Below are positions 1 to 64,000 of a stretch of 64,000 bases of DNA, one piece after another. Position numbers and translations under genes: made by a program. Location of the stretch: the NCBI GenBank assembly GCA_900315065.1, contig OMXQ01000006.1, positions 7,100-71,099 of the forward strand, read 5' to 3'. This DNA comes from an uncultured Erysipelotrichaceae bacterium (lineage in GTDB: Bacteria > Bacillota_I > Bacilli_A > Erysipelotrichales > Erysipelotrichaceae). Position 1 is the stretch's first letter. Each line of letters starts with the position of its first letter. The notes below the pieces were generated by a model, which saw nothing but the letters and a program-made list of their open reading frames with translations, did no database searches and was not told the DNA's origin.

Positions 1-2
1 CA

Positions 3-65
3 CAAATTGCCGGGGAAGGATTGCAGGGATATGTCCATGCCATGGATGTCATCCTCGGTAAGTGA
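3..65 (+). CDS. 3' end of a gene truncated by the window edge (QIAGEGLQGYVHAMDVILGK*), possibly type II 3-dehydroquinate dehydratase
   Basis: Open frame to TGA at 63-65; resemblance to the AroQ C-terminus is from memory and covers only 20 aa. Confidence 0.25.
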   Translation, partial: QIAGEGLQGYVHAMDVILGK

Positions 66-70
66 GGGAT

Positions 71-99
71 TTTTCATTCCTTGACGCGTGTGTTATAAT
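71..99 (+). promoter_or_regulatory. sigma70/sigA-type promoter with extended -10
   Basis: TTTTCA(71-76), 17 bp, TATAAT(94-99) preceded by TG at 91-92. Confidence 0.55.
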
Positions 100-108
100 G
101 AGCGCGCT

Positions 109-558
109 ATGAAGAAAAAAGAAATTATTATTACGATTGTAATTGCCATTGCCGGCGTCATATTAGCGGGTTTTACGTATTTTTCCAGAGTGAAGAAAAC
201 ACAGAATACAGCTGCTTCTTCTTCCGCATCTGAAACCCAGGAAGATCCGGATGCAGTCCCGTCTGAAACCCCGAAGGGATCCTGGATTGCCATCATTCAT
301 CGCAATCATGTTGCCCAGTGGTTTGATTCGGGAGTTGACGGGGAATATGATCTGACCGGTGACTATGGTGCTTTCCATGTATTGGTCAAGGATGGAAAAT
401 GGTGCGCCCATGATGTTGAGTGTCCGAACCACAATTGCGAACAGATGGGCTGGGACAGCGTTGAATCCCCGAATCTGATTCCGATTACCTGCATCCCGAA
501 TAACATAGTGATTGTCACTGCAGATATGGCAGAGAATTATCTGGAGACAGTACAATGA
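109..558 (+). CDS. NusG domain II (DUF1312)-containing membrane-anchored protein
   Basis: N-terminal TM helix; C-terminal CPNHNCEQMGW...ITCIPNNIVI motif; lies upstream of a Gx transporter as is typical. Confidence 0.75.
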   Translation: MKKKEIIITIVIAIAGVILAGFTYFSRVKKTQNTAASSSASETQEDPDAVPSETPKGSWIAIIHRNHVAQWFDSGVDGEYDLTGDYGAFHVLVKDGKWCAHDVECPNHNCEQMGWDSVESPNLIPITCIPNNIVIVTADMAENYLETVQ

Positions 559-1067
559 GAATCGATCAGACCAGGCATTTTACTTATCTGGCTTTGCTAA
601 GTGCCATGGCAATTACGCTGAATTTATTGGAAACAGCGATGATTCCGCCTTTATTTGGCGTGTTCAGAATTGGTCTGGCAAATATTATTGCCCTGGTTGC
701 GCTGAAAATCCTGGGCGTCAGGGATATGGTCATCGTCAATGTCATGCGTGTCGTGATCGGCAATCTTCTTTCCGGAAGATTCCTTGGATCCACGTTCTGG
801 ATCTCAGCCGGCGGCGTATTGATTTCGACGATTGTTCTGATCATCATGGACAAGCTGAAGAGTTCCCTGATGTTTACGTCTGTGCTTTCAGCGATCGGCC
901 ACAGCTGCGGTCAGGTCATGGTTGTCATGATGTTCTATATGCAGCCGATGATTGCGACGATCCTTCCGTATTTTCTGGTGTTGTCCATTCCGACGGGGCT
1001 GTTTACAGGCTTCATCGCAAAGATTGCCAGTGACAGAGTAAAGCCTTTGCGTAAAGGCGGAAATTGA
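555..1067 (+). CDS. Gx transporter / heptaprenyl diphosphate synthase component I family membrane protein
   Basis: 170-aa hydrophobic protein with FRIGLANII and SAIGHSCGQ motifs; ATGA overlap with upstream gene. Confidence 0.75.
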   Translation: MRIDQTRHFTYLALLSAMAITLNLLETAMIPPLFGVFRIGLANIIALVALKILGVRDMVIVNVMRVVIGNLLSGRFLGSTFWISAGGVLISTIVLIIMDKLKSSLMFTSVLSAIGHSCGQVMVVMMFYMQPMIATILPYFLVLSIPTGLFTGFIAKIASDRVKPLRKGGN

Positions 1068-1195
1068 AAAAAGAAAAACAGTAAGCGAAGCAGTAAATCT
1101 CTGGAGAAAGATCCGGAGATTTTTATTTCGGGCAGGAATCAATGATTCATTGAATATCCGTAATATACTTATTGAAGATATCAGGAGGCAGGGAA

Positions 1196-2536
1196 ATGAA
1201 GAAACGGAATCTGATCGAAGGAGACATAAAGAAACAGGTATTGTTGTTCACCTTGCCGCTTGCCTTCAGCGGTATCCTTCAGCAATTGTTCAATGCGGCA
1301 GATGTTGCTGTGGTAGGACAATTCGTCGGCAAGGAAGCCATGGCTGCTGTCGGTGCCAACAGCCCGGTTGTCAATATTCTGATTACTTTGTTTACCGGTG
1401 TTTCCTTAGGTGCCAATGTTGTTATCTCCCAGCTGACTGGTCAGCAGGATCATCAGAATAGTGAAAAGGCAGTTCATACAGCAGTGCTGGTAGCTCTGAT
1501 CAGCGGCCTGATTGTACTGGTGTTCGGCCAACTGGCTGCCCAGGGAATTCTGACCATGATGAAAGTGCCGGCAGATGTCATGGATCTGGCAGTATTGTAT
1601 CTGCGCGTATATCTGATCGGCATGCCGGTAATCATGTTGTATAACTTTGAAGCAGCGATTTACCAGTCACAGGGAGATACCAGAACTCCTCTGATTGCAT
1701 TGGTCGCAAGCGGTCTGGTCAATGTGGTATTGAACGTATTCTTTGTCGTTGTCATCGGCAGAAGCGTAGATGGTGTCGCAATCGCAACGGTTATTTCCAA
1801 TGTCATCAGTTCGCTGATTCTGCTGGTCAACCTGGTCAGAGGAAAGCTGCCTGTACGGGTATACAGGAGCGGATTGAAAATAGAACCTGTGCTTCTGAAG
1901 AGAATGCTCAGAATCGGTTTGCCGGCAGGCATTCAGGGCATGGTATTTTCCATTTCCAATATCATTATCCAGACAGCTGTGAATTCACTTGGTACTGATG
2001 TCGTTGCTGGTTCCAGTGCTGCCTTCAATATTGAAGTCATCGGTTTCTTCTTAGTTGACAGCTTTTCCCAGGCTTGTACAACTTTTGTCGGTCAGAACTA
2101 TGGAGCAGGAAAACAGAAGCGGTGTCATGATTCCATAAAGTGGTGCCTGATTGAAAGTTCCATCATCGCGGCAATTGCCTCAGTTGTATTGATCGCTTCC
2201 GGCAGATTTATACTTTCTTTCTTCAATAAAGATCCGGGTGTAATTGCATATGGCATGATGCGCCTGACTGGTATTCTCCCGTTTGAAGTATTGAACGGGG
2301 CGATTGATATCCTTTCCGGGGCAATGAGAGGATATGGTGAATCCATGAAACCTGCCATTGTAACTTTGGTCGGTGTCTGCGGCGTGAGAATTACATGGGT
2401 ATATACCTACTTCCAGGCACATCGTACTTTTGATGTTGTATTAATGGCGTATCCGATCAGCTGGGTGGTGACGTTCATTATTCTGGTCATACTTTATATC
2501 AGTATGCGGAAAAACGGATTGGGCGAGATGAAATAA
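1196..2536 (+). CDS. MATE family efflux transporter
   Basis: LQQLFNAADVAVVGQFVGKEAMAAVG, GDTRTPL, GVAIATVIS motifs; many TM segments; GGAGG SD upstream. Confidence 0.9.
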   Translation: MKKRNLIEGDIKKQVLLFTLPLAFSGILQQLFNAADVAVVGQFVGKEAMAAVGANSPVVNILITLFTGVSLGANVVISQLTGQQDHQNSEKAVHTAVLVALISGLIVLVFGQLAAQGILTMMKVPADVMDLAVLYLRVYLIGMPVIMLYNFEAAIYQSQGDTRTPLIALVASGLVNVVLNVFFVVVIGRSVDGVAIATVISNVISSLILLVNLVRGKLPVRVYRSGLKIEPVLLKRMLRIGLPAGIQGMVFSISNIIIQTAVNSLGTDVVAGSSAAFNIEVIGFFLVDSFSQACTTFVGQNYGAGKQKRCHDSIKWCLIESSIIAAIASVVLIASGRFILSFFNKDPGVIAYGMMRLTGILPFEVLNGAIDILSGAMRGYGESMKPAIVTLVGVCGVRITWVYTYFQAHRTFDVVLMAYPISWVVTFIILVILYISMRKNGLGEMK

Positions 2537-2561
2537 GCAGCTGCAGAATCAGATTATTACA

Positions 2562-2592
2562 GGGAGAATTGATCGTCAGTTCTCTCTTTTTC
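2562..2592 (+). terminator. Intrinsic terminator after MATE gene
   Basis: GAGAATTGA-TCG-TCAGTTCTC hairpin followed by a T-rich tract. Confidence 0.6.
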
Positions 2593-2601
2593 TTTGGCAA
2601 T

Positions 2602-2649
2602 TTGTCCTCTTTGTCTGAATTTATATAATTAATTAAATCATTTAATTAA
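2602..2649 (+). promoter_or_regulatory. Promoter of sugar cluster with palindromic operator TTAATTAA-N5-TTAATTAA (2629-2649)
   Basis: TTGTCC(2602-07), 16 bp, TATAAT(2624-29); perfect 10-bp inverted repeat TTAATTAAAT-C-ATTTAATTAA over the start region. Confidence 0.65.
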
Positions 2650-2697
2650 ATAGGACGTATAATGTAGCCAGAGTTACATAAGAGGAAAAAATAAAAT

Positions 2698-3651
2698 ATG
2701 TATGACGTATTAAGTGCCGGGATTGCGACCTGGGATACGATCTTTTCGGGTATCGATGCGGATATCATGGAAAAAGACGGGCAGACGGCAGAAGGATACT
2801 TTGCGGCAAGCGGCGGGGACGCGGTAAATGGTGCCGTTTCTTTAGCAAAGTTCGGGATGAAAACGGCTGTGTGTGCCTGCGTCGGTATGGATGAATCAGC
2901 AGGTCTGATTGAAGAAGATCTTCGCAAAGCCGGAGCAGATCCATATCTCTATCATGATCCGGATGTTCACACGGCTGCCCCGGTTCTATTGCTGGATGAA
3001 AAAGGAGAAAGACACATTATCCGGGTGCCGGATAACGGCAATCTCTTTTTCCGGGCGGATATGATTCCTGAAGAGCTGCTGAATCAGTGCAGACACCTGC
3101 ACATCGCCAGCGTAAACATGCTGGCAAAGCTGGACGGAAAGCCTCTGGCAGATTTATTTGCAAAGTGTCATGAAAAGGGCATTACGACTTCCCTTGATGC
3201 AAGCTATGACAAAAAGGGAAAATGGCTGGAAAACGTGGAAGGGGCATTGCATAACTGCGATATCTTCATTCCTTCTTTCCAGGAAGCCAGCATCTATGCA
3301 CAAAGTAAAAACATCGATGACATTATTGCTTTCTTCAGAAAATGGCCGCTGAAGATCTTCGGCATCAAGCTTGGTGCTGACGGCGTCGTGCTTACAGACT
3401 TCCGGAAAGTAATAAAATTACCGGCTTTGGCAGACGGAAAGGTTGTGGATACAACCGGAGCAGGAGATGCATTCATCTCTGCCTTTGTGGCAGCCTGGCT
3501 GAAAGGCTATGACCTGGCTTCTTCGGGTCTATTGGCAAGCGGCCAGTCAGCGATGGTACTTGGTTCCATTGGAGCCAACAAAGGTGCCGGTACTTTGGAA
3601 CAGGCAGCTGCGATCGTTGAGAAACACGGATATTCCTTAACAAAAAGATAA
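2698..3651 (+). CDS. PfkB/ribokinase-family sugar kinase (candidate sulfofructose kinase)
   Basis: SGGDAVNGAVSLAK N-terminal motif and VVDTTGAGDAF PfkB signature. Confidence 0.85.
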   Translation: MYDVLSAGIATWDTIFSGIDADIMEKDGQTAEGYFAASGGDAVNGAVSLAKFGMKTAVCACVGMDESAGLIEEDLRKAGADPYLYHDPDVHTAAPVLLLDEKGERHIIRVPDNGNLFFRADMIPEELLNQCRHLHIASVNMLAKLDGKPLADLFAKCHEKGITTSLDASYDKKGKWLENVEGALHNCDIFIPSFQEASIYAQSKNIDDIIAFFRKWPLKIFGIKLGADGVVLTDFRKVIKLPALADGKVVDTTGAGDAFISAFVAAWLKGYDLASSGLLASGQSAMVLGSIGANKGAGTLEQAAAIVEKHGYSLTKR

Positions 3652-3668
3652 ATTTTGTTACGCATATG

Positions 3669-3682
3669 TGTAAGCGCTTACG
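3669..3682 (+). promoter_or_regulatory. cre-like (CcpA/LacI-type) site
   Basis: TGTAAGCGCTTACG, palindromic core, in the pfkB-GH31 intergenic region. Confidence 0.6.
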
Positions 3683-3691
3683 AGGCTGACT

Positions 3692-5668
3692 ATGAAATTG
3701 ATCAAAGACAAATTGAAAAACATGCGGATAACGATCGGGATGGGGACGAACAATTTCACCATGAACCGGGGCAGCTTCCGCTATCGTCAGAAAATTGAAA
3801 AGAAAGTACCGCTTTATTGTATAAAGACGGAAGAAAACCCTGATGAAATCAGAATGATTTTTGCGGACAAAGAAAGAACAGAAATGGTAAATGCAATCTG
3901 CCGCAAAGCAGAAGCAGGATGGCAGATTCAGATCACCTGTCCGGATCAAAGTATCAACCGTTTCTGGCTGACAATGAAGCAGAACCATGAATCTTTCTAC
4001 GGGTGCGGGGAAACCTATAGTACCTTGAATCTCAAAGGTGAAAAGATCCGGATCTTTGTCGCCGAACATCAGAATACCATGCGGATCGGAAAGAAACTCA
4101 TCCGCACAAAGCTATTGGGAAAGCATCCTGAACATGTTGACCGCCTGACGGGATATGAATCCTATTATGCCCAGCCTGCTTTTGTATCAAGCGGGAAGTA
4201 TTTCGTGCATTGCGATGTCAGACAGTATTGTGAGTTTGATTTCCGCAAAGAAGATTCCTTCACCATGTATTTCCAGGAAGCGCCTTCTTTCCTGATGGCA
4301 GAAGCCGGCAGCTATGAAGCTTTGTCTTCTATATTGGCTGACAAGCTTGGTCATCAGCACGATTTGCCGGATTGGATTGATGACGGCATTATCCTGGCCA
4401 TCCAGCAGGGAACTGACGTTCTGAAGACGAAACTGGAAGAATGCAGAAAAGCAGGCATTCATGTCAACGGCATCTGGTCTCAGGACTGGTGCGGCTGCCG
4501 GAAAACGGGATTCGGCTATCAGGTCATGTGGAACTGGAAGTATGATGAAAGTCTCTACCATGATCTGCCGTCCTTCATACAGGAACTTCATCAGGAACAC
4601 ATTCACTTCCTCGGTTATATCAATCCTTTCCTGGCATTGGAAAAAGATATTTATCAGGAAGCAAAGGCAAAAGACTATTGCGTGAAGAACAAAGACGGCG
4701 AAGATTATCTGGTCAAAATCACGACTTTCCCGGCTGCCATGATCGATTTCACCAATCCGGAAGCGTATGCCTGGTACAAGAATCTGATCAAAGAAAATAT
4801 GATCGGCATCGGCATGGACGGCTGGATGGCTGACTTCGGTGAATACCTGCCGCTGGATGCAGTTCTGTACAGTAAGGAAGACCCGGCGGTACTTCATAAT
4901 CAATGGCCGGCAATCTGGGCAAAGCTTAATCGGGAAGCAATTGTTGAATCCGGTAAAGAAGGACAGGTTTTCTTCTTTACCAGAGCGGGCAATACCGGAA
5001 CAATTAAGTACAGCGATATGATGTGGACCGGCGACCAGCACGTTGACTGGTCCATGGATGACGGCCTGCCGAGTGTGATTCCTGCTTCTCTTTCGCTTGG
5101 AATGAGCGGGTTCGGGATCTCACATTCTGATGCGGGCGGCTATACAACCTTGTTTGATATGAACCGTTCCAAAGAACTTCTGCTGAGGTGGCTGGAGATG
5201 AATATCTTTTCGCCGCTGCTGCGGACACATGAGGGCAACCAGCCTGTCAGAAATGTTCAGTTTGATACCGATGAAGAAACCCTCCGTTATACAGCATTCG
5301 CATCTGCTTTGCATAAAGCATTGAAGCCTTATCTGAGGGAAGTCAGAAAAGAATGCATTGAAAAAGGAACGCCGATGATGCGGCCGCTCTTCTATCACTA
5401 TCCAGGCTTTGAAGATGAAAGAGAAGAATACCTGCTGGGCAGGGATATCCTGGTAGCTCCCATCATCAAAGAAGGTGCCTTAAAACGGGAAGTCCGTCTG
5501 CCGGACGATACCTGGATAGAAGCCGGTACCGGTAAATTGTATACAAAGGGAACCTATATAATTGATGCTCCTTTGTATCATCCGCCTGTCTTTATCAGGC
5601 AGTCATCACAATGGAAAGATTCACTGATCACAAGTATTCAGGGAAAGGAAAAATTCTATGAAAAATAA
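3692..5668 (+). CDS. yihQ: GH31 alpha-glucosidase, YihQ/sulfoquinovosidase-like
   Basis: GWMADFGEYLP nucleophile motif, MMWTGDQHVDWSMDDGL, SDAGGYTTLF, QDWCGCRKTGFGYQVMWNW segments match YihQ as recalled. Confidence 0.8.
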   Translation: MKLIKDKLKNMRITIGMGTNNFTMNRGSFRYRQKIEKKVPLYCIKTEENPDEIRMIFADKERTEMVNAICRKAEAGWQIQITCPDQSINRFWLTMKQNHESFYGCGETYSTLNLKGEKIRIFVAEHQNTMRIGKKLIRTKLLGKHPEHVDRLTGYESYYAQPAFVSSGKYFVHCDVRQYCEFDFRKEDSFTMYFQEAPSFLMAEAGSYEALSSILADKLGHQHDLPDWIDDGIILAIQQGTDVLKTKLEECRKAGIHVNGIWSQDWCGCRKTGFGYQVMWNWKYDESLYHDLPSFIQELHQEHIHFLGYINPFLALEKDIYQEAKAKDYCVKNKDGEDYLVKITTFPAAMIDFTNPEAYAWYKNLIKENMIGIGMDGWMADFGEYLPLDAVLYSKEDPAVLHNQWPAIWAKLNREAIVESGKEGQVFFFTRAGNTGTIKYSDMMWTGDQHVDWSMDDGLPSVIPASLSLGMSGFGISHSDAGGYTTLFDMNRSKELLLRWLEMNIFSPLLRTHEGNQPVRNVQFDTDEETLRYTAFASALHKALKPYLREVRKECIEKGTPMMRPLFYHYPGFEDEREEYLLGRDILVAPIIKEGALKREVRLPDDTWIEAGTGKLYTKGTYIIDAPLYHPPVFIRQSSQWKDSLITSIQGKEKFYEK

Positions 5669-7133
5669 AAACAAAGAAGATAGTCTTCTCGCCAAAGCCG
5701 GGTATGGATTTGCGGATGTTTACGGCGGCGGTGCCTTTGTCGTCATTTCTACTTTCTATACAGTCTTTCTGACCAAAGCACAATCCATGCCGGTTGCTTT
5801 AGCCGGGACAATTCCGTTAATCGGCAAGATCTGGGATGCGGTAACCGATCCGATTATGGGCAACATCGCGGATCGCACAAAATCAAAGTTCGGGGCCAAG
5901 CGTTTCTATATCCTGATCGGCAGTTTCGTGTCAGCTCTGACATTTGCTTTGATGTGGGTGCCTTTCAACGGCAATATGACAGCCCGCTACATCTTCTATG
6001 TAATGATGTATATGTTGTTCTCAACCGGATTTACCATCGTCATGGTTCCTTACAACGGCTTATTGCCGGACATGGTAGATGATTACAAGAAGCGTTCTTC
6101 CTTTACCAGCGTCAGAATGATCTTCTCAACTTTCGGCGCTATTCTTGCCGGTCTGATTCCGACTTTGTTAATCAGAGACAATACCAATGCGGCTCAGTAT
6201 ATGAGGGTCGGTCTGATCTTTGCAGTTTTATTCCTGATTGTGATTCTGCTGACCTTTGCTTTGACTTGGGAAAAGCAGAAAGAACCAGTCAGAATGAGTA
6301 TGGCTGAAAGTTTCCGCCAGTCTTTCTCCGTTTACAAAAGCAGATCCTTCCGTCTGTTTATCGGCATCTTCCTGACTGGCCAGGCAGCGGCAGATTTCTT
6401 TACCGGCTTAGCTGTGTATTACGTAGATGATGTTTTGAATGCTTACGGCGGCGGCAGGTTTACGATCCTGATGGGAGTATTGCTGATTGCCCAGTTTGTC
6501 GGTACCATTTTATTCTCATTGATCATTACGAAGAAATCCAAGCAGTTCCCGTTATTGATTACTTTCCCTTTCAGAATCATCGCAACCGCTGCACTTCTCT
6601 TCTTCTCGCATGAAGGGACTCCGTTTATTGCTATTCTGATTTTATCCTTCATGATCGGTGTTTCCATGGCAGGTACGACAACAACCATTTATGCCATTCT
6701 GAGTGATCTGGCTGATGTGGATGAATTGATTACCGGCGTATCAAGACCGGCTACAGTTTCTGCGATGGCAACTTTTATCCGCAAGGTTGCAACCGGAGCA
6801 GCATCTGCCGTGATCGGCGTATTGTTATCAATGGTCGGCTATGATGAAGTACTGGCAAGTTCCGGACAAAGACAGACAGCCTTTACCCAGCACGGCATTG
6901 CGCTCATCTTTGTCATTGCCCCGATCATCCTGAATGTCGCCGCGTATCTTTTTACGAAGACCTTCCCGATGAAGGAAAAGGAATTCGCGGTGATCAAGAA
7001 AGAAATCGCCAGAAGAAAAGGCGAAGATACAAGTATTGCGACAGAAGAAGAAAAGAAGATCTGTGCAGCTGTAACAGGCTATGCATATGAAGATCTCTGG
7101 CAGAAAGAAAATATAGAAAAGAGGACAAATTGA
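5658..7133 (+). CDS. MFS glycoside-pentoside-hexuronide (MelB/YihO-like) symporter
   Basis: WDAVTDPIMGNIADRTKSKFG motif, VPYNGLLPDM, 12-TM pattern. Confidence 0.85.
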   Translation: MKNKNKEDSLLAKAGYGFADVYGGGAFVVISTFYTVFLTKAQSMPVALAGTIPLIGKIWDAVTDPIMGNIADRTKSKFGAKRFYILIGSFVSALTFALMWVPFNGNMTARYIFYVMMYMLFSTGFTIVMVPYNGLLPDMVDDYKKRSSFTSVRMIFSTFGAILAGLIPTLLIRDNTNAAQYMRVGLIFAVLFLIVILLTFALTWEKQKEPVRMSMAESFRQSFSVYKSRSFRLFIGIFLTGQAAADFFTGLAVYYVDDVLNAYGGGRFTILMGVLLIAQFVGTILFSLIITKKSKQFPLLITFPFRIIATAALLFFSHEGTPFIAILILSFMIGVSMAGTTTTIYAILSDLADVDELITGVSRPATVSAMATFIRKVATGAASAVIGVLLSMVGYDEVLASSGQRQTAFTQHGIALIFVIAPIILNVAAYLFTKTFPMKEKEFAVIKKEIARRKGEDTSIATEEEKKICAAVTGYAYEDLWQKENIEKRTN

Positions 7134-7134
7134 A

Positions 7135-7998
7135 ATGACGAAAATTGGTTTTGTGGGACTTGGAATTATGGGAGAAGCCATGTGCGGCAACATCGTTCGT
7201 AAGAATGACGGGCCTGTTTATGTCTTCGATTTCGTAAAGGAGAAGGTGGATAAGCTGGCAGAAATCGGTGCCATTGCATGTTCTTCTTCAAAGGAAGTTG
7301 CTGAAAAGTGCGATGTCTTTGTTTCCATGGTACCGAAGAGTGAACACTCAAGAGCTGTGTATGATGAAATTATCCCGGTATTGAGAAAAGGACAGCTGTG
7401 CATTGACATGAGTACCATTGATCCTTCTGTTTCCGTAGAAATTTCAAAGAAAGTAAAGGAAACCGGTGCAGAATTCATCGACGCACCAGTCGTCAAATCC
7501 AGACCGGCAGCCGAAGCAGGCAAGCTTGGCATTTATGTGGGCGGCAGTGAAGAAGCATACAGACAGGCACTTCCGATCCTTTCTTTCATGGGAGAGAATG
7601 TTATCCGCATGGGTGATAACGGCAGGGGCCTGGTCATGAAAATCTGTCACAATGCCCTTGTTTCCCAGATCCAGAACGGCGTCAATGAAACCAGCACCCT
7701 GGCCGCAAGAAACGGCATTGATATTCAGACTTTCGCTAAGGCAATCAGCTATGGCGGCGGGCAGAACTTCTATCTGGATTCCAAGAAGGACGTCATTGAA
7801 AAAGAAGACTTTACAACTGCTTTTTCCATTGCCAACATGCACAAGGATGTTCATATCTGTCTGAAGCTGGCAGAACAGACCAATACAAAAATGCCTGGTG
7901 AAGAAAACGCTGCCCGTGTCTATGACAAGGCAATGGAAGAAAACCTGGGCGGGGAAGACTTCGCGGCCACAATCAAGGTTGTCAGAGGCTTGAAATGA
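7135..7998 (+). CDS. NAD(P)-dependent beta-hydroxyacid dehydrogenase (candidate sulfolactaldehyde reductase, YihU-like)
   Basis: IGFVGLGIMG Rossmann motif, IDMSTIDP, FIDAPV, catalytic K in VMKICHN. Confidence 0.8.
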   Translation: MTKIGFVGLGIMGEAMCGNIVRKNDGPVYVFDFVKEKVDKLAEIGAIACSSSKEVAEKCDVFVSMVPKSEHSRAVYDEIIPVLRKGQLCIDMSTIDPSVSVEISKKVKETGAEFIDAPVVKSRPAAEAGKLGIYVGGSEEAYRQALPILSFMGENVIRMGDNGRGLVMKICHNALVSQIQNGVNETSTLAARNGIDIQTFAKAISYGGGQNFYLDSKKDVIEKEDFTTAFSIANMHKDVHICLKLAEQTNTKMPGEENAARVYDKAMEENLGGEDFAATIKVVRGLK

Positions 7999-8669
7999 CC
8001 CTGCTGGAACACCTGCAGGCATGTAATACCATGCCGGTTTATGATGCTCATTCTGATGCCTTCCGTTCTTATGGAAGATTTGTCAAAGGAGACTATTTCA
8101 AAAAGGAGCTGGAAGTATTGGAAACCATGCCAATTCCTTCGGAAGGAAATCAGTACATTCCTTCAGTAAAAGAGCTGGAAATTCCTGAGATCAAAGCAAA
8201 GATTGAGAAAGAACTCTACGGCGGCATGGAAATCCAGATCGGTTATTGCAACGGCCGCAATTCAACGATCAATGGTTTTGAATACCACAAGGGCAGTGAA
8301 ATCAATGCGGCTGCCTGTGACTTTGTCCTGGCACTGGGCCATGTCTGGGAGATCGATGATCTTCATTATGACATCTCCAAAGCAAAGCTCTTCCTTTTCC
8401 GCAAAGGAGACGTCTTAGAAATGTATCAGACAACTCTTCATCTCAGTCCGATCAAAGTTTGCGACGAAGGCTTCCGGGACCTGGTGGTATTGCCGAAAGG
8501 AACCAACACGGATCTTGAAACAGAGAAAACAGCCCATCCGGAAGATCCGGAAACCAGACTGCTCATCAAAAAAAACAAGTGGGTGATTTCTCATCCGGAC
8601 AGAAAACCATTAATCGACCAGGGTGCTTATCCTGGTGTCATGGGTGAGAATTACGAACTCAAGTACTGA
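7995..8669 (+). CDS. DUF4867 family protein (SftX/SqvB-like, found in sulfoglycolysis clusters)
   Basis: QIGYCNGRNSTINGFEYHKGSEIN, YQTTLHLSP, VVLPKGTN, KNKWVISHP motifs. Confidence 0.7.
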   Translation: MTLLEHLQACNTMPVYDAHSDAFRSYGRFVKGDYFKKELEVLETMPIPSEGNQYIPSVKELEIPEIKAKIEKELYGGMEIQIGYCNGRNSTINGFEYHKGSEINAAACDFVLALGHVWEIDDLHYDISKAKLFLFRKGDVLEMYQTTLHLSPIKVCDEGFRDLVVLPKGTNTDLETEKTAHPEDPETRLLIKKNKWVISHPDRKPLIDQGAYPGVMGENYELKY

Positions 8670-8671
8670 TC

Positions 8672-9370
8672 ATGATTGTGTTTGCATTGATTGTGCTGAT
8701 TGCCAATATCATCCAGGGTATTACCGGTTTTGCCGGAACCATTCTGGCCATGCCTTTCTCTTTGTTAACCGAAGGACCAGGCATAGCAATCCCGGCTCTG
8801 AACTTTTTCGGCCTTCTGGCTGGCATTCTGGTGGTCGCAAAGCATTGGAAAGATCTTGACTGGAAGGAATTTTCAAAAATCATTCTGTGTGCGCTGCCAT
8901 CCATGCTAGCAGGCATTGTGATTCAGAAACAGATGGCTTCTCACGCAGAGGTCATGTATAAAATGCTCGGCATCCTGGTCATTGTCATTGCGGTATGCGG
9001 TATGAAAAATATCCAGTTCGGCAAACACCGTGAGTGGATGATTCTCGCTTCCGGCGTTGTACACGGCATGTATGTGTGCGGCGGACCCTTATTAACAGGG
9101 TATCTCACGACAAGGATTCATGAAAAGCAGAAGTTCAGAGTGACAATCTCAGCAGTATGGATCCTTCTCAACGGGATGCTGATGATCTCTGAAGCAAGAC
9201 AGGGAATGTGGAAGGCGGCAAGCATCAGAGCAACTGCATTGACGACTCCCTTCCTGGTTGCAGGCATGTTCATCGGCGGCAGACTTGCGGAAAAAATGAG
9301 CAGGGAAACTTTTATGAAGATTACCTATATTCTGCTGATCATTGCCGGCATCTCTCTGCTGGTCAAATAG
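8672..9370 (+). CDS. TauE/SafE family (sulfonate/sulfite) exporter
   Basis: QGITGFAGTILAMP and GGP motifs, ~8 TM segments, 232 aa. Confidence 0.8.
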   Translation: MIVFALIVLIANIIQGITGFAGTILAMPFSLLTEGPGIAIPALNFFGLLAGILVVAKHWKDLDWKEFSKIILCALPSMLAGIVIQKQMASHAEVMYKMLGILVIVIAVCGMKNIQFGKHREWMILASGVVHGMYVCGGPLLTGYLTTRIHEKQKFRVTISAVWILLNGMLMISEARQGMWKAASIRATALTTPFLVAGMFIGGRLAEKMSRETFMKITYILLIIAGISLLVK

Positions 9371-9409
9371 CATCAAGATAAAATACAAAGTAAGAAAAAG
9401 AGGAAAATT

Positions 9410-10750
9410 ATGAATTTTCAGGCAGCTTATATACCTGTGGGCGTCGGCACCTTCCATATGGAAAGCGCAGACAAGGCCATGCAGGAAAGCATTGATACAT
9501 TAAAGGCAATTGATCCTGAGGTTGCAGTACCTGAGGAAAAACTGCTGACACTGGATCTTCTGCGGAAATATCTGGCAGGTCTCTCACCGGATCTTCTGGT
9601 CTTTCAGAATCTGACCTTCGCCAACAGCGCATACATGAGTGAAGTCATGCATGCATTCCCGGATGTGCCGTTAGTCATCTGGACTTTGCGGGAGCCGGTC
9701 ATTGACGGCGGCAGACTGCGGCTGAATTCTCTGACAGGTGCCTACAGCGCAGCCAATCTGGTCCGTGCTTTTACGGATCGCAAATTTGTTTATATCTATG
9801 GAGCAGCCACAGAAGAAAAGGTAAAAACAACCCTTGCCCATGCCGTATCTGCTGCCAGACTCAGAAAAGAAATGCAGAGTCTGACCATCAGTGCAGTCGG
9901 TCATACCCCGGAAGGATTCGGCTTCGGCAGAGCCCTGGACCAGGATCTTCTGAAGACATTCGGTGTCCGTCTTTCTTCCATTGAAGCAAGAGAACTGATT
10001 CATACTGCTGAATCCTATTCAGAAGAAGAGATCAGACCATATCTTGAAAAGGCATGCAAGGCAACGGTTGCCCTGGATCAGATTCCGGAAAAGAACCAGC
10101 TTGGCTTTGCGAGATTATATAAAGCCTACAGCGACTATGTCACAAAGAATCACATCGGTGCCCTTGCCTCGAGATGCTGGCCGGATTTCTTTACTTCCTT
10201 CGGTACGCCTGTATGTATGGTACTGGCCATGCTGAATGATATGGGAGTTGCGGCAGCGTGCGAAGCTGATACTTATGGAGCTTTGTCCATGTGGTGCGGC
10301 ATGAAACTGTCACATCAGGCTGTCTTCTTCGGTGATCCGGTAAGTCTTGATGAAGAGAAGAATACCGTGACTTTCTGGCATTGCGGGACGGCTGCCTGCT
10401 CTTTGGCAAGAGAAGATACCGGGGCAAGAGTCGGCGTGCATTGCAACCGCAAGATCGGACCAACGCTTGAATTCGGCACAAAGCCAAGCAAAGATGCAGT
10501 GATCTTCCGCATCGGCAGAAAAGCTGACGGAACTTTCCGCTTCCTGATCGCAAAAGGATCCTGTCTTGATATGCCGCAGCAGTTCTACGGTACTTCCAGC
10601 GTAATTCAACTTCAGACAAGTGCAGAAGACTTTGTCAAAGAAACAGTTCAGGACGGCTGGGAACCTCATTATGTGGTAATCTATGAGGACACAGCTGAAG
10701 AGCTGAAAATGCTGGGGGATATGCTTGGCATTGAAGTAAAAGAATACTAA
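9410..10750 (+). CDS. L-fucose/L-arabinose isomerase family protein (candidate sulfoquinovose isomerase SqvD/SftI)
   Basis: LRLNSLTG, RCWPDFF, ACEADTYGA, FWHCG, WEPHY motifs; cluster context. Confidence 0.8.
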   Translation: MNFQAAYIPVGVGTFHMESADKAMQESIDTLKAIDPEVAVPEEKLLTLDLLRKYLAGLSPDLLVFQNLTFANSAYMSEVMHAFPDVPLVIWTLREPVIDGGRLRLNSLTGAYSAANLVRAFTDRKFVYIYGAATEEKVKTTLAHAVSAARLRKEMQSLTISAVGHTPEGFGFGRALDQDLLKTFGVRLSSIEARELIHTAESYSEEEIRPYLEKACKATVALDQIPEKNQLGFARLYKAYSDYVTKNHIGALASRCWPDFFTSFGTPVCMVLAMLNDMGVAAACEADTYGALSMWCGMKLSHQAVFFGDPVSLDEEKNTVTFWHCGTAACSLAREDTGARVGVHCNRKIGPTLEFGTKPSKDAVIFRIGRKADGTFRFLIAKGSCLDMPQQFYGTSSVIQLQTSAEDFVKETVQDGWEPHYVVIYEDTAEELKMLGDMLGIEVKEY

Positions 10751-10784
10751 ACACAACAACAAAGAAGAAAAGGAGGAGAAGCCT

Positions 10785-11840
10785 ATGCGCAGCGGTATGA
10801 ACATGAGTGCCATGAAGGAAACAAACAGACGTGCGATCCTGCAATGCATTTATGAAGAAGGACCTATGTCGAGAAAAGACCTGGCTGCTGCAACCGGTCT
10901 GACCCAGGCTTCTCTGACCCAGATCAGTTCTGCTTTGATCCAGGAAGGCATCCTGGAAGAAAGCGGGGCAGTTTCCAATCAGAAAGCCGGCAGAAAAAAA
11001 GTTCTGCTGGATATCAATTGTGATTACGGTGTGATTGCAGTTATGAATATCGATCGTGAAAAGACGGTGTTTTCTATATGCAATCTCAAAGGCAATGTCC
11101 TTGATGAAAAGCAGATCCGTACCTTGAAAGCAGAACCGGAAAAATTCCTGCAGAAAGCAGGAGAAGAAATGCTGGCAATGATACAAAATTGTCCTGCAGA
11201 TATTCTGGGCTTAAGCGTCGGTATTGCCGGCAGTGTCAGAGACGGCATCTCCCGGAAAGAAAACGGCATCTGGAGAAAGAATGTCAATGTTGCAGGGATC
11301 CTGACTGCTGCAACAAAACTGGATGTCATCGTTGAAAATAACGTCAGTGCATTTGTCATCGGTGAAAAGCTTTTCGGTACAAAGAAAGCAGAAAACCTCT
11401 TAGCTGTAAAATGGGGACCGGGACTCGGTTCTGCAATCATGATCAAAGACCACCTTTATGAAGGAAAGGAAAGACCGGAACTCGGCCGCTTCCTGGATCA
11501 GAAGGGACAGAGACTGGAAAATAAAGTATCTTTGGAAAGTCTCAGGAAGATTGACGATTTCTCACCGGATACTTTCTATCTTCATTGCACAGAAGAAAAA
11601 TACAGCCCTGTCTTTGATGCTTTGAGTACAGCGGTTGTCAATGCAGCATCTTTGTTAAGACCGGATGCAATCGTAATATACGGGGATCTTTGTCAGGAAG
11701 AAGCAGTCAGTGACTGCCTGATTCATGCCTGCCTGGCAAAGGATGCCGGCACTGGAAAGATCATGTATCATTCCTCTTTGCTTGAAAAAGAAAACTATAT
11801 CGGACCAGCGGCTGTCTATATTGAAAGGCGTCTGTTCTGA
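10785..11840 (+). CDS. ROK family transcriptional regulator
   Basis: N-terminal wHTH (SRKDLAAATGLTQASLTQI), VENNVSAF, GPGLGSAI ROK motifs. Confidence 0.85.
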   Translation: MRSGMNMSAMKETNRRAILQCIYEEGPMSRKDLAAATGLTQASLTQISSALIQEGILEESGAVSNQKAGRKKVLLDINCDYGVIAVMNIDREKTVFSICNLKGNVLDEKQIRTLKAEPEKFLQKAGEEMLAMIQNCPADILGLSVGIAGSVRDGISRKENGIWRKNVNVAGILTAATKLDVIVENNVSAFVIGEKLFGTKKAENLLAVKWGPGLGSAIMIKDHLYEGKERPELGRFLDQKGQRLENKVSLESLRKIDDFSPDTFYLHCTEEKYSPVFDALSTAVVNAASLLRPDAIVIYGDLCQEEAVSDCLIHACLAKDAGTGKIMYHSSLLEKENYIGPAAVYIERRLF

Positions 11841-11880
11841 TCCAGCAGTAAAGACAAAAGGCAAAAAGAAAAAAAGTGAA

Positions 11881-12042
11881 TCAGTCAGCTGTCCTTAAAG
11901 AGGCAGTCTGAACTTTGTTCACTTTTTCTTTTCTGCTTACTGCAATGTATTCTTCGCTCTTGTCATTCTTCATGACTGTTTCATCTGTATCAGTAATACC
12001 GAAACAGAAGGCAGCCAGAGCATTTCTAACAATGTCCTTCAT
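11881..12042 (-). CDS. Small hypothetical protein (53 aa, MKDIVRNALAAFCFGITD...), not in the ORF track
   Basis: Translated by hand; SD GAGGAAG; TTGCAC-16-TATGAT promoter at 12094-12067. Confidence 0.55.
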   Translation of the reverse strand: MKDIVRNALAAFCFGITDTDETVMKNDKSEEYIAVSRKEKVNKVQTASLRTAD

Positions 12043-12107
12043 CTTTTCTTCCTCTTTTCGTCCTTTATCATAGACGCAATTTTCATGTGTGCAAGAGGGA
12101 AAAAATA

Positions 12108-12121
12108 ATCAAGCGCTTACA
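12108..12121 (-). promoter_or_regulatory. Second cre-like site
   Basis: TGTAAGCGCTTGAT on - strand, same core as 3669-3682. Confidence 0.5.
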
Positions 12122-12130
12122 TTGCGACAA

Positions 12131-12151
12131 TTAATTAAAATTGTTAATTAA
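12131..12151. promoter_or_regulatory. Second TTAATTAA-N5-TTAATTAA operator box
   Basis: TTAATTAA-AATTG-TTAATTAA; same geometry as 2629-2649. Confidence 0.6.
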
Positions 12152-12181
12152 TATTGAATCAAGGTCAGTAAATTCATCTCA

Positions 12182-12266
12182 TTCTTAGTCTTTTTCTTAG
12201 TCATTTCGTTTCTTTCTTGGTCATTTTATAAAAAATGACTAAGAAAGGCTGAAGATGACAAAGAAA
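12182..12266. repeat. Dyad array of TTTCTTDGTCAT boxes
   Basis: Forward boxes 12193-12204 and 12213-12224, inverted boxes 12235-12246 and 12255-12266, partial box 12182-12190. Confidence 0.8.
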
Positions 12267-12372
12267 GAAAATTACACATTCCGCATCAGAATAAGTAAAA
12301 TGATGATGCGAAAGCGAACCGATTAAGGAATGTCATATTCCCCATTCGACGATAATTATTGGAGAAACAGAA

Positions 12373-12555
12373 ATGCATAAACTTACTGATAAACAATATG
12401 AAGAGTATCAACGTCTGTGCTATGCCCGGGACCACGGAAGATTATTGACACCGGATGGACTGCGGTTTATCTGCGAAGCCTGTGAGTATGATCCTGAAAA
12501 AATAGGAAAACATTTTCTGGAAGTGCTGCCAAAGATACTCTGTGAAGATAAATAA
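12373..12555 (+). CDS. Small conserved-looking hypothetical protein (60 aa)
   Basis: GGAG SD; MHKLTDKQYEEYQRLCYARDHGRLLTPDGLRFIC reads as a real protein. Confidence 0.6.
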   Translation: MHKLTDKQYEEYQRLCYARDHGRLLTPDGLRFICEACEYDPEKIGKHFLEVLPKILCEDK

Positions 12556-12621
12556 GAAGCAGATGACTTATACATTGGCGGATGAATGCCTGAGAGGATT
12601 GGAAAAATTCAGTCTTCTCTT

Positions 12622-13962
12622 TTATTTATTCTGCTGTTTTTCTTCAGCCCGTTTTCTGGCTTTCCATTCTTCAATCTGACGTTTTCTTTCAGCTACTCTT
12701 TTTTCAACACCCTGATCAGAAGGGTTGTAGTATTTCTTGCCTTCCAGTTTACCCGGCAGACATTGAAGGGTAGTCAGGTGTTCCTTGAAGTCATGGGCAT
12801 ATTGGTAGTTTTTTCCATAGCCGAGTTCTTCCATGAGCTTTGTCGGTGCATTTCTGATCTGCAGCGGTACCGGCTCGCTTAAAGTATTGCGGGCATCTTT
12901 GGCAGCTGCTTCATAAGCCATGTAGAGAGAATTGGATTTCGGTGCCAGGGAACAAAAGACAACTGCATGGGTCAGATGAACAGAACATTCCGGCATGCCG
13001 AGAAACTGGCAGGCCTGATAAGCTGCGATTGCGATCTGAAGAGCACGGCTGTCAGCCATGCCGATATCTTCAGAAGCAAAGCGGACAATGCGTCTGGCAA
13101 TATAGAGAGGGTCTTCGCCGCCTTCCAGCATTCTTGCCAGCCAGTATACTGCCGCATCTGCATCCGAGTTTCTCATAGATTTATGGAGGGCACTGATGAG
13201 GTTGTAGTGTTCTTCCCCGTTCTTGTCATACAGCAGCATCTTGCCGCTGATGCACTGCTTTACAATTTCTTTTGTTACTTTGGAAGCAATGCTGGAAGTC
13301 TGACCGGACAAGACAGCTAATTCCAGAGTATTCAATGCTGTTCTTGCGTCTCCGTTTGCATATTCAGCGATCAGATGCAGGGAGGCATCATCAATTGCCA
13401 CGTCCATGTTTGCAAAGCCTCTCTGGTCTTTCAAGGTTCTTTTAAGAAGGTCATAGAGGTCTTCTGTATCCAATGGTTCCAGGGTAAAGACCTTGCATCT
13501 GGAAAGCAGAGCGTTGTTGATCTCGAAAGAAGGGTTCTCCGTAGTAGCACCGATGAGCGTAATCGATCCTCTTTCTACATAAGGCAGAAAGGCATCCTGC
13601 TGGGCTTTGTTGAAACGGTGGATTTCATCAATGAAGACAATGGTCTTCTGACCCATTTCACGGGCAGATTCGGCCTTGTTCATGACTTCCTTGATTTCTT
13701 TGATACCGCTGGTAACGGCAGAGAAAGTGATGAATTCAGCTTTGGTATAACGGGCTATGAGACGGGCAAGAGTGGTCTTGCCGACCCCCGGCGGACCCCA
13801 GAAAATCATGGACTGGACTTCATCGCGTTCAATCATAGTACGGATGATTCTGCCTTCGCCAAGCAGGTGTTTCTGCCCGATATATTCATCCAGTGTCATC
13901 GGCCGCATGCGGTCTGCCAATGGTGTATCAGCTTCATTATGGAATAGAGATGTCTGCTTCAT
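12622..13962 (-). CDS. rarA: Replication-associated recombination protein A (RarA/MgsA)
   Basis: [59 protein letters not shown]. Confidence 0.95.
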
Positions 13963-14068
13963 AGTTGATTTCTCCTGCTTTCATTATAGTGGAATTTACC
14001 CTGTCGTTTTGAAAAAAAAGGTTGCACGGAACATACCCGCTATGATAATATATTCGAGCACCATTGAT

Positions 14069-14145
14069 GGCAAGTTGGTGAAGCGGCTTAACACACCGCC
14101 CTTTCACGGCGGCACTCACGGGTTCGAATCCCGTACTTGTCACCA
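14069..14145 (+). tRNA. tRNA-Glu (TTC)
   Basis: Cloverleaf; anticodon arm CCGCC-CT-TTC-AC-GGCGG; GGTTCGAATCC T-arm; encoded CCA. Confidence 0.95.
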
Positions 14146-14152
14146 TTTTATT

Positions 14153-14226
14153 AGGGGTATCGTACAATGGTAGTACATCGGTCTCCAAAACCGCTGATGG
14201 GAGTTCGATTCTCTCTACCCCTGCCA
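14153..14226 (+). tRNA. tRNA-Trp (CCA); prophage integration target
   Basis: AGGGGTA acceptor stem, TCGGT-CT-CCA-AA-ACCGC anticodon arm, encoded CCA. Confidence 0.93.
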
Positions 14227-14227
14227 T
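14219..14227 (+). repeat. att core CCCTGCCAT (left junction, tRNA-Trp 3' end)
   Basis: Identical 9-mer at 48447-48455; joining the two restores a longer integrase ORF followed by a terminator. Confidence 0.8.
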
Positions 14228-14326
14228 GTGAACCGAAAACGAACTCCATATATGGCGTTCCGGTATATATAGGTGCCGGCATAGTCTCGATCGTGAAATA
14301 TTTCGATCGCGCCAGAACCGCAAATT

Positions 14327-14347
14327 AAGCCCGTACGCGGGCTTTTT
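14327..14347 (+). terminator. Intrinsic terminator (integrase terminator in the circular phage; tRNA terminator in the lysogen)
   Basis: AAGCCCG-TACG-CGGGCTT-TTT. Confidence 0.8.
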
Positions 14348-14423
14348 AATTTATATGGGCAATTCTCCGTCCGGCGTGAATATCAAGCGCTGCCGCTGAA
14401 ATCTGCCGGCACTATGGCCGCAA

Positions 14424-14458
14424 AATAAAAAAAGCCGGCAAGCTGATTACCTGCCGGC
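14424..14458 (-). terminator. Terminator of the late/lysis operon
   Basis: GCCGGCA...TGCCGGC hairpin with an A tract on its left (U tract on the - strand). Confidence 0.65.
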
Positions 14459-14462
14459 GTTC

Positions 14463-14762
14463 TTATACTGCTGTTTTCTTTGCCATGATTTCATCGTGGA
14501 TCTTGTCACCGGTATGGTTGAACCCTAAACCGTGATAAGCCTGCCACAAGCTGTCCATTTCTTCCTGTGTCCGGACTGGTACTTCCTCAGCATCACGATA
14601 CTGATCATAAATTTGAAACATATCGTTGCGGAGAAGTGCACCGAGCGCGTCGTGCTCTGCTTTGTTTGCCGTTTTTACCTGTCTCAGCCTTGCAGCAAAG
14701 TAGCCGAGTAGTGCCGATACGACCGTGGACCATATCGGTGAGAGTAACTGCCAAAAGTTCAT
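14463..14762 (-). CDS. Lysis-cassette membrane protein (one N-terminal TM, LLRND...YHGLGFNH motif)
   Basis: 99 aa; directly downstream of the holin. Confidence 0.6.
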   Translation of the reverse strand: MNFWQLLSPIWSTVVSALLGYFAARLRQVKTANKAEHDALGALLRNDMFQIYDQYRDAEEVPVRTQEEMDSLWQAYHGLGFNHTGDKIHDEIMAKKTAV

Positions 14763-14998
14763 TATTCAGCACCACCGTTCCCGTCGTACTGTTCCTTTTT
14801 TGCTTCCTCGTAGGCTTTCACGCTCATGCCGATGCATGTTGCCACGAATCCGCCAAGGGCACCGCAGATCGTCGTCGCGACTGCAGTATGCTGCCAATTT
14901 ACTGCGATCCCAACGACACCGATAAAGGTTGTCAGGCCGGGAATAAAATAAATGGCCAGCCATTTAAGAAAATCATAAACTTTGTTCGATAACTTCAT
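14762..14998 (-). CDS. Holin, Dp-1 family
   Basis: MKLSNKVYDFLKWLA start, two TM helices, charged C-terminus. Confidence 0.85.
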   Translation of the reverse strand: MKLSNKVYDFLKWLAIYFIPGLTTFIGVVGIAVNWQHTAVATTICGALGGFVATCIGMSVKAYEEAKKEQYDGNGGAE

Positions 14999-15008
14999 AA
15001 GTATGTCC

Positions 15009-15956
15009 TCATGCTTTCTTGATATCTTTCAAATACATTTCAGCCCAGGTAATCCTTTTCCCTGAACGCTCCGCCTGCAGAACAGCTTTATCTCCATTGA
15101 TTTCGGAAATATAGTAAACATTATCGTACTGCGTCAGTCTCACGCCTGAAGTGTTTACCAGATTCACCGGCACCACCTGATCGCCAACTTTGAATGATTC
15201 TGCAGATGATCCGTTCGACGCGGTTGTAACGTAAACGTCATAGCCTGCAGCTTTCAGGATAGCGGCAGTATTGTTCGCATTGCTTTTGATCTTAAACGCG
15301 CCGGTCTGCACTTTCCAAAGCCCGCCGACATTTACCAGATAAGTGCTGTATCCGTCAGCCTTCAGTTTCTTTTCAAGTGCCTGGGCGTTTGCTTTTTCTT
15401 TGAAGGCTCCAACCTGAACGCGGTAAAGAACATCTGCAGCCGGCGTATCTGATCCAGCCAGTTTCTTATTTACCTGCTCAACAATGTACGGAAATTTTGC
15501 TCCGAGATAAGGGCCCGGGCACGCTGTTGACGCATACCACTTATGCATATGCAGGTTGGATCCGGCCTTTGTTCCGTCGAAATACAGCTTTTTGATTCCG
15601 TTTCTCTTGCAGATATCTGTCACCAGCTCAATGAGCCGGCGCATGACATAATCGGATACCGGCCAACTTCCGCCGTTTTCGCTGTTTGATACTTCGATCG
15701 TGATTGCGCGCTTGTCAATTTCCCAGCTTGATGTTGTCCACGGTCTCATGCTTTCATCGACATACTGGCCGATCCGGCCGTCCGATCCGATACCGTAAGT
15801 GCACGATCCTGTGCGTCTCAGCAATACATTTCCGAGTGTTTCCAGGCTCAGAACTCCGGCGCAGTGATGGATAACAATACGATCGATCTTGTTACCCTGG
15901 CGGCTGCTGCAGTTTCCGATCAGCCGCCTGTACTGTACTAATGAACTGTTACTCAT
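15009..15956 (-). CDS. Endolysin: Amidase_2 domain, two SPOR repeats, C-terminal SH3-like segment
   Basis: IDRIVIHHCAG, AITIEVSN, HKWYASTACPG; YRVQVGAF and WKVQTGAF SPOR repeats; start placed at MSNSSLV. Confidence 0.88.
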   Translation of the reverse strand: MSNSSLVQYRRLIGNCSSRQGNKIDRIVIHHCAGVLSLETLGNVLLRRTGSCTYGIGSDGRIGQYVDESMRPWTTSSWEIDKRAITIEVSNSENGGSWPVSDYVMRRLIELVTDICKRNGIKKLYFDGTKAGSNLHMHKWYASTACPGPYLGAKFPYIVEQVNKKLAGSDTPAADVLYRVQVGAFKEKANAQALEKKLKADGYSTYLVNVGGLWKVQTGAFKIKSNANNTAAILKAAGYDVYVTTASNGSSAESFKVGDQVVPVNLVNTSGVRLTQYDNVYYISEINGDKAVLQAERSGKRITWAEMYLKDIKKA

Positions 15957-16028
15957 GGTCTGGTTCGTCGTCTCCTCTCCCGTTTTCAAATTCTTCGTAA
16001 TCTTCAAAATCTTCTAATTCATCCGGCA

Positions 16029-16250
16029 TCATATGTTCTTCTCCTTTCTGCCTGCAGATAAAAAGCCGGGACTTTCGCTCCGGCTTTCAATCTCATTTAT
16101 TCTGTTTTCGTATTCATCGATGGCTCTGAATTGTGCCAGTTCCAGCATCATTTGCTGATTCAGCTGCAAAAGCTCTGCCGATAAGTCTGCATAAAACGCC
16201 GCAATCGTTATCCAATAGCTATTCGCCTGTTTCTTCGGATTCCGGATCAT
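16029..16250 (-). CDS. Small coiled-coil hypothetical phage protein (start uncertain)
   Basis: LLQLNQQMMLELAQFRAIDEYENRINEIE fills the gap between XkdX-like gene and endolysin. Confidence 0.4.
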   Translation of the reverse strand: MIRNPKKQANSYWITIAAFYADLSAELLQLNQQMMLELAQFRAIDEYENRINEIESRSESPGFLSAGRKEKNI

Positions 16251-16377
16251 TGTACGGCTTGCCTGTGATTTCTTCGTACTGTTCCGGTGTGATCCATGCG
16301 TTAGGTTCTACTGCGGCGCGTAATGATTCGTCATTCAGCCGGCCAGCGTTGTAAAGTCTTTTCAATCTTTCAAACAT
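16219..16377 (-). CDS. XkdX family protein (52 aa), not in the ORF track
   Basis: MFERLKRLYNAGRL...WITPEQYEEITGKPY translated by hand; TGATG coupling with upstream gene. Confidence 0.8.
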   Translation of the reverse strand: MFERLKRLYNAGRLNDESLRAAVEPNAWITPEQYEEITGKPYNDPESEETGE

Positions 16378-16646
16378 CAGAATAACCCTCCCATAAGAAT
16401 TGATACGGTCAAGTCGTCGATTGCTTCGTTCATTTCGGCCATTTCAGCTTTGTGCTGCAGCTGGTACTCCGTGATTGTGATTTCCCGGCTTTCGCATACC
16501 CATTCGGTATATGCTTCCGTGCCGGCGTCTTCATCAGCGTCGTGTACCACCGACCGGATATTCCGGCGCTGAATTAAAAAGCCGTCCGCGATCGCTTCGA
16601 CCTCAGCCGGCTGCTGTGAGCAGTGTTCCTCTTTCCATTCTGTCAT
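16377..16646 (-). CDS. Small tail-associated protein (XkdW-like position), 89 aa
   Basis: MTEWKEEHCSQ...AIDDLTVSILMGGLF; precedes XkdX; start overlaps the RT 3' end. Confidence 0.6.
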   Translation of the reverse strand: MTEWKEEHCSQQPAEVEAIADGFLIQRRNIRSVVHDADEDAGTEAYTEWVCESREITITEYQLQHKAEMAEMNEAIDDLTVSILMGGLF

Positions 16647-17757
16647 GCTGTTTATTTTCCTTTCTGTCCAGCCGTGAAACAAGCTGTTTCAAACGTTTCA
16701 CGTTTATGAATGGCTTTATATGCTGCAGATAACATGCGTACGAATCGGTGTATGTAAACCAGCCCATGTACGAAATCATAGCCTGCGCATGTCTCTTGAA
16801 TATCCGGCCGCCGGATTCTTTCCTGCGGCGGATCCGCTTTGCCATCCGTGTTGCTTTTAACATGATCCGCTTTCGGATCGTTACTGTAAAACGCCAGAAA
16901 ATGAAGCCCATAAAATCAAGGGGCTGTCCTTTTTCTTTATAAATGAATTTATTCACCTGGTAATTGTTTTTTAGCTTTAAGCGGAAGCGTCGCCCGATCA
17001 GCTTTTTGATTTCAACGATCAGGGCATGCAGCTTTCGCTTGTTTGGTCCGAATATCACAATGTCGTCCATATACCGCAGATAAATATCAAAACCGGATTC
17101 CGTTATAAACCGGTCCAGCGGTTCCAGCAGGTAATTGGCCAGCCATTGCGACAGGTAAAAGCCCAGAACTAAGCCGCGCCGGAAGCCTTCGTAGCATTTC
17201 CGGATGATATACAGAAACCAGTCGTCTTTTATCCGGGTCGCCAATTCCCTGATCATGATATCCATCCGGATACTATCAAAAAAGTGCCGGATATCCAGCT
17301 TGGCGAAATACTTAATGTTTTTACCTTTAGCAATCATCCGGCGCAGCTGGCGCATGCCATAGTGCGCGCCTTTCTTCGGCAGCGATCCGCAGGAAAACGG
17401 ATATGCTGTCCGTTCAATGATCGGCTGCAGAACAATAGCGATAATATGATGCAGCCATTGTTCGTGGATCTCCGGTTTGTACGTTGTGCGCCACTTTCCG
17501 TGTTCGTAGCGTCGTACCGCTTTATGTTTTGGCGGCGTGAATGCTTTTTCCGGTTCCGGCACTTCGCATGGCCTGGTATTGTAAATCATTTCCCGCATTG
17601 CCTGGCGTTCTTCTTCGTAATTCAGTTCTATATTGATAATCTCTGGCCTGTTGGTTTTATGCCGGCGCAGATTCTTAAAAGCCAGATCAATGACATCATT
17701 GTCCAGCATTCTGCGCCATAAATATTTGTATTGTTTGTTGCTTTGGTTCATTTTCAT
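16603..17757 (-). CDS. DGR reverse transcriptase
   Basis: YFAKLDIRHFFDSI, GLVLGFYLSQWLANY (DGR-type SQ motif), LRYMDDIVIF, LDFMGF; adjacent TR/VR pair. Confidence 0.95.
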   Translation of the reverse strand: MKMNQSNKQYKYLWRRMLDNDVIDLAFKNLRRHKTNRPEIINIELNYEEERQAMREMIYNTRPCEVPEPEKAFTPPKHKAVRRYEHGKWRTTYKPEIHEQWLHHIIAIVLQPIIERTAYPFSCGSLPKKGAHYGMRQLRRMIAKGKNIKYFAKLDIRHFFDSIRMDIMIRELATRIKDDWFLYIIRKCYEGFRRGLVLGFYLSQWLANYLLEPLDRFITESGFDIYLRYMDDIVIFGPNKRKLHALIVEIKKLIGRRFRLKLKNNYQVNKFIYKEKGQPLDFMGFIFWRFTVTIRKRIMLKATRMAKRIRRRKESGGRIFKRHAQAMISYMGWFTYTDSYACYLQHIKPFINVKRLKQLVSRLDRKENKQHDRMERGTLLTAAG

Positions 17758-17882
17758 ACAGTGATTTCTTTCTATCCTCTACCGGAGCGCAGGTGCGACC
17801 GCTTTACGTCCGGCCCTGTATCGAGTTTATTTCCACTCATCTTTCCAATAATGGCGAGTAAACGGCGTTTCAGCCGTCAGTG

Positions 17883-18087
17883 GTGTAGGATATCGAGCCG
17901 CATTTAATAGATTTCAAGATAGAAAATAGGGCGCCGCGCCATTGTTCCAGTTCGTATTGCCGGCCGTATTGTTCCAATTGCGAGCACGCGGCCCGCCATT
18001 TGCACCATTGTTGCAATTAGCAAAGCGAAGACAGACCGCCGACAGGCGGACAAGAACCCACTACGGCACGGCCCGATACCCCTACAC
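17883..18087 (-). ncRNA. Putative DGR template RNA core (TR enclosed by complementary flanks)
   Basis: GTGTAGGGGTATCGGGCCGT (18087-18068) pairs with GCGGCTCGATATCCTACAC (17901-17883) on the - strand. Confidence 0.6.
17929..18041 (-). repeat. DGR template repeat (TR), 113 bp
   Basis: Aligns without gaps to 18192-18304; 25 coding-strand adenines in 11 AAY, 2 ACG and 1 GCA codons. Confidence 0.97.
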
Positions 18088-18124
18088 AAATATTCAATTT
18101 TTAAAAATCCAACATTCCAGTGAC

Positions 18125-18172
18125 AAGGGGGAGAGCCCCCTTTGAACCCCCCGATGCGTCACGCTGTGACGC
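18125..18172. other. Two hairpins downstream of VR (candidate DGR homing cruciform elements)
   Basis: GCGTCAC-3nt-GTGACGC (18156-18172, overlaps target stop) and AAGGGGG-4nt-CCCCCTT (18125-18142). Confidence 0.7.
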
Positions 18173-19463
18173 CTACAGGTGGAAGAAGAACGGGCGCCGC
18201 GCCAAAGATCCAGGCCGCATTGCCGGCCGCAACGCTCCAATCGCGAGCACGCGGCCCGCCAGAAGCACCAAAGGCGCAATTAGCAAAGCGAAGACAGACC
18301 GCCGTGATGGTATTCTGATTTTCCGACGTATACGTACCGTCGCACGATGCCAGGGAAGTGCTTCCACGTCCGCCGTTAATTACCGGCACGCTTCCGTATC
18401 CTGGTATTGTTTTGAAAATGTGCGCATATTTCCACCCACTTGTCGGCGTTACTCCATCCGGAAAAACATCGATACCCGTATCAACATACGAAGCGCCGGT
18501 CGGATCATAGTTGTAATTCAGTCCTACCTTTACACGGCCGTTTACAATCACTTCGTACGGATCGCGCATATACTGATTCTGCGTGATCGGCACAATACTG
18601 TGGAAAACCTTATTCAGGGACTTATTGTCATTTGTTCCATAAAACATTCCCCCATTTACTACGGCATTAACCAGCATACCGTGCGTAGCCGTATCCGAAC
18701 TGTCGTACCCGTTCATATTACCATGACCGTATGCGCCCTGTAAGCCTGAAGTTTTTGCAAACATCATCAGAAGATCGATCAGTGTTTCCATAAGCCCGCC
18801 GCCAAGAAAATGTGCACGGCTTGAGAAGTTCTTAATATAAGTGTTCTGCGTTGCTGTGTTATGCGACATATCAGTCAGCAACCCGGAGATTGATTTCAGC
18901 TTGGAATCAACCAAGGCGCCGTAAAACATCGGAAGCCATACGCCTTCCAGCTCGTTGCCGTCCGGATCGATAAATCCGACTGCTGTAAATCCGGGCCTTT
19001 TTTCGAACGAAAACATAACATACCGGTCATTTCCCTGCATTACCTCGCGCTTATAAATTTTCGTGATCCAGGAAAAAGCGCCGCCGTCATATTCTGTATT
19101 CGCTACGTCGGAATTTCCACCGGCTGCCTTCTTTGAATAGTCGTTTTCATTCAGCTGATAATCTGGCACGCCATTACTGTGAACCATCCACGGCTTGCAG
19201 GCCGTGATCAGTGGGAAAGCCGCCCAGCTGTTAAGCTCGCACGTACCGGTCGAAAGATCCACGCTCAGCGGTGTATATGCGGCATTTACGCCGATATACT
19301 CAATGCGCTGCGCCGGTGCCAGAGTTTCGCAGTGCTCAATGAATCCATAAATGCCGTTAATTTCCGGAATGCCCAATCCGCTGCGAATGCCGCGCAGCTG
19401 TTCGATGAGTTCGTCCATCTGGTCATGATCCGGAAGCGGTAATTCTTTAATCAATTCTGCCAT
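18159..19463 (-). CDS. DGR target protein; putative receptor-binding/tail protein with C-terminal variable (CLec-like) region
   Basis: VR lies in its last ~50 codons; located after BppU in the tail module; CLec fold inferred from known DGR targets. Confidence 0.88.
   Translation of the reverse strand: MAELIKELPLPDHDQMDELIEQLRGIRSGLGIPEINGIYGFIEHCETLAPAQRIEYIGVNAAYTPLSVDLSTGTCELNSWAAFPLITACKPWMVHSNGVPDYQLNENDYSKKAAGGNSDVANTEYDGGAFSWITKIYKREVMQGNDRYVMFSFEKRPGFTAVGFIDPDGNELEGVWLPMFYGALVDSKLKSISGLLTDMSHNTATQNTYIKNFSSRAHFLGGGLMETLIDLLMMFAKTSGLQGAYGHGNMNGYDSSDTATHGMLVNAVVNGGMFYGTNDNKSLNKVFHSIVPITQNQYMRDPYEVIVNGRVKVGLNYNYDPTGASYVDTGIDVFPDGVTPTSGWKYAHIFKTIPGYGSVPVINGGRGSTSLASCDGTYTSENQNTITAVCLRFANCAFGASGGPRARDWSVAAGNAAWIFGAAPVLLPPVGVTA
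18192..18304 (-). repeat. DGR variable repeat (VR), 113 bp
   Basis: 18 mismatches to TR, all at TR adenines; 0 mismatches at 88 non-A positions. Confidence 0.97.
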
Positions 19464-19469
19464 ATGCTT

Positions 19470-20129
19470 TTATTCTCCTTCCTTATATCGCATGTACATG
19501 ATTCCGTCTGCCGCCTTTACATAAAAGCTGTAAGAAGCGGCGCCGGCATAGCCGGCCGCGTCGTCCCTGAACTGTTCAGCTTCATCGCGATATTCTTTAG
19601 CCTGATTTTTGTAGGCCAGAGCATCACTTGCGCTGCCAGCTGCCGCCGATGCACTGGACGAGGCTGCAGCTGCTTTTTCGGTTGCTGTCTGTGCTGCCGC
19701 AAGTGCCTGCGCAATATTTGCCACTGCTTCCATTACAGCCTGCATATCAGAATCAGAAATTACTGCATCATTTAGCGGCCCCGGTTCTACCATCATGATG
19801 AAATTCGCGGAACCGATGATTTCGGATCCGTTTTGCAGCATGACTTCCATAATAACAGGGCCTGGGCATGCGCTCATCTGTTCCTGCATGCCAATCGTTA
19901 CAGCTGCGGATTCTGTATCCACGGTCCCTTCATACGAGAAGCCTTTGCCGTCCGCCTTTTTGCCGTTCACCAGAGCCACGGTTCCGGACGGAATAGTAAA
20001 TTCCGATCCGCGGGCATGCAGCAGAAATTTCAGCTTTCGCCAGGTCTTATCAGTCTGCGAAACGTGGATCACCGGCACTACTGCGCCGGGTATGATATCC
20101 AGCTTCAATTCTATTGTCTGTGTTGCCAT
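19470..20129 (-). CDS. BppU-family upper baseplate protein
   Basis: VIHVSQTDK...GKKADGKG...EIIGSANFIMMVEPGP N-terminal domain plus Ala/Ser-rich coiled linker; start at MATQTI with AAGGGG SD. Confidence 0.8.
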   Translation of the reverse strand: MATQTIELKLDIIPGAVVPVIHVSQTDKTWRKLKFLLHARGSEFTIPSGTVALVNGKKADGKGFSYEGTVDTESAAVTIGMQEQMSACPGPVIMEVMLQNGSEIIGSANFIMMVEPGPLNDAVISDSDMQAVMEAVANIAQALAAAQTATEKAAAASSSASAAAGSASDALAYKNQAKEYRDEAEQFRDDAAGYAGAASYSFYVKAADGIMYMRYKEGE

Positions 20130-20146
20130 GATTTCCCCTTTCTGTT

Positions 20147-22897
20147 TTATTTGCCAAGTACGGCATGGCCGTTCCCGTCGTTGACGAAACCGAGCCCGTC
20201 GTAACCACTGCCGTTTATGTGAATACATAGCCCTTTGGCTGAATCGATTCCAATTGATGTATTTCCAAGCCTTAATTGTACCAAGCTATCCGATATCGTT
20301 AACTTTGCGTTACCCCTGGTTATGGTTATTTCGCCGGTGGCTGTTATGCTTATCGTTCCTTGAGAGATCATTGAAATTCCGCCGGCGGCTTGGAACATCA
20401 GCTTCGCCGTTTCTGTTAGGGCGACATAGCAGGATCCTCCGGTATCGTTGGCGATATATAACCCGGGGTTCGTGCTCGCTTGGTTATTATTTCTGTTATC
20501 GATGTGGCGTGAAGAATTGCCAAACTGAATATTTAAACGATGATCGTTCGCTGTACCGATTCGTGCCGGCAGATCTTGGCTGTAAAAATTGTAGGATCCG
20601 TTAACAAGCAAGGCAGTATTATAAGCGTCAGCGTCATTCTTTGCGTGTATAAATAACCCGTAAATCGTTTTGGTTTGCTGATCAACATAATCGTAAATAC
20701 TAAAATGCCCGCCGTTTGCGCGGACCGGAACCGTGGACAGATTGAAATCAAAAGTGAATCCTGACAATATTCCGGCGAGTATGTATTCCGCATTTATATA
20801 AAGCTGTCCGTTCTGCATAGTGATACCCTGCACGGTGCCGTTATCTGTCAGTCTATTAAACACTTCTTCACTGTCGAGGGAATTATCCAGCGCGGTAACG
20901 GCTGAATCATCGGTATATTTGTTCAGCTTTTGCCAATCAGCTGCAGCATACTGTGCGCCGGCGGCTTTTGCGGTCGTACACGTCAGGATGTCACCGCTTG
21001 ATCCCGTACACCAAAGATCACCTGTATCGTATGGCGGCACCGGCCTTGTTATGAATACGCGGCGTTTACCGTCTGCGGTGTCTTGAGCGTCGGAAGCGGC
21101 CGCCATTGCTGCGCTGATATCTTCGTCTGATATCCGGGTCCATACGTATGATCCGTTATCGAGCATGAACCGGTAAGCGTATCCCGTATCTTTGTCGTAA
21201 TAAAGATCACCTATATGGTTGTCTTTATCCGTCGTTGTCGCCCACTGTGATGCCGGAAGATTCGCCAGTGTTGGCGCTCCTGTGTAATACCAGGTCGTTA
21301 TATTCCCGTCGATCTGGTTCTGCAGGTCCGCAATATCCGGATTGTATGTAGCTGTAACGAAATCAGACAATGCCGCAGATGATGCTGCGGCCGCGATCTG
21401 TGCAGCCGTCTGGTTTCCGATCAATGTACCGGGTGCCAGCCGGAATTCGCCAGTGTCAAGGTTCCAGTAATTGTTTTCCTGCGCGTCCTGAATGATTCCG
21501 CCGATGATCTGTGCCGCATAAATGCGTAGCGTGTTCATCAGTTCCGTGGTAAATGATCCGTCCTGCATCCAGGCTGATACATACGGACCGTTTATACCGT
21601 TATGAGAATATGCGATGCCGTTCAGATTTTCCCGGCGGATATTGACCGCCGTTTCGATACTGTCGGTATCCAGCCAGTATTCTTCCTGAATGCGGCCGAG
21701 CGCGTCACGGACTATATATTTATGACCGCCGGATATACCTGTCATCATATCGGTGTTTTTCTTTATTGCCGTTTCCATAAACCCGAGCGCGCGTTCTGTT
21801 TCCTTCGTGATCTGTTCCTGCGTCTGCGCTATGGTCTTTGCCAATGTGCTGCGCACATTTCCCAGGTGAATGGAAATATACCGCTCTTTCAGAATGTCGT
21901 ACGTGTATTCCGTCACACGCGCCGACGCTTCAATATTCAGCGGTTCAAAGTTCACATGTACCGTGTCGAAAAGGTTCACCCGTTCCAGCGGCGCGATGTT
22001 TTTGTACTGTTCCGTCTGCCATAAAGCGACGAAAGAAACATCGATCGAAACTGTCGGCTTGTCCAGGTTGCTAGCTTCAATATATGCACGGCATCGTTCG
22101 TCGATCGCCGCCGGCGTGATCGTTGCGTCCTGGTCGAAATATTCCGAAAGATCCAGATTCAAAACACGCGGCTGATCGCTTGGCATGATCGTCTGCAGAT
22201 TGCCGAGAATCGTTGTAGTGCTCTCGCTGTTCTGCTGAATGACATACGGCATTACAGCTGTGTACATGTTTTCGATGCTTTCTTCCTGCTTTATGTCTGT
22301 CAGATTTTTGCCATACGAAATACGCACACCGTTATCCTGGCCACGGTGCACATGGTGCCGCACGGTCAGGTTATCCCACTCGTATTCCCCGCCGAATAAA
22401 TCCAAGATAGATCCGGATACGCCACCCAGGCAAGCCCGGAAGCTCTGCGGTATCTGCAGGTTAAACTGTGCCGTGTTATTCGTGCTGCCGCTTATCAGGT
22501 CGAACGGGTACAGCTCGGCATTTACCAGGTGCGACTTAATGCCGGCGCATGCCGCCTGTGCTCCGATCGCAGTAAACGGAAGCACCGATGTTTTGGCTAG
22601 GTCATACGTAATATGCTGGCACTGGATCTCTATTTTGCCATTCATCGGCTTGGAGATCTTTTTTATGCGGAATAACTGCAGGCTTGCTGTGTCGTTTGGC
22701 TTTGCCTTAATGATTCCGCCATAATGTAAATCATTGAAATGCCGACCACTCACCGGATACACAAGCGTAACCGTGTATGCGCCGTTTGCCACTTCATTGC
22801 ATTCTGCTTTTAAGCAGTCAAGCCGGCCGAGCCCGTTTGTCTGGTCCTGTGACAGCTCCGCCAGTGATTTACTATCGTCCATCAGTATTGGTTTCAT
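20147..22897 (-). CDS. Tail-associated lysin/tail spike (Tal, phage minor structural protein)
   Basis: NGLGRL, QLFRI, AQHITYDL-like, FGGEYEWDN, YGKNLTD, VNLFDTVHV motifs; follows Dit. Confidence 0.85.
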   Translation of the reverse strand: MKPILMDDSKSLAELSQDQTNGLGRLDCLKAECNEVANGAYTVTLVYPVSGRHFNDLHYGGIIKAKPNDTASLQLFRIKKISKPMNGKIEIQCQHITYDLAKTSVLPFTAIGAQAACAGIKSHLVNAELYPFDLISGSTNNTAQFNLQIPQSFRACLGGVSGSILDLFGGEYEWDNLTVRHHVHRGQDNGVRISYGKNLTDIKQEESIENMYTAVMPYVIQQNSESTTTILGNLQTIMPSDQPRVLNLDLSEYFDQDATITPAAIDERCRAYIEASNLDKPTVSIDVSFVALWQTEQYKNIAPLERVNLFDTVHVNFEPLNIEASARVTEYTYDILKERYISIHLGNVRSTLAKTIAQTQEQITKETERALGFMETAIKKNTDMMTGISGGHKYIVRDALGRIQEEYWLDTDSIETAVNIRRENLNGIAYSHNGINGPYVSAWMQDGSFTTELMNTLRIYAAQIIGGIIQDAQENNYWNLDTGEFRLAPGTLIGNQTAAQIAAAASSAALSDFVTATYNPDIADLQNQIDGNITTWYYTGAPTLANLPASQWATTTDKDNHIGDLYYDKDTGYAYRFMLDNGSYVWTRISDEDISAAMAAASDAQDTADGKRRVFITRPVPPYDTGDLWCTGSSGDILTCTTAKAAGAQYAAADWQKLNKYTDDSAVTALDNSLDSEEVFNRLTDNGTVQGITMQNGQLYINAEYILAGILSGFTFDFNLSTVPVRANGGHFSIYDYVDQQTKTIYGLFIHAKNDADAYNTALLVNGSYNFYSQDLPARIGTANDHRLNIQFGNSSRHIDNRNNNQASTNPGLYIANDTGGSCYVALTETAKLMFQAAGGISMISQGTISITATGEITITRGNAKLTISDSLVQLRLGNTSIGIDSAKGLCIHINGSGYDGLGFVNDGNGHAVLGK

Positions 22898-23610
22898 ATT
22901 GTCCACCACCTCGGTTTAATCTGTAAATTAACCGTATTTCCTGCAAAAATGTAGTTCTCGCCAGGTACCAGCTCCGGAAACTTGTATCCGGAAAAAGATA
23001 CCGCGCTGTTTTTGTTTGTCGTTCCATCGAAGCATTCCTGTATCTCGCTGTCGATTGTTATAGACCCGCTGTTTTCTGCGACCTGTGCCGTTACATCATT
23101 CACCTGGAAGGTTCCTGTTCCGGTTACGATTATTTCCGGCTTTGCGGTATATTCACACGGGTTCCAGATCTTCATTGCTTCCCCGGCGTTTACCCTGAAA
23201 GCAATTTCACCGGATTTAAGGAAACGCTGCGGCATACAGTCGAATTCAAGCGTGAACGATCCGGAAGACACGGCATGCACTTTCGGATCAAACGGGCCGG
23301 CGTACGCCGCCATCCTGAATTCATCCGGATGATATGTGTCTTCCAGTCTCTGATAACCGGCAGTCGATAGCAGAAAAGCGCGAAGCGCTGCAATACTGTG
23401 GTCAAAGTCTTCCGTGATATATGCTTCGTATGGAATTGTTATGTTTTTGAATTTTCCGTTATCGATTAAAAGGTCCCCGGATCGTCCGGGAACCTCTTGC
23501 TTTTCGATATCTCTTTGCGGCGCGGCGAATGTTCCGTTTCCGGATATCTTCGTATTGAATTCGAGCGAAGACCGGCCGTTATATGTGAAGTAGTGAAATG
23601 GTATACTCAT
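22894..23610 (-). CDS. Distal tail protein (Dit)
   Basis: FTYNGRSS, VPGRSGDL, GYQRLEDTYHPDEFRMA, FDCMPQRF, IKPRWWTI. Confidence 0.85.
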   Translation of the reverse strand: MSIPFHYFTYNGRSSLEFNTKISGNGTFAAPQRDIEKQEVPGRSGDLLIDNGKFKNITIPYEAYITEDFDHSIAALRAFLLSTAGYQRLEDTYHPDEFRMAAYAGPFDPKVHAVSSGSFTLEFDCMPQRFLKSGEIAFRVNAGEAMKIWNPCEYTAKPEIIVTGTGTFQVNDVTAQVAENSGSITIDSEIQECFDGTTNKNSAVSFSGYKFPELVPGENYIFAGNTVNLQIKPRWWTI

Positions 23611-26081
23611 GCGAATACCTCTCTTTCTTCGCGGATTCGTTCGTTCACTTTATCCGCCGCCAGTTCTGCGATTTCCTCAGCGTCCTGCCCTGGCTGCGTA
23701 TAAATGTATACGTTCGTATCGCCGTATGTGTTCGTGATTGTCGGTGCGATCGCCATTCCGGATATAACGCTGTGGAAACCTTCAAGGACTGCGGACTTAA
23801 TCATACGCGCCAGCGAAGAAACGCCGACAACGGCTTCCGGTCCAGCTTCCCCGCCGCCCAGCAGCGTATTTCCTGCGGCTCCGAATATGGTTGCGTTTTT
23901 CAGGATCGTGCCGCCTTCCATAGCTTTGCGGTACCAGCTGATTGAAAAATGCGGAACGCTTGGCGGTACCAGGGAAAAACTTCCGGATATTGAAACGTGC
24001 GGAAGTTTCAAATGTGGAAGGCTCCACGAAAAATTGAAAAAGCCTTTGATCCTGTCAATGGCTCCCTTCACAAAATCGCGCGCAGATCCGAGCTTTGAAC
24101 TGATCGTATTGTAAATGCCGCCGAAGATATTACCGACGGTCGTTTTTACCGCATTCAGTCCGTTGGCCCATAGCGATTTCACCCCGTTGATCGTGTTCGA
24201 TGTGAAGGTTTTTATGTTGTTCCCGGAAGTAGTGAAAAAGTTTACCACGCCGGTGATTGTGTTCTTTGTAAATGTGCCGATGTTTTCGACGCCGGTATGC
24301 AGCCAATCAAGTACAGCGTGCACGGCGTCACGGAACCATTCGCATTTGCTGTACAAAAGGACAAACGCTCCGATCACGGCCGCGGTAACTGCTATAACAG
24401 GATGCGCCATTATCAGCCCAAACAAACCGGAAAGCGCGCCTTTTGCCGCTCCGACGAATGTACCACCAACCGTCTGAATGGTTGTTATCATTCCCGGGAT
24501 TGCTTTTGCTGCCGTCATGATCGTGCCAATACTGGACACGACTTTGCCGCCGAATATAAGCAGCGGGCCAGCCGCCGCCAGGAATGCCCCGACGGTCACA
24601 ATCAGCTTTTTGGTACCGTCGTCCATACTGTTGAATTTATCGACAATGCCCTGCACCCATGTGATGCCGTCCTGCACGTACGGGATGAGCTGCTGGCCAA
24701 GTGATATGGCAAGCTCTGAAAGGCTTGATTTCAATATAGTCAGCTGGCCTTCCGTCGTGTTCATCAGTGTGTCGCTCATCTGCTGCGCTGCTCCGTCTGA
24801 TTCTGCGATATATCCGGCCAGTTCGTCCCATTCCGTGCCGCATTCGTCAATTAAGAACGATGCGCCTTTCAATGCTGCGGTATCAAATATCTGGCCCATT
24901 ACGCTGTTGTAATCTTCCTGCGACAATGTGCCAAGCTGTCCGTTCAAGTCCTGCAGGACTTCCTGCAGGGGTCTTGCCGATCCGTCGGCGTTGTATGCAG
25001 ATACTCCCAAACTTTCCAGCGCTTTGGCTCCGGTGCTTGTCGGCTGGTACAGATTTTTCAAAACACGCTGCAGCATGGTGCCGCCTTCGGATGCCGCAAT
25101 ATTGTGGTTTCCAAGAATTCCCAGTGCCACACTTACCGTATCCAGACTCTGTCCTGTGATTTTCGCCTGGCCGGCAACTGTAGACATGCCAGCACCGAAC
25201 GATTGCACGTCGCCCTTGGCTTTGCTGGCCAATGTTGCGAGCTTGTCGGCCACTTCTGTGCTTTGTTCAGTCTCAAGCCCGAAACCGGCCATTGATCCGG
25301 TGGCAATGTCCGCCGCTTCTGCGATGGAAATATTACCGGCTGCCGCAAGGTTTAAAACATTCGGCAGCGCGTCATAGATCTGCTGTGTATCCATTCCAGC
25401 CATGGCCAGAATGTTGATGGCGTCCGCCGCTTCCGTAGCGCTGAATTTTGTTTCAGATCCCATCTTTCTGGCCAGCGATCCGAGCGCGTCCATTGTATTG
25501 ACTGTCTGACCGTTCAGCTTGGATTCTGCATCGGCTGTCAGTCCCATTGTTGCCTGTACCTGCGCCATGCCGCTTTCAAAGTCCACCGACGCTTTAAGCG
25601 ATGCGGTGCCGGCTGCCATGATCGGCGCCGTCAAATACTTTGTGGCCATGCCGCCGACGTCCTGCATTTTTTGGCCTACGCCCTGCAATTTTTCGCCGGC
25701 TTCGGCCACGGCATTGCACCAGGTGTTCAGCGGTCCGGTGTCTTTGAACTGTCTCTGCAGGTTATTTAATTCTGTTTCAGCTTCCGCAAGCGCCTGTTTC
25801 ATTTTCAGCGTTTCCGTGGCGCTGGATCCTGCTTTGCTTTCATAGTCCTGCAGGCCCGCCCGCAACATATCGACACGCTTCTGCTGATTCTCTACGGCTT
25901 TGCCTAACAGCTCGTGCTGTTCTTTGTTTTTCTTTATGCTTGTTGCGTTTGTGTCATAGGCGGAAGATACTTTCTGCATTTCGGCGTTTAACAATTTCTG
26001 CTGCTGAATGATATTATTCAGTGCCGACCGGTATTCTTTCTCGCCGTCAAGCCCGATTTTCGGGCCAATGTTTACCGCCAT
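23607..26081 (-). CDS. Tail tape measure protein (TP901 family)
   Basis: ETKFSATEAADAINILAMAG core motif, coiled N-terminus, aromatic-spaced repeats; 824 aa. Confidence 0.92.
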   Translation of the reverse strand: MAVNIGPKIGLDGEKEYRSALNNIIQQQKLLNAEMQKVSSAYDTNATSIKKNKEQHELLGKAVENQQKRVDMLRAGLQDYESKAGSSATETLKMKQALAEAETELNNLQRQFKDTGPLNTWCNAVAEAGEKLQGVGQKMQDVGGMATKYLTAPIMAAGTASLKASVDFESGMAQVQATMGLTADAESKLNGQTVNTMDALGSLARKMGSETKFSATEAADAINILAMAGMDTQQIYDALPNVLNLAAAGNISIAEAADIATGSMAGFGLETEQSTEVADKLATLASKAKGDVQSFGAGMSTVAGQAKITGQSLDTVSVALGILGNHNIAASEGGTMLQRVLKNLYQPTSTGAKALESLGVSAYNADGSARPLQEVLQDLNGQLGTLSQEDYNSVMGQIFDTAALKGASFLIDECGTEWDELAGYIAESDGAAQQMSDTLMNTTEGQLTILKSSLSELAISLGQQLIPYVQDGITWVQGIVDKFNSMDDGTKKLIVTVGAFLAAAGPLLIFGGKVVSSIGTIMTAAKAIPGMITTIQTVGGTFVGAAKGALSGLFGLIMAHPVIAVTAAVIGAFVLLYSKCEWFRDAVHAVLDWLHTGVENIGTFTKNTITGVVNFFTTSGNNIKTFTSNTINGVKSLWANGLNAVKTTVGNIFGGIYNTISSKLGSARDFVKGAIDRIKGFFNFSWSLPHLKLPHVSISGSFSLVPPSVPHFSISWYRKAMEGGTILKNATIFGAAGNTLLGGGEAGPEAVVGVSSLARMIKSAVLEGFHSVISGMAIAPTITNTYGDTNVYIYTQPGQDAEEIAELAADKVNERIREEREVFA

Positions 26082-26105
26082 GTTTCCACCTCGTTTCTTA
26101 CGTTT

Positions 26106-26326
26106 TCATTTCAGGGCGATGGCTTCCTCATAGGTCCAGATTTTCTTTGGCGCCTTGTATTCCATACGCCCTTCATCAATTAAAAGGCAGGCGATCATAT
26201 CCCGCATTTCACCGATGCGGGTAACTAAGATCTCCTGCCTTTGCATGTTCAGCTTCCGCCCATAAAACAAAAACCAGGCAAGGTTTAACTTAATCGGCGG
26301 TTTCTTTTTTCGTTTTATTTTTTTTT
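26106..26326 (-). CDS. Tail assembly chaperone -1-frame extension (gpT-like), no own start
   Basis: -1 frame from A9 run reads IKRKKKPPIKLNLAWFLFYGRKLNM...EEAIALK* to TGA at 26108-26106. Confidence 0.7.
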
Positions 26327-26671
26327 ACCGGTCTGCTCAGGCTCTTTCGTTTCCACGGTTACGGCTGCATCTGCAGTCATTACCTTGGCAAATTCCGCTT
26401 CCAGCCTGGTAAGGTCCGGCACAAGGAAAAACTTAAAATCCGCTTCCGTCAGGTATTCCGGGTGGTAGTGCGGATCGAAATACGCCTTGCGGTCTTCAGC
26501 GGCCCGGTTCAGGATAAGCGCGATTTTTATATCGTTCTTCATTCCTTCCTGCCCTGTGCCGGCAAATAAAGAATCCAGGTTCTTTACGTCGCCGTCTTTG
26601 CAAAGTTTGCCGATTTCATCCGCGGCTTCCACTGTATAAGCGAATTCTCTTTCTTTTCCGTTGATAATCAT
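26315..26671 (-). CDS. Tail assembly chaperone (gpG-like)
   Basis: Between major tail protein and TMP; ends GGT AAA AAA AAA TAA slippery run. Confidence 0.8.
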   Translation of the reverse strand: MIINGKEREFAYTVEAADEIGKLCKDGDVKNLDSLFAGTGQEGMKNDIKIALILNRAAEDRKAYFDPHYHPEYLTEADFKFFLVPDLTRLEAEFAKVMTADAAVTVETKEPEQTGKKK

Positions 26672-26697
26672 AATTTCCTCCTGTGGCTTATTGCCTT

Positions 26698-27306
26698 TTA
26701 TGAATGTGATACGCCGAATTTTGTTTCCAGCTGTGCGATTGCTTCTTCTTCGGTTGTCCAGTCGTCGCCGATGAGTTTCCAGTTATGGTTCGCATCGTCA
26801 CCACGGAACAGCTGAGCGTTTAAGCTCTGGCTCTGCCAGTCGATTTCTTCTTCCTGTGTGGCTGCCGCTGTCTGAATCGGATCGTATTTTGTTTTGCACA
26901 AAATGTGCGGCGTGAAAATCTCCTGATCATTGCACATGTAGCGCACTACGTAACCGGTGCCGAGATATGGCGCCTTCTGGTCGTCGCCGTATGGTGTCCA
27001 GCCGTCTTCGGACGCTTCCGGCAGGCCCATCATCATGCGCTCCGCGTCAATGAATAAGCCTTTAACGGTAAACGCCGCCGTGCCGCCCGTGAACTTTCCG
27101 CCGGCGCTTTCAGACTGCTGGTTGTCTGTGAAATATTTATTGTCTTCGGATGCTTCCGGAGACAAATTAACATCAACGGCACCGGAAGCCACACGGCCAT
27201 TGCTGTATGTAACCACACCAGCATTCGCCGCATAATTCGCGACCATGAAATGAGAAAAGCCTGTAACGACTTTCCCGGTTTCGGGCATATTTGTTACTTT
27301 GCTCAT
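26698..27306 (-). CDS. Major tail (tube) protein, phi13-like
   Basis: TYSNG, NKYFTDNQQSES, PYLGTGYVVRY, TQEEEIDWQ motifs. Confidence 0.82.
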   Translation of the reverse strand: MSKVTNMPETGKVVTGFSHFMVANYAANAGVVTYSNGRVASGAVDVNLSPEASEDNKYFTDNQQSESAGGKFTGGTAAFTVKGLFIDAERMMMGLPEASEDGWTPYGDDQKAPYLGTGYVVRYMCNDQEIFTPHILCKTKYDPIQTAAATQEEEIDWQSQSLNAQLFRGDDANHNWKLIGDDWTTEEEAIAQLETKFGVSHS

Positions 27307-27312
27307 ATCGTC

Positions 27313-27807
27313 TTATCCTTTCATTATCTTTTTGATTTCTTCATCGAGTGTATCGGACATTTTCTGCTCAGCTTCGGCGCGTTTCGATGAAACGGCCGGC
27401 GATATGACCGGCTGCTTACTCCGCCAACTGGTGCCCGATTCCAGGGAACGAATGATCAGCGCGTTTGGCTGTCCATTCGGGTATTTCTTCGTCCGGGTTC
27501 GGTTGTACCCGTCCATGCCTACCTTTACATGCAGATAACCGTTTTCGCTGCGCGCTTTCGAAATGCCTAAACCTTCAAGAAGGCCGGCGCGCTGTACGCT
27601 TGTCAATCCGGTAACAGGGTCCTCAGATGTTCCGAGTTTGCTGTCTGAATGTACCGGCACGGCCGCAATGTTTTTGCGTATCTGATCGGTGATAACACCG
27701 GCGCCGGGATATATCGCTTTTCCCAAAATTTTAAGCGTGTCCGCTTCCAGCTTTACCAGCTGGTCGACATATTCCTGCGCGCCTTTTCCGACTGTGAACT
27801 TGGCCAT
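27313..27807 (-). CDS. HK97 gp10-like neck/tail-completion protein
   Basis: KAIYPGAGVITDQIR, GQPNALIIRSLESGTS; position. Confidence 0.7.
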   Translation of the reverse strand: MAKFTVGKGAQEYVDQLVKLEADTLKILGKAIYPGAGVITDQIRKNIAAVPVHSDSKLGTSEDPVTGLTSVQRAGLLEGLGISKARSENGYLHVKVGMDGYNRTRTKKYPNGQPNALIIRSLESGTSWRSKQPVISPAVSSKRAEAEQKMSDTLDEEIKKIMKG

Positions 27808-27811
27808 GCTG

Positions 27812-28147
27812 TTAATGGATCCAGAATTCCCACTCGTAATGGATCAGCTCCGTTTCGTCTTCGTACTGCGTGCTATTGAGCCGCCAGGCGATCCGATCGG
27901 CGTTATTGAGCGCCGTTTGCACATCGTCCGCCAGTGTATCGAATTCGATACGGGTAAACAGATCCACCGTGCCGTGAATTTCCTGTTCAGATTTCCGGTT
28001 ATTCATGTTTGCACTGCTGCTTTCTTCCGATTCCTGCCAAACGATATACCGGTTGCCGGCGTCGTTTCCTTTGGTGTAGTGATACACCTTTCCGGAAGTC
28101 TGCAGAAGTGCGTCGCGTACCATTTTCAGCTTATCGGATAACGTCAT
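27812..28147 (-). CDS. Putative tail terminator
   Basis: YIVWQE, TVDLFT, QYEDETELIHYEW; position. Confidence 0.65.
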   Translation of the reverse strand: MTLSDKLKMVRDALLQTSGKVYHYTKGNDAGNRYIVWQESEESSSANMNNRKSEQEIHGTVDLFTRIEFDTLADDVQTALNNADRIAWRLNSTQYEDETELIHYEWEFWIH

Positions 28148-28475
28148 AATGGTTCTCCAGTCTGGCCAAGGTCATATCGTAAACCGTCAGGCCGTCCTCG
28201 TCCGCCGTCAGTGTGACATTATCAACGCGGTACTGCGTTTCGTTGTCCACAATGACATAATGGCCGATGCGCGGCCGGATATCTTCCGCCCATATCCGCA
28301 CAAGCAGGTCCACCTGTTCGTTTACGGATTTCGCAGCATATTGCCGGTTATATCCGATCGTCCTTTCGCCATACCACTGCTGCGCCAGCGGGTTTAATTT
28401 TTGCAGCGGTTTATTGCCGGGTTCGGCAATGTTCACCAGCTCGCAGATTGTCAAAAGCCCTGAATCAAGAAGCAT
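28131..28475 (-). CDS. Head closure/head-tail adaptor
   Basis: MLLDSGLLTI...QYRVDNV; position; overlaps neighbours. Confidence 0.65.
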   Translation of the reverse strand: MLLDSGLLTICELVNIAEPGNKPLQKLNPLAQQWYGERTIGYNRQYAAKSVNEQVDLLVRIWAEDIRPRIGHYVIVDNETQYRVDNVTLTADEDGLTVYDMTLARLENHYDVIR

Positions 28476-28785
28476 CGGCCTTCGCCTGCGCTTTCTCACT
28501 CAGTACGCGATTGTTTAACCGATACCGCAGATATCGCGGCATCTTGCTGTCGTCGCCGTCTTTCGCGCGTTTCCTGTACAGATAGGCGGCATACATGGAA
28601 ACGGTCAGCAGATCGTCGGCGCTTTCGTCGTCAATTGTGACGCCTTCGCGTTTGATCTCCGTACGCGCGGAAGAAATAAGGCTCTGCAGGTATTTTTTCT
28701 GCAGAGCCGGCATATTCTCCGTTTTGCCGAGATCAACCATCAGCAGTTCGAGTATTTCGGCGTCTTTCTCGTTAGTCTCGGCCAT
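28465..28785 (-). CDS. Head-tail connector protein
   Basis: YAAYLYRKR...MPRYLRYRLNNR; directly after capsid. Confidence 0.7.
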   Translation of the reverse strand: MAETNEKDAEILELLMVDLGKTENMPALQKKYLQSLISSARTEIKREGVTIDDESADDLLTVSMYAAYLYRKRAKDGDDSKMPRYLRYRLNNRVLSEKAQAKADAS

Positions 28786-28798
28786 AATGCGTCACCTC

Positions 28799-30229
28799 TT
28801 AGTCGCCTTCGTTCGCTTCATCAGCCGGGAAGGTTACAGATGTTGTCGGGGTATTTCCGTTAATGTTCAGGATACCGAAAGCCTTCGCAATTACCGGTTT
28901 GCCATCATAGCGGGCAATGCCGCGGAATACGGTACGGTTTTTCAGGAAGCGAACATGTTCGGACTGGCCGACGCTGATTCCTTCACGCTCAGCCATGAGA
29001 TATGCGCCGAGATATCCGAAGGCCACGTCTCCGTCAGCCATGAACGGAAGCTCGACAATGCCACCGCCAAGAACCGGCATAGTGTCGTTTACAGCCGCGA
29101 CGATTGCAGCGTTTGCGTTCTTGTCCATGGATTCAGCCACAAGTTTGCGGTGCGTCTTTCTGTTGCAGATATATACCATTTCGTCGCTGAAATAATCATT
29201 ATCTGCGCAGCCGGTTTTTTCCACGATTTCCTTAAACAGTGCCAGGCCTGTTTTTCCGGTAATTGTGATGATGTTGGATGTATGAAGGTCTTCCCACGGC
29301 TCTGCAGCTGTCGGATATCCTGCAGGTTTTGCTGTCTGTGCCAGACGGGTAACAAAACCTGTCGGCATCTTTACGCCTGTGCCGTACACGCCGGCCTTGT
29401 CGTATGCCTTGCCGATTGCTTTTCCGAGTGCTTCAAGAACAATGCCGGCCAGGTCTTCGTCGCTGTCCTGCAGTGTCGCGTTGCATACCTCGAAGAAACC
29501 TGCGCATTCATAGGCATCCACCTCTGTTTCATTGAAACCAAGGGACAGCTCGTTAAGCTCGCCGCATACCTCTGTCCATACAGCTTCCGGAATGTCGCCC
29601 ATAACGACCTGGCGTGTAGTTCCGCGCACGTTCTGGTTGTTGAAATATGCGTAGAGCTTGGAAGTTACGGTGATTTCCTGGCGGAGCATTGGAAGTGCAA
29701 CATCCGGAATGTTCAGCCCTGCATTTTCCAGCGCTCTGCGTTCCCTGATGCAAGTGCGGATCTGTTCCAGCCAGCCCTTGACTTCGTCGCGCTTTACAAA
29801 AGCGGCGCGCTGTTCGAATGTCATGTTTCTGTATCTTTTTGCAGTCATAAAATTTCTAGTCCTTTCTTCACCTGTTGCGGTATCTGTGTTTGTTGCTTCC
29901 GGCTCTGCCTGCTGTGCTGCAGGCTGTGCCGGGCGCGGTTCGTTTGCGGCTTCGATTTCCTGCAGTTCCGCTTCCATTTCATTGATTGAATTCTGCAGAT
30001 TTTCGGAAGCCTTCGCGTTGTTGTTCACTTCGTTATCGAAGTTTTCGACCTCTGTTTCCAGTGTCTGGCGGTCTTCGTCTGTCAGATCGGTGCGCGTTTC
30101 AGCTTCGTGAATCGCTGTTTCCAGCTCTGCACGTCTGGCTTCGAAGGCCTGCGCTGCTGTTCTCAGCTGTTCCAGCTGCGCGTTTGCAGCCTGAATACGG
30201 CTGCGCAGTAAAATAGCTCTAAGGCTCAT
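28799..30229 (-). CDS. Major capsid protein, HK97 family, with N-terminal coiled scaffolding domain
   Basis: AVWTEVCGEL, GTGVKMPTG, VFRGIARYDGKP; start at MSLRAILL. Confidence 0.92.
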   Translation of the reverse strand: MSLRAILLRSRIQAANAQLEQLRTAAQAFEARRAELETAIHEAETRTDLTDEDRQTLETEVENFDNEVNNNAKASENLQNSINEMEAELQEIEAANEPRPAQPAAQQAEPEATNTDTATGEERTRNFMTAKRYRNMTFEQRAAFVKRDEVKGWLEQIRTCIRERRALENAGLNIPDVALPMLRQEITVTSKLYAYFNNQNVRGTTRQVVMGDIPEAVWTEVCGELNELSLGFNETEVDAYECAGFFEVCNATLQDSDEDLAGIVLEALGKAIGKAYDKAGVYGTGVKMPTGFVTRLAQTAKPAGYPTAAEPWEDLHTSNIITITGKTGLALFKEIVEKTGCADNDYFSDEMVYICNRKTHRKLVAESMDKNANAAIVAAVNDTMPVLGGGIVELPFMADGDVAFGYLGAYLMAEREGISVGQSEHVRFLKNRTVFRGIARYDGKPVIAKAFGILNINGNTPTTSVTFPADEANEGD

Positions 30230-30840
30230 TCTTCTGTTTCTCCTTTCAATTTGTTGAGAAGTCTTGCCGCCCATGTCTTGCGCTGCTTGTTCCGGATTTC
30301 TTCAAGATCGCGCTTTCTGGCGGATACGGCTGTACTTTCGTACGCCGGGAATGTACATATCGAAACTTCGTAGAGCTTCACTTCTTTGATCGTCCAGTGT
30401 GCGGATCCATCCTCGCGGAATTCGGCTTCCTCGTCGAGAATGTCAAAGCCGAAAGAGCACTGGTTAACGTCGCCGCGCTCAACGCGGGCCAATGCGTTCA
30501 TGGCGTCGCTATCGTTCGGATTGATGATGACGCTACCCCATAAGCCGTGCGAATCCACCCGGAGTTCACCGGTATGCGCTGCGGTTCTGCCTAAAACCAG
30601 CCTCGTTTCGTGGTCGATCAAGAAGCGCACGTCGTCCGCGATCGCGTTGTCAAACGCGTGCGGGTCGATGCTTTCTGTCAGCCCTGGCCACATTTCGTAT
30701 GTATCGCCGAATACAGCGAAGTAGCCCTCTATGCGGCGCTCTCCGTTTTCTCCGGCGTTATCCCTGATCTGAAACTGTGACGAAACCGTGCGCATCTGCC
30801 TTCCGGTTCTCGCCGTAATCTTTTCCTGTTCTCTTGGCAT
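30226..30840 (-). CDS. HK97-type prohead maturation protease
   Basis: IEGYFAVF, FLIDHE, RGDVNQCSFGF, LYEVSICTFPAY. Confidence 0.92.
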   Translation of the reverse strand: MPREQEKITARTGRQMRTVSSQFQIRDNAGENGERRIEGYFAVFGDTYEMWPGLTESIDPHAFDNAIADDVRFLIDHETRLVLGRTAAHTGELRVDSHGLWGSVIINPNDSDAMNALARVERGDVNQCSFGFDILDEEAEFREDGSAHWTIKEVKLYEVSICTFPAYESTAVSARKRDLEEIRNKQRKTWAARLLNKLKGETEE

Positions 30841-30844
30841 TTGT

Positions 30845-32062
30845 TTATTCTCCTTCGCTGTCCTGAATCAGCTTTTTCTGTTTCCCGCTCATTGCTACCG
30901 GGATATAGTTTTCCAGCACCTTGCGTTCGTCCAATCCGTCAACTGGTGACATACCCAGACGGTCGCGTACTTCATTTCCGGAAACGTCGCCGCGGTCCTG
31001 CAGCATGCAGAACACTTTCGCGATTGTTTCCATATCGTAATCAAGCAAAGACAGCACGTTGAAACGCAGGTACCAGTTCGGCGAAAGTATCAGCTTCCTG
31101 GTCATTTCCTGCTCGATCGTCTTTGCCAGCGTCCGCAATTCTGTGTTTACAAAATTGTTCCATTCTGCACGGTTAAACTGCCCGATTCCCAAAACAAAAG
31201 GCGGCACGCCAAGAATGGCCGCCACCGTTCTTTTGTCAAGCTCCACGGTGTCTTTTATTGCCAGGTCCGCCAGGCTCAGCGGTCTGATCTGTTCGACGCT
31301 GAACTGATCTGCAGGAATAAGCCACGGCTCGCCGGCTTCTGCCGTATCGATGTAGCTTTCCAGCAGCTTTTTGCGGCCTTCCGGGCTTGCGAATTCTTCC
31401 GTTAAGCCGTCCACCTTCACGATAACGGAAGGCTTCCACTTGCTTTCCATGAATCCTTTTTCTGTAGCCGCTGCCTGTCGCAGATTTCCGGCCACGTCTT
31501 TAAGTACCACCTGCATGCCACGGCCGCGCCATGGCTGGTATGGATCCGGATTGTAAACGAAATGCAGAATGTCGTCCGGATCACGTGCCACGCCGTCAAT
31601 GTTTACAGTATAGGCATATCCGGAAGCGTCCGGCACAAGCGTGACACGGTTCGGCGGAATTGGATCCATGCTGTCGAGTAGTCCTTTTTTTGTGTTCACC
31701 CTTACGATGCTGTTACCTTTTCCGTATAGCAGCATGTTCATAATTACGATCGTCATAAAATTAACCCGGGTCATATACTTGTTCGGGTTTATGTCGATCA
31801 TCCGGGAAAGCTCGTTCTGTATCCGGATGTCGCCGTTGTCCGTGTTGCTCATCAAGTGAATAGTCATAGATGCCAGCAGGGATGCCTTTTTATAACAACC
31901 TGTTACGATTTCCGGTATCTGGTCCAGCCGCGTGTATCCGGATACGCAGAGCGTTTCGTATGCTTCCTTTGAAACAAGGAAACCGACCGAGTTTTTGGCG
32001 GCTGGTGTCGTCACTGTTTCCGTGTCTTCTCGTTTGTTGTATTTTCTTCTTCTTTTGCTCAT
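30845..32062 (-). CDS. Portal protein, HK97 family
   Basis: NMLLYGKGN, DDILHF, AAILGVPPFVLG, NEVRDRLGM. Confidence 0.92.
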   Translation of the reverse strand: MSKRRRKYNKREDTETVTTPAAKNSVGFLVSKEAYETLCVSGYTRLDQIPEIVTGCYKKASLLASMTIHLMSNTDNGDIRIQNELSRMIDINPNKYMTRVNFMTIVIMNMLLYGKGNSIVRVNTKKGLLDSMDPIPPNRVTLVPDASGYAYTVNIDGVARDPDDILHFVYNPDPYQPWRGRGMQVVLKDVAGNLRQAAATEKGFMESKWKPSVIVKVDGLTEEFASPEGRKKLLESYIDTAEAGEPWLIPADQFSVEQIRPLSLADLAIKDTVELDKRTVAAILGVPPFVLGIGQFNRAEWNNFVNTELRTLAKTIEQEMTRKLILSPNWYLRFNVLSLLDYDMETIAKVFCMLQDRGDVSGNEVRDRLGMSPVDGLDERKVLENYIPVAMSGKQKKLIQDSEGE

Positions 32063-33801
32063 TCTTCACCCCACCAGTTTTTCGCGCGACTGCTGCGCGC
32101 CATATTGTCCAGGTATCTGCAGCACCCGAATACCGATGCGTCGAAAAGATCGATGCGGTCATGCTCTCCGATTTTCTGGTATTGCACCATATCGTCGGTT
32201 TTTTCGATCGCGTGCACGTTCGAAATACAGTATTCGAATGCTTCGGAATGTAAATAGTAAAAGCGCCCGTCTTTTACGCGCTTCTCAATATGCCGGAAGC
32301 CTTCCGATTTCACGTAATAATATTGCGGCTGGTCTACCGTTTTGAACCCTGCGGCTTCCATGGCCATATAGAATTCCCGTGCGAATTTCCGGTCATGGCC
32401 AAGCTGCACAATTTTAAAGCCCAGCTTCCGCATGAATATAAACCAGTTCACAATATCAGAAATGTTCACCGTGGCGCCGCCGCAGATGGTCAGCCATCCA
32501 TCATCCTGCCAGCCGAAAAGCGGGATATTATCCTCGTCAGCTTTCCGCGCCGCTTGTGTAACCGGGAAGAATCCGTGCGTTATCACTATGTCGACGTCTT
32601 CCTTTTCGTAATGTCCATAAATCGCGCCGGCTGTCAGATCATAAAGTCGGGAAAGATCGGCGCCGCCGTACCACTTGATCGGCAGTTTCGCCAGCTGTTC
32701 AATGGTCCAGCTGTATTTCTGATCACTGGCTTTGAATTCTTCGAGGTCAAACCATGCCCGCATCGCGCTTGTATAAATGTCCAGGCTTCGTGATAAGAAG
32801 TCCTTCCGCTGCTGCGGGTCATTCTGCGCCTGCAGCGATTCCTGCAGCATGTCTGCCGGCCTGATCGTCACGCCATAAGACGGGTTCGCCTTTTCATGCT
32901 GTGCCGGGTCCGTATAGTCCACATTTCCCTTGTCGTCCTGATCTGCTTTTGACACAAAACAGAAAAGCGAATCATCCTGCACCGTTCCGTCCAGAATCTT
33001 TTCAGCATACTGCAGACGGCCATAACAGAAACTGTTCACATTGTCGCCGGCCGTAGTAATTCCGATCATCAGCTTGTTGGTATATGCCTTCATGGCTTCC
33101 TTGAATCGGTTGTATTGTGCCGGTTTCTTCATCGCCTGGATTTCGTCAGCGATTGCGATATTACAGTTAAAGGAATCCTGCGTATCCGGGTTGGCTGCCA
33201 GTGCTTCGATTTTTATTGAACCGTCCGGTCGCCCTTCGCTGTCATAAAACTGATACGTTATTGAATGCTCCGCGTTGTTATTCAGCACCCGGAATTCGTC
33301 AATAATACCCTGATATGTCAGCGTGTACAGGATCGCGTCGAATGATTCAAGGGACTGCTTTAAAGCGGCCGCAACAATGTAGATCGTGGCTCCGGATTTT
33401 CTTTCCAGCATTGCCAGACCAAAAGCCAGGCCGGCCACGAATGTGGTTTTCCCGTTCTTTCGCGGGATAAAGATAAAGGCTTCTTTATATCGGCGTTCCT
33501 TCGTGCCTTTGTAATAAAAGCCCACAAGGTTGTAAACGATAAAGCGTTGCCAGGGCTGCAGCATCAGCGGCTTGTTTACCAGCGGCGTGCCGTCCAGTGC
33601 TTCGCCTTTCTTGTGAACCATGAATTTCTGAATAATGTTTATCACAAGGTCCGGAGAACTCGGCCGCAGTTCTATGTCGTCGCGCTTCAAGTCTTCCAGG
33701 AAGCGCCGGCACTCTCGCACATTTCCGCCGGCTTTGATCTTTCCGGATACTACGTCCTCAGCGTACTGTAGGACTTCCTTTTTGAAAGATTTAGCAGTCA
33801 T
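32059..33801 (-). CDS. terL: Terminase large subunit
   Basis: IPRKNGKT Walker A, IADEIQ Walker B, GITTAG, YGGADLS, RIDLFDA nuclease motifs. Confidence 0.95.
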   Translation of the reverse strand: MTAKSFKKEVLQYAEDVVSGKIKAGGNVRECRRFLEDLKRDDIELRPSSPDLVINIIQKFMVHKKGEALDGTPLVNKPLMLQPWQRFIVYNLVGFYYKGTKERRYKEAFIFIPRKNGKTTFVAGLAFGLAMLERKSGATIYIVAAALKQSLESFDAILYTLTYQGIIDEFRVLNNNAEHSITYQFYDSEGRPDGSIKIEALAANPDTQDSFNCNIAIADEIQAMKKPAQYNRFKEAMKAYTNKLMIGITTAGDNVNSFCYGRLQYAEKILDGTVQDDSLFCFVSKADQDDKGNVDYTDPAQHEKANPSYGVTIRPADMLQESLQAQNDPQQRKDFLSRSLDIYTSAMRAWFDLEEFKASDQKYSWTIEQLAKLPIKWYGGADLSRLYDLTAGAIYGHYEKEDVDIVITHGFFPVTQAARKADEDNIPLFGWQDDGWLTICGGATVNISDIVNWFIFMRKLGFKIVQLGHDRKFAREFYMAMEAAGFKTVDQPQYYYVKSEGFRHIEKRVKDGRFYYLHSEAFEYCISNVHAIEKTDDMVQYQKIGEHDRIDLFDASVFGCCRYLDNMARSSRAKNWWGEE

Positions 33802-34537
33802 ACGGCTGCACCTCATCGAAAGAACGATCAAACGATATAATGCCGTCGAAAATTTCTTTATACCAGTGTGCCAGTTCTGTATCTGTCGTGATTACTGTCT
33901 GCTCTGTTCTCGGGTTTGTATTTACGTTCGCGCTGGATTCTATAACGGCGTCAAAACGATCTCCAAGCAAAACCATGATCTTGGAATGATTCCGGAAGAT
34001 GCACAAGCGGCCGCCGTATTTCTTTTCCAGCGCCACAACGGCTTCATATTCTGCCGTGTATGATCCGCGGAAGATTTCGCCGCAGTAAAAATCCACGCGG
34101 TCGATATATCCGTATTTCAGCCAGTGTTCTATTTCCGTTACGTCTTCCATGGCCATACACCACGTGGATATAAACGCGTACCGGATGTGCTGCTGTTTTA
34201 CGACGGCCCTAAAATATGTCAGGCTGTCAACGTCTCCCCAGCTCATGCAGTGATATGAAACGCCAGGCTCAAAATGCCAGGGCAGTTCTTTTTCCAGATT
34301 GGCTTCGGATAGTATGCGGCGCATTTTATGGCCGGATATTGTTTTCTTAACCTTTACGCTGCTGTTTAACTCCTGTTTTTGTAACGGCGTCAGCTCGTCG
34401 CCGTCGTCTTTCTTTTCCGGCTCGATCTCGTATGAGGTTCCGCCGGCGCCATCGTTGAATATGTAATTATCCAAGGAAGGCGCAGTATTCAGAAAATCAT
34501 CCAGCGACGGGATGATAGCTTCTTTCTTTCTGCTCAT
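33791..34537 (-). CDS. Phospholipase D-superfamily (HxK...SxN) protein between terS and terL
   Basis: RNHSKIMVLL-x7-ESSANVNTNPRTE; translationally coupled on both sides. Confidence 0.6.
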   Translation of the reverse strand: MSRKKEAIIPSLDDFLNTAPSLDNYIFNDGAGGTSYEIEPEKKDDGDELTPLQKQELNSSVKVKKTISGHKMRRILSEANLEKELPWHFEPGVSYHCMSWGDVDSLTYFRAVVKQQHIRYAFISTWCMAMEDVTEIEHWLKYGYIDRVDFYCGEIFRGSYTAEYEAVVALEKKYGGRLCIFRNHSKIMVLLGDRFDAVIESSANVNTNPRTEQTVITTDTELAHWYKEIFDGIISFDRSFDEVQPYDC

Positions 34538-34893
34538 TCGCTCAGGTCTTTAAGGATATCGCCAAAACCGCGTTTCTGTTTCTTCATGCTGTTTTCGTCG
34601 ATCCGTTTCAATCCGGCAGGAGTTAAGCCGAGGTCGCGCCAGTAGGCCAGCGCTGTTTTCTCGCATGCGTCGATAATCAAAAGTGCCGGATTTCTTTCCA
34701 GGTTCTTGGCACCGGCTTTGTTTGTATGAACAACCACCGGTTTTCCGCCTGTCTGCTTGTATTGTTCCAGCGCGTCGTCGCGTCTGGCTAGAATGTCCGC
34801 CAGCTGCGCGATCGGTATATCAAAGTACGGCCTGTAGGTTCCGGCTTCCTCGCATGCGGCTTTTATTTTCTTTTTCCATCCGTTTTTCTTCAT
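34534..34893 (-). CDS. terS: Terminase small subunit, P27 family
   Basis: GTYRPYFD, HTNKAGAKN, NPAL, LGLTPAGLKRI. Confidence 0.88.
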   Translation of the reverse strand: MKKNGWKKKIKAACEEAGTYRPYFDIPIAQLADILARRDDALEQYKQTGGKPVVVHTNKAGAKNLERNPALLIIDACEKTALAYWRDLGLTPAGLKRIDENSMKKQKRGFGDILKDLSE

Positions 34894-34912
34894 GCCGTCC
34901 CCTTTCTGTTGT

Positions 34913-36166
34913 TTAATTTGAGTTAGATAACCGCCGGACGATCTCTTTTTCCCGCTCGGATAGATCCCACTTGTATGCCGTAGCCTTTTCAGCGGCGGCC
35001 TTTTCAGCGGCGGCCTTTTCGGCGGCGGCCTTTTCGGCGGCGGCCTTTTCGGCGGCTTTCTGTTCAGATATCAGATAACCGTTTCCGAATATGGCCTTGC
35101 CGTATTCTTTCTGCATGTCCAGCGCGCTGATCCGCTCCGTTTCTGATAAGCTGGCGGAAAACTGCACGCCGTGTTTGCTCAGGTATTGAAGGCCGGCAGC
35201 TGTCACTACATAATCCGGATATGAATATTTCGGCAGCTCCGTTCTGTTCTGCTTTCGGTTTTCTTCGTCCGCAGCCTTTACAGCTTCGTAAAGGTCCGGC
35301 GCCGATCGGAAGCGTTTCCCGTCTTCCAGGTTTGTAATAAATGATGTTGCGACGACGGCTCCGTTTTCATATGTAACCGGCGCACCGACGACAACGGCAC
35401 AGGAAGAAGAAGAAGAAGAAAAGATGGTCAGCGACGGTGCGAAAAGAAAAAAGCGGATATTCCGCTCCGTGTAAAATCGCACGATTTCCGCCAGAATCGA
35501 AAACGGCGGATTGTCCATCACGATGCAACCAGGCGGGTATTTTTCGTTTGTATAGTCCCCCCCCGGATAGAACGGCCGTATGAACGTCGCCGGGTTCACA
35601 TTGTACTCATTCTGCACCCATCCGGATATTGCATTGTACACGATCGCCGGCGTATAACAGTCGTCCGTTGTTTTCTTTTGTTCGAATTTATCCACGAAAT
35701 TGTTATATTCTTCGTTTCCGTCTTCGTGGCTTTTTCCTTCCTGTTCTCTGTCTTTGAACCATTCGTTATCGGCCTGCAGTTTATCCGGATCGAAAGCGAA
35801 AAGGCTCATATCGATATCTGTTATTTCCGCCAGTTCTTCGCCAAGCAGCTGCAGATCCCAGCAGGCAAGCTCTGCCGTTTTGTTATCGGCAAGCCTGAAC
35901 GCCTTTATCTGTTCATCGCTCAGATCGTCAGCTATGACGCAAGGCACGGTTTTAAGTCCCAGCCGGCTAGCGGCTTTTAGCCTGGTATGTCCGGCAACGA
36001 TTACATTGTTCCGGTCAATGACGATCGGTACCTTAAATCCGAATTCTTTTATACTGGCGGCCGTCGCATCCACTGCCGCGTCGTTCTTTCGCGGGTTTTT
36101 CGCGTACGGTATAAGCTCCGTAATATTTACGTCGTATATCTGCATTTCTGGTCCTTTCTCAGCCAA
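34913..36166 (-). CDS. ParB-like N-terminal domain fused to a putative N6-adenine DNA methyltransferase
   Basis: PYAKNPRKN...FGFKVPIV...IVAGHTR ParB motifs; DDCYTP and DNPPFS motifs. Confidence 0.75.
   Translation of the reverse strand: MAEKGPEMQIYDVNITELIPYAKNPRKNDAAVDATAASIKEFGFKVPIVIDRNNVIVAGHTRLKAASRLGLKTVPCVIADDLSDEQIKAFRLADNKTAELACWDLQLLGEELAEITDIDMSLFAFDPDKLQADNEWFKDREQEGKSHEDGNEEYNNFVDKFEQKKTTDDCYTPAIVYNAISGWVQNEYNVNPATFIRPFYPGGDYTNEKYPPGCIVMDNPPFSILAEIVRFYTERNIRFFLFAPSLTIFSSSSSSCAVVVGAPVTYENGAVVATSFITNLEDGKRFRSAPDLYEAVKAADEENRKQNRTELPKYSYPDYVVTAAGLQYLSKHGVQFSASLSETERISALDMQKEYGKAIFGNGYLISEQKAAEKAAAEKAAAEKAAAEKAAAEKATAYKWDLSEREKEIVRRLSNSN
34983..35057 (-). repeat. Five tandem 15-bp repeats encoding (AAEKA)n
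   Basis: GCCTTTTCRGCGGCG x5, in frame. Confidence 0.95.
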
Positions 36167-36262
36167 TACCCCCTCGGCTTCAAAATCCGGCGCACTTGGA
36201 AATTTTGACCCGCGCCATTAAGCAAGCCGTTTTAACTCCGCCGCGGGGCGGGGGGGATACTG
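36167..36262. other. Probable cos/packaging region
   Basis: Non-coding gap between HNH and the packaging operon with CCCCCCGCCCC and GGGGG runs; HNH plus P27 terS layout typical of cos phages. Confidence 0.5.
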
Positions 36263-36541
36263 TTAGAAGCGGCGCAAGTGTCCGCGCTCGTTCGCGGCTC
36301 TGATCTTCTCCGGATGTTGCTTGTTATGGCATGAATGGCACAGCGATATCAGATTGCTGTCGTCCAGCGCAAGCTCCGGCCATTCATCAAAGTGTTTTAT
36401 ATGGTGCACTTCCCACGCATCAACATGCCGGCCGTATCGTTTGCACAGCTGGCATTCGTAACCGTCACGGCGCAGGATAGCACGGCGTTTCGCTTTCCAT
36501 TTTGCTGAATTATAAAATTCTTCAGCTGCTAAACTTTTCAT
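36263..36541 (-). CDS. HNH endonuclease (terminase-associated)
   Basis: CQLC...EVHHIK...NLISLCHSCHNKQH. Confidence 0.9.
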   Translation of the reverse strand: MKSLAAEEFYNSAKWKAKRRAILRRDGYECQLCKRYGRHVDAWEVHHIKHFDEWPELALDDSNLISLCHSCHNKQHPEKIRAANERGHLRRF

Positions 36542-36718
36542 GTTTTCACCTATCGAATTAAAAACACAGCCGGGCGTGATCGCTGTTATACGAAAGGAGG
36601 CGGCTTGCAGAAAACTAATAAAAGACAAGCTCTTTATTTATTCACTCCCGGCTATGCCCGGCCAAAAATAAAGCCGCACGTTATCCCCTTCGTGCGGTTC
36701 TATTTCCAGTTACGCGCA

Positions 36719-37192
36719 TTATATCACAGGTTTGTCTATTGCCGCGGCAACTTTTGCGTATCTCAGCAGGATATCGTTCTTCTTTTTCCGGATCGCTTCC
36801 TTCGAATAGTTCACGCGTTCTCCTATCAGCCAAAGCGGCAAGCGTTCATCATAATATGCGCACACGATCTCTATTTCTTCCGGCGTGCACTCACTCTGCA
36901 GAAAGCTGGCAAGCTCGTACAATACAGCTTCCGACGCTCTGTATTTAGTGGCCGTCTCTGTTTCTTCGCTTATCAGCTCCGCAATATTACAGTGATATAT
37001 CACGGTGCCGCGCTGGTATTTTGCTTCTTCCGGATCGCGAATTGCAGGACTTCGCACCGTTCCTTTCAGCTGTTCCGCGATCTCGTCCAGCCTGTCGCCA
37101 TATTTCAGCAGCATGCTGAAGTGATAGCTTACAGACCTGAATACACCGTCAGCGTACCGGATCATTTCCTGATCTTCATCCGTGTAAATCAT
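36719..37192 (-). CDS. Putative late transcriptional activator (ArpU/RinA-like position, C-terminal HTH)
   Basis: LWLIGERVNYSKEAIRKKK HTH-like segment; last gene before the packaging region, followed by a terminator-like hairpin. Confidence 0.55.
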   Translation of the reverse strand: MIYTDEDQEMIRYADGVFRSVSYHFSMLLKYGDRLDEIAEQLKGTVRSPAIRDPEEAKYQRGTVIYHCNIAELISEETETATKYRASEAVLYELASFLQSECTPEEIEIVCAYYDERLPLWLIGERVNYSKEAIRKKKNDILLRYAKVAAAIDKPVI

Positions 37193-37593
37193 TCGTTATT
37201 CCATCCTTTGAAATAGATCTCCACGTTGTCGATATCTTTACGGTTTACTGTTATCACCGTGCCGGAATCATCCGGAACAATAATGCCTGTGCCAGATTTC
37301 AGCTTGTCATACTGCGATAATTCTTTTTTCAGCTGCCGGATTTCTTCGCGATATCCTTCGTTCTGGCGGCTCAGCCTTCCGATCAGATGTTCCTGTTCTT
37401 CTGCATTCTGCACTTTTTCTTCCAGAATCCGGATATGTTCGGCGCGTGCTTTAATTTCCGTTTCCATGCTTTTAATTCTCTCGCGGTACTGGTTTATTTC
37501 CGCTTCCTGGTAAGCGATCGCCTGATCTGGCGTGATTATTCCGCGGCCGTGGCCGATTCTTCGCATGATCTCTGCGACGTCCATTTCATCCAT
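37189..37593 (-). CDS. Coiled-coil hypothetical protein
   Basis: In operon, ATGA-coupled. Confidence 0.6.
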   Translation of the reverse strand: MDEMDVAEIMRRIGHGRGIITPDQAIAYQEAEINQYRERIKSMETEIKARAEHIRILEEKVQNAEEQEHLIGRLSRQNEGYREEIRQLKKELSQYDKLKSGTGIIVPDDSGTVITVNRKDIDNVEIYFKGWNNE

Positions 37594-37726
37594 TTTTCCG
37601 TTCTCCTTTACTTATGTCTTCAATCAGCACAATGGCAATAACGAATATCAGCCCGATGGCCATAATCAGGCCAAGCACCGCGCCCAAAACAAGCAGATAA
37701 TATTCGATGTGTGATATTACCATCAT
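37586..37726 (-). CDS. Small single-TM protein (46 aa)
   Basis: MMVISHIEYYLLVLGAVLGLIMAIGLIFVIAIVLIEDISKGERKNG, translated by hand; fills the gap. Confidence 0.55.
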   Translation of the reverse strand: MMVISHIEYYLLVLGAVLGLIMAIGLIFVIAIVLIEDISKGERKNG

Positions 37727-38280
37727 GCTGATTTCCCTTCTATTGCGATTTTCGCCGGTTCCGCAACAAGCGCCACGTTTTCCGGCTTATTCATCGGCAG
37801 ACCTTTCAGCTGTTCCCGGCGTGCCTTTTTAAGTCCTTCGTAAGCCTTTACGAATTGCGTTTTCTGGAATCCGTTAACCTCTGCACTGGTTAAATCGTAC
37901 GCGAATGTTTTCATTTCAGCCGGCGACGTCACGGCGCGGATTTTTTCGGGCAGCTGTTCCCAGGCTTCACGCGCGCTTTCGTAAGATCCAAGTTGGCAGA
38001 ATGCTTTCCGGTAGATTTCCCAGGCACGCTCCGGCGTGTCTTCCTGGTCTTCCAGCGCTATGGCCATCTGTTCGCGGATATCTGCAGGCAGCGGCGCAAA
38101 GTGCATCGTCTGCATACAAATTTTCACCGCCGGCATTACCATTTCGAACGGCTCCGGGAATAACTGCTGCCAGATTCTCGCTTCCGTGTCCACGTCTTCA
38201 GCCGTCAGCCCATTGCTTGCGGTAATGTGATACGTCGAACGGATCATAGCCAGAATCGTTTTCGTTTCCTTCAGGTTCAT
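37723..38280 (-). CDS. Replicative helicase loader/inhibitor (G39P-like)
   Basis: MNLKETKTILAMIRSTY...FAPLPADIRE; directly after replication initiator. Confidence 0.7.
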   Translation of the reverse strand: MNLKETKTILAMIRSTYHITASNGLTAEDVDTEARIWQQLFPEPFEMVMPAVKICMQTMHFAPLPADIREQMAIALEDQEDTPERAWEIYRKAFCQLGSYESAREAWEQLPEKIRAVTSPAEMKTFAYDLTSAEVNGFQKTQFVKAYEGLKKARREQLKGLPMNKPENVALVAEPAKIAIEGKSA

Positions 38281-39143
38281 TTTTTTCTCCATTCATTTCG
38301 TTAATAAGTGCCTGAATATACGGGTTTCGCGTCTTTTGCGACGTTTCTTCGTCTTCCCAGCGCTTCCCGTTTATCCAGGTCGCAGGATACGGGATATACC
38401 GCGGATCGATGTTCTGCCAGTCCCGGCTTATGGCATTATTCAGCCCGGCCATGATCCGCCGGAATTCGTCGGCACTGGTGCATACCTTCCGGAACGCTTT
38501 TTCCGCCGCTGCTTTAGCCTTGTGCTTCGGGTAGACTGTCCAGAATTCTGAAAACCATTTTTCTGCATCAGTCAGCAATTCAGCGTCAACACTCTCACCC
38601 GTATATGTGTTTCTATTCTTAATACACTCTATTTCTTCATTGTTTCTATTAAATAAAGATGGGGTGCTTTCCGACTGCGGGATTTCGCCCGCATTAGCGC
38701 GGGATTTCGCCCGCGGTAAATCTTCCGACTGCGGGATTTCGCCCGCATTAGCGCGGGATTTCGCCCGCATTAGCGCGGGATTTCGCCCGCGGTAAATCTT
38801 CCGACTGCGGGATTTCGCCCGCATTAGCGCGGGATTTCGCCCGCGGTAAAATGCCCTGATATTGTTCATAGTTAAGTATGATAATTTTCGACATTCTCCC
38901 TGCCGGTAAAATCTGTATTTGCTGCAGCTGTTCAAGTTCTGTCAGATACTTGCTTATCGTTTTATGGTCCAGGCTGGTTTCTCTTTCGATTTCACGGCGC
39001 GACGTAACGAAAACTCCTCGTTCCGGTCCTTTCCATTCAGCGGAAAGAAGTAAATGCAGCCAAAAGCCAAGTCGTGACATATCGTGCCGGTATTCCCAGC
39101 CGTCTATTTTTCTGTCGATCTTTATATAACCTTTTTCGCTCAT
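38198..39143 (-). pseudogene. Phage replication initiator, frameshifted by an extra 22-bp iteron unit
   Basis: N-terminal half (38748-39143, GYIKIDRKI wHTH) and C-terminal half (FSEFWTVYPK...YIPYPATWINGKRWED) are in different frames; 946-22=924 nt gives one 307-aa ORF. Confidence 0.85.
38677..38844. repeat. Origin iteron array: 7 copies of GCGGGATTTCGCCCGC
   Basis: Copies at 38677, 38699, 38731, 38753, 38775, 38807, 38829 with 6- or 16-bp spacers; AT-rich stretch adjacent (38600-38660). Confidence 0.9.
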
Positions 39144-39198
39144 GTTGCTTTCTCGTAAGCTCCGGTGCCGCCTATAATAAACGGCACCGCGCTTTCCT

Positions 39199-39366
39199 TT
39201 ACTTTCCTGCTTTCAGGTCTCTTTCAAGCTGGCGCTTTCTCCGGTTCAGCTTTTCCAGTGCCCTGCGCAGGTCCTGCCGGCGCTTGTGGCTGCGTGTCAT
39301 TGCCAAGCCTTCCTGCGTTTCTTCGATCCGCTGCTTTATCATGTTCAGTTGTTCATTCGTAGTCAT
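39199..39366 (-). CDS. Basic coiled-coil hypothetical protein
   Basis: MTTNEQLNMIKQRIEE...; in operon. Confidence 0.55.
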   Translation of the reverse strand: MTTNEQLNMIKQRIEETQEGLAMTRSHKRRQDLRRALEKLNRRKRQLERDLKAGK

Positions 39367-39481
39367 GATCAACCCCTGCCCGCAATATTGCAGGCACGAC
39401 AATCATCATGAAGATGTTGCCGGCCACGAATCCGGCGGTGGCTCCGATCAATAAGCCTGCCGAAAATTTAATAATCTGCAT
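39353..39481 (-). CDS. Small single-TM protein (42 aa)
   Basis: MQIIKFSAGLLIGATAGFVAGNIFMMIVVPAILRAGVDHDYE, translated by hand. Confidence 0.5.
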   Translation of the reverse strand: MQIIKFSAGLLIGATAGFVAGNIFMMIVVPAILRAGVDHDYE

Positions 39482-39500
39482 TTCTAAGGATCCTCACTTC

Positions 39501-39974
39501 CTAAAATGGCAAGTCGTCCGGATTTACCACTTCGCCGGTTTCTTCATATGCCCAGCGTGCTATTTCATCCGGCGTTGCCGCCTGTACTTCCTGCCGCTTT
39601 TTGCTAGCAGACGGTGTTCTGCTTCGGTTCGCTGTATTTCCACTGCTGGCGGCTGTTTTTGTGGCTGTTTGCAGGACTTCCACGCGTTCTGCCACGATCT
39701 CCGTTATGGTTTTCTCCGTGCCATCTCTGCCGGTATACGATCTAACCTGTATACGGCCTTCAACACCGATCAGGTCGCCTTTTTCGGCATGATCGCAGAT
39801 ATAATCTGCAGACTGCCGCCAGGCTTGTACGTTAATCCAGTCGGTATCCTGTTCGCCTTCCTTCGCGTACGGCCGTTTGACGGCCAGAGAAAAGGAACAT
39901 GCGCTCAGGCCGCTTGTGGTCTTCCTAAGCTCCGGATCGCGGCCAAGCCTGCCGGATATGCTAGCGTGGTTCAT
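39501..39974 (-). CDS. ssb: Single-stranded DNA-binding protein
   Basis: SGRLGRDPELRKT, VEGRIQVRSY, C-terminal DDLPF. Confidence 0.93.
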   Translation of the reverse strand: MNHASISGRLGRDPELRKTTSGLSACSFSLAVKRPYAKEGEQDTDWINVQAWRQSADYICDHAEKGDLIGVEGRIQVRSYTGRDGTEKTITEIVAERVEVLQTATKTAASSGNTANRSRTPSASKKRQEVQAATPDEIARWAYEETGEVVNPDDLPF

Positions 39975-40137
39975 CTTTCAGCAGATCCTTTTCGTGCACG
40001 TATGACGTTTTCCCGTCCGGGAAAATTACGGCATACTTAGCTCCGGAGTTCAGCCCGGTAATGGTTCCGATTACTTCGGCGCGTACATACACGGTATCGC
40101 CGCGGTCGAATGTTTTCTTTGCTGCTTTTTCTTCCAT
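39961..40137 (-). CDS. Hypothetical protein
   Basis: MEEKAAKKTFDRGDTVYV...; AAGGA SD. Confidence 0.5.
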   Translation of the reverse strand: MEEKAAKKTFDRGDTVYVRAEVIGTITGLNSGAKYAVIFPDGKTSYVHEKDLLKDEPR

Positions 40138-40141
40138 GATC

Positions 40142-40276
40142 TTATTTTTCCTTTCTTCGTATGAATTTAGGCGCGTCCATAAGCCGGCGTGCGTCTGCAA
40201 GCGCCTTTCTGTATGCAAATGCATGCCTGCGTAATTCTTCGCTTTTACAATGCTTCGGTTTCTTCTTTTTGCTCAT
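40142..40276 (-). CDS. Small basic hypothetical protein (44 aa)
   Basis: MSKKKKPKHCKSEELRRHAFAYRKALADARRLMDAPKFIRRKEK, translated by hand; fills the gap. Confidence 0.4.
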   Translation of the reverse strand: MSKKKKPKHCKSEELRRHAFAYRKALADARRLMDAPKFIRRKEK

Positions 40277-40538
40277 TCTCTTTTCTCCAATCTTCAATCA
40301 GAAATTCAGCCATATAACCGATTTCGTAATAGTTGGCTTCACGTCTGAACCACTCCCGTATAAATTCGAACGGGATCACGTCCGACGGCTTGATCTGCCG
40401 GACAACTTCCTGCGCATATACAATGGCATCGGCCTGCCGGATCGCTTCTTTGCTACAGTTGCACCCGCGGCGCTTTTTTTCGATTTTCTGCAGGATTTCC
40501 AGCGCTCTGGTGCGGTCTACATATTCGGCTTTACTCAT
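40245..40538 (-). CDS. Hypothetical phage protein
   Basis: MSKAEYVDRTRAL start typical of phage early proteins. Confidence 0.6.
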   Translation of the reverse strand: MSKAEYVDRTRALEILQKIEKKRRGCNCSKEAIRQADAIVYAQEVVRQIKPSDVIPFEFIREWFRREANYYEIGYMAEFLIEDWRKENEQKEETEAL

Positions 40539-40659
40539 TCTTATGGTTTCCTTTCCAGCGCAGGAATGCTTCTGTGGCTTGAATTATGAATTCAGCAGCC
40601 AGCATGCACGGCGGGATCATGATAACGGCGGTAATAGCCATCATTTCAAGCATGAACAT
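40531..40659 (-). CDS. Small hydrophobic protein (42 aa)
   Basis: MFMLEMMAITAVIMIPPCMLAAEFIIQATEAFLRWKGNHKNE, translated by hand. Confidence 0.45.
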   Translation of the reverse strand: MFMLEMMAITAVIMIPPCMLAAEFIIQATEAFLRWKGNHKNE

Positions 40660-41098
40660 GTTCTGGTTTCTCCATTTCTTCCGGGCCGTCGTATCTTATC
40701 AAGGTGTCAACATGCGGAAACGTTCCATACAGCTTCCGTACGTTCAGCTCGATAACGTGCGAATCGTCAGTGAAAGCTATATTGTTAAGCGAATCCAGGA
40801 TGGATTTTGCTATATTGTCCGCGTCCGGCTTCACAACCGGATACACGCCGCCTTCTTTCCATTGCTGCCGCTTTTTCTTCGTCCAGCTTTTTGGAATCGG
40901 GAAATATGCCGATATCTCCGCCCGGATCGGCCCGGTAATAGGCACGTGGCGCGGGTATGTCTGCGTAAAGTACAGCCGCACAAGATTTTCGTATTCTGCA
41001 GTATCCTTCGGCGTAAAGGCGTGGCCGGTCTTTGTTACTCTTGGCCGGCCTTTGCCTTTCGGTGCGCCTGGTACGGTGAAAAACAGGCACTTTTCCAT
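40646..41098 (-). CDS. rusA: RusA-family Holliday junction resolvase
   Basis: PKGKGRPR, KPDADNIAKSILDSLN, FTDDSHV. Confidence 0.9.
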   Translation of the reverse strand: MEKCLFFTVPGAPKGKGRPRVTKTGHAFTPKDTAEYENLVRLYFTQTYPRHVPITGPIRAEISAYFPIPKSWTKKKRQQWKEGGVYPVVKPDADNIAKSILDSLNNIAFTDDSHVIELNVRKLYGTFPHVDTLIRYDGPEEMEKPEHVHA

Positions 41099-41099
41099 A

Positions 41100-41426
41100 T
41101 CAGAATAATTTCCCCTGCCCCTTCGGCACGTTCGGATCTCTGATCATCCTTTCGCCGGTATCCTGATCGGTGTAAATCATTAACGGCGTATGCTGTTTCT
41201 TGGCGTTCTGCGTTTTTATCTCAGTGGATATCTGCGTTTTATAACTGCAAGCAGAATCGTCGAATACTACTGGCACATGAATAATCAGCTCAGCTTTCGC
41301 GGCATCGAAGCCAGGCCGTGCTGTATAGCTTTTTATCATCGTCAAACATTCGTCTGCGTTCTTTACGATTTCCGGATCTGCTTCCAGCAGTTCCATAAAT
41401 GTGGCTTTTACATCAAAACTAATCAT
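41100..41426 (-). CDS. Hypothetical protein
   Basis: In operon with SD; ends GQGKLF. Confidence 0.55.
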   Translation of the reverse strand: MISFDVKATFMELLEADPEIVKNADECLTMIKSYTARPGFDAAKAELIIHVPVVFDDSACSYKTQISTEIKTQNAKKQHTPLMIYTDQDTGERMIRDPNVPKGQGKLF

Positions 41427-41443
41427 TTTTCGATTTCCCTTTC

Positions 41444-42286
41444 TTACAACAGGCTGTCGTCGCCTTCGATTGCTTCTTCTGCGGCCTGCTTTGTTACTGT
41501 TTCAGCGTCCTGGATCACTTCGCCGGTATCAGCGTCAATTTCGATAACGTCTGCCGGCACGGTCGTCATATCGTCCGCTACTTCGTGTTTAATCGTTTCG
41601 TCTGCAGAAACGGCGGCGGCTACGTCTGCAGTTTTCGGTGCATATTTCAGCAGCTGTTTTAATACGGTCTTCTTGGCCATGCTGTCGAACGCCGTATTCC
41701 ATGGCGTCCGTGCGCTGGAAGCCTTTACGTACTGCTTGCGGAAGCTCTCCATTTCGTCTTTGCTCATGACAACAAACGACTGCCCGCCATTCACCAATGT
41801 ATATGTGGCATAATATGCGATCGGCTCGCCGCGGTTCACCATAGCCGGCTTGTGTGTCAGCTTCGGATCAAGGCCAAGTTCATACTCGAAAACATCATTT
41901 TCGTATACCGTTTCAGCAGTAATCCGCTTGTATTCCTTCGTGCGGTAGCATAAATCGATAAGTCCCTGATATCCGGTCTGAAACTGGCATTCCATCCGGC
42001 CGTGGTTGTTGTACGGGATCAAATAAGCCTGCCCCAGCGGCGTATTAGGCTCAAGGCCCAGCTGTGCCGCCTGCATCATAGCCGCCAGAAAGCTGGTCGG
42101 CGTGCATGCCTGCAGATCTGCATTGTTTGAAATTGCCGAAAGCGTCATGCGTGTGAAGCGCTCCGGAGTGATTACTTTCGGCAATGCCTTTGCGATCGCG
42201 CCGCCTTTCATCATGTCGTTTACATATTTCTGCAGGGTCTTTTCCGGCGCTGTTTTATTCACCAGCGTATTAGTTACTTTTGCCAT
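41444..42286 (-). CDS. recT: RecT-family single-strand annealing recombinase
   Basis: AAQLGLEPNTPLGQAYLIPY, QFQTGYQGLIDL, FDSMAKKTVLKQLLKYAP. Confidence 0.93.
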   Translation of the reverse strand: MAKVTNTLVNKTAPEKTLQKYVNDMMKGGAIAKALPKVITPERFTRMTLSAISNNADLQACTPTSFLAAMMQAAQLGLEPNTPLGQAYLIPYNNHGRMECQFQTGYQGLIDLCYRTKEYKRITAETVYENDVFEYELGLDPKLTHKPAMVNRGEPIAYYATYTLVNGGQSFVVMSKDEMESFRKQYVKASSARTPWNTAFDSMAKKTVLKQLLKYAPKTADVAAAVSADETIKHEVADDMTTVPADVIEIDADTGEVIQDAETVTKQAAEEAIEGDDSLL

Positions 42287-42644
42287 GTTCTGTTTTCTCC
42301 TTTTCCATGTCTCTGAATGCGTCAATAATCGCCGCATATACTGCTTTGTAAATGTCTGCCTGCGTCAATCCGGTTTTTACAAGATCAAGCTGCAGCTGTT
42401 CCGGATCACCGATTTTCTGCATGTCCTTTTCCGGCTCCGCCGGCTTTTTCATCTGTTCGCAATCAATGCCATATTTCTGCATGATCTGCTTTGCGATCGC
42501 TACGGCCATGCTGTTTCTGCTTATTGCATTGCTGATATAGCTGCTACCGCACCCAAGCTCGCGGGACAGGTCCGCGAAATTATTGACGCCAGCGGCGGCC
42601 AGCGCTTCTTTAAGCGCCGGTCCGTAAAATGTTACCTGTCTCAT
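42270..42644 (-). CDS. Putative HTH DNA-binding protein
   Basis: NFADLSRELGCGSSYISNAISR. Confidence 0.55.
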   Translation of the reverse strand: MRQVTFYGPALKEALAAAGVNNFADLSRELGCGSSYISNAISRNSMAVAIAKQIMQKYGIDCEQMKKPAEPEKDMQKIGDPEQLQLDLVKTGLTQADIYKAVYAAIIDAFRDMEKEKTEHGKSN

Positions 42645-43618
42645 CCTTGCGGGACCTCAATCTTCCAGAATTTAATGCCGTTTGCTTTCATGAAGTCCGC
42701 CAGCGCGACGATCTGTTCACGGGTTCCCTGTACTTTCATGGCACGGGTGAAGATCTGCGGTTCCTGTGGCTGCTCGATCGGTGCTGCCGGCTCTTGCGGT
42801 TTTGCCGGTTTGGCGGCACGGGCTGCAGCTCGCTGTTCTTCATAAGCTCTGCGCTGTGCTTCGCGCTCCTGACGTTCTTTTTCCATTCTTTCTTTAAGCT
42901 CAGCGGCCTGCCGATCGGCTTCTTTCTTTTCTTCCCAGGCGGAAAGCGTCTGGCCAAGGTCTAAGCATTTCAGATATTCAGGCACGCAGAAATTAAGCTG
43001 GTCAATATCCGGAAAGTGTGAAATTGTATCCAGGTCACGGTCGATCTGCGCCGCCTTTTCCTGAAGCGCTTTCTGCCAGGCTGAATCTTTGCAACCTTTC
43101 AGCAGAAATTTTTCGTCAAAAACGGAATCAATCGGGATTTTATACAGCTTCGCGCCGTTTTCATCCCACCACGTTGTTATTCTTGCCTTCTTGTCGTCTT
43201 TCTCTTTCTGCTCGTAGGATTTCACCTGCTGATCTATGCCGTAGACGGCTTCATCAATTTTTGCCGTCAGCTGCTTAACCTGCGCCGCGAAATCGTCGTA
43301 TGGCTCGCAGAATTCTTTCTTCAATTCGATCTTCCGGTCATTGATCGCTTTTTTGAAATTATTAAGGTTTGCACGGTCTTTCTTCGCCAGGTCGATCTGA
43401 TCATCCGTATACTGCAGGTTTTTGTATTTCTGCAGGCGGGCATCCAGCCCTCTATTCAATTCTTCGAAATTCCAGGAAAGTAAGCCGATCCGTTTTTCGT
43501 AGATCTCCACTCCTAAAGGTTTGTTCGTCTCTGTCATTGTTTTCTGCCTTTCTTTTTCTTCTTCATAGGCGTATTCGAATAAATTGCGTTCGCCTACTTT
43601 TATTTCGTTTTTTCTCAT
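42641..43618 (-). CDS. DUF1351 family protein (start uncertain: 43618 or 43537)
   Basis: SWNFEEL...YTDDQIDLAKKDRANLNNFKKAINDRKIELKKEFCEPY. Confidence 0.7.
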   Translation of the reverse strand: MRKNEIKVGERNLFEYAYEEEKERQKTMTETNKPLGVEIYEKRIGLLSWNFEELNRGLDARLQKYKNLQYTDDQIDLAKKDRANLNNFKKAINDRKIELKKEFCEPYDDFAAQVKQLTAKIDEAVYGIDQQVKSYEQKEKDDKKARITTWWDENGAKLYKIPIDSVFDEKFLLKGCKDSAWQKALQEKAAQIDRDLDTISHFPDIDQLNFCVPEYLKCLDLGQTLSAWEEKKEADRQAAELKERMEKERQEREAQRRAYEEQRAAARAAKPAKPQEPAAPIEQPQEPQIFTRAMKVQGTREQIVALADFMKANGIKFWKIEVPQG

Positions 43619-43620
43619 GG

Positions 43621-44310
43621 CTAAATCACCGGAAGATACAGCGGCGGCTCTGTGTCTGTTTGCACATATTTGTTCCAAAAGTCCAGCACGCCATTCTTTA
43701 CGTATTCCAGTTCACCGATAACGTCGGACCGTTCAATGTGATATATGCGCAGCTGGCTGTAATCGTCGTCGTATGTCAGCTCCGCGATCAAGTCCACGAA
43801 ATCGAACCCGGTAACATTCATCCCGTGCAATACCTGAATGAAATAATTCTCGGGGATCTGATCTTTCCATTTTTCACGCTGCAGCGACATGATCGGTGTT
43901 GCTGTCTTTACTTCCAGAATTCCGCAGCGGCCTGTATCAGTTTCCTGCAGCAGCCCGTCAGGACTGTACAGCAGGATCGGATCCGCTTTGTTCTGCAGGA
44001 CAACATCCGGCATGTAATGCACGTCAACCCGGCCTTTTCTTTTGAGCTGGTACAGCCGGCGGATGTGATCTTCTGCTTCCTGCCCGTAAATAACGCGCTC
44101 ATTGTTCGAGATATCCGGCGCTTTAATCCGGTGTGTCTTCAGCTGCCACAACTCCAGGTTGCTGCGCCACGGATTCCGGTTTATGGCGGCGCTCGCGTCC
44201 GATCCGCCGATGCCATGCACGCGGCCTTTGAGCCATTCCGCACGATTTTTGTATTTATGGACGTCATAAACGGAATTATCGGCGTACAGTGATTTCTTGT
44301 ATCTCAGCAT
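43621..44310 (-). CDS. YqaJ-like viral recombinase/exonuclease
   Basis: EWLKGRVHGIGGSDAS, YSPDGLL, ILEVKT, YFIQVLHGM. Confidence 0.9.
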   Translation of the reverse strand: MLRYKKSLYADNSVYDVHKYKNRAEWLKGRVHGIGGSDASAAINRNPWRSNLELWQLKTHRIKAPDISNNERVIYGQEAEDHIRRLYQLKRKGRVDVHYMPDVVLQNKADPILLYSPDGLLQETDTGRCGILEVKTATPIMSLQREKWKDQIPENYFIQVLHGMNVTGFDFVDLIAELTYDDDYSQLRIYHIERSDVIGELEYVKNGVLDFWNKYVQTDTEPPLYLPVI

Positions 44311-44579
44311 TCTGGATCTTCCTTTTCCGGGTACGTATAACCGATGGCATGCTCTGCGTATCTGATCCGGTTTTTCAGCTCTGTAATTTCAATGGCCAGC
44401 GAAATGAAATGCGTGTCGTCCATGCCGGCTTTCGCGTTCAGCTGTTTCTTGTTCTGCTTTGCCAGCACTTCCACGCGCTGCATGCGTTTGTTCATTTCAC
44501 GCATATACATGACAAGCACATACCATCCGCAAAAAACGATCGATATCAGCAGAAAATAAAGAATATATTTCAGGATCAT
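44304..44579 (-). CDS. Membrane-anchored coiled-coil hypothetical protein
   Basis: N-terminal TM; in operon. Confidence 0.55.
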   Translation of the reverse strand: MILKYILYFLLISIVFCGWYVLVMYMREMNKRMQRVEVLAKQNKKQLNAKAGMDDTHFISLAIEITELKNRIRYAEHAIGYTYPEKEDPEC

Positions 44580-44812
44580 GCCATTCCGCCTTTCTCGAAC
44601 GGCCTATGCAGCACAGATATATGTCCGCCGTCTCCGCCGTTTTGTTCCACAAATTTAAACGCATCAGCCAGCACGCCCAGCACATCCGGCTTTTCTATGC
44701 AGATTGTTGCCAGCGATGCAAATTCGACGAACAATTGTTCGCGGTCGTTTTCCGGCAGTCTTCCATATACCTGCCATGTTCCTTCTCCTGTTTTCTTTGC
44801 TTCAAAAATCAT
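44576..44812 (-). CDS. Hypothetical protein
   Basis: In operon, coupled to neighbours. Confidence 0.5.
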   Translation of the reverse strand: MIFEAKKTGEGTWQVYGRLPENDREQLFVEFASLATICIEKPDVLGVLADAFKFVEQNGGDGGHISVLHRPFEKGGMA

Positions 44813-45158
44813 CCGGGATCTCCATTTCTCCGGCCAGGATTGCCAGCGTTACCGGATCCACGTTCAATGCTTCCGGCCAGTCGTTGCGCAATTTAAGCAG
44901 ATACATGCGGGCTTTGAACGGTCCCATGCCGAACGGCAGCGGTTTATATTCCGGATCGCCCAGGTCTGTGATTATGTTCTGCAGGAATTCCTGGCTTATC
45001 TTATAGGCTGGTACAAAAATGTAACCAGGCAGCGGCGTGACGCCGTATTCTTCAAGGTTGAGCGTGCAGACTCCGTACGGGATATCGTCGTCCGTGTATG
45101 CACTTATTGCCATTGTTTTGTTTGAGGTGTAAACCTCGACCCTATATGTGTATTTCAT
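44802..45158 (-). CDS. Hypothetical protein (start at MKYTYRV)
   Basis: ATGA-coupled to upstream 48-aa ORF. Confidence 0.55.
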   Translation of the reverse strand: MKYTYRVEVYTSNKTMAISAYTDDDIPYGVCTLNLEEYGVTPLPGYIFVPAYKISQEFLQNIITDLGDPEYKPLPFGMGPFKARMYLLKLRNDWPEALNVDPVTLAILAGEMEIPDDF

Positions 45159-45301
45159 AAATCGATCCCCACAATAAACAGGAATACGCGCACATAGCAG
45201 TACAGGCCCATGAGAATGGCTGCCAGCATTTCGATACGGTCCAAGGCGTAGCGGATTTCCGGCCGTAAATGCCGGCACTTTGTTTTTCTAATTGTTGTCA
45301 T
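45155..45301 (-). CDS. Small membrane protein (48 aa)
   Basis: MTTIRKTKCRHLRPEIRYALDRIEMLAAILMGLYCYVRVFLFIVGIDL; AAGGAAGG SD. Confidence 0.55.
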   Translation of the reverse strand: MTTIRKTKCRHLRPEIRYALDRIEMLAAILMGLYCYVRVFLFIVGIDL

Positions 45302-45354
45302 TTTCCTTCCTTTCATTTCCTGCTAAAATGCAGGTGGCTTTTAATAAAAGCCGG

Positions 45355-45576
45355 TCAGTTCGGTGCTTCGGTCTTTTCCAGGGAATGAAGCGCCGTTCTT
45401 TTTCGTTCCGCTTTCCAGCGGGCAAATTCTTCCTGGATTTCCGGCCGGCGGAATTGTTCGCGGGTGATTTCGATCACCGCGCCGCATAATGCCTGCAGCT
45501 GTTCCGGCGGGATTTCCTCAAAACGGACAGGATCGCGAATATTTGCGTTCCTTTCTGCGTAATTTTCACGCGTCAC
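45355..45576 (-). CDS. Small hypothetical protein downstream of cro (start uncertain)
   Basis: ...IPPEQLQALCGAVIEITREQFRRPEIQEEFARWKAERKR. Confidence 0.55.
   Translation of the reverse strand: MTRENYAERNANIRDPVRFEEIPPEQLQALCGAVIEITREQFRRPEIQEEFARWKAERKRTALHSLEKTEAPN
45557..45571. promoter_or_regulatory. Operator copy GCGTAATTTTCACGC immediately downstream of cro
   Basis: 14/15 identical to the palindrome at 45817-45831. Confidence 0.65.
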
Positions 45577-45800
45577 AGTGTAAAAAAATAAACGCCGATT
45601 TCATCCTGCGGAATCTCAAGTGCGCTCGCCATCAGATGAATGTCCGATCGGCTCATTTCAACGGTGCCGGTAAGTCGCTGGTTTACCCACATGCGAGCTT
45701 TCCCGATTGCGTCCGCGAACGATTCCTGCGTATCGTACAATTCAGTGATCCGGCCGCGCAGTTTGTTGTTCTTGAATTCCGGTTTAAGCTGTTCGCTCAT
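45573..45800 (-). CDS. Cro-like HTH repressor (DUF739-like)
   Basis: NNKLRGRITELYDTQESFADAIG...IGVYFF; divergent from cI; AAAGGAG SD. Confidence 0.8.
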   Translation of the reverse strand: MSEQLKPEFKNNKLRGRITELYDTQESFADAIGKARMWVNQRLTGTVEMSRSDIHLMASALEIPQDEIGVYFFTL

Positions 45801-45816
45801 TGCGTTTCTCCTTTCT

Positions 45817-45866
45817 GCGTGATTTTCACGCATTCAAAATATACCTCTACGGATTAGCTATGTCAA
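45817..45866 (-). promoter_or_regulatory. Lytic promoter (TTGACA-17-TATATT) with operator GCGTGA-N3-TCACGC at 45817-45831
   Basis: -35 at 45866-45861, -10 at 45843-45838; perfect palindrome between start site and SD. Confidence 0.8.
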
Positions 45867-45970
45867 CACAAAAAGAAAAGAAAACCACGCAGAAAGTAAG
45901 CAAAAGCGTGAAAAAACGCGCTTTTCAGACAACATAATGCTATTATATTGGTGTAAAGGCGGTTGCGATA

Positions 45971-46336
45971 ATGTCAATATATAGCGAAAAATTCGGGAAA
46001 AAGCTCCGGCAGATAATGGAAGAAAAGAACATCCGGCAAGCTGATCTGGTACAGCGTACCGGCATACATCATGGAACAATAACGAATTACTACAAAGGAT
46101 TGTATATGCCACGCGGCGAAAAACTCACAAAAATAGCAAATGCCCTCAATGTCAGCGAAGCGTATTTATGCGGTTATTCGGATGAAGCTGCGCTGGATAA
46201 TTACTTGGACAATCTTTCCGAAGGCACAGCCGGTATTCTTGTGAGCGATCCGGAAGAAACCGCGGTTATTCAAGAGTATAGAAAAGCAGATGAGAAAACC
46301 CGCAAGGCATTGCGCGTTCTGCTTGGCTTGGAATAG
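45971..46336 (+). CDS. CI-like XRE family repressor
   Basis: LRQIMEEKNIRQADLVQRTGIHHGTITNY...IANALNVSEAYL. Confidence 0.88.
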   Translation: MSIYSEKFGKKLRQIMEEKNIRQADLVQRTGIHHGTITNYYKGLYMPRGEKLTKIANALNVSEAYLCGYSDEAALDNYLDNLSEGTAGILVSDPEETAVIQEYRKADEKTRKALRVLLGLE

Positions 46337-46344
46337 GAGAGAAT

Positions 46345-46938
46345 ATGACGCTCATCATTTTGGCGGCTATTGCCGTTGTACTGTTTATTGCTATCGATGC
46401 CATAATTCATCCGGAAAAGCAGGAAAAAGCACGTGCTGATATTCAGCGGCGAAAAGAAGAAAAGAAAAAGAAGAGAACGCCGGCTCCGGTCGTTTATCGT
46501 AAAACATTCGATGTCATTTCGGAAGACAAGAAATATGGCGTAATTGAATCCAGATTCGAAAAGAAGGAATTCTGGCAGAATGGTTTGTACCTCAGCAGTA
46601 TGCGCGAATTGAATGATGCCGGGTATGACGTTGGCGACATTATTTACAAATGGAACATTCAGCCATTAAGCTGCCGCGCCGATCCGAAAGAAAACGGCGC
46701 CGACATTTACGCGTCGGCTGATGGATCAGTATACGAATACATCGGAGTGATTCCGGATTTAGACGAAAGAAACAAGGATCTGTTTGTAGACAGTAAATTA
46801 ACTATAAAAGCCGAAGGTGGCACCGGTTACGAGATTCTTTACAATAGCAGCGCCCAGCGCCGGAAAAAAGGACCGGAGAAGTATTACCCCTGGCGGTTTT
46901 CCGTAAGCATAGAAAAGACGGTGGTTCCGGATGAGTAA
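46345..46938 (+). CDS. Membrane-anchored lysogeny-module protein (superinfection-exclusion position)
   Basis: N-terminal TM, basic linker, globular C-terminal domain; between cI and integrase. Confidence 0.6.
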   Translation: MTLIILAAIAVVLFIAIDAIIHPEKQEKARADIQRRKEEKKKKRTPAPVVYRKTFDVISEDKKYGVIESRFEKKEFWQNGLYLSSMRELNDAGYDVGDIIYKWNIQPLSCRADPKENGADIYASADGSVYEYIGVIPDLDERNKDLFVDSKLTIKAEGGTGYEILYNSSAQRRKKGPEKYYPWRFSVSIEKTVVPDE

Positions 46939-48490
46939 GAAGAAACCTGCAGAAAATACCGCTGTTAAGATTCCGGCCGTCATATATGCCAGGTATTCCA
47001 GCTCTGGCCAGCGCGAAGAATCCATCGAAGGCCAGATCCGAGAATGTACCGAATACGCGGAGCGACACGGCTTCGTAATCGTGGAACATTATACTGATAA
47101 GGCATTAACCGGCCGTACAGACAAACGCCCAGGATTTCAAAAAATGATCGCCGACAGCGAAAAATGCACATTTCAGGCTGTTATTTGCTGGAAAACCGAT
47201 CGGTTTGCCCGAAACAGGTACGATGCTGCCACGTACAAATACAAGCTGAAAAAGAACGGCGTCCGTTTGTATTATGCCCGGGAAGCTGTTCCGGAAGGCC
47301 CGGAAGGCATCATCCTGGAATCGGTTATGGAAGGCTTCGCGGAATATTACAGCGCCAATCTTTCTGAGAATGTAAAACGCGGATATTATGACAGTGCCCT
47401 GCAGTATAAAACCCTTGGCCATAAGGTGCTTGGATACCGGCGCAGCGCGTCCGATCAATACGAGATTGACCCGGAAACGGCGCCGATCGTTAAGCGGATC
47501 TTTGATGAATACGCCAGCGGCCGCAGCATGCAGGATATCATCGCCGATCTGAACGCCGAAGGATACAAAACCACCGCCGGCGGCCTGTTTAATAAATCCA
47601 GCCTGCGCAGAATTCTGCAGAACAAGAAGTATATCGGCGTATATGAATACCGCGACATATACGCCGAAGACGGCGTGCCGGCAATCATCGACCGCGATTT
47701 ATTCGACCGAGTGGCGGAGCGTCTTAAACTGAAAGCCCATGCGCCCAGAGCACGCGAAGGCGTCCGCTTCCTGCTTACCTCAAAATTATTCTGTGGATAC
47801 TGCGGCGAGCCCATGACGGGAGAAAGCGCACGCGGCGAACACGGCCAGACATATTACTATTACACATGTAATAACCGGAAGCGCGGCACATGCCGGAAAA
47901 AGCGAGTAAACAAGGAAGATTTCGAGAACTTTGTAATTTCCAGCCTGGTGGAAATTCTGCAGGATGATTATTATATTGAAACGCTGGCGGATCTCTGTTT
48001 GAAACAGATCGAAGAAACGCGGGACGACAGCACGCTGCAGATCATTGAGCGAAAGCAGAAGGAAAACCAGAAAGCAATCGACAATATGATAACGGCAATA
48101 AAAGCCGGGATCATAACCAGCAGCACGAAAGAAGCTCTGCAGGAATTGGAAACCGAACGGGAGCGCCTGCAGGTAGCATATGCCAAGGAAATAATGAAAA
48201 CACCGGATATCGACCGGGACCAGATTATTTTCATTTTGGACAAAATCCGAAAAGGCGATCCAGCCGACACACGATACCAGGTCCGGATCGTTGAAACGTT
48301 CCTGAATTCTATATATCTGTATGACGACGGCAAAACCGTCATACATTTGAATTTCAAGGGAGATAACGCTACCGTAACACTGGCGTATACAGAAAAGGCG
48401 GCGGCCAAAGCCGAACCAGTCAAAAGTTCGACTAATGAGCCGCCAGCCCTGCCATTATATTTTTACGGCTTTGAAAAAAATACCTTGTAA
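46931..48490 (+). CDS. Large serine recombinase (integrase)
   Basis: VIYARYSS catalytic Ser, DRFARNR, recombinase domain, CGYCG...YYYTC zinc ribbon, coiled coil. Confidence 0.95.
   Translation: MSKKKPAENTAVKIPAVIYARYSSSGQREESIEGQIRECTEYAERHGFVIVEHYTDKALTGRTDKRPGFQKMIADSEKCTFQAVICWKTDRFARNRYDAATYKYKLKKNGVRLYYAREAVPEGPEGIILESVMEGFAEYYSANLSENVKRGYYDSALQYKTLGHKVLGYRRSASDQYEIDPETAPIVKRIFDEYASGRSMQDIIADLNAEGYKTTAGGLFNKSSLRRILQNKKYIGVYEYRDIYAEDGVPAIIDRDLFDRVAERLKLKAHAPRAREGVRFLLTSKLFCGYCGEPMTGESARGEHGQTYYYYTCNNRKRGTCRKKRVNKEDFENFVISSLVEILQDDYYIETLADLCLKQIEETRDDSTLQIIERKQKENQKAIDNMITAIKAGIITSSTKEALQELETERERLQVAYAKEIMKTPDIDRDQIIFILDKIRKGDPADTRYQVRIVETFLNSIYLYDDGKTVIHLNFKGDNATVTLAYTEKAAAKAEPVKSSTNEPPALPLYFYGFEKNTL
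48447..48455 (+). repeat. att core CCCTGCCAT (right junction, inside integrase ORF)
   Basis: Identical to 14219-14227. Confidence 0.8.
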
Positions 48491-48526
48491 TTCTGTTGCA
48501 GTATGGTAATATATCAAAGCACTGCT

Positions 48527-48603
48527 GGCAAGTTGGTGAAGCGGCTTAACACACCGCCCTTTCACGGCGGCACTCACGGGTTCGAATCCCGTACTTGTCA
48601 CCA
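48527..48603 (+). tRNA. tRNA-Glu (TTC), identical to 14069-14145
   Basis: 77/77 identity; own TTGTAA...TGnTAATAT promoter. Confidence 0.95.
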
Positions 48604-48606
48604 TGT

Positions 48607-48637
48607 ATGATAAGATTCCGGTCTTATCATTTTTTTT
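48607..48637 (+). terminator. Terminator after tRNA-Glu
   Basis: ATGATAAGA-TTCCGG-TCTTATCAT-TTTTTTT. Confidence 0.8.
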
Positions 48638-48718
48638 GCTTATCAGGAACATAAAAGGGGAGACCTCAGTCTGACTGATGTCTCCCTGTTTTGTTTGTAT
48701 TGGTTTATTGGTTTGTTG

Positions 48719-50479
48719 TTATTCATCCCATTGGGCATTGAACAAAGAAGCGTAGAAGCCTTTCTTCGCAAGAAGCTGTTCATGAGTTCCATGTTCAATG
48801 ACAGTGCCATGCTGAAGAACGAGAATTTCATCCGCGGATTTGATCGTAGATAAGCGGTGGGCAATAATGAAGGTCGTTTTGCCTTTGCAAAGTTCCATCA
48901 TAGCTTTCTGAATCTTCTGTTCGGTATTGGAATCTACGTTGGAAGTGGCTTCGTCGAGAATTAACATTCTGGCTTCTGATAACATGGCTCTGGCAATTGT
49001 CATCAGCTGTTTCTGGCCTTTGGAAATATTGACGCCGTCATCGGAAAGGACGGTATCGTAGCCGTCTTTGAGAGAAGTGATGAAGTCATGGATATCAACT
49101 TTCTTACAAACTTCCTCAACTTCTTCCCTGGTGACGTTGTCTCGTCCATATGCGATGTTCTGATAAATAGAGCCGGTGAACATCCAGGTGTCCTGGAGAA
49201 CCATTGAGAACTGGGCCCGCAGGCTGTCACGCGTGCAGTGAACGATGTCATGACCGTCAATCCGGATGGTACCGGCATCCGGGTCATAGAAACGCATGAG
49301 CAGGTTGATGATCGTTGTCTTGCCCGCTCCGGTCGGACCGACTATGGCAATCATTTTCCCGGCATCTGCCTTCAGATTCAGATCATGAATGATTTCTCTG
49401 CCAGGAATATAGGAGAATCTGACATGTTCAAAGGTAACATCGCCTTTAGCGTGATCCAGTACATAAGCATCCTTGTCGTCTGCTTTTTCACCCGGTTCAT
49501 CGAGTAATGCAAAGACACGTCTTGCTGCAGAAATCGCAGATTGCAGATCCGCAATGATTTCGGCAATGCCTGAGATCGGGCCGCTGAAGCGCTTGGAATA
49601 CAGGATGAAGGAAGAAATGGAACCGATCGTAATTGCCTGATGGAGATAGAGCAGACCGCCGATACCGGAGATCAGAGCTAATGACAGGTTGTTTACGAAA
49701 GCAACCGTCGGACCGATCAGGGTTCCCTGATAATCTGCTTCGTAGTAAGTAGTGACGGCATCTTCATTTTTCTGATCAAATTTTCCAGTGATGGTTTCTT
49801 CTCTGCCATAAGCCTTGATCGTCTTATGACCGGATAACATCTCTTCGACAAAGCCATTGAGTTCGCCCAGTTTACGTGAACGCAGATGAAACAAAGGACG
49901 CACGACGGCTGCTCTGTGTCTGGTCAGGAAGATGATGAACGGCGTCGTTACGGCAAAGATCACACAGAGCGTCGGTGAAATCCGGATCATCATGACAAGG
50001 GAACCGACGACGGTAATCATGCTGGTTGCGACTTCAATCAAATCGGAAGAAAGCGAAGTGTTGATCGTATCGATGTCATAGCTGATGCGGGAAATAATAT
50101 CACCCGCGGCAGTCTTGTCAAAGAAACTGACTGGCAATGTCATCAGGTGGTCAAAGACTTCCTTGCGCATTTCTGCAGTTACTTTTGAGCCGATGCGGAT
50201 AATCAGCACCTGGGTCAGCCAGGCGCAAAGAGAAGAAGCGCCGACGCAAAGAGCCATATTGATACAAAGTGCAATGACCTTCTCAAAGTTGACATTGTGT
50301 GCTGTACCGATTGCATCAATTGCTCTGCCCGCAAAGGAAGGAATAAACAAGGCCAGGATATTGGAAAACAGGGTCATGGCTGCTGCTGTAAACAACAGTA
50401 CCTTATGTCTCATCAGATAGGTCAATGTCCGCTTCAGTGTCTTCGCTGCTGAAGCTTTTTTTGTCTTGTGTTCAGTCAA
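48719..50479 (-). CDS. ABC exporter, fused TMD-NBD (degenerate signature subunit)
   Basis: GPTGAGKT, ISKGQKQL, LILDEATS; TTG start after GGAGG. Confidence 0.9.
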   Translation of the reverse strand: MTEHKTKKASAAKTLKRTLTYLMRHKVLLFTAAAMTLFSNILALFIPSFAGRAIDAIGTAHNVNFEKVIALCINMALCVGASSLCAWLTQVLIIRIGSKVTAEMRKEVFDHLMTLPVSFFDKTAAGDIISRISYDIDTINTSLSSDLIEVATSMITVVGSLVMMIRISPTLCVIFAVTTPFIIFLTRHRAAVVRPLFHLRSRKLGELNGFVEEMLSGHKTIKAYGREETITGKFDQKNEDAVTTYYEADYQGTLIGPTVAFVNNLSLALISGIGGLLYLHQAITIGSISSFILYSKRFSGPISGIAEIIADLQSAISAARRVFALLDEPGEKADDKDAYVLDHAKGDVTFEHVRFSYIPGREIIHDLNLKADAGKMIAIVGPTGAGKTTIINLLMRFYDPDAGTIRIDGHDIVHCTRDSLRAQFSMVLQDTWMFTGSIYQNIAYGRDNVTREEVEEVCKKVDIHDFITSLKDGYDTVLSDDGVNISKGQKQLMTIARAMLSEARMLILDEATSNVDSNTEQKIQKAMMELCKGKTTFIIAHRLSTIKSADEILVLQHGTVIEHGTHEQLLAKKGFYASLFNAQWDE

Positions 50480-52196
50480 AAAGAGCACCTCCCATCTGTG
50501 AATCTGCAATGGATGCGTAGAGCTTGTTGGAAGCTAATAGCTGTTCATGCGTGCCGATGCCGCTGATTTTGCCGTGATCAAGAACCAGGATCTGATTACA
50601 GTTCTTCAAAGAAGAAACCCGCTGGGCAATGATGATCATCGTAGTATCCGGATATTTTTCATTCAGTGCTTTTCTCAATAAGGCATCTGTCTGATAATCC
50701 AGGGCAGAAGAAGAATCATCCAGCAGCAGGAACGGCGGCTTGTTGGCAAAAGCACGGCTGAGCAGAATTCTCTGTCTCTGACCGCCGGAAAGATTGGTTC
50801 CTTTGGAGGTCAGATGATATTGGGTGGTATCTTCCAGCTGGCTGATGAATTCGGCTGCCTGGGCATTGGTAACGGCTTCGTCGATGTCTTCTTCCGGAAC
50901 GCTTCTTCCAAAGCGGATATTTTCCGCAACAGTATCCGCAAACAGGAAATCATTCTGCATGACGATCCCGAACTGGCTTCTTAACTTCGCCGGTTCAATC
51001 GAACGGATGTCTTTGCCGTTAAGATAAATGGCGCCTTCATCCAGGTGATAGAAATGAAGCAGAAGGGAAAGAATGGTTGTCTTGCCGGAACCGGTAGCAC
51101 CGATGATGCCGAGGGTTTCTCCTTTCTTTAAATGAAAGGAAATGTGTTCCACGTTGTCTTTTACCTTAAGGTAAGAGAAAGTAACATCTTTGAATTCCAG
51201 TGCATAGTCCGGATTGCCGTCCGGATAGTTTTCAATCTTCCAGTTTTTTTCAGTAGGGGTATTGAGAACTTCCATGATTCGTCTGCTGGAAGCCATGCCT
51301 CGTGAATACATGATAAACATTCTGGAAATTGCCATCAGGGAACGGGAGATCATCTGGAAGTAGTTCATGAAGGCAAGAATTTTACCCGTTTCACTCAGAC
51401 CTGCATTGACTCTCCAGGCACCGATCAGAATAACGCCGATCATCCCGCCGTAAAGGAAGAAATTCATCAATGGATTGATAATAGCCATAACAGTATTGGC
51501 ATGAATTTCCTTTTTCTTCATGTCCTCGTTTGTTTCAGAGAAACGGTTTTTTTCATATTCCGTTCTGCTCAGGGCTTTGATCACCCGGATGCCCTGGGCA
51601 TTTTCTCTGGTGACCTGGACCATATCGTCACTGGCCTGCTGGACCTTGGAAAATAAAGGGACGCCTTTGGCCGCCCGGAAATAGACAATCAGGCACATAA
51701 ACGGAATGACCGCAAGGAATACAAGCGCCAGAACCGGTTCCATGAAGAAACAAAGAACCAGACCGCCGGCTGTAATAATCGGGGCTCTGACACCCATTCT
51801 CTGCATCATGCCGATCATCCTGTGAACGTTGTATGTGTCACTGGTCAGTCTTGATTCAAGCGAAGGAATCGTAATTTCATCCGTCTTTTCACAGCTGAGA
51901 TACAGGGTATGTTCAAACAGATCATGCCGGATTTTACGGGTAACATCTCTGGCTACCCGGGATGCATTCCGGTTGGCAAGAATGTTGAACTGCCAGGCAC
52001 CGATTGCACACAGGATCATAATGCCCGCCCAGATCAGAATTCCTCTTTCATCACCTGCCGGGACAATGTCATCAATGATATGAGAAAGAATATCCGGTAA
52101 CAGCAGTTCCAGGAATGCACCGCCTGCTTTGAATACAAAGCCGATGACCATGACGGCAATGAAAGGTCTGATATAATCACGCAATCTCTTGTTCAT
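50472..52196 (-). CDS. ABC exporter, fused TMD-NBD (heterodimer partner)
   Basis: GATGSGKT, LSGGQRQR, LLLDDSSSALD. Confidence 0.9.
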   Translation of the reverse strand: MNKRLRDYIRPFIAVMVIGFVFKAGGAFLELLLPDILSHIIDDIVPAGDERGILIWAGIMILCAIGAWQFNILANRNASRVARDVTRKIRHDLFEHTLYLSCEKTDEITIPSLESRLTSDTYNVHRMIGMMQRMGVRAPIITAGGLVLCFFMEPVLALVFLAVIPFMCLIVYFRAAKGVPLFSKVQQASDDMVQVTRENAQGIRVIKALSRTEYEKNRFSETNEDMKKKEIHANTVMAIINPLMNFFLYGGMIGVILIGAWRVNAGLSETGKILAFMNYFQMISRSLMAISRMFIMYSRGMASSRRIMEVLNTPTEKNWKIENYPDGNPDYALEFKDVTFSYLKVKDNVEHISFHLKKGETLGIIGATGSGKTTILSLLLHFYHLDEGAIYLNGKDIRSIEPAKLRSQFGIVMQNDFLFADTVAENIRFGRSVPEEDIDEAVTNAQAAEFISQLEDTTQYHLTSKGTNLSGGQRQRILLSRAFANKPPFLLLDDSSSALDYQTDALLRKALNEKYPDTTMIIIAQRVSSLKNCNQILVLDHGKISGIGTHEQLLASNKLYASIADSQMGGALFD

Positions 52197-52298
52197 AGGT
52201 AGAATTATACAATTATATGAAGAAAAACCTACGTCTTTTCAAAAAAGGAAACACATATAAAAAACCGGTCTGTAACAAACCGGTCATCTTTTTCATGA

Positions 52299-52372
52299 TG
52301 GAGCAGGCGACGGGAATCGGACCCGCGTGTTCAGCTTGGGAAGCTGACATTCTACCATTGAACTACGCCTGC
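52299..52372 (-). tRNA. tRNA-Gly (CCC)
   Basis: GCAGGCG acceptor stem, TCAGC-TT-CCC-AA-GCTGA anticodon arm, CCA end. Confidence 0.92.
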
Positions 52373-52431
52373 GTGCTGTTAATGATTATACTACAACTGC
52401 CAGCTTTCGCAAAGACAGGTATAATAGGATC

Positions 52432-53502
52432 ATGCAATTTGAAAGAGAAACAGCTGAGCATCTGGTCAGCTGGTACGACAAAAACAAAAGGAAGCTGCCA
52501 TGGCGGGATACCGGCAATCCATATGATGTCTGGATTTCGGAAATCATGCTGCAGCAGACCAGAATCGAAGCAGTCAGAGACAAGTATGCCTTATTCAGGA
52601 AAGAACTTCCGACGATTCAGGATCTTGCAGCATGTGAAGATGACAAGCTCATGCGGATCTGGGAAGGGCTGGGCTATTATTCCAGAGCCCGCAACCTGAA
52701 AAAATGTGCGCAGATTCTGGTAGAGAAATATGAAGGAAAACTGCCGGCGGACGTTGAAAAACTGAAATCTCTGCCCGGCATCGGCCCCTATACAGCCGGA
52801 GCAATCGGTTCGATCTGTTTTGGTTTGCCGGTCTATGCAGTGGACGGCAATGTCTTACGGGTTCTGGCAAGATATTTTGAAATCCGGGATGATGTCCGTG
52901 ATCTGAAAACTGTGTCAGAAATCAGAGATACGCTGCGCAGTATTTATGAAAACAAAGAACCTTCTCCTTTCTTTTCAGCCCTGAACCAGGGATTGATGGA
53001 ACTGGGAGAAACTTTATGTGTACCGAATGGTCTGCCCAGGTGCGGGGATTGTCCTTTGAAGAATCGGTGCAGAACCCATGCAAAGGGATGCTATGAAGAA
53101 ATTCCTTACAGGTCTCCTCTGAAGCCGAGAAAGATTATCAACAGAACACTGCTGGTCATCCGGGACGGGGATTCTTTCCTGCTTCATAAAAGATCTGCTT
53201 CCGGCCTGCTTGCCGGTCTGTATGAATTTCCAGGCGTCGATCAGACCTTGACGAAAGAAGAAGTGGAAAAGGAAACGGAAAAGATGAACTTTGAACCATT
53301 GTGCATCAAAGCACTTCCTGATTCCAAACACATCTTCACTCATCTTGAATGGCACATGAAAGCATATGAAATCACGGTGTCGGAGATCCATTCCAAGGGC
53401 AGCTCTTATGTGCTTGCCAACAAAAAAGAATTGTCACAACTGGCAATTCCTTCTGCGTTTAAAACGTATATTGACTGGTACTCGCTCAGAGATCAGAAGT
53501 GA
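52432..53502 (+). CDS. mutY: A/G-specific adenine glycosylase
   Basis: VWISEIMLQQT, WEGLGYYSRARNL, LPGIGPYTAGAI, VDGNVLRV, CX6CX2CX5C Fe-S motif, NUDIX-like C-terminus. Confidence 0.95.
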   Translation: MQFERETAEHLVSWYDKNKRKLPWRDTGNPYDVWISEIMLQQTRIEAVRDKYALFRKELPTIQDLAACEDDKLMRIWEGLGYYSRARNLKKCAQILVEKYEGKLPADVEKLKSLPGIGPYTAGAIGSICFGLPVYAVDGNVLRVLARYFEIRDDVRDLKTVSEIRDTLRSIYENKEPSPFFSALNQGLMELGETLCVPNGLPRCGDCPLKNRCRTHAKGCYEEIPYRSPLKPRKIINRTLLVIRDGDSFLLHKRSASGLLAGLYEFPGVDQTLTKEEVEKETEKMNFEPLCIKALPDSKHIFTHLEWHMKAYEITVSEIHSKGSSYVLANKKELSQLAIPSAFKTYIDWYSLRDQK

Positions 53503-55979
53503 TGCTTAGGTCCCTGTCCCATACCGGCAAAGCGGACAAATGGTGCCTGAACTTCCTGGGCGGCTTTGACAGCGGCAGTTCCCTGCGGCTTGATGCCTCT
53601 CGGGTTGCGCGGATCCCTGCGCTTGGATTTATTGGAATTTGAAGCAGATGCAGATTTCTTTTCTGCATTCTGCTTTTTATTGTGCTTCGGATTGTTCTGC
53701 TTTGCGTGAGTTTCTTTCTTTGCAGCTGCAGAAGCAGACTGATTCTTCTGCTTCTTCTGATTGTTATTGTTCTTCGGGACAGCAGTTTTTCTGCTGTCTT
53801 TTTCGTTTCTGTTCTGCTTTTGAGAAGCAGCTTTCTCAGGTGTCTTTTTCGGAGTCTGTCTGTTTTCTTTGCCTGCGTGTTCATGCTTTGGAGTGCTCTT
53901 TGCAGGCCTTGCGTCTTTCTTTTCTGCTTTGGCTTTTCTGTTTTCAGCAGTTTCTTTCTTTGCCTTCGGTTTTCTGTTTCTGCCTTCGGCATGCCATGCG
54001 GCTTCATTATCACCGCCCCTGTGCAGTAAGAAACGGGCTGCTTCATTGGCATTGGCGAAAGTATAGGACTGGGTGAACTGGATTCTGCCGTCCTTGTTTT
54101 CAGAGAGAACGCCCTGGTCTATCAGAGCAGCGAAGAGAGTTCTCATCTTTTTCATTTCATTAGGACCGTAAGCTTTCATCATGGTGCCTGCCTGTACTTC
54201 GGTTTTCCCGTTATTATGGATCAGGGCATGGGCGGAAACGGTCGGAGCATTGAGAGTAACGATTGTATCTGTGATTGGATTCATGCGTTTTGTTTTCTTC
54301 TGTATTCCTTTCTCATGGGTGGAAATCCGGTAAGGCCAGATGGTCAGAATCTGATCTGCCATTTTGTCTGTACGCATCAGAATTTCCTTTTTATTCCATT
54401 GTTTCTTCTGCAGGATTTCCGTATTGAGACGGATGTGAAGAGTTTCCTGCAGAATCTTTTTCTTATATTGGAAGTCTTCATTGCCGATCTTTGTGTTGTC
54501 ACTGACTGCACAAAGCGTCAGGTTGCCGATCAGGTTGACCAGCTGGCTGTATTCTTCCTCATCTGCTGCCCCGCTGTTTTTCTTCCAGTAAGCATTGGGG
54601 TTCTGCGGCATGATGTGTTCAATATTCAGGGCCCTGAGATCAACCCTGGCGGATGCACCGTTGTATTCCAGTCTTTCCAGTACCTGTCTGATTAATAATG
54701 AAGAATAGGCATTGATGGTTCTCAGCTGGCTGCGTACCTGATCATCTGCCGGCATTGCCGCAAACCTGCCGCGGTTGGCATCGATGAGATTTGCGCGTAA
54801 AGCTGTTACAACATCACTTTCATTCATGGATAAAAGTACATTCTTCAATAAAGCCGGAAAGTAGCGGTTCAGAGAAGAAATATCCATGCCGCATAAAGAA
54901 CGGCGGACAAGATAGGAATCCAATAGTCTGACGATGGAAATCAGTTCCTGATCCGTAATTTCCTTTTCTTCATACAGATGCACCATTTCCATTAAGAAAG
55001 GAGCCGGCAATAAAGAAGAAGTCATCCGGAAATCCGCAAAAGCTTCTTCAACTTCAGGATCAGAAAAGTGTCCTTTATAGATCATAGAATAATATTGGCA
55101 ATACTGGTTGATTTCCTGCATGGCTTTTTCATGATTCTGGATTTGTTTCCAGTATGCCTTGAAGCCTGCATAGATATTGCGTCTGTTTAACAGCCCGAAT
55201 GTCTTTACGGCAAGATAGAAACGGAAGAATTCTTCCAGAAGGCGGGAAGACGCAAATTCTCTTTCCAGCGGCTTCCAGTACATTTTATAGAGGCGTTCCT
55301 GTTCTTCATCCTGATGATCCATCAGAATGTAATTGCGGATCAGATCCGCACTGGTTAAAGGAGCACCAGTACTGTTGATAGATTCGAATATCTGCTGGGT
55401 GTCGTCTCCTTCCTGCAAAGGAAAGGCAAGGATGTCCATTTGGGCGAAGGCTTTGAGAATTTCTTCCACCGAAGAAGATTTCAATTGTGTTCTGATCCAT
55501 TCTGATATTTTCTGATAAGAAAGGAAAAGGTTGGTTTCCCTCTCATTGCTGCTCAGATCTTTTTCAGATCCATAGACAAGACGGGCAAATACGTCTTCTC
55601 CATCCTGGGCAGTTTTCAGACGCAGGGCATTGGCACCTGTATAGAGATAGTCTTTATCAATTTTCTTCCTGAAAGAAGGATCACTTTGATCACGCAGGGC
55701 AGTCAGGAAGAGAAAAGCAGTTGTCATCCGCTGCTGGCCGTCGACCAGCTGCAGCTGCTTATGAAAATAAGAAGTTCCTGCCTGCATATAAATGACAATA
55801 CCGAGAAAATGCTCAGATTTCTGCTTTGTCAGAATTTCTTCGATATTATTGAGGAACGCTGCAGTTTCGATCTCCGGGCGCCAGGTATAGCGGCGCTGAT
55901 AAACCGGAATAATAAACTGGGAACCTGCCTGGTTTTTTATGAACCTGGACATGGACAGCCGCATCGGCTGATTGAACAT
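53493..55979 (-). CDS. GmrSD-like (DUF262 + DUF1524) restriction protein with DUF4357-like domain and basic low-complexity tail
   Basis: IPVYQRRYTW, VDGQQR, FESINSTG, NIEHIMPQ, IGNLTL; Lys/Gln/Asn-rich last ~160 aa. Confidence 0.8.
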   Translation of the reverse strand: MFNQPMRLSMSRFIKNQAGSQFIIPVYQRRYTWRPEIETAAFLNNIEEILTKQKSEHFLGIVIYMQAGTSYFHKQLQLVDGQQRMTTAFLFLTALRDQSDPSFRKKIDKDYLYTGANALRLKTAQDGEDVFARLVYGSEKDLSSNERETNLFLSYQKISEWIRTQLKSSSVEEILKAFAQMDILAFPLQEGDDTQQIFESINSTGAPLTSADLIRNYILMDHQDEEQERLYKMYWKPLEREFASSRLLEEFFRFYLAVKTFGLLNRRNIYAGFKAYWKQIQNHEKAMQEINQYCQYYSMIYKGHFSDPEVEEAFADFRMTSSLLPAPFLMEMVHLYEEKEITDQELISIVRLLDSYLVRRSLCGMDISSLNRYFPALLKNVLLSMNESDVVTALRANLIDANRGRFAAMPADDQVRSQLRTINAYSSLLIRQVLERLEYNGASARVDLRALNIEHIMPQNPNAYWKKNSGAADEEEYSQLVNLIGNLTLCAVSDNTKIGNEDFQYKKKILQETLHIRLNTEILQKKQWNKKEILMRTDKMADQILTIWPYRISTHEKGIQKKTKRMNPITDTIVTLNAPTVSAHALIHNNGKTEVQAGTMMKAYGPNEMKKMRTLFAALIDQGVLSENKDGRIQFTQSYTFANANEAARFLLHRGGDNEAAWHAEGRNRKPKAKKETAENRKAKAEKKDARPAKSTPKHEHAGKENRQTPKKTPEKAASQKQNRNEKDSRKTAVPKNNNNQKKQKNQSASAAAKKETHAKQNNPKHNKKQNAEKKSASASNSNKSKRRDPRNPRGIKPQGTAAVKAAQEVQAPFVRFAGMGQGPKHHF

Positions 55980-56245
55980 TGCATCACCCGCTTTCTGATT
56001 AATTCATGTGTGTAGTTTGAAGAAGATCTCTTCATTTTGGAAATTTACAGGGGAGCAGCAGGAATTATTGTGCTTTGTCTGTCTCAGAAGAAATTTCCCT
56101 TCGTGCGTCTTTCTTTTTCTGCACGGCAACGCAGGTATTATAACGACATTGTCACGACTTTGCAAAAATATCCGTGGAAATATTGTTTGTTAAGCGCTTT
56201 CCTGAATTGCCTTATGGTAAACTTATAGTAAGGCAGGTGACTGTA

Positions 56246-56800
56246 ATGGCTAAAATGAAAATTACAAATGATATGGAATACTGGCAGCTCAAGGAAGACT
56301 ATGCTAGAAGTCTTCTTGCCGTAAGAAATGAAGCAGATAAGAAAAAGAAGAAGCAGCTGGAAAAAGAATCCAATGAAATGAACAAGGTTCTTTCCAGCTA
56401 TGAAAAGAAAAAGATCAAGGGTGCCCGTGATCAGCAGAAGGAAGAAGAAAAGCGTCTGAAGATCAGAGAAAAAGAAACTGCAGACAAGAAGATTTTCTTC
56501 GAAATATCTGCAATTGAAGCCAAGTACATTGACTATGCTTCTTTGACAAAGATCCAGCGCAACAAGCTTTCCGTCAAGAAGGAATCCATGATTGAAGCCA
56601 TGAAGAAGGGCATGTATATCAGGCTCAAAGGAGATTCGGGCCTGTATCAGATCAAGCAGAGCGAAAAGCGGATGAACGGCATGCGGTATGTTTCCACTGT
56701 TGTTTATGGAGATGTACCGATTCAGGATGTAGCTTTGATTATCATTGCGTATTATTACGAAAAGGAAATTGAAACAGCCGGTCATCTTGTCAGTGACTGA
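56246..56800 (+). CDS. Hypothetical Lys/Glu-rich protein
   Basis: AGGCAGG SD-like upstream; coiled N-terminal half. Confidence 0.6.
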   Translation: MAKMKITNDMEYWQLKEDYARSLLAVRNEADKKKKKQLEKESNEMNKVLSSYEKKKIKGARDQQKEEEKRLKIREKETADKKIFFEISAIEAKYIDYASLTKIQRNKLSVKKESMIEAMKKGMYIRLKGDSGLYQIKQSEKRMNGMRYVSTVVYGDVPIQDVALIIIAYYYEKEIETAGHLVSD

Positions 56801-56953
56801 TGTTTCCGATGCGGACGATATGTCCGCTTTTTTTGTGCGTTGGAAGGAATCAGATAGAAAAAATATAAAAAAGCAAAATAATCAGAAAAGCCAGAAATAT
56901 TTCAGCATTTTCATAAATAAATTCCGCTAATTAGAATAAAAACAGAAATTATA

Positions 56954-56982
56954 TTGACGAAATACGTTTTAAAAACTAAATT
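56954..56982 (+). promoter_or_regulatory. Promoter of four-gene operon
   Basis: TTGACG-17-TAAATT. Confidence 0.55.
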
Positions 56983-57006
56983 TTATGGATAAAGGAGAAA
57001 TTCATT

Positions 57007-57960
57007 ATGAAAGTGCTGATTTCAGATTTTCCAGCTGCTCTTGCCCCGGACAGTGAAATTCAGAAAAAGAATCTGCACAGTCAGTTTCCCGATTGGCAGA
57101 TTGAAATCTGGCCGTATAACGGAAACCAGAATGAATTGACAGATCACGTCAGGGACGCAGATGCAGTATTGACGGCATTTATGCCGATGAATGCAGAGGT
57201 CATCTCGGCAATGAAGCCGGGTGCCTGTATCTCTGTGGCAGCTACCGGCTATGATTCCATTGATGATGCCGCAGCTGAAGAACACAAAGTTGCCCTTATG
57301 GCGATCCGGGAATATTGTACGGAAGAAGTTGCAGAACACACGATTGCCTTATTGCTCGGCTTATGCCGGCATCTGAAGGATACGGATGCTGATCCGGCTG
57401 CTTATCAGACCCTGAAAGGAAAGAAGATCGGTATCTTCGGCTATGGCAGAATCGGTCAGAGAGTCGGCCAGCTGGCAGAAGCATTCCGCATGGAAGTGTA
57501 TGTATCAGCCTTTGGCAGAGTGTCTTCTTATATTAACAGGGTTGTTGCGGATGCAGATACGGTTCTGAAAGAATGCGATGTCATTACCTGCCACATGCCG
57601 GAAACACCGGAAAATCATCATTATTTCAATTTCTCAAGATTTCAGGAAATGAAGAAAAAGCCGATCTTCCTCAATTGCGGAAGAGGCGGTCTGGTAGATA
57701 CAGATGCGCTTGTAAAAGCACTTGAAGAAGGCTGGATCAGCGGGGCCGGCATTGACGTCATCGAGGATGAACACGAAGGAAGTGCTTCTTCCCAAAAGCT
57801 CAGCAGCTTTACGAATGTCCTGGTGACACCCCACAAGGCTTATGCATCTGAAGCTTCCTGCAAAGCTCTGCAGGATATTCCGGTGGATAACATCGTCGCT
57901 TATCTCACACATAAATATGGAAAGATCAACGCTTTCGTGAAAGGACCATACCATGATTGA
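57007..57960 (+). CDS. D-isomer-specific 2-hydroxyacid dehydrogenase
   Basis: GIFGYGRIG, LNCGRG, GAGIDV, VTPHKA. Confidence 0.88.
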   Translation: MKVLISDFPAALAPDSEIQKKNLHSQFPDWQIEIWPYNGNQNELTDHVRDADAVLTAFMPMNAEVISAMKPGACISVAATGYDSIDDAAAEEHKVALMAIREYCTEEVAEHTIALLLGLCRHLKDTDADPAAYQTLKGKKIGIFGYGRIGQRVGQLAEAFRMEVYVSAFGRVSSYINRVVADADTVLKECDVITCHMPETPENHHYFNFSRFQEMKKKPIFLNCGRGGLVDTDALVKALEEGWISGAGIDVIEDEHEGSASSQKLSSFTNVLVTPHKAYASEASCKALQDIPVDNIVAYLTHKYGKINAFVKGPYHD

Positions 57961-59533
57961 TACTGAAGCATTGCGATATGCAAAACAACTGGTTTCCATC
58001 AACTCAGTCAATAACACGGAAGGAGAAAGCAGAATTGCTGATTGGATCGAAGATACCCTGAGATCTTTTGCCTATTTTCAGAAGCATCCTGAGTATGTTA
58101 TTGCTCAGCCTTTGAAAAATGACAGATACGGCAGAAAAAATATCCTTGCTTTTGTGAAAGGTGAAAAAGGAAACAAGCCGGATACATTGATCTTCCATGG
58201 TCATATTGATACGGTCGGCATTGAAGACTTCGGGCCTTTGAAAGAATGGGCCTGTGATCCGGATGCTTTGCAGGAAAAGATGCTGGAAAGCAACATTCCG
58301 GACGCTTTGCGCAAGGATCTTGAAACCGGTGATTATATGGTCGGCAGAGGCAGCTGTGATATGAAGAGCGGGGATGCTGTCAATTTGTCGCTGCTGCATG
58401 AATTGTCTGAAAATCCGGAAAGCCTCAGCGGCAATGTTCTGGTCATGTTCAATCCGGTCGAAGAAAATCTGCATACAGGCATGGTGGAAAGTCTTGATGT
58501 CCTGCTTGATCTGAAAGAAAAATACGGCTTTGATTACAAGCTTGCGATCAATAATGACTTTACCTGTCCGGGGGATGAATCAGATAAGAAAGTAACTCTC
58601 TATGCAGGCATGGCAGGCAAGCTGCTTCCTTGTTTCTATATTCAGGGAGCAGAAACTCATGTCGGCCAGCCTTTTGAAGGCTTGGACGCAGCCGAAACAG
58701 CAGCGCGTCTGGTTTCGCTGATCAGCCGCAATCCTGCATATGCGGATACCTGGCTGGAGGAAACATCCTGTCCTCCGACTGTTCTGAAGATGAAGGATCT
58801 CAAAGAACATTATGATGTACAGACATCGAAAGATGCCTTTGTTTATTTCAATTATTTTGTCCATAATGCTTCGCCTTCTGCTGTCATTGCCCAGTTGAAA
58901 AAAGCTGCCGGCAAGGTCCTGCAGGAACGGGAAGAAGATATGAAATCCTATGCATTTATCTGGTCAGGAAAAGATGCGCGTACCTTTGAACCATGTGTTT
59001 ATTCTTTTGAAGAACTGGCAGCGAAGGAACCTGACGTGGATGTCAATGCAGAAATCCGGGCAGAGATAGAAAAAGGAACAGACGCAAGAGAAGCAGCCAT
59101 TCCTGTCATCCGCAGATTGCTTGGCAAGGCCGGCATACATCAGCCGTGCGTGGTGCTGTATTTTGCCCCGCCGTATTGTCCGCATAATGTCATTGAAGAC
59201 CCTTCCGTTATGGAAAAAATCATGGATGAAACGGAAAAGGAAACCGGTATTTCCTACCGGCTGTCTCATTTCTATCCAAGTCTTTCAGATTCCAGCTACA
59301 TTGCCATGGATGATGATGAAAAAGAACTTGAAGTTCTGAAGAACTCTTTCCCGGGCATGGATGTCATATATCCGCTGCCTTTTGAAAAAATACATGCTTT
59401 ATCCATTCCGGCAGTGAATTTCGGCTGCTATGGAAAGGACGCCCACAAGTGGACGGAAAGAGTAAACGTACCATATACATTCGGCATTCTGCCAATATTG
59501 ATGCGCAATGCTGTTAAAGCGTTGCTTGAATAA
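57953..59533 (+). CDS. rocB: M20 metallohydrolase, RocB-like
   Basis: HGHIDTVGIEDFG, GRGSCDMKSG, PVEEN, HVGQPFEG, GKDAHKWTER. Confidence 0.75.
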   Translation: MIDTEALRYAKQLVSINSVNNTEGESRIADWIEDTLRSFAYFQKHPEYVIAQPLKNDRYGRKNILAFVKGEKGNKPDTLIFHGHIDTVGIEDFGPLKEWACDPDALQEKMLESNIPDALRKDLETGDYMVGRGSCDMKSGDAVNLSLLHELSENPESLSGNVLVMFNPVEENLHTGMVESLDVLLDLKEKYGFDYKLAINNDFTCPGDESDKKVTLYAGMAGKLLPCFYIQGAETHVGQPFEGLDAAETAARLVSLISRNPAYADTWLEETSCPPTVLKMKDLKEHYDVQTSKDAFVYFNYFVHNASPSAVIAQLKKAAGKVLQEREEDMKSYAFIWSGKDARTFEPCVYSFEELAAKEPDVDVNAEIRAEIEKGTDAREAAIPVIRRLLGKAGIHQPCVVLYFAPPYCPHNVIEDPSVMEKIMDETEKETGISYRLSHFYPSLSDSSYIAMDDDEKELEVLKNSFPGMDVIYPLPFEKIHALSIPAVNFGCYGKDAHKWTERVNVPYTFGILPILMRNAVKALLE

Positions 59534-59553
59534 CAACAGAGGAGGAAACCCAT

Positions 59554-60777
59554 ATGGATAAGTGCATTGAAGTCAGACCGGAAGTAAAAAAAGTTCATGC
59601 TTCCATCATTCGGGAATTTGCAGCGGCTATATCGCTTCTTGATGACGGCGTAGATCTGACGCTCGGCCAGCCTGATTTTCCGACCCCGGAAAGAGTCAAG
59701 CAGGCGGCGGAAAGAGCAATGCTGGAAAACAAGACCGGCTATACGGAAGATGAAGGTCTGAAAGCATTGCGGGAAGAAGAAAGCAGGTATCTTGAACGCA
59801 ACTTCCATCTTTCCTATCATCCGGAAAATGAAATACTGGTAACCGTCGGCGCCACTCAGGCAATTGACTGTACTTTGCGCACTATTCTCAAAGCTGGTGA
59901 TAAAGTTCTGATTCCTTCTCCGATTTATTGCGGGTATGATCCGATCCTGCATTTTATCGATGCAGAGCCTGTGTATGTGGATACATCTTCCGCTGGCTGC
60001 AAGATCACCCCGGATCTTTTGGAAAAGGCATGGAGCCCGGAAGTAAAAGCAGTCATTCTGACTTATCCGAACAACCCGACAGGGGCATGTCTGAATGAAG
60101 AAGAAACGGATGCATTGGCTGACTGGTTTATGAAGCATGATGATGTATGCATTATTCTTGATGAAATCTATGCAGCCCTTCGTTTTGACGGGGATTATTG
60201 TTCCCTGGCTCAGTATCCGGAATTCAGAGACAGACTGATTCTGATTACCGGCGTCTCCAAAGCTTATTCGATGACGGGCTGGAGAATCGGCTTCTTATGT
60301 GCACCGGAAGATCTCATTCATGAAATCTTCAAAGTCCATCAGAATGAAATCAGCTGCGCCTGCAGCATTTCCCAATATGCTGCTTTGGAAGCTGTAAAAA
60401 AAGACGATGAAACACTCATGATGCGGGATGAATACAGGAAGCGAAGCACTTATATGTATGAGTCTTTCCGCAAGCTGGGCGTACCGGCTGTAAAACCGGA
60501 AGGGGCTTTTTACCTGTTTGCAGATATCAGTCAGTTCGGTATGTCTTCCTATGATTTTGCAAGATTGCTGCTGGAGAAATACCATCTTGGCTGTGTGCCG
60601 GGCAGTGCTTTTGAAAACAGCGGCGAAGGCTATATCAGATTATCTACGGCAGCTTCCATGGAAAAGCTTCGTGAATTTGTTTCGAGATTTGAAAGATGCG
60701 TCAATGACTTAAGGGGGAACAATTATGGCAACATTGCAGATGTATATGGATCAGAGCCGGATCAGAAATACCTTTGA
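59554..60777 (+). CDS. PLP-dependent aminotransferase class I/II
   Basis: LGQPDFPTP, YPNNPTG, DEIY, SKAYSMTGWRIG. Confidence 0.92.
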   Translation: MDKCIEVRPEVKKVHASIIREFAAAISLLDDGVDLTLGQPDFPTPERVKQAAERAMLENKTGYTEDEGLKALREEESRYLERNFHLSYHPENEILVTVGATQAIDCTLRTILKAGDKVLIPSPIYCGYDPILHFIDAEPVYVDTSSAGCKITPDLLEKAWSPEVKAVILTYPNNPTGACLNEEETDALADWFMKHDDVCIILDEIYAALRFDGDYCSLAQYPEFRDRLILITGVSKAYSMTGWRIGFLCAPEDLIHEIFKVHQNEISCACSISQYAALEAVKKDDETLMMRDEYRKRSTYMYESFRKLGVPAVKPEGAFYLFADISQFGMSSYDFARLLLEKYHLGCVPGSAFENSGEGYIRLSTAASMEKLREFVSRFERCVNDLRGNNYGNIADVYGSEPDQKYL

Positions 60778-61714
60778 TTCGCCGGTTTACAGAGAAGTCT
60801 GGGGAAAAGGCTTCGGCGTTGACAATGCCGTTGGTGAAATTCAGAAAATTCTGGTACACCGGCCAGGCAAAGAACTGGAAGACTGGAAAGACGGTGTCTA
60901 CGTGGAAGAAGCAGGCAGCCAGATTCTCTTTGATGAAAAGGGAAGAATCCGTTCTTATCTCAAAGGAAAGGAACCGATCAATCTGCCTTTGATGCAGAAG
61001 CAGCACGATGCTCTGACAGAAATCCTGCGCAGAGAAGGCATTGAAGTATTGAATCTGGATGATCCGACTTACCAGTGGACCAATCTGACTTTTGCAAGAG
61101 ACGTTGCTCTGATGACCCCGAATGGAGCCATCCTGACCCGTTTTGCCATGTATTTCCATCAGGGAGATGCTGTCGCTGCCCAGAATTTCTTTACCAGGCA
61201 GGGCATTCCGATTCTTGGTGCCATTCAGGGAAGAGGCACAGTAGAAGGCGGTGCTTTCTGTCTGCTGGATCCGCATGTTGCAATCGTGACAAGAAGCGTC
61301 AGAGTCAATGATGAAGGCATTGAACAATTGCGAAATCTGCTTTCTTATCAGGACATTGATCTATGGGTACTGGACATGCCGGCTGCGTATATTCATCTTG
61401 ATGAAGCATTTGTACCGGTTGACAAGGATAAGATCCTGGTATCCACCTTTATTCTGCCGGAGTGGTTCTTAAAGAAACTGCAGAACAGAGGCTATAAACT
61501 CATAGAAACAGATCCGCTGGATCCGCCTTTAACCAATAACTGCCTGGCGATCAGACCTGGTACGGTTGTCTTCAATGCCCATGGCACCCGTACAATTGAA
61601 AATCTGAAGAAAGCAGGCGTCAAAGTCATTCCGGTTGATATTTCCGAGATTAACAGAATCGGCGGCGGCATCCATTGCGCAACCCTTCCTCTGCTCAGAA
61701 AGTCCGTTTATTGA
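60725..61714 (+). CDS. Amidinotransferase/DDAH/arginine deiminase superfamily enzyme
   Basis: FARD, VEGG, HLD, GGGIHCATLPL (catalytic Cys). Confidence 0.85.
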   Translation: MATLQMYMDQSRIRNTFDSPVYREVWGKGFGVDNAVGEIQKILVHRPGKELEDWKDGVYVEEAGSQILFDEKGRIRSYLKGKEPINLPLMQKQHDALTEILRREGIEVLNLDDPTYQWTNLTFARDVALMTPNGAILTRFAMYFHQGDAVAAQNFFTRQGIPILGAIQGRGTVEGGAFCLLDPHVAIVTRSVRVNDEGIEQLRNLLSYQDIDLWVLDMPAAYIHLDEAFVPVDKDKILVSTFILPEWFLKKLQNRGYKLIETDPLDPPLTNNCLAIRPGTVVFNAHGTRTIENLKKAGVKVIPVDISEINRIGGGIHCATLPLLRKSVY

Positions 61715-61796
61715 TCAACAGAAAAAGAAAGACTGCAGAATCATCACTTATTTCATTAAAGTGATGATGCCGCAGTCTTTTTTCTATCTGCTGTTT

Positions 61797-61985
61797 TCAG
61801 AAGTGTTCGTAAAAAGGTGTCTTGTTGTATGCGTATAAACGGGAAACAAGTTCACCATCGGAAAGCTTGCTGATCGGGCCGATCAAACGATCCAGGTGAA
61901 CCATAAATTCACCAAAGCTGCAGTCATTGAATGCTTTGTAATGGATTTCCTCAAGTAGTTCGTAGATATTCTGTCTGTCGCTCAT
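61797..61985 (-). CDS. Small hypothetical protein (62 aa)
   Basis: GCAGGA SD; acidic sequence. Confidence 0.45.
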   Translation of the reverse strand: MSDRQNIYELLEEIHYKAFNDCSFGEFMVHLDRLIGPISKLSDGELVSRLYAYNKTPFYEHF

Positions 61986-62229
61986 ATTCCTGCTCCTTTG
62001 TTTTTTCTATATTTCTGACGCTTTCGATTATAACACACTTTGTTCTGCTTACAGGAAAGCTGCACATTTCGTATAGTAAACCGGATGACAAAAAATCAGC
62101 AGAATCAAAATATAAGTAACAAAAATACAAATATAGGAAAAGAAATAAATAAAATTAACCGGTTTACCTTGAAAGAAATGAACACATTCCCTATAATTGA
62201 ATAAGAAAGAACACACTAAAGGAGGAAAT

Positions 62230-63099
62230 ATGGAAAATATTCTCGACAAATTCAAACTTGACGGGAAAGTTGCCTGGGTAACAGGTGCTTCCTACGGACT
62301 TGGTCTGGCATATGCCACGGCATTTGCTCAGGCTGGCGCAAAGATTGTCTTCAATGACATCAATCAGGAACTGGTTGACAAGGGACTGGCTGCATACAAG
62401 GAAAGAGGCATTGAAGTATATGGCGCTGTATGCGATGTGACAGATGAAGATGCAGTCGCAAAGTTCGTGGCTGACGTAACTGAAAAATTCGGCGGCATCG
62501 ACATTCTGGTAAACAATGCCGGCATCATCAAGAGAATCCCGATGATCGAAATGACAAAGAAACAGTGGGATCAGGTTATCTCTGTTGACCTGACGGGTCC
62601 GTTTGTCTGCTCCAAGGCTGTATTGCCTGGCATGATCAAAAAGGGCTCCGGCAAGATTATCAATGCCTGCTCTATGATGTCTGAACTCGGACGTGAAACC
62701 GTATCGGCTTACGCTGCTGCCAAGGGCGGCCTGAAGATGCTGACAAGAAATATCTGCTCTGAATACGGCCAGTACAATATCCAGTGCAACGCAATCGGTC
62801 CCGGCTACATTGCTACACCGCAGACGGCTCCTTTGAGAAAGAGACAGGCTGATGGTTCCATGGCACCATTCGATCGTTTCATCCGTTCCAAGACCCCGGC
62901 ACAAAGATGGGGGACTACCGAAGACTTAATGGGTCTTGCTGTATTCCTTGCTTCCCCGGCTTCTGATTTCATCAACGGCCAGGTGGTTTATATTGACGGC
63001 GGCATTACTGCTTACATCGGCCAGGATCCAAGCCAGCTTGATGAATCCAAATTTGCACAAGTCAGAGAAGACGATACTGTTACTGTAGGCGACAAGTAA
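62230..63099 (+). CDS. Gluconate 5-dehydrogenase / DhuD-KduD-like SDR
   Basis: TGASYGLG, NNAG, SELGRETVSAYAAAKGG, GPGYIAT. Confidence 0.88.
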   Translation: MENILDKFKLDGKVAWVTGASYGLGLAYATAFAQAGAKIVFNDINQELVDKGLAAYKERGIEVYGAVCDVTDEDAVAKFVADVTEKFGGIDILVNNAGIIKRIPMIEMTKKQWDQVISVDLTGPFVCSKAVLPGMIKKGSGKIINACSMMSELGRETVSAYAAAKGGLKMLTRNICSEYGQYNIQCNAIGPGYIATPQTAPLRKRQADGSMAPFDRFIRSKTPAQRWGTTEDLMGLAVFLASPASDFINGQVVYIDGGITAYIGQDPSQLDESKFAQVREDDTVTVGDK

Positions 63100-63121
63100 T
63101 CCGGCCGAAAAGGAAAACAAA

Positions 63122-63760
63122 ATGAGAATTGCATTAATCAATGAAAACTCCCAGGCAGGCAGAAATTCTGTTATCTGTAATGCTTTGAAGGAAGTTGCTG
63201 AGCCGATGGGTCACCAGGTTGTCAACTACGGCATGTACAGTGCGGATGATGCTGCCCAGCTGACGTATGTTCAGAATGGTATTCTGGCGGCCGTATTGCT
63301 GAACAGCGGTGCTGCTGATTTCGTTGTGACAGGCTGCGGTACCGGGGAAGGGGCAATGCTGGCGCTGAATAGTTTCCCTGGCGTTATCTGCGGCCACATC
63401 GAAGATCCGCTGGATGCTTATACATTCTCCCAGATCAACGCCGGCAATGCCGTTTCTATCCCGTATGCTCTGAAGTTCGGCTGGGGCGGTGATCTGAACC
63501 TGAAGTACATCTTTGAAAAGCTGTTCTGTGAAGAAGCAGGCGGAGGATATCCGAAGGAAAGAGCAGTACCGGAAAAGAGAAACAAGAAGATTCTCGACGA
63601 CGTAAGAGCTGCTGCTTTCAAGGATCTTCCGACGATTCTGAAGGCTTTGGATAAGGATCTTGTAAAGGGAGCACTTGCTGGTGAGCACTTTGATGAGTAC
63701 TTCAAGCGTGATTGCAAGGATCCGGCTTACTTGAAGCTGGTTGAAGAGCTGAAAAAGTAA
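63122..63760 (+). CDS. RpiB/LacAB-family isomerase, DhuI-like
   Basis: MRIALINENSQ, TGCGTGEGAMLALNSFPGV, GWGGDLNL, GGYPKER. Confidence 0.82.
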   Translation: MRIALINENSQAGRNSVICNALKEVAEPMGHQVVNYGMYSADDAAQLTYVQNGILAAVLLNSGAADFVVTGCGTGEGAMLALNSFPGVICGHIEDPLDAYTFSQINAGNAVSIPYALKFGWGGDLNLKYIFEKLFCEEAGGGYPKERAVPEKRNKKILDDVRAAAFKDLPTILKALDKDLVKGALAGEHFDEYFKRDCKDPAYLKLVEELKK

Positions 63761-63863
63761 TACATAAAGAAGCGGTTATGGCAAATATAATCGCTTTTTT
63801 TTGCGGTTATGAGAAAAATGTGCGACAATATACAGGAGTATTGAAAAGAGGAGATCACACACT

Positions 63864-64000
63864 ATGAAGAAGCCAGAATTTAATGATGAATTTGCAAAAA
63901 CAAAACTGAGAGAACATAAGACTTTCGGCGGAAAGACCGTAGAAATTATGTACGGTGCCAAGGACGAAAACGGAAATCCGGTAAGCCCGAGGGATGGTGT
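63864..64000 (+). CDS. 5' end of a hypothetical gene cut by the window edge
   Basis: GAGGAG SD, open frame MKKPEFNDEF... to the end of the window. Confidence 0.45.
   Translation, partial: MKKPEFNDEFAKTKLREHKTFGGKTVEIMYGAKDENGNPVSPRDG

Follow-up and report, generated by a model that had tools for sequence, protein, structure and literature searches.

Replication origins within phage initiator genes

In bacteriophage lambda, ori-lambda lies inside gene O, between the regions encoding an N-terminal domain that binds the iterons and a C-terminal domain that recruits partner proteins. Several phased iterons are followed there by an AT-rich tract, and the N-terminal domain and the iterons change together while the C-terminal part stays constant. 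Another such arrangement is found in Bacillus phage SPP1, where the gene of the replisome organiser G38P holds an origin (oriL). The window described here, which is the whole 64,000-nucleotide stretch that was analysed, belongs to contig C78 in the draft genome (G000) of an uncultured Erysipelotrichaceae bacterium and includes a ~34-kb prophage. To judge from its sequence, the replication origin of this prophage very probably lies within the linker of its own initiator gene, which would make the element a further member, from rumen phages, of the long-known class of in-gene iteron origins. As deposited, the gene is frameshifted by an extra 22-bp unit among its iterons. This unit is very likely not biological, an artefact left by an assembler that joined scaffold pieces inside a perfect repeat array.

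The locus resembles two groups of described systems, each in part. As in lambda O and its lambdoid and Stx-phage variants, the origin is predicted to lie in the initiator gene and between two protein domains; as in lambda itself, the iterons precede an AT-rich tract, and the N-terminal domain and iterons vary together while the C-terminal part is constant. Unlike lambda O, the protein has no match to Pfam Phage_rep_O (and no Pfam match at all at E values up to 10), and its match to the 'O-like' PHROG family phrog_678 is weak (4.8e-6, residues 4-287 of the 307-aa form). Lambda has four sites of ~19 bp, whereas the window has pairs of 16-bp palindromes in perfect 54-bp units with 22/32-bp spacing. 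Its host, again unlike that of lambda, lives in the rumen and has a GC content of 44.6%, and no lambda P-like loader was recognised at the window's prophage. With the replisome-organiser and DnaD-like initiators of Gram-positive phages the protein shares PHROG families 186, 2514, 270 and 9474, a winged-helix N-terminal domain and direct repeats within the gene. It differs from the DnaD-like initiators in matching no Pfam or NCBIfam family at threshold, be it as either fragment or as the 307-aa form, in having a candidate origin known from sequence, and in a C-terminal domain with the motif FW..YPKK..K..AEKAF, which is common to DUF1376/YdaU-like proteins only distantly.

The initiator gene and its iteron array as deposited

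Seven exact copies of GCGGGATTTCGCCCGC are found on the forward strand, starting at 38677, 38699, 38731, 38753, 38775, 38807 and 38829, against 0.09 expected by chance; none of 100 shuffles held seven or more. They form a periodic array of 182 bases (38669..38850, - strand) made of seven 16-bp imperfect palindromes, GCGGG-CGAAAT-CCCGC, with centres 22 or 32 bp apart. Read in the sense of the gene, where I stands for the iteron GCGGGCGAAATCCCGC, the array consists of three 54-bp units TTTACC-I-GCTAAT-I-AGTCGGAAGA, the middle one carrying one additional 22-bp I+GCTAAT. The two iterons of a unit are thus spaced by 22 bp and successive pairs by 32 bp, and a perfect array of n units is 54n-2 bases long (160 for n=3). 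The extra iteron with its GCTAAT spacer is nominally 38753..38774 (- strand), which is also the single 22-bp gap relative to a nearly co-extensive contig (L001) discussed below. Any of the three tandem 22-mers at 38731-38796 could be counted as the extra one, and Tandem Repeats Finder reports 2.7 copies of period 22 at 38731-38790. No other 100%-perfect tandem array of at least 100 bp exists in the genome. Elsewhere in it, outside the window, ~3 kb of degenerate 66-67-bp tandem repeats with 64-82% matches (C30:18462-21439) are probably part of a repetitive protein-coding gene.

The deposited initiator gene (38198..39143, - strand) is 946 bp long, which is not a multiple of three. Its frame from 39143 stops at a TAA at 38750-38748 after 131 codons, and the resulting ORF (38748..39143, - strand) comprises the winged-helix, predicted DNA-binding N-terminal domain and the first repeat peptides. 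The remainder, made of the linker and the conserved helical C-terminal domain (38198..38752, - strand), runs on to 38198 in a shifted frame (frame 1). With a perfect three-unit array the gene would be 924 bp and encode 307 aa; indeed, removal of 38753-38774 in silico yields an open 307-aa frame that is, letter for letter, protein P0001 of other assemblies. The sequence-only reading had described all of this: seven iterons in 22- and 32-bp units, an extra 22-bp unit causing a frameshift and the stop after 131 aa, and a 307-aa initiator upon its removal. Exact iteron positions, reading frames, the deletion and the identity to P0001 bear it out as the content of the deposited sequence; the organism's own DNA is a separate matter.

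Two ways in which the split gene might still yield an initiator were considered and rejected. Further 22-bp units do not restore the frame, as every GCTAAT brings up a TAA stop as soon as it is read in the shifted frame. A functional split initiator using an ATG restart inside the array would leave the domains unlinked, and no Shine-Dalgarno sequence precedes the candidate ATGs.

The 307-aa form is matched by two PHROG families of replication initiation proteins, phrog_270 (1.4e-23, residues 32-264) and phrog_9474 (9.4e-20, residues 91-271), and also by the 'DnaD-like helicase loader' families phrog_186 and phrog_2514. The PHROG matches run across the frameshift and cover both halves. In an AF2 model built with ten relatives, residues 20-97 form a confident winged helix, residues 98-181, encoded by the iterons and the AT-rich DNA that follows, are disordered (pLDDT <50), and the C-terminal domain is helical. 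The model of the whole protein is poor (pLDDT 56.5) because half of it is disordered. Foldseek returned generic wHTH matches alone (E >=0.012), including the RepA_N plasmid initiators 4pql/4pt7, and a sequence profile search of the PDB reached MarR-like wHTH proteins at E >=0.09 at best. A blastn search of the phage collection with the gene gave no match, and the iteron pair was not found when viral_contigs, genome_contigs and JGI metagenome_contigs were scanned for exact copies. Among 200 genomes of the family, two distant homologues alone were found, and the homologue in a complete genome (L018) has no convincing internal iteron array.

The gene belongs to a replication and recombination module with the order YqaJ-DUF1351-RecT-RusA-SSB-initiator, followed by a small overlapping gene, as seen in L001. 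The SSB gene lies upstream of the initiator (39501..39974, - strand; Pfam SSB, 2.9e-30). The downstream gene (37723..38292, - strand) encodes 189 aa, or 174 aa if it begins at 38247, the start called in relatives, and is a candidate helicase-loader partner; it matches phrog_9804, a family of unknown function, at 1.3e-19 and, weakly, the 'helicase loader' phrog_2289 at 1.4e-4. This gene overlaps the 3' end of the initiator gene by 50-95 bp in another frame (38198-38292). By the integrase end of the prophage, 106 bp at 14041-14146 have a counterpart of 92% identity at the opposite end (48502-48604; L001:540-642), a pair consistent with an att-flanking duplication with its core at 14219 / 48447.

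A candidate origin and its relatives

Directly downstream of the iterons lies an AT-rich tract (38600..38668) that encodes part of the disordered linker and is a candidate DNA-unwinding element. GC content falls from 60-63% within the array to 23% at 38600-38659; the genome as a whole has 44.6%. Six or seven exact 16-bp sites thus lie inside the protein's own coding sequence, in the linker between its two domains. The lambda-O-type in-gene origin proposed in the sequence-only reading is well matched by this layout: the repeats are very probably origin iterons, and the locus would be lambda-O-like in function. By analogy, the winged-helix N-terminal domain of the initiator would bind the iterons, its C-terminal domain would recruit a loader or helicase, and the origin would fire from within the gene.

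Relatives with other iteron sequences preserve the same geometry. L014 has five TGGTAGGGAATTCCACCAC sites spaced by 32, 22, 32 and 22 bp; in L015 and L016, whose sequences differ again, each of two 54-bp units carries a pair of half-sites 22 bp apart. The 54-bp unit and the 22/32 spacing are therefore kept in all three despite different iterons, and all arrays of these relatives are in frame. The proteins differ in a corresponding way. Compared with P0001, the N-terminal domains of P0004 and P0005, which go with different iterons, are 72% and 38% identical, while their C-terminal parts are 95-96% identical; with P0003 included, the C-terminal part is 95-97% identical to that of the window's initiator. 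Among relatives, iteron sequence follows the N-terminal and not the C-terminal domain. This pattern suggests, on the model of lambda O, that the N-terminal domain and the iterons may act as one specificity module to which an exchangeable C-terminal domain is attached.

The swap is also apparent at the DNA level. When L015:1501-2370 and L016:1501-2376 are compared with 38198-39143 of the window, N-terminal domain and iterons are replaced as a block (72% and 38% identity), whereas identity is 95-98% over the last 157 residues of the protein and in the flanking genes. The initiator is thus a mosaic, with the boundary of a recombination module inside the gene, near the AT-rich tract.

The same phage in other assemblies

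At least 11 further ENA assemblies contain the same phage, and outside the array their copies show 0-2 mismatches per ~6.5 kb. The most informative is L001 (ENA ERZ28615797, label STEW18-1_SAMEA104153976), the product of a different assembler. At 86,145 bp it is nearly co-extensive with C78 (86,259 bp), which extends 44 and 48 bp beyond it at the two ends, and over 20.9 kb (window 49143..28198) the two show 0 mismatches and a single 22-bp gap. They therefore represent the same strain and differ in the array alone; L001 encodes the intact, six-iteron, 307-aa initiator.

Array lengths fall into two groups. Clean, in-frame arrays have 52 bases (L003, L004), 106 bases (L009-L013) or 160 bases (L001), corresponding to near-identical phage copies with 1, 2 or 3 clean 54-bp units. 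Aberrant arrays have 182 bases in the window, 182 in L007, 198 in L006 and 175 in L008. Fifteen arrays of the phage family were compared, and the window's is the only one that is clean yet out of frame; in the remaining out-of-phase arrays the junctions, at a limit of 99 bases, are of a kind that slippage does not produce.

The differences among one, two and three units may be a real in-frame polymorphism in origin and linker copy number, or a collapse to the shortest path through an assembly graph. For any k of 54-107, 106 bases is the minimal graph path. The true number of 54-bp units is uncertain for this reason: there are three in L001, every possibility is in frame, and clean arrays could be collapsed ones.

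Probable scaffold joins within a perfect repeat

Genome G000 is a draft of 144 contigs in which six pairs of contig ends overlap by exactly 99 bp and the only runs of N are 13 and 51 long. These features therefore point to a de Bruijn graph with k=100 and to scaffolding by estimated distances. The contig ends that share 99-bp overlaps (C41/C74/C84, C75/C12/C130 and C117/C51/C88) are branch points left unresolved in the assembly graph; such ends show the k that was used and could guide manual joining.

A perfect array of at least three units (at least 160 bases) is unresolvable at k=100 because it contains repeated 100-mers, and each flank-anchored unitig therefore stops exactly 99 bases into it. 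In the mechanism proposed here, the graph of an assembler with a largest k of 100 would break at these repeats, and the scaffolder would join the two unitigs by an estimated overlap (16 bases here) in place of the true one. The first piece would be kept whole and the second clipped, and a clip of 16 bases would put the join inside an iteron.

The model that was tested takes the first 99 and the last 99 bases of the array and clips t bases from one of the two pieces. It reproduces all four aberrant arrays exactly. In L006 both pieces are whole (t = 0); in L007 the left piece is whole and 16 bases are missing from the right one; in L008 the right piece is whole and the left one has lost 23; and in the window the right piece is whole and the left one has lost 16. 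Of all reaches between 60 and 139, 99 is the only one to explain two or more of the aberrant arrays, and it explains all four. The clipped unitig is always the second in the orientation of the record, whether the gene lies on the - strand (window), on the + strand (L007) or in a reversed record (L008); in C78 the right-hand unitig comes first because the gene is on the - strand. A clip of 16 bases is common to two of the four joins, which the proposed mechanism does not account for.

For the window, the predicted join falls at 38767..38768. The 99 downstream-anchored bases (38669-38767) are whole, and the upstream unitig has lost 16, which leaves it with 83 (38768-38850). As the join (38768|38767) lies inside an iteron, its product resembles a clean extra 22-bp unit. 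Taken by itself, the window's allele fits unitig reaches of about 82-100, which is compatible with 99 and not diagnostic of it. The other three junctions are less ambiguous: I-A-CGGGCG in L006, I-ACTAAT-I in L007 and I-CGGGCG in L008 are all impossible products of slippage between iterons. A word diagnostic of the window's junction is AATGCGGGCGAAATCCCGCGCT, an iteron with GCTAAT on both sides, the legitimate contexts of an iteron being ACCGCGGGCGAAATCCCGCGCT and AATGCGGGCGAAATCCCGCAGT.

These joins also bear on the main competing explanation, namely that the frameshift is a real and very recent inactivating mutation. By replication slippage or unequal exchange between neighbouring identical iterons, the array would have gained a 22-bp unit, or lost a 32-bp one if it once had four units, and the strain would carry a truncated initiator and a replication-dead prophage, domesticated or decaying. 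The window's junction, I-GCTAAT-I-GCTAAT-I, is as clean as slippage would make it, and a seven-iteron allele, having no repeated 100-mers, would be assembled faithfully at k=100. Yet the window's allele mirrors the join product seen in L007, with equal length and an equal 99/83 split, and L007 is itself marked as an artefact by one base. Window and L007 differ at a single position in 6,396 bp, the junction base at window position 38752, where L007 has A, the 99th array base of the left unitig, exactly as the join model predicts. Moreover, every assembly of the phage with 'scaffold_N' names and more than two units is aberrant at the 99-base limit, the otherwise identical L001 is intact, and the exact 131-aa product is on record solely from the window's own contig. 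A real mutation is therefore unlikely.

Three findings favour assembly error, which had been the first alternative of the sequence-only reading: the genome bears the mark of k=100, every aberrant allele decomposes into two pieces of that reach, and an otherwise identical contig has the intact allele. The window's junction, we infer, has no read support. What the organism carries is most likely the 307-aa gene, or one differing from it by another in-frame multiple of 54 bp, and the prophage initiator is most probably intact.

A plain error in the de Bruijn graph was rejected as the source: it is impossible at k >=21 because the word AAT-I-G is absent from a perfect array. It is this absence that throws suspicion on the scaffolding step. 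The assembler behind the window's genome is presumably IDBA-UD, which we take to have a default largest k of 100 and a join rule that shortens the second contig by the overlap it has estimated. The study to which the label of L001 refers made its single-sample rumen assemblies with idba_ud (PMC5830445) and binned contigs of at least 2 kb (PMC5830445, PMC6785717); the smallest contig of G000, at 2,115 bp, fits such a cut-off. Chen et al. 2020 (PMC7111523) report local errors, and incorrect numbers of repeats, as prominent in assemblies made with IDBA-UD. The window's case is like these in having the wrong repeat content at a join in a perfect repeat longer than k, and unlike the usual ones in that its join falls inside an iteron and mimics a plausible product of slippage.

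Not every product of such joins is out of frame. L008:3294-3468 (ENA ERZ1062080, scaffold_770) encodes a 312-aa protein, P0036, that is present in NCBI/ENA and carries a duplicated RAKSR in frame. It is probably an artefactual database protein, because its array has the right 99 bases in full and a left piece short by 23.

Repeat number and replication competence

The variation among assemblies invites a further explanation, a reversible, contingency-type switch in which frequent gain and loss of a 22-bp unit would toggle the initiator OFF and ON. Such a switch would set the replication of the prophage after induction, and the 131-aa fragment would serve as a dominant-negative binder of the origin. 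Since 22 bp is not a multiple of three and three tandem copies would be prone to slippage, the array has properties suited to this role, and it does vary between assemblies of an otherwise identical phage. These differences, however, track the type of assembler and the k-1 limit and not biology. Assemblies that can resolve the array show no clean out-of-frame allele, the relatives with other iteron sequences are all in frame, and nothing shows ON and OFF forms together in one sample. A contingency switch is accordingly extremely unlikely. In its broader form, in which a real slippage-prone 22-bp unit would let the in-gene origin double as a reversible ON/OFF switch of the prophage's replication competence, the idea is very unlikely. 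Under that reading, the OFF product (the wHTH and two repeat peptides) would still occupy the iterons. A milder version would have only the number of in-frame 54-bp units vary (1, 2, 3 or more), tuning origin strength and linker length. The domesticating mutation, the reversible switch and the dominant-negative fragment that the sequence-only reading had offered as alternatives find no support, as the out-of-phase arrays all carry the k-1 = 99 signature, and the comparison with related phages that it had called for speaks against a repeat-number switch.

Least probable of all is a mixed population in the sampled rumen, with six- and seven-iteron alleles from which different assemblers chose different branches of a bubble. 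Two nearly co-extensive contigs that differ by 22 bp alone are what such a mixture could produce, provided that both, L001 and C78, come from one sample. The mixture faces the same objections as the real mutation, because it too needs a real seven-iteron allele, and the joins in L006, L007 and L008 show that the pipeline yields such products with no minority allele present.

Implications

The locus matters chiefly as a caution and for practical reasons. Perfect iteron arrays in phage initiator genes defeat k-mer assemblers, and the joins made within them can mimic slippage mutations. Such joins can create false pseudogenes in deposited MAGs as well as false in-frame variants such as the 312-aa P0036. 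A comparison of the longest periodic prefix and suffix of an array with k-1 requires no reads and flags these artefacts cheaply.

If the frameshift were true, the locus would be a neat case of an origin able to switch off its own initiator. With scaffold joining as the favoured source of the extra unit, what the locus would add is one more family of in-gene origins. Such origins have been familiar since lambda; in this family palindromic iterons are paired within 54-bp units, and the winged-helix domain is swapped as one module with the iterons it presumably binds.

What the first reader, a model, noticed from the sequence alone, without database searches (positions are those of the whole stretch)
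57007..61714. Four-gene operon suggesting a catabolic route for arginine or a guanidino compound
Seen: overlapping, co-oriented 2-hydroxyacid dehydrogenase, RocB-like M20 hydrolase, class I/II aminotransferase and a Cys-dependent amidino-hydrolase/transferase. There is no argF or carbamate kinase, so it is not the arginine deiminase pathway. Inference: guanidino to ureido (amidinohydrolase), ureido to amine (RocB-like carbamoylase), amine to 2-oxo acid (transaminase), then 2-hydroxy acid (reductase). This could act on methylarginines or homoarginine. I do not recognise this combination as a described pathway.
Basis: inference. Interest (0 to 1): 0.55.

Follow-up and report, generated by a model that had tools for sequence, protein, structure and literature searches.

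The report
Arginine deiminase-like plus citrullinase-like operon
A real four-gene operon most likely strips the nitrogen-rich end off arginine (or a close relative) in two water-driven steps without making ATP. The two core genes lie together in 23 gut and rumen genome stretches, and I found no paper that describes them as a pathway.

Summary
Four co-oriented genes (57007-61714, + strand) have one promoter-like site, coupled or overlapping starts and a strong terminator. They encode a D-2-hydroxyacid dehydrogenase, a 526-aa M20 hydrolase of the RocB type, a class I aminotransferase and a 329-aa guanidino-modifying enzyme (GME).

The GME has an arginine-deiminase-type active site (FxRD, HLD, catalytic Cys) but lacks the helical domain of arginine deiminase. 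Its own kind lies within about 5 kb of the RocB-like gene in 22 other public genome stretches. In a 23rd genome a different GME subfamily sits beside the same M20. An aminotransferase of one of three non-orthologous kinds nearly always accompanies the pair.

Bacillus subtilis RocB is a proven citrullinase. The genome lacks carbamate kinase, ornithine carbamoyltransferase, argG and argH. In this genus, the amino-acid ABC importer that adjoins the cluster in two relatives carries a T-box with an arginine codon.

Best reading: arginine to citrulline to ornithine by two hydrolases, releasing 2 NH3 and CO2 with no ATP gain, then transamination and reduction to a 2-hydroxy acid. The first two steps are well supported by inference. 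The substrate and the last two steps are not shown. Methylarginines are disfavoured. This is a new variant of known kinds, and no paper describing it was found.

The parts
56954..56982 (+). promoter-like site (TTGACG, 17 nt spacer, TAAATT) in the AT-rich 180-nt leader
   Evidence: 9 of 12 matches; a consensus scan only. It follows the upstream terminator at 56811-56827. No Rfam element was found in 55900-62300.
57007..57960 (+). D-isomer-specific 2-hydroxyacid dehydrogenase, 317 aa
   Evidence: PF02826 at 151 bits and PF00389 at 60 bits. It falls below every NCBIfam equivalog cut-off. The closest solved structures are phosphoglycerate dehydrogenase and glyoxylate reductases. It is 37-42% identical to the dehydrogenase in Lachnospiraceae clusters and 35% identical to the one beside the C. 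butyricum M20. The GYGRIG nucleotide loop and the GRG and TPH motifs are visible in the translation.
57953..59533 (+). RocB-type M20 metallohydrolase, 526 aa; predicted ureidohydrolase (citrullinase-like)
   Evidence: PF01546. Homologues that are 49-52% identical over the full length are named 'arginine utilization protein RocB' by JGI and NCBI. In the 13-sequence alignment A2, H84, D86, D136, E170, E171 and H498 are invariant and D202 is nearly so; I read these as the M20 metal and catalytic residues. B. subtilis RocB is a Mn-dependent citrullinase (PMC10404663).
59554..60777 (+). class I (PatA / aspartate-aromatic type) aminotransferase, 407 aa
   Evidence: PF00155 at 205 bits; NF005817 (aminotransferase A) at 454 bits, below the 575 cut-off. 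The PDB matches are aspartate and aromatic aminotransferases. The NPTG, DEIY and SKAYS (PLP lysine) motifs and the C-terminal IRLS arginine are visible. It is 50% identical to the cluster aminotransferase of L001 and L002.
60725..61714 (+). 329-aa guanidino-modifying enzyme, a short arginine-deiminase-like hydrolase
   Evidence: PF02274 at 89 bits. R125, D126, R139, E174, R193, H224, D226, H317 and C318 are invariant in 19 sequences (A1) and near-invariant in 136. The profile alignment to ADI maps N120, FARD, E174, R193 and HLD; residues 73-158 of ADI entry 4bof (the helical domain) have no counterpart. The AlphaFold model has pLDDT 91 and matches the fold shared by NnhA, ADI, amidinotransferases and DDAH.
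61725..61790 (+). intrinsic terminator closing the operon
   Evidence: Hairpin of -30.8 kcal/mol, z = -7.36 against shuffles, followed by a U run.

Best explanation
The operon encodes an ATP-independent route that removes the guanidino group of L-arginine, or of an arginine-sized guanidino amino acid, in two hydrolytic steps.

Step 1 (inferred from active-site residues): the 329-aa ADI-like enzyme deiminates the guanidino group to a ureido group, arginine to citrulline plus NH3.

Step 2 (inferred from family and gene linkage): the RocB-type M20 hydrolase cleaves the ureido group, citrulline to ornithine plus CO2 plus NH3.

Steps 3 and 4 (inferred only from enzyme class and recurrence): the class I aminotransferase moves the alpha-amino group to a 2-oxo acid acceptor. 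The D-2-hydroxyacid dehydrogenase then reduces the resulting 2-oxo acid with NAD(P)H to a D-2-hydroxy acid, for example 5-amino-2-hydroxyvalerate.

The cell gains three of arginine's four nitrogens and a sink for reducing equivalents. It does not gain the ATP that the classical deiminase pathway yields. The order of steps 1-2 relative to steps 3-4 is not fixed by the data.
For: 1. Operon anatomy is as described.
2. The GME keeps F-A-R-D126, H224-L-D226, E174, R193, N120 and C318. Spacings match ADI as I recall P. aeruginosa ADI numbering (+6, +19, +19). The profile alignments line these residues up with ADI's FTRD, EGG, SxR and HLD.
3. PMC9007349 states that guanidino-acting members keep these two Asp, while ureido-acting CtlX has Asn.
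4. The fold is confirmed.
5. The M20 is full length with conserved metal-site residues. Homologues 49-52% identical are named RocB. RocB is a citrullinase by genetics and assay (PMC10404663).
6. Linkage: M20 and this GME are within about 5 kb in 22 of 22 assessable stretches from Lachnospiraceae and Erysipelotrichaceae. In G046 the same M20 (47% identical) sits beside a non-orthologous 280-aa GME that also keeps FSRD, HLD and Cys.
7. An aminotransferase lies in 20 of the 25 clusters, but of three non-orthologous kinds. The D-2-HADH lies in 16 of 25.
8. The genome has only this one PF02274 member and no carbamate kinase, OTC, argG or argH above cut-off.
9. In the genus sample, eight species showed canonical-length ADI frames (412-436 aa). 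The two with the short GME showed no such match.
10. Arginine link: the ABC importer that follows the cluster in L001 and L002 lies on contig C71 in this genome. In all three places it has a T-box leader. The specifier, calibrated on a tyrS T-box, reads CGC, CGC and AGA, all arginine codons.
Against: - No enzyme of this cluster type has been assayed.
- The M20 could not be compared directly with B. subtilis RocB. The only related sequences from Bacillus that I could reach are plasmid-borne M20 genes, 31-34% identical. RocB itself is very slow in vitro (Km 7.4 mM; Vmax about 30 umol per min per mmol enzyme), so citrulline may not be the family's best substrate.
- The position of ADI's second carboxylate-binding Arg (+19 from the Asp) is His145 in all 114 cluster-type GMEs but Arg in 22 distant homologues. 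This could mean a substrate altered at the alpha end.
- Giving up ATP is odd for a fermenter.
- The organism appears to be an arginine auxotroph, and its importer is switched on by arginine starvation, which sits awkwardly with arginine breakdown.
- The T-box operon is separate from the four genes. The Lachnospiraceae binding proteins are only 23-37% identical to it, so the arginine signal may not carry over.
- Most Lachnospiraceae clusters carry a GABA-type class III aminotransferase plus an Fe-alcohol dehydrogenase instead of the class I enzyme. This hints at an omega-amine to aldehyde to alcohol route that this model does not fully explain.
- C. butyricum has the M20 plus D-2-HADH pair with no GME.
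Confidence: 0.5

Rival explanations
1. The chemistry is the same (deiminase, then ureidohydrolase), but the true substrate is another guanidino compound. Candidates are homoarginine, canavanine, 4-guanidinobutyrate, or the 2-oxo or 2-hydroxy analogue of arginine. In the last case the aminotransferase and dehydrogenase would act first, and the GME and M20 would then work on 2-hydroxy-5-guanidinovalerate.
For: His145 replaces the carboxylate-binding Arg throughout the cluster-type clade. The D-2-HADH travels with the M20 even without a GME. GABA-type class III aminotransferase plus Fe-ADH genes in Lachnospiraceae clusters would suit an omega-amino acid lacking an alpha-amine. Many of the genomes come from herbivore guts, where plant guanidino compounds occur. 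RocB is poor on citrulline in vitro.
Against: The other ADI-type arginine-binding positions (N120, R193, E174) and their spacing are kept. The arginine-codon T-box on the adjoining importer points to arginine. Canaline, the expected product from canavanine, is known to poison PLP enzymes (my knowledge), which fits badly with obligatory aminotransferases. Methylarginines are unlikely because HLD, not HLK, is present.
Confidence: 0.25
2. The M20 does not act on the GME's product. It is an ArgE/DapE-like deacylase for an N-acyl or N-carbamoyl amino acid, and the genes form a looser amino-acid salvage set.
For: The only curated models it hits are ArgE/DapE deacylases, all far below cut-off. RocB-like M20 genes occur without any GME in 10 of the 12 genomes that carry one in the class sample, and on Bacillus, Clostridium and Sinorhizobium replicons in varied contexts, one beside gcvPA/PB.
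Against: Linkage with a GME is strict in the 45-55%-identity subgroup to which the window's protein belongs. It persists when the GME is replaced by a different subfamily. The one characterised family member is a ureidohydrolase.
Confidence: 0.12
3. The GME is an amidinotransferase, and the operon builds a guanidino metabolite or regenerates arginine from ornithine and an amidino donor.
For: Foldseek scores for the amidinotransferases SxtG, HsvA and AGAT are close to those for ADI. Transferases share the same Cys-His-Asp catalytic set. The nearby arginine-starvation T-box would suit arginine salvage.
Against: The company is catabolic: importer, GntR regulator and hydrolase. Sequence scores favour DDAH and ADI (1e-24 to 1e-26) over AGAT and HsvA (about 1e-7). 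The T-box does not control the four genes.
Confidence: 0.05
4. The four genes are unrelated neighbours that share a transcript by chance.
For: The gene order differs between this window (HADH-M20-AT-GME) and its relatives L001 and L002 (M20-GME-AT-HADH).
Against: The same gene families recur across two bacterial families in 24 stretches. Two gene junctions in the window overlap.
Confidence: 0.02

Closest known systems
[quoted passage not shown] 2023, PMC10404663)
   Same: A long (about 530-570 aa) M20 hydrolase of Firmicutes. Close homologues of the window's protein carry the RocB name. The predicted reaction, citrulline to ornithine, is the same.
   Different: RocB sits in rocABC, with P5C dehydrogenase and a permease, under RocR and sigma-54. 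There arginine enters through arginase, not a deiminase. Here the partner is a GME, and the downstream enzymes are a class I aminotransferase and a D-2-HADH. I could not measure identity to B. subtilis RocB itself.
Arginine deiminase pathway (ArcA-ArcB-ArcC)
   Same: The first step is deimination of arginine. The window's enzyme has the ADI-type motifs HRPGxE, FxRD, HLD and GGGxHC.
   Different: The enzyme is 329 aa against about 410 aa and lacks the helical domain. It scores 77 bits against a 489-bit cut-off for arcA. There is no OTC or carbamate kinase in the genome, so citrulline would be hydrolysed and no ATP made.
Cyanobacterial arginine dihydrolase ArgZ/AgrE (PDB 6juy, 6lrf)
   Same: The same net reaction (arginine to ornithine plus 2 NH3 plus CO2) with a GME-fold catalyst.
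   Different: ArgZ performs both hydrolyses in one GME domain fused to an ornithine cyclodeaminase-like domain. Here two separate enzymes are predicted. Similarity is weak (35 bits against a 450-bit cut-off; PDB E-value about 1e-10).
Agmatine deiminase plus N-carbamoylputrescine amidohydrolase (AguA with AguB or AguY; PMC12283126)
   Same: Identical two-step logic: a GME makes a ureido compound and a second hydrolase releases CO2 and NH3. The second enzyme is known to have been invented several times.
   Different: The substrate there is the decarboxylated amine. AguB is a nitrilase-fold enzyme and AguY an amidase-signature enzyme, not M20. The window's GME keeps R193, which aligns with Arg132 of P. 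aeruginosa DDAH, a carboxylate-binding residue as I recall it.
DDAH, and the DDAH-like Rv2323c of M. tuberculosis (PMC4569260)
   Same: DDAH is the best single sequence match in the PDB (1e-26 with the profile). Rv2323c shows that a DDAH-sized GME can be needed for growth on arginine.
   Different: DDAH has FVED and HLK where this enzyme has FARD and HLD. All DDAH models score far below their cut-offs (52-63 bits against 300-450).
CtlX, putative citrullinase of the GME superfamily (PMC9007349)
   Same: Same superfamily, and a role in an ATP-independent route from citrulline to ornithine.
   Different: CtlX carries Asn at both guanidinium-binding positions (FPNN, HTN). The window's enzyme keeps Asp at both, so it should act on guanidino groups, not ureido groups.
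Aminotransferase plus 2-hydroxyacid dehydrogenase pairs of gut Firmicutes, for example the aromatic lactate routes (from my own knowledge)
   Same: The pairing of a class I aminotransferase with a D-2-HADH to turn an amino acid into a 2-hydroxy acid and re-oxidise NAD(P)H.
   Different: Those pairs act on aromatic or branched-chain amino acids and are not linked to guanidino or ureido hydrolases.

Membership tests
Guanidino-group-modifying enzyme (pentein) superfamily | Catalytic Cys near the C-terminus, with His and acidic residues | tested here: met
   C318 within GGGIHC, H224, D226, D126 and E174 are invariant in A1 and in 134-136 of 136 homologues.
Guanidino-group-modifying enzyme (pentein) superfamily | Five-fold beta/alpha propeller fold | tested here: met
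   Model with pLDDT 91 and pTM 0.89. Foldseek probability is 1.00 to NnhA, ADI, SxtG, DDAH and AGAT, with E-values of 1e-16 to 1e-21.
Canonical arginine deiminase ArcA (TIGR01078) | Score above the curated cut-off | tested here: not met
   76.9 bits against a cut-off of 489.
Canonical arginine deiminase ArcA (TIGR01078) | Inserted alpha-helical domain (about 85 residues) | tested here: not met
   Residues 73-158 of 4bof have no counterpart; query residues 113-118 bridge the gap.
Canonical arginine deiminase ArcA (TIGR01078) | Two Asp that bind the guanidinium (FTRD, HLD) | tested here: met
   FARD (D126) and HLD (D226) align with the FTRD and HLD of ADI entries 4bof and 4e4j.
Canonical arginine deiminase ArcA (TIGR01078) | Both Arg that bind the substrate carboxylate | tested here: inconclusive
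   R193 is kept. The other position is His145 here and Arg in ADI, DDAH and 22 distant homologues. The role of these residues in ADI is from my memory of the P. aeruginosa structures.
DDAH (NF045658, NF045659, NF045660) | Score above the curated cut-off, and the DDAH-type HLK motif | tested here: not met
   52-63 bits against cut-offs of 300-450. The HLK of P. aeruginosa DDAH aligns with HLD here.
CtlX-type citrullinase | Asn in place of both guanidinium-binding Asp | tested here: not met
   Asp at both positions. The criterion is from PMC9007349.
RocB / COG4187 citrullinase family | Full-length homology to RocB-type M20 proteins | tested here: inconclusive
   49-52% identity over 99-100% of the length to proteins that JGI and NCBI name RocB. 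31-34% identity to 550-aa M20 proteins of Bacillus. No curated model exists, and the B. subtilis sequence could not be reached.
RocB / COG4187 citrullinase family | Intact two-metal M20 site | tested here: met
   H84, D86, D136, E170, E171 and H498 are invariant and D202 nearly so in 13 diverse members. Their assignment as M20 ligands is from my knowledge of the family.
RocB / COG4187 citrullinase family | Hydrolysis of citrulline | not testable with these tools
   Needs an enzyme assay.
Classical N-carbamoyl-L-amino-acid / allantoate amidohydrolases (M20, TIGR01879 type) | Match to the curated model | tested here: not met
   The model is not among the 18 NCBIfam hits at E <= 0.001.
Arginine deiminase pathway (the system) | Catabolic ornithine carbamoyltransferase and carbamate kinase present | tested here: not met
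   Best arcC match is 19 bits against a 358-bit cut-off. Best OTC match is 106 bits against 281. The genome is 96% complete.
D-isomer-specific 2-hydroxyacid dehydrogenases | Both Pfam domains above cut-off | tested here: met
   PF02826 at 151 bits and PF00389 at 60 bits. No equivalog cut-off is reached, so the subfamily and substrate are unknown.
Class I aminotransferases | PF00155 above cut-off, with the PLP lysine motif | tested here: met
   205 bits. SKAYS is visible in the translation. It is below the aminotransferase A cut-off (454 against 575).

The most novel reading that the evidence does not exclude
Gut and rumen Firmicutes carry an undescribed arginine breakdown pathway. A short deiminase and a RocB-type citrullinase replace the ATP-yielding ArcB/ArcC steps. 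Interchangeable transaminase and reductase modules then turn the carbon skeleton into hydroxy acids or alcohols. This would serve nitrogen harvest and disposal of reducing equivalents, not energy gain. It could account for arginine-dependent ammonia release in species that lack an arc operon.
Probability: 0.35. Interest if true: 0.65.

Novelty: new variant of a known kind. Interest (0 to 1): 0.55.

Why it matters
Arginine use by gut and rumen bacteria affects ammonia release, pH and competition for an amino acid that also matters to the host. If this reading holds, common fibre-degrading and butyrate-producing lineages (Agathobacter, Roseburia, Butyrivibrio, some Erysipelotrichaceae) have a route from arginine to ornithine that annotation based on the arc operon or arginase cannot see. 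It would give a second, widespread biological context to the RocB family, which has only one characterised member. It would also define a new short subfamily of guanidino-modifying enzymes. The test is simple: two purified enzymes and an ammonia assay.

Tried and rejected
Synteny therefore rests on the search for related loci, the genome search and plasmid records.
- B. subtilis RocB could not be compared directly. No tool gave its sequence, there is no curated HMM, and the PDB holds no relative. The protein atlas returned only generic M20 names.
- No riboswitch or T-box lies in the operon's own leader. The scan on L001, L009, L017 and L048 gave no guanidine riboswitch either.
- Paper searches for RocB, COG4187, citrullinase, arginine dihydrolase and the superfamily names found no description of this cluster.
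- Contexts of distant homologues on Sinorhizobium, Thermomicrobium and Fusobacteria replicons were uninformative.
- Guanidinoacetate to glycine to glyoxylate to glycolate was considered, because the dehydrogenase resembles glyoxylate reductases and a Bacillus plasmid M20 sits beside gcvPA/PB. I rejected it as the main reading, because the GME keeps ADI's residue spacing for an arginine-length substrate and the importer T-box reads arginine.
- Methylarginine (the DDAH reading) was rejected on HLD against HLK.
- The direction of gene transfer could not be settled. In the GME tree the window groups with L001 and L002 (support 97/90), sister to the Lachnospiraceae.


Full report
**1. The observation**

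Family scans give the following.
- Gene 1: a D-isomer-specific 2-hydroxyacid dehydrogenase (PF02826 at 151 bits, PF00389 at 60 bits).
- Gene 2: an M20 peptidase-fold hydrolase of unusual length, 526 aa (PF01546).
- Gene 3: a class I aminotransferase (PF00155 at 205 bits). Its nearest curated model is aminotransferase A, at 454 bits, below the 575-bit cut-off.
- Gene 4: a 329-aa protein that matches both the arginine deiminase and the DDAH Pfam models.

None of the four reaches the cut-off of any NCBIfam equivalog, so none can be given a precise name.

The genes form one transcription unit as far as sequence can show.
- The upstream gene ends with its own terminator at 56811-56827.
- A promoter-like site lies at 56954-56982.
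- Gene 1 has a GGAG ribosome-binding site.
- The stop of gene 1 overlaps the start of gene 2 (ATGATTGA).
- Gene 3 follows gene 2 after 20 nt, behind AGGAGG.
- Gene 4 starts 53 nt inside gene 3, behind GGGGG. Its N-terminus, MATLQMYM, is conserved in homologues.
- A hairpin of -30.8 kcal/mol (z = -7.4) with a U run closes the unit.

**2. The guanidino-modifying enzyme (GME)**

The closest solved sequences are P. aeruginosa DDAH and several arginine deiminases (ADI). The residues that matter are of the ADI type.
- An N-terminal HRPGKE block aligns with the ADI N-terminus.
- FARD aligns with ADI's FTRD, where DDAH has FVED.
- HLD aligns with ADI's HLD, where DDAH has HLK.
- EGG, SxRxN and GGGIHC are all kept.

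R125, D126, R139, E174, R193, H224, D226, H317 and C318 are invariant in 19 diverse homologues (A1). They are nearly invariant in 136. The roughly 85-residue helical domain of ADI is missing.

A confident model (pLDDT 91) has the fold shared by NnhA, ADI, amidinotransferases and DDAH. No solved structure is closer than that.

Price and colleagues noted that guanidino-acting members keep the two Asp of FTRD and HLD, whereas the putative citrullinase CtlX has Asn at both positions (PMC9007349). By that criterion this enzyme attacks a guanidino group, not a ureido group. The second Asp also argues against N-methylated arginines.

One difference from ADI stands out. The arginine 19 residues after the first Asp binds the substrate carboxylate in ADI and DDAH, as I recall those structures. 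That position is His145 here and in all 114 cluster-type homologues. It is Arg in 22 more distant homologues.

**3. The M20 hydrolase**

Homologues 49-55% identical over the full length are abundant in Lachnospiraceae. Several of those 49-52% identical are named 'arginine utilization protein RocB' by JGI or NCBI. In 13 diverse members H84, D86, D136, E170, E171 and H498 are invariant and D202 is nearly so (A2). I read these as the M20 metal and catalytic residues, so the enzyme should be active.

B. subtilis RocB is the first characterised member of COG4187. It is required for growth on citrulline, and the purified protein converts citrulline to ornithine with Mn2+, although slowly (Km 7.4 mM; PMC10404663).

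I could not reach the B. subtilis sequence. The family assignment therefore rests on those product names and on shared length and architecture, not on a direct alignment.

**4. Comparative genomics**

A scan of one genome per species found 24 stretches that encode a close GME relative. In all 22 that reach far enough upstream, the RocB-like M20 lies within about 5 kb. Counting the window, 25 clusters were compared. The recurrent partners are listed below.

| Partner | Clusters |
|---|---|
| Three-gene polar-amino-acid ABC importer | 21-23 per gene family |
| D-2-hydroxyacid dehydrogenase | 16 |
| PF13189 kinase-like gene | 16 |
| GntR/FCD regulator | 14 |
| GABA-type class III aminotransferase | 13 |
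| Fe-alcohol dehydrogenase | 13 (beside the class III gene in 12) |
| HisC-like class I aminotransferase | 4 |
| PatA-like class I aminotransferase | 3 (the window, L001, L002) |
| AEC-family membrane transporter | 7 |

So an aminotransferase is almost always present, but its type is interchangeable.

In a complete genome of another family of the same order (G046) the layout is: ABC importer, GntR, M20 (47% identical), a different 280-aa GME, a HisC-like aminotransferase, a class III aminotransferase and an Fe-ADH. That GME is only 28% identical to the window's, yet it keeps FSRD, HLD and the catalytic Cys. Replacement of the GME by a non-orthologous one beside the same M20 is strong evidence that the two steps are functionally coupled.

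RocB-like M20 genes also occur without a GME.
- In C. butyricum one lies divergent from a D-2-HADH that is 35% identical to the window's.
- On a Bacillus plasmid one lies between an SDR and an aminotransferase A, under a sigma-54 activator.

**5. The organism and its arginine metabolism**

The host is therefore most likely an Erysipelotrichaceae-type bacterium.

- Of 36 other species of the genus searched, only this one has a close GME.
- In a 399-genome sample of the class, only the window's genome and G046 have one, and in both it sits beside the M20.
- In a GME tree the window groups with L001 and L002 (support 97/90), sister to the Lachnospiraceae. The direction of transfer is open.
- The genome (96% complete) has no other PF02274 member. 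It has no carbamate kinase, ornithine carbamoyltransferase, argG or argH above cut-off.

The classical ADI pathway is therefore absent, and the organism probably needs external arginine. In the genus sample, eight species showed canonical-length ADI frames (412-436 aa). The two species with the short GME showed no such match.

**6. An arginine signal outside the window**

In L001 and L002 the four genes are followed by the ABC importer and a second aminotransferase. That second enzyme is of the PRK07324 type, and its next-best curated matches are the arginine-derivative enzymes GntC and VioD. In the window's genome the orthologues (55-74% identical) lie on another contig, C71.

All three importer operons are preceded by a T-box leader. 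I calibrated the specifier position on a tyrS T-box, which reads GAA-UAC-A. The three specifiers then read CGC, CGC and AGA. These are two different codons for the same amino acid, arginine.

This ties the importer that travels with the cluster to arginine. It also shows that the importer is turned on by arginine starvation and is regulated separately from the four genes. The Lachnospiraceae binding proteins are only 23-37% identical to these, so the inference should not be carried over to them without a test.

**7. The most likely mechanism**

- Step 1: the GME deiminates arginine to citrulline.
- Step 2: the RocB-type M20 hydrolyses citrulline to ornithine, CO2 and NH3.
- Step 3: the class I aminotransferase removes the alpha-amino group.
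- Step 4: the D-2-HADH reduces the 2-oxo acid to a D-2-hydroxy acid.

Steps 1 and 2 are supported by residues, family and linkage. Steps 3 and 4 are supported only by enzyme class and recurrence. The order of the two halves is open.

The net effect is harvest of three nitrogens and re-oxidation of NAD(P)H, with no ATP gain. I give the whole scheme a confidence of 0.5. From the residue and linkage evidence I put the narrower claim, a deiminase plus ureidohydrolase acting in sequence on a guanidino amino acid, at about 0.75.

The main rival (0.25) keeps the chemistry but changes the substrate. His145, the M20-dehydrogenase pairing without a GME, and the omega-aminotransferase plus alcohol dehydrogenase module of Lachnospiraceae all leave room for an arginine analogue. 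They also leave room for the 2-oxo or 2-hydroxy derivative of arginine.

**8. Comparison with what is known**

- The net reaction equals that of cyanobacterial ArgZ, which does it in one domain.
- The two-step logic equals AguA plus AguB or AguY for agmatine (PMC12283126).
- The second enzyme is the RocB type.
- The first enzyme is a new short subfamily lying between ADI and DDAH.

The operon is not an ADI pathway, not a DDAH and not a CtlX. The membership rows give the tests. Seven paper searches found no description of this gene combination. I did not test that note; it led me to the AguY paper.

**9. Verdict**

The cluster is conserved and appears undescribed, a new variant built from known kinds of enzymes. 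Substrate and end product remain untested.

Noticed in passing
G000 contig C71 (locus L051) 10340-10555 (-); L001 7445-7653; L002 6255-6463: T-box leaders lie upstream of an ABC importer plus a PRK07324-type aminotransferase (GntC/VioD-like). The specifier codons read AGA, CGC and CGC, all arginine. In this genome the operon sits on a different contig from the four genes.
   Followed up: yes
L048 (G046:C1:2974000-2993999) 5665-15440: A complete genome of another family in the same order pairs the same RocB-like M20 (47% identical) with a different, DDAH-sized GME (280 aa; FSRD, HLD and Cys kept). The cluster also holds a HisC-like aminotransferase, a class III aminotransferase, an Fe-ADH, a GntR regulator and an ABC importer.
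   Followed up: partly
L009 11000-11638 and the equivalent gene in 15 other loci: A PF13189 (cytidylate-kinase-like) gene of about 210 aa sits directly after the GME in 16 clusters, mostly Lachnospiraceae. It is absent from the window's operon. Its role is unknown.
   Followed up: no
L025 (C. butyricum pCBU1) 7702-10632; L027 (Bacillus sp. F19 plasmid) 575-13950: RocB-like M20 genes occur without a GME. In C. butyricum one is divergent from a D-2-HADH (35% identical to the window's). In Bacillus sp. F19 one lies in a cluster with a sigma-54 activator, gcvPA/PB, an SDR, aminotransferase A and an amino-acid ABC transporter.
   Followed up: partly
window 53493-55979 (-): A GmrSD-family type IV restriction enzyme (both Pfam domains) carries a basic Lys/Asn/Gln-rich low-complexity C-terminal tail of roughly 190 aa. 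The tail coincides with a strong AT-skew dip (-0.42).
   Followed up: no
window 56174-56800 (+): A 208-aa Lys/Glu-rich ORF has its own terminator and matches nothing in Pfam or NCBIfam. A 215-aa ORF overlaps it on the opposite strand and is probably spurious.
   Followed up: no
window 61797-61985 (-): A small ORF of about 62 aa with a good AAAGGAG ribosome-binding site lies between the operon terminator and the next gene. I read it by eye.
   Followed up: no
window 62197-63760 (+): A gluconate 5-dehydrogenase-type SDR (451 bits, above the 369 cut-off) is followed by a PRK09273 RpiB/LacAB-like protein with DUF3666. This is probably a sugar-acid module unrelated to the operon.
   Followed up: no
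   Followed up: partly
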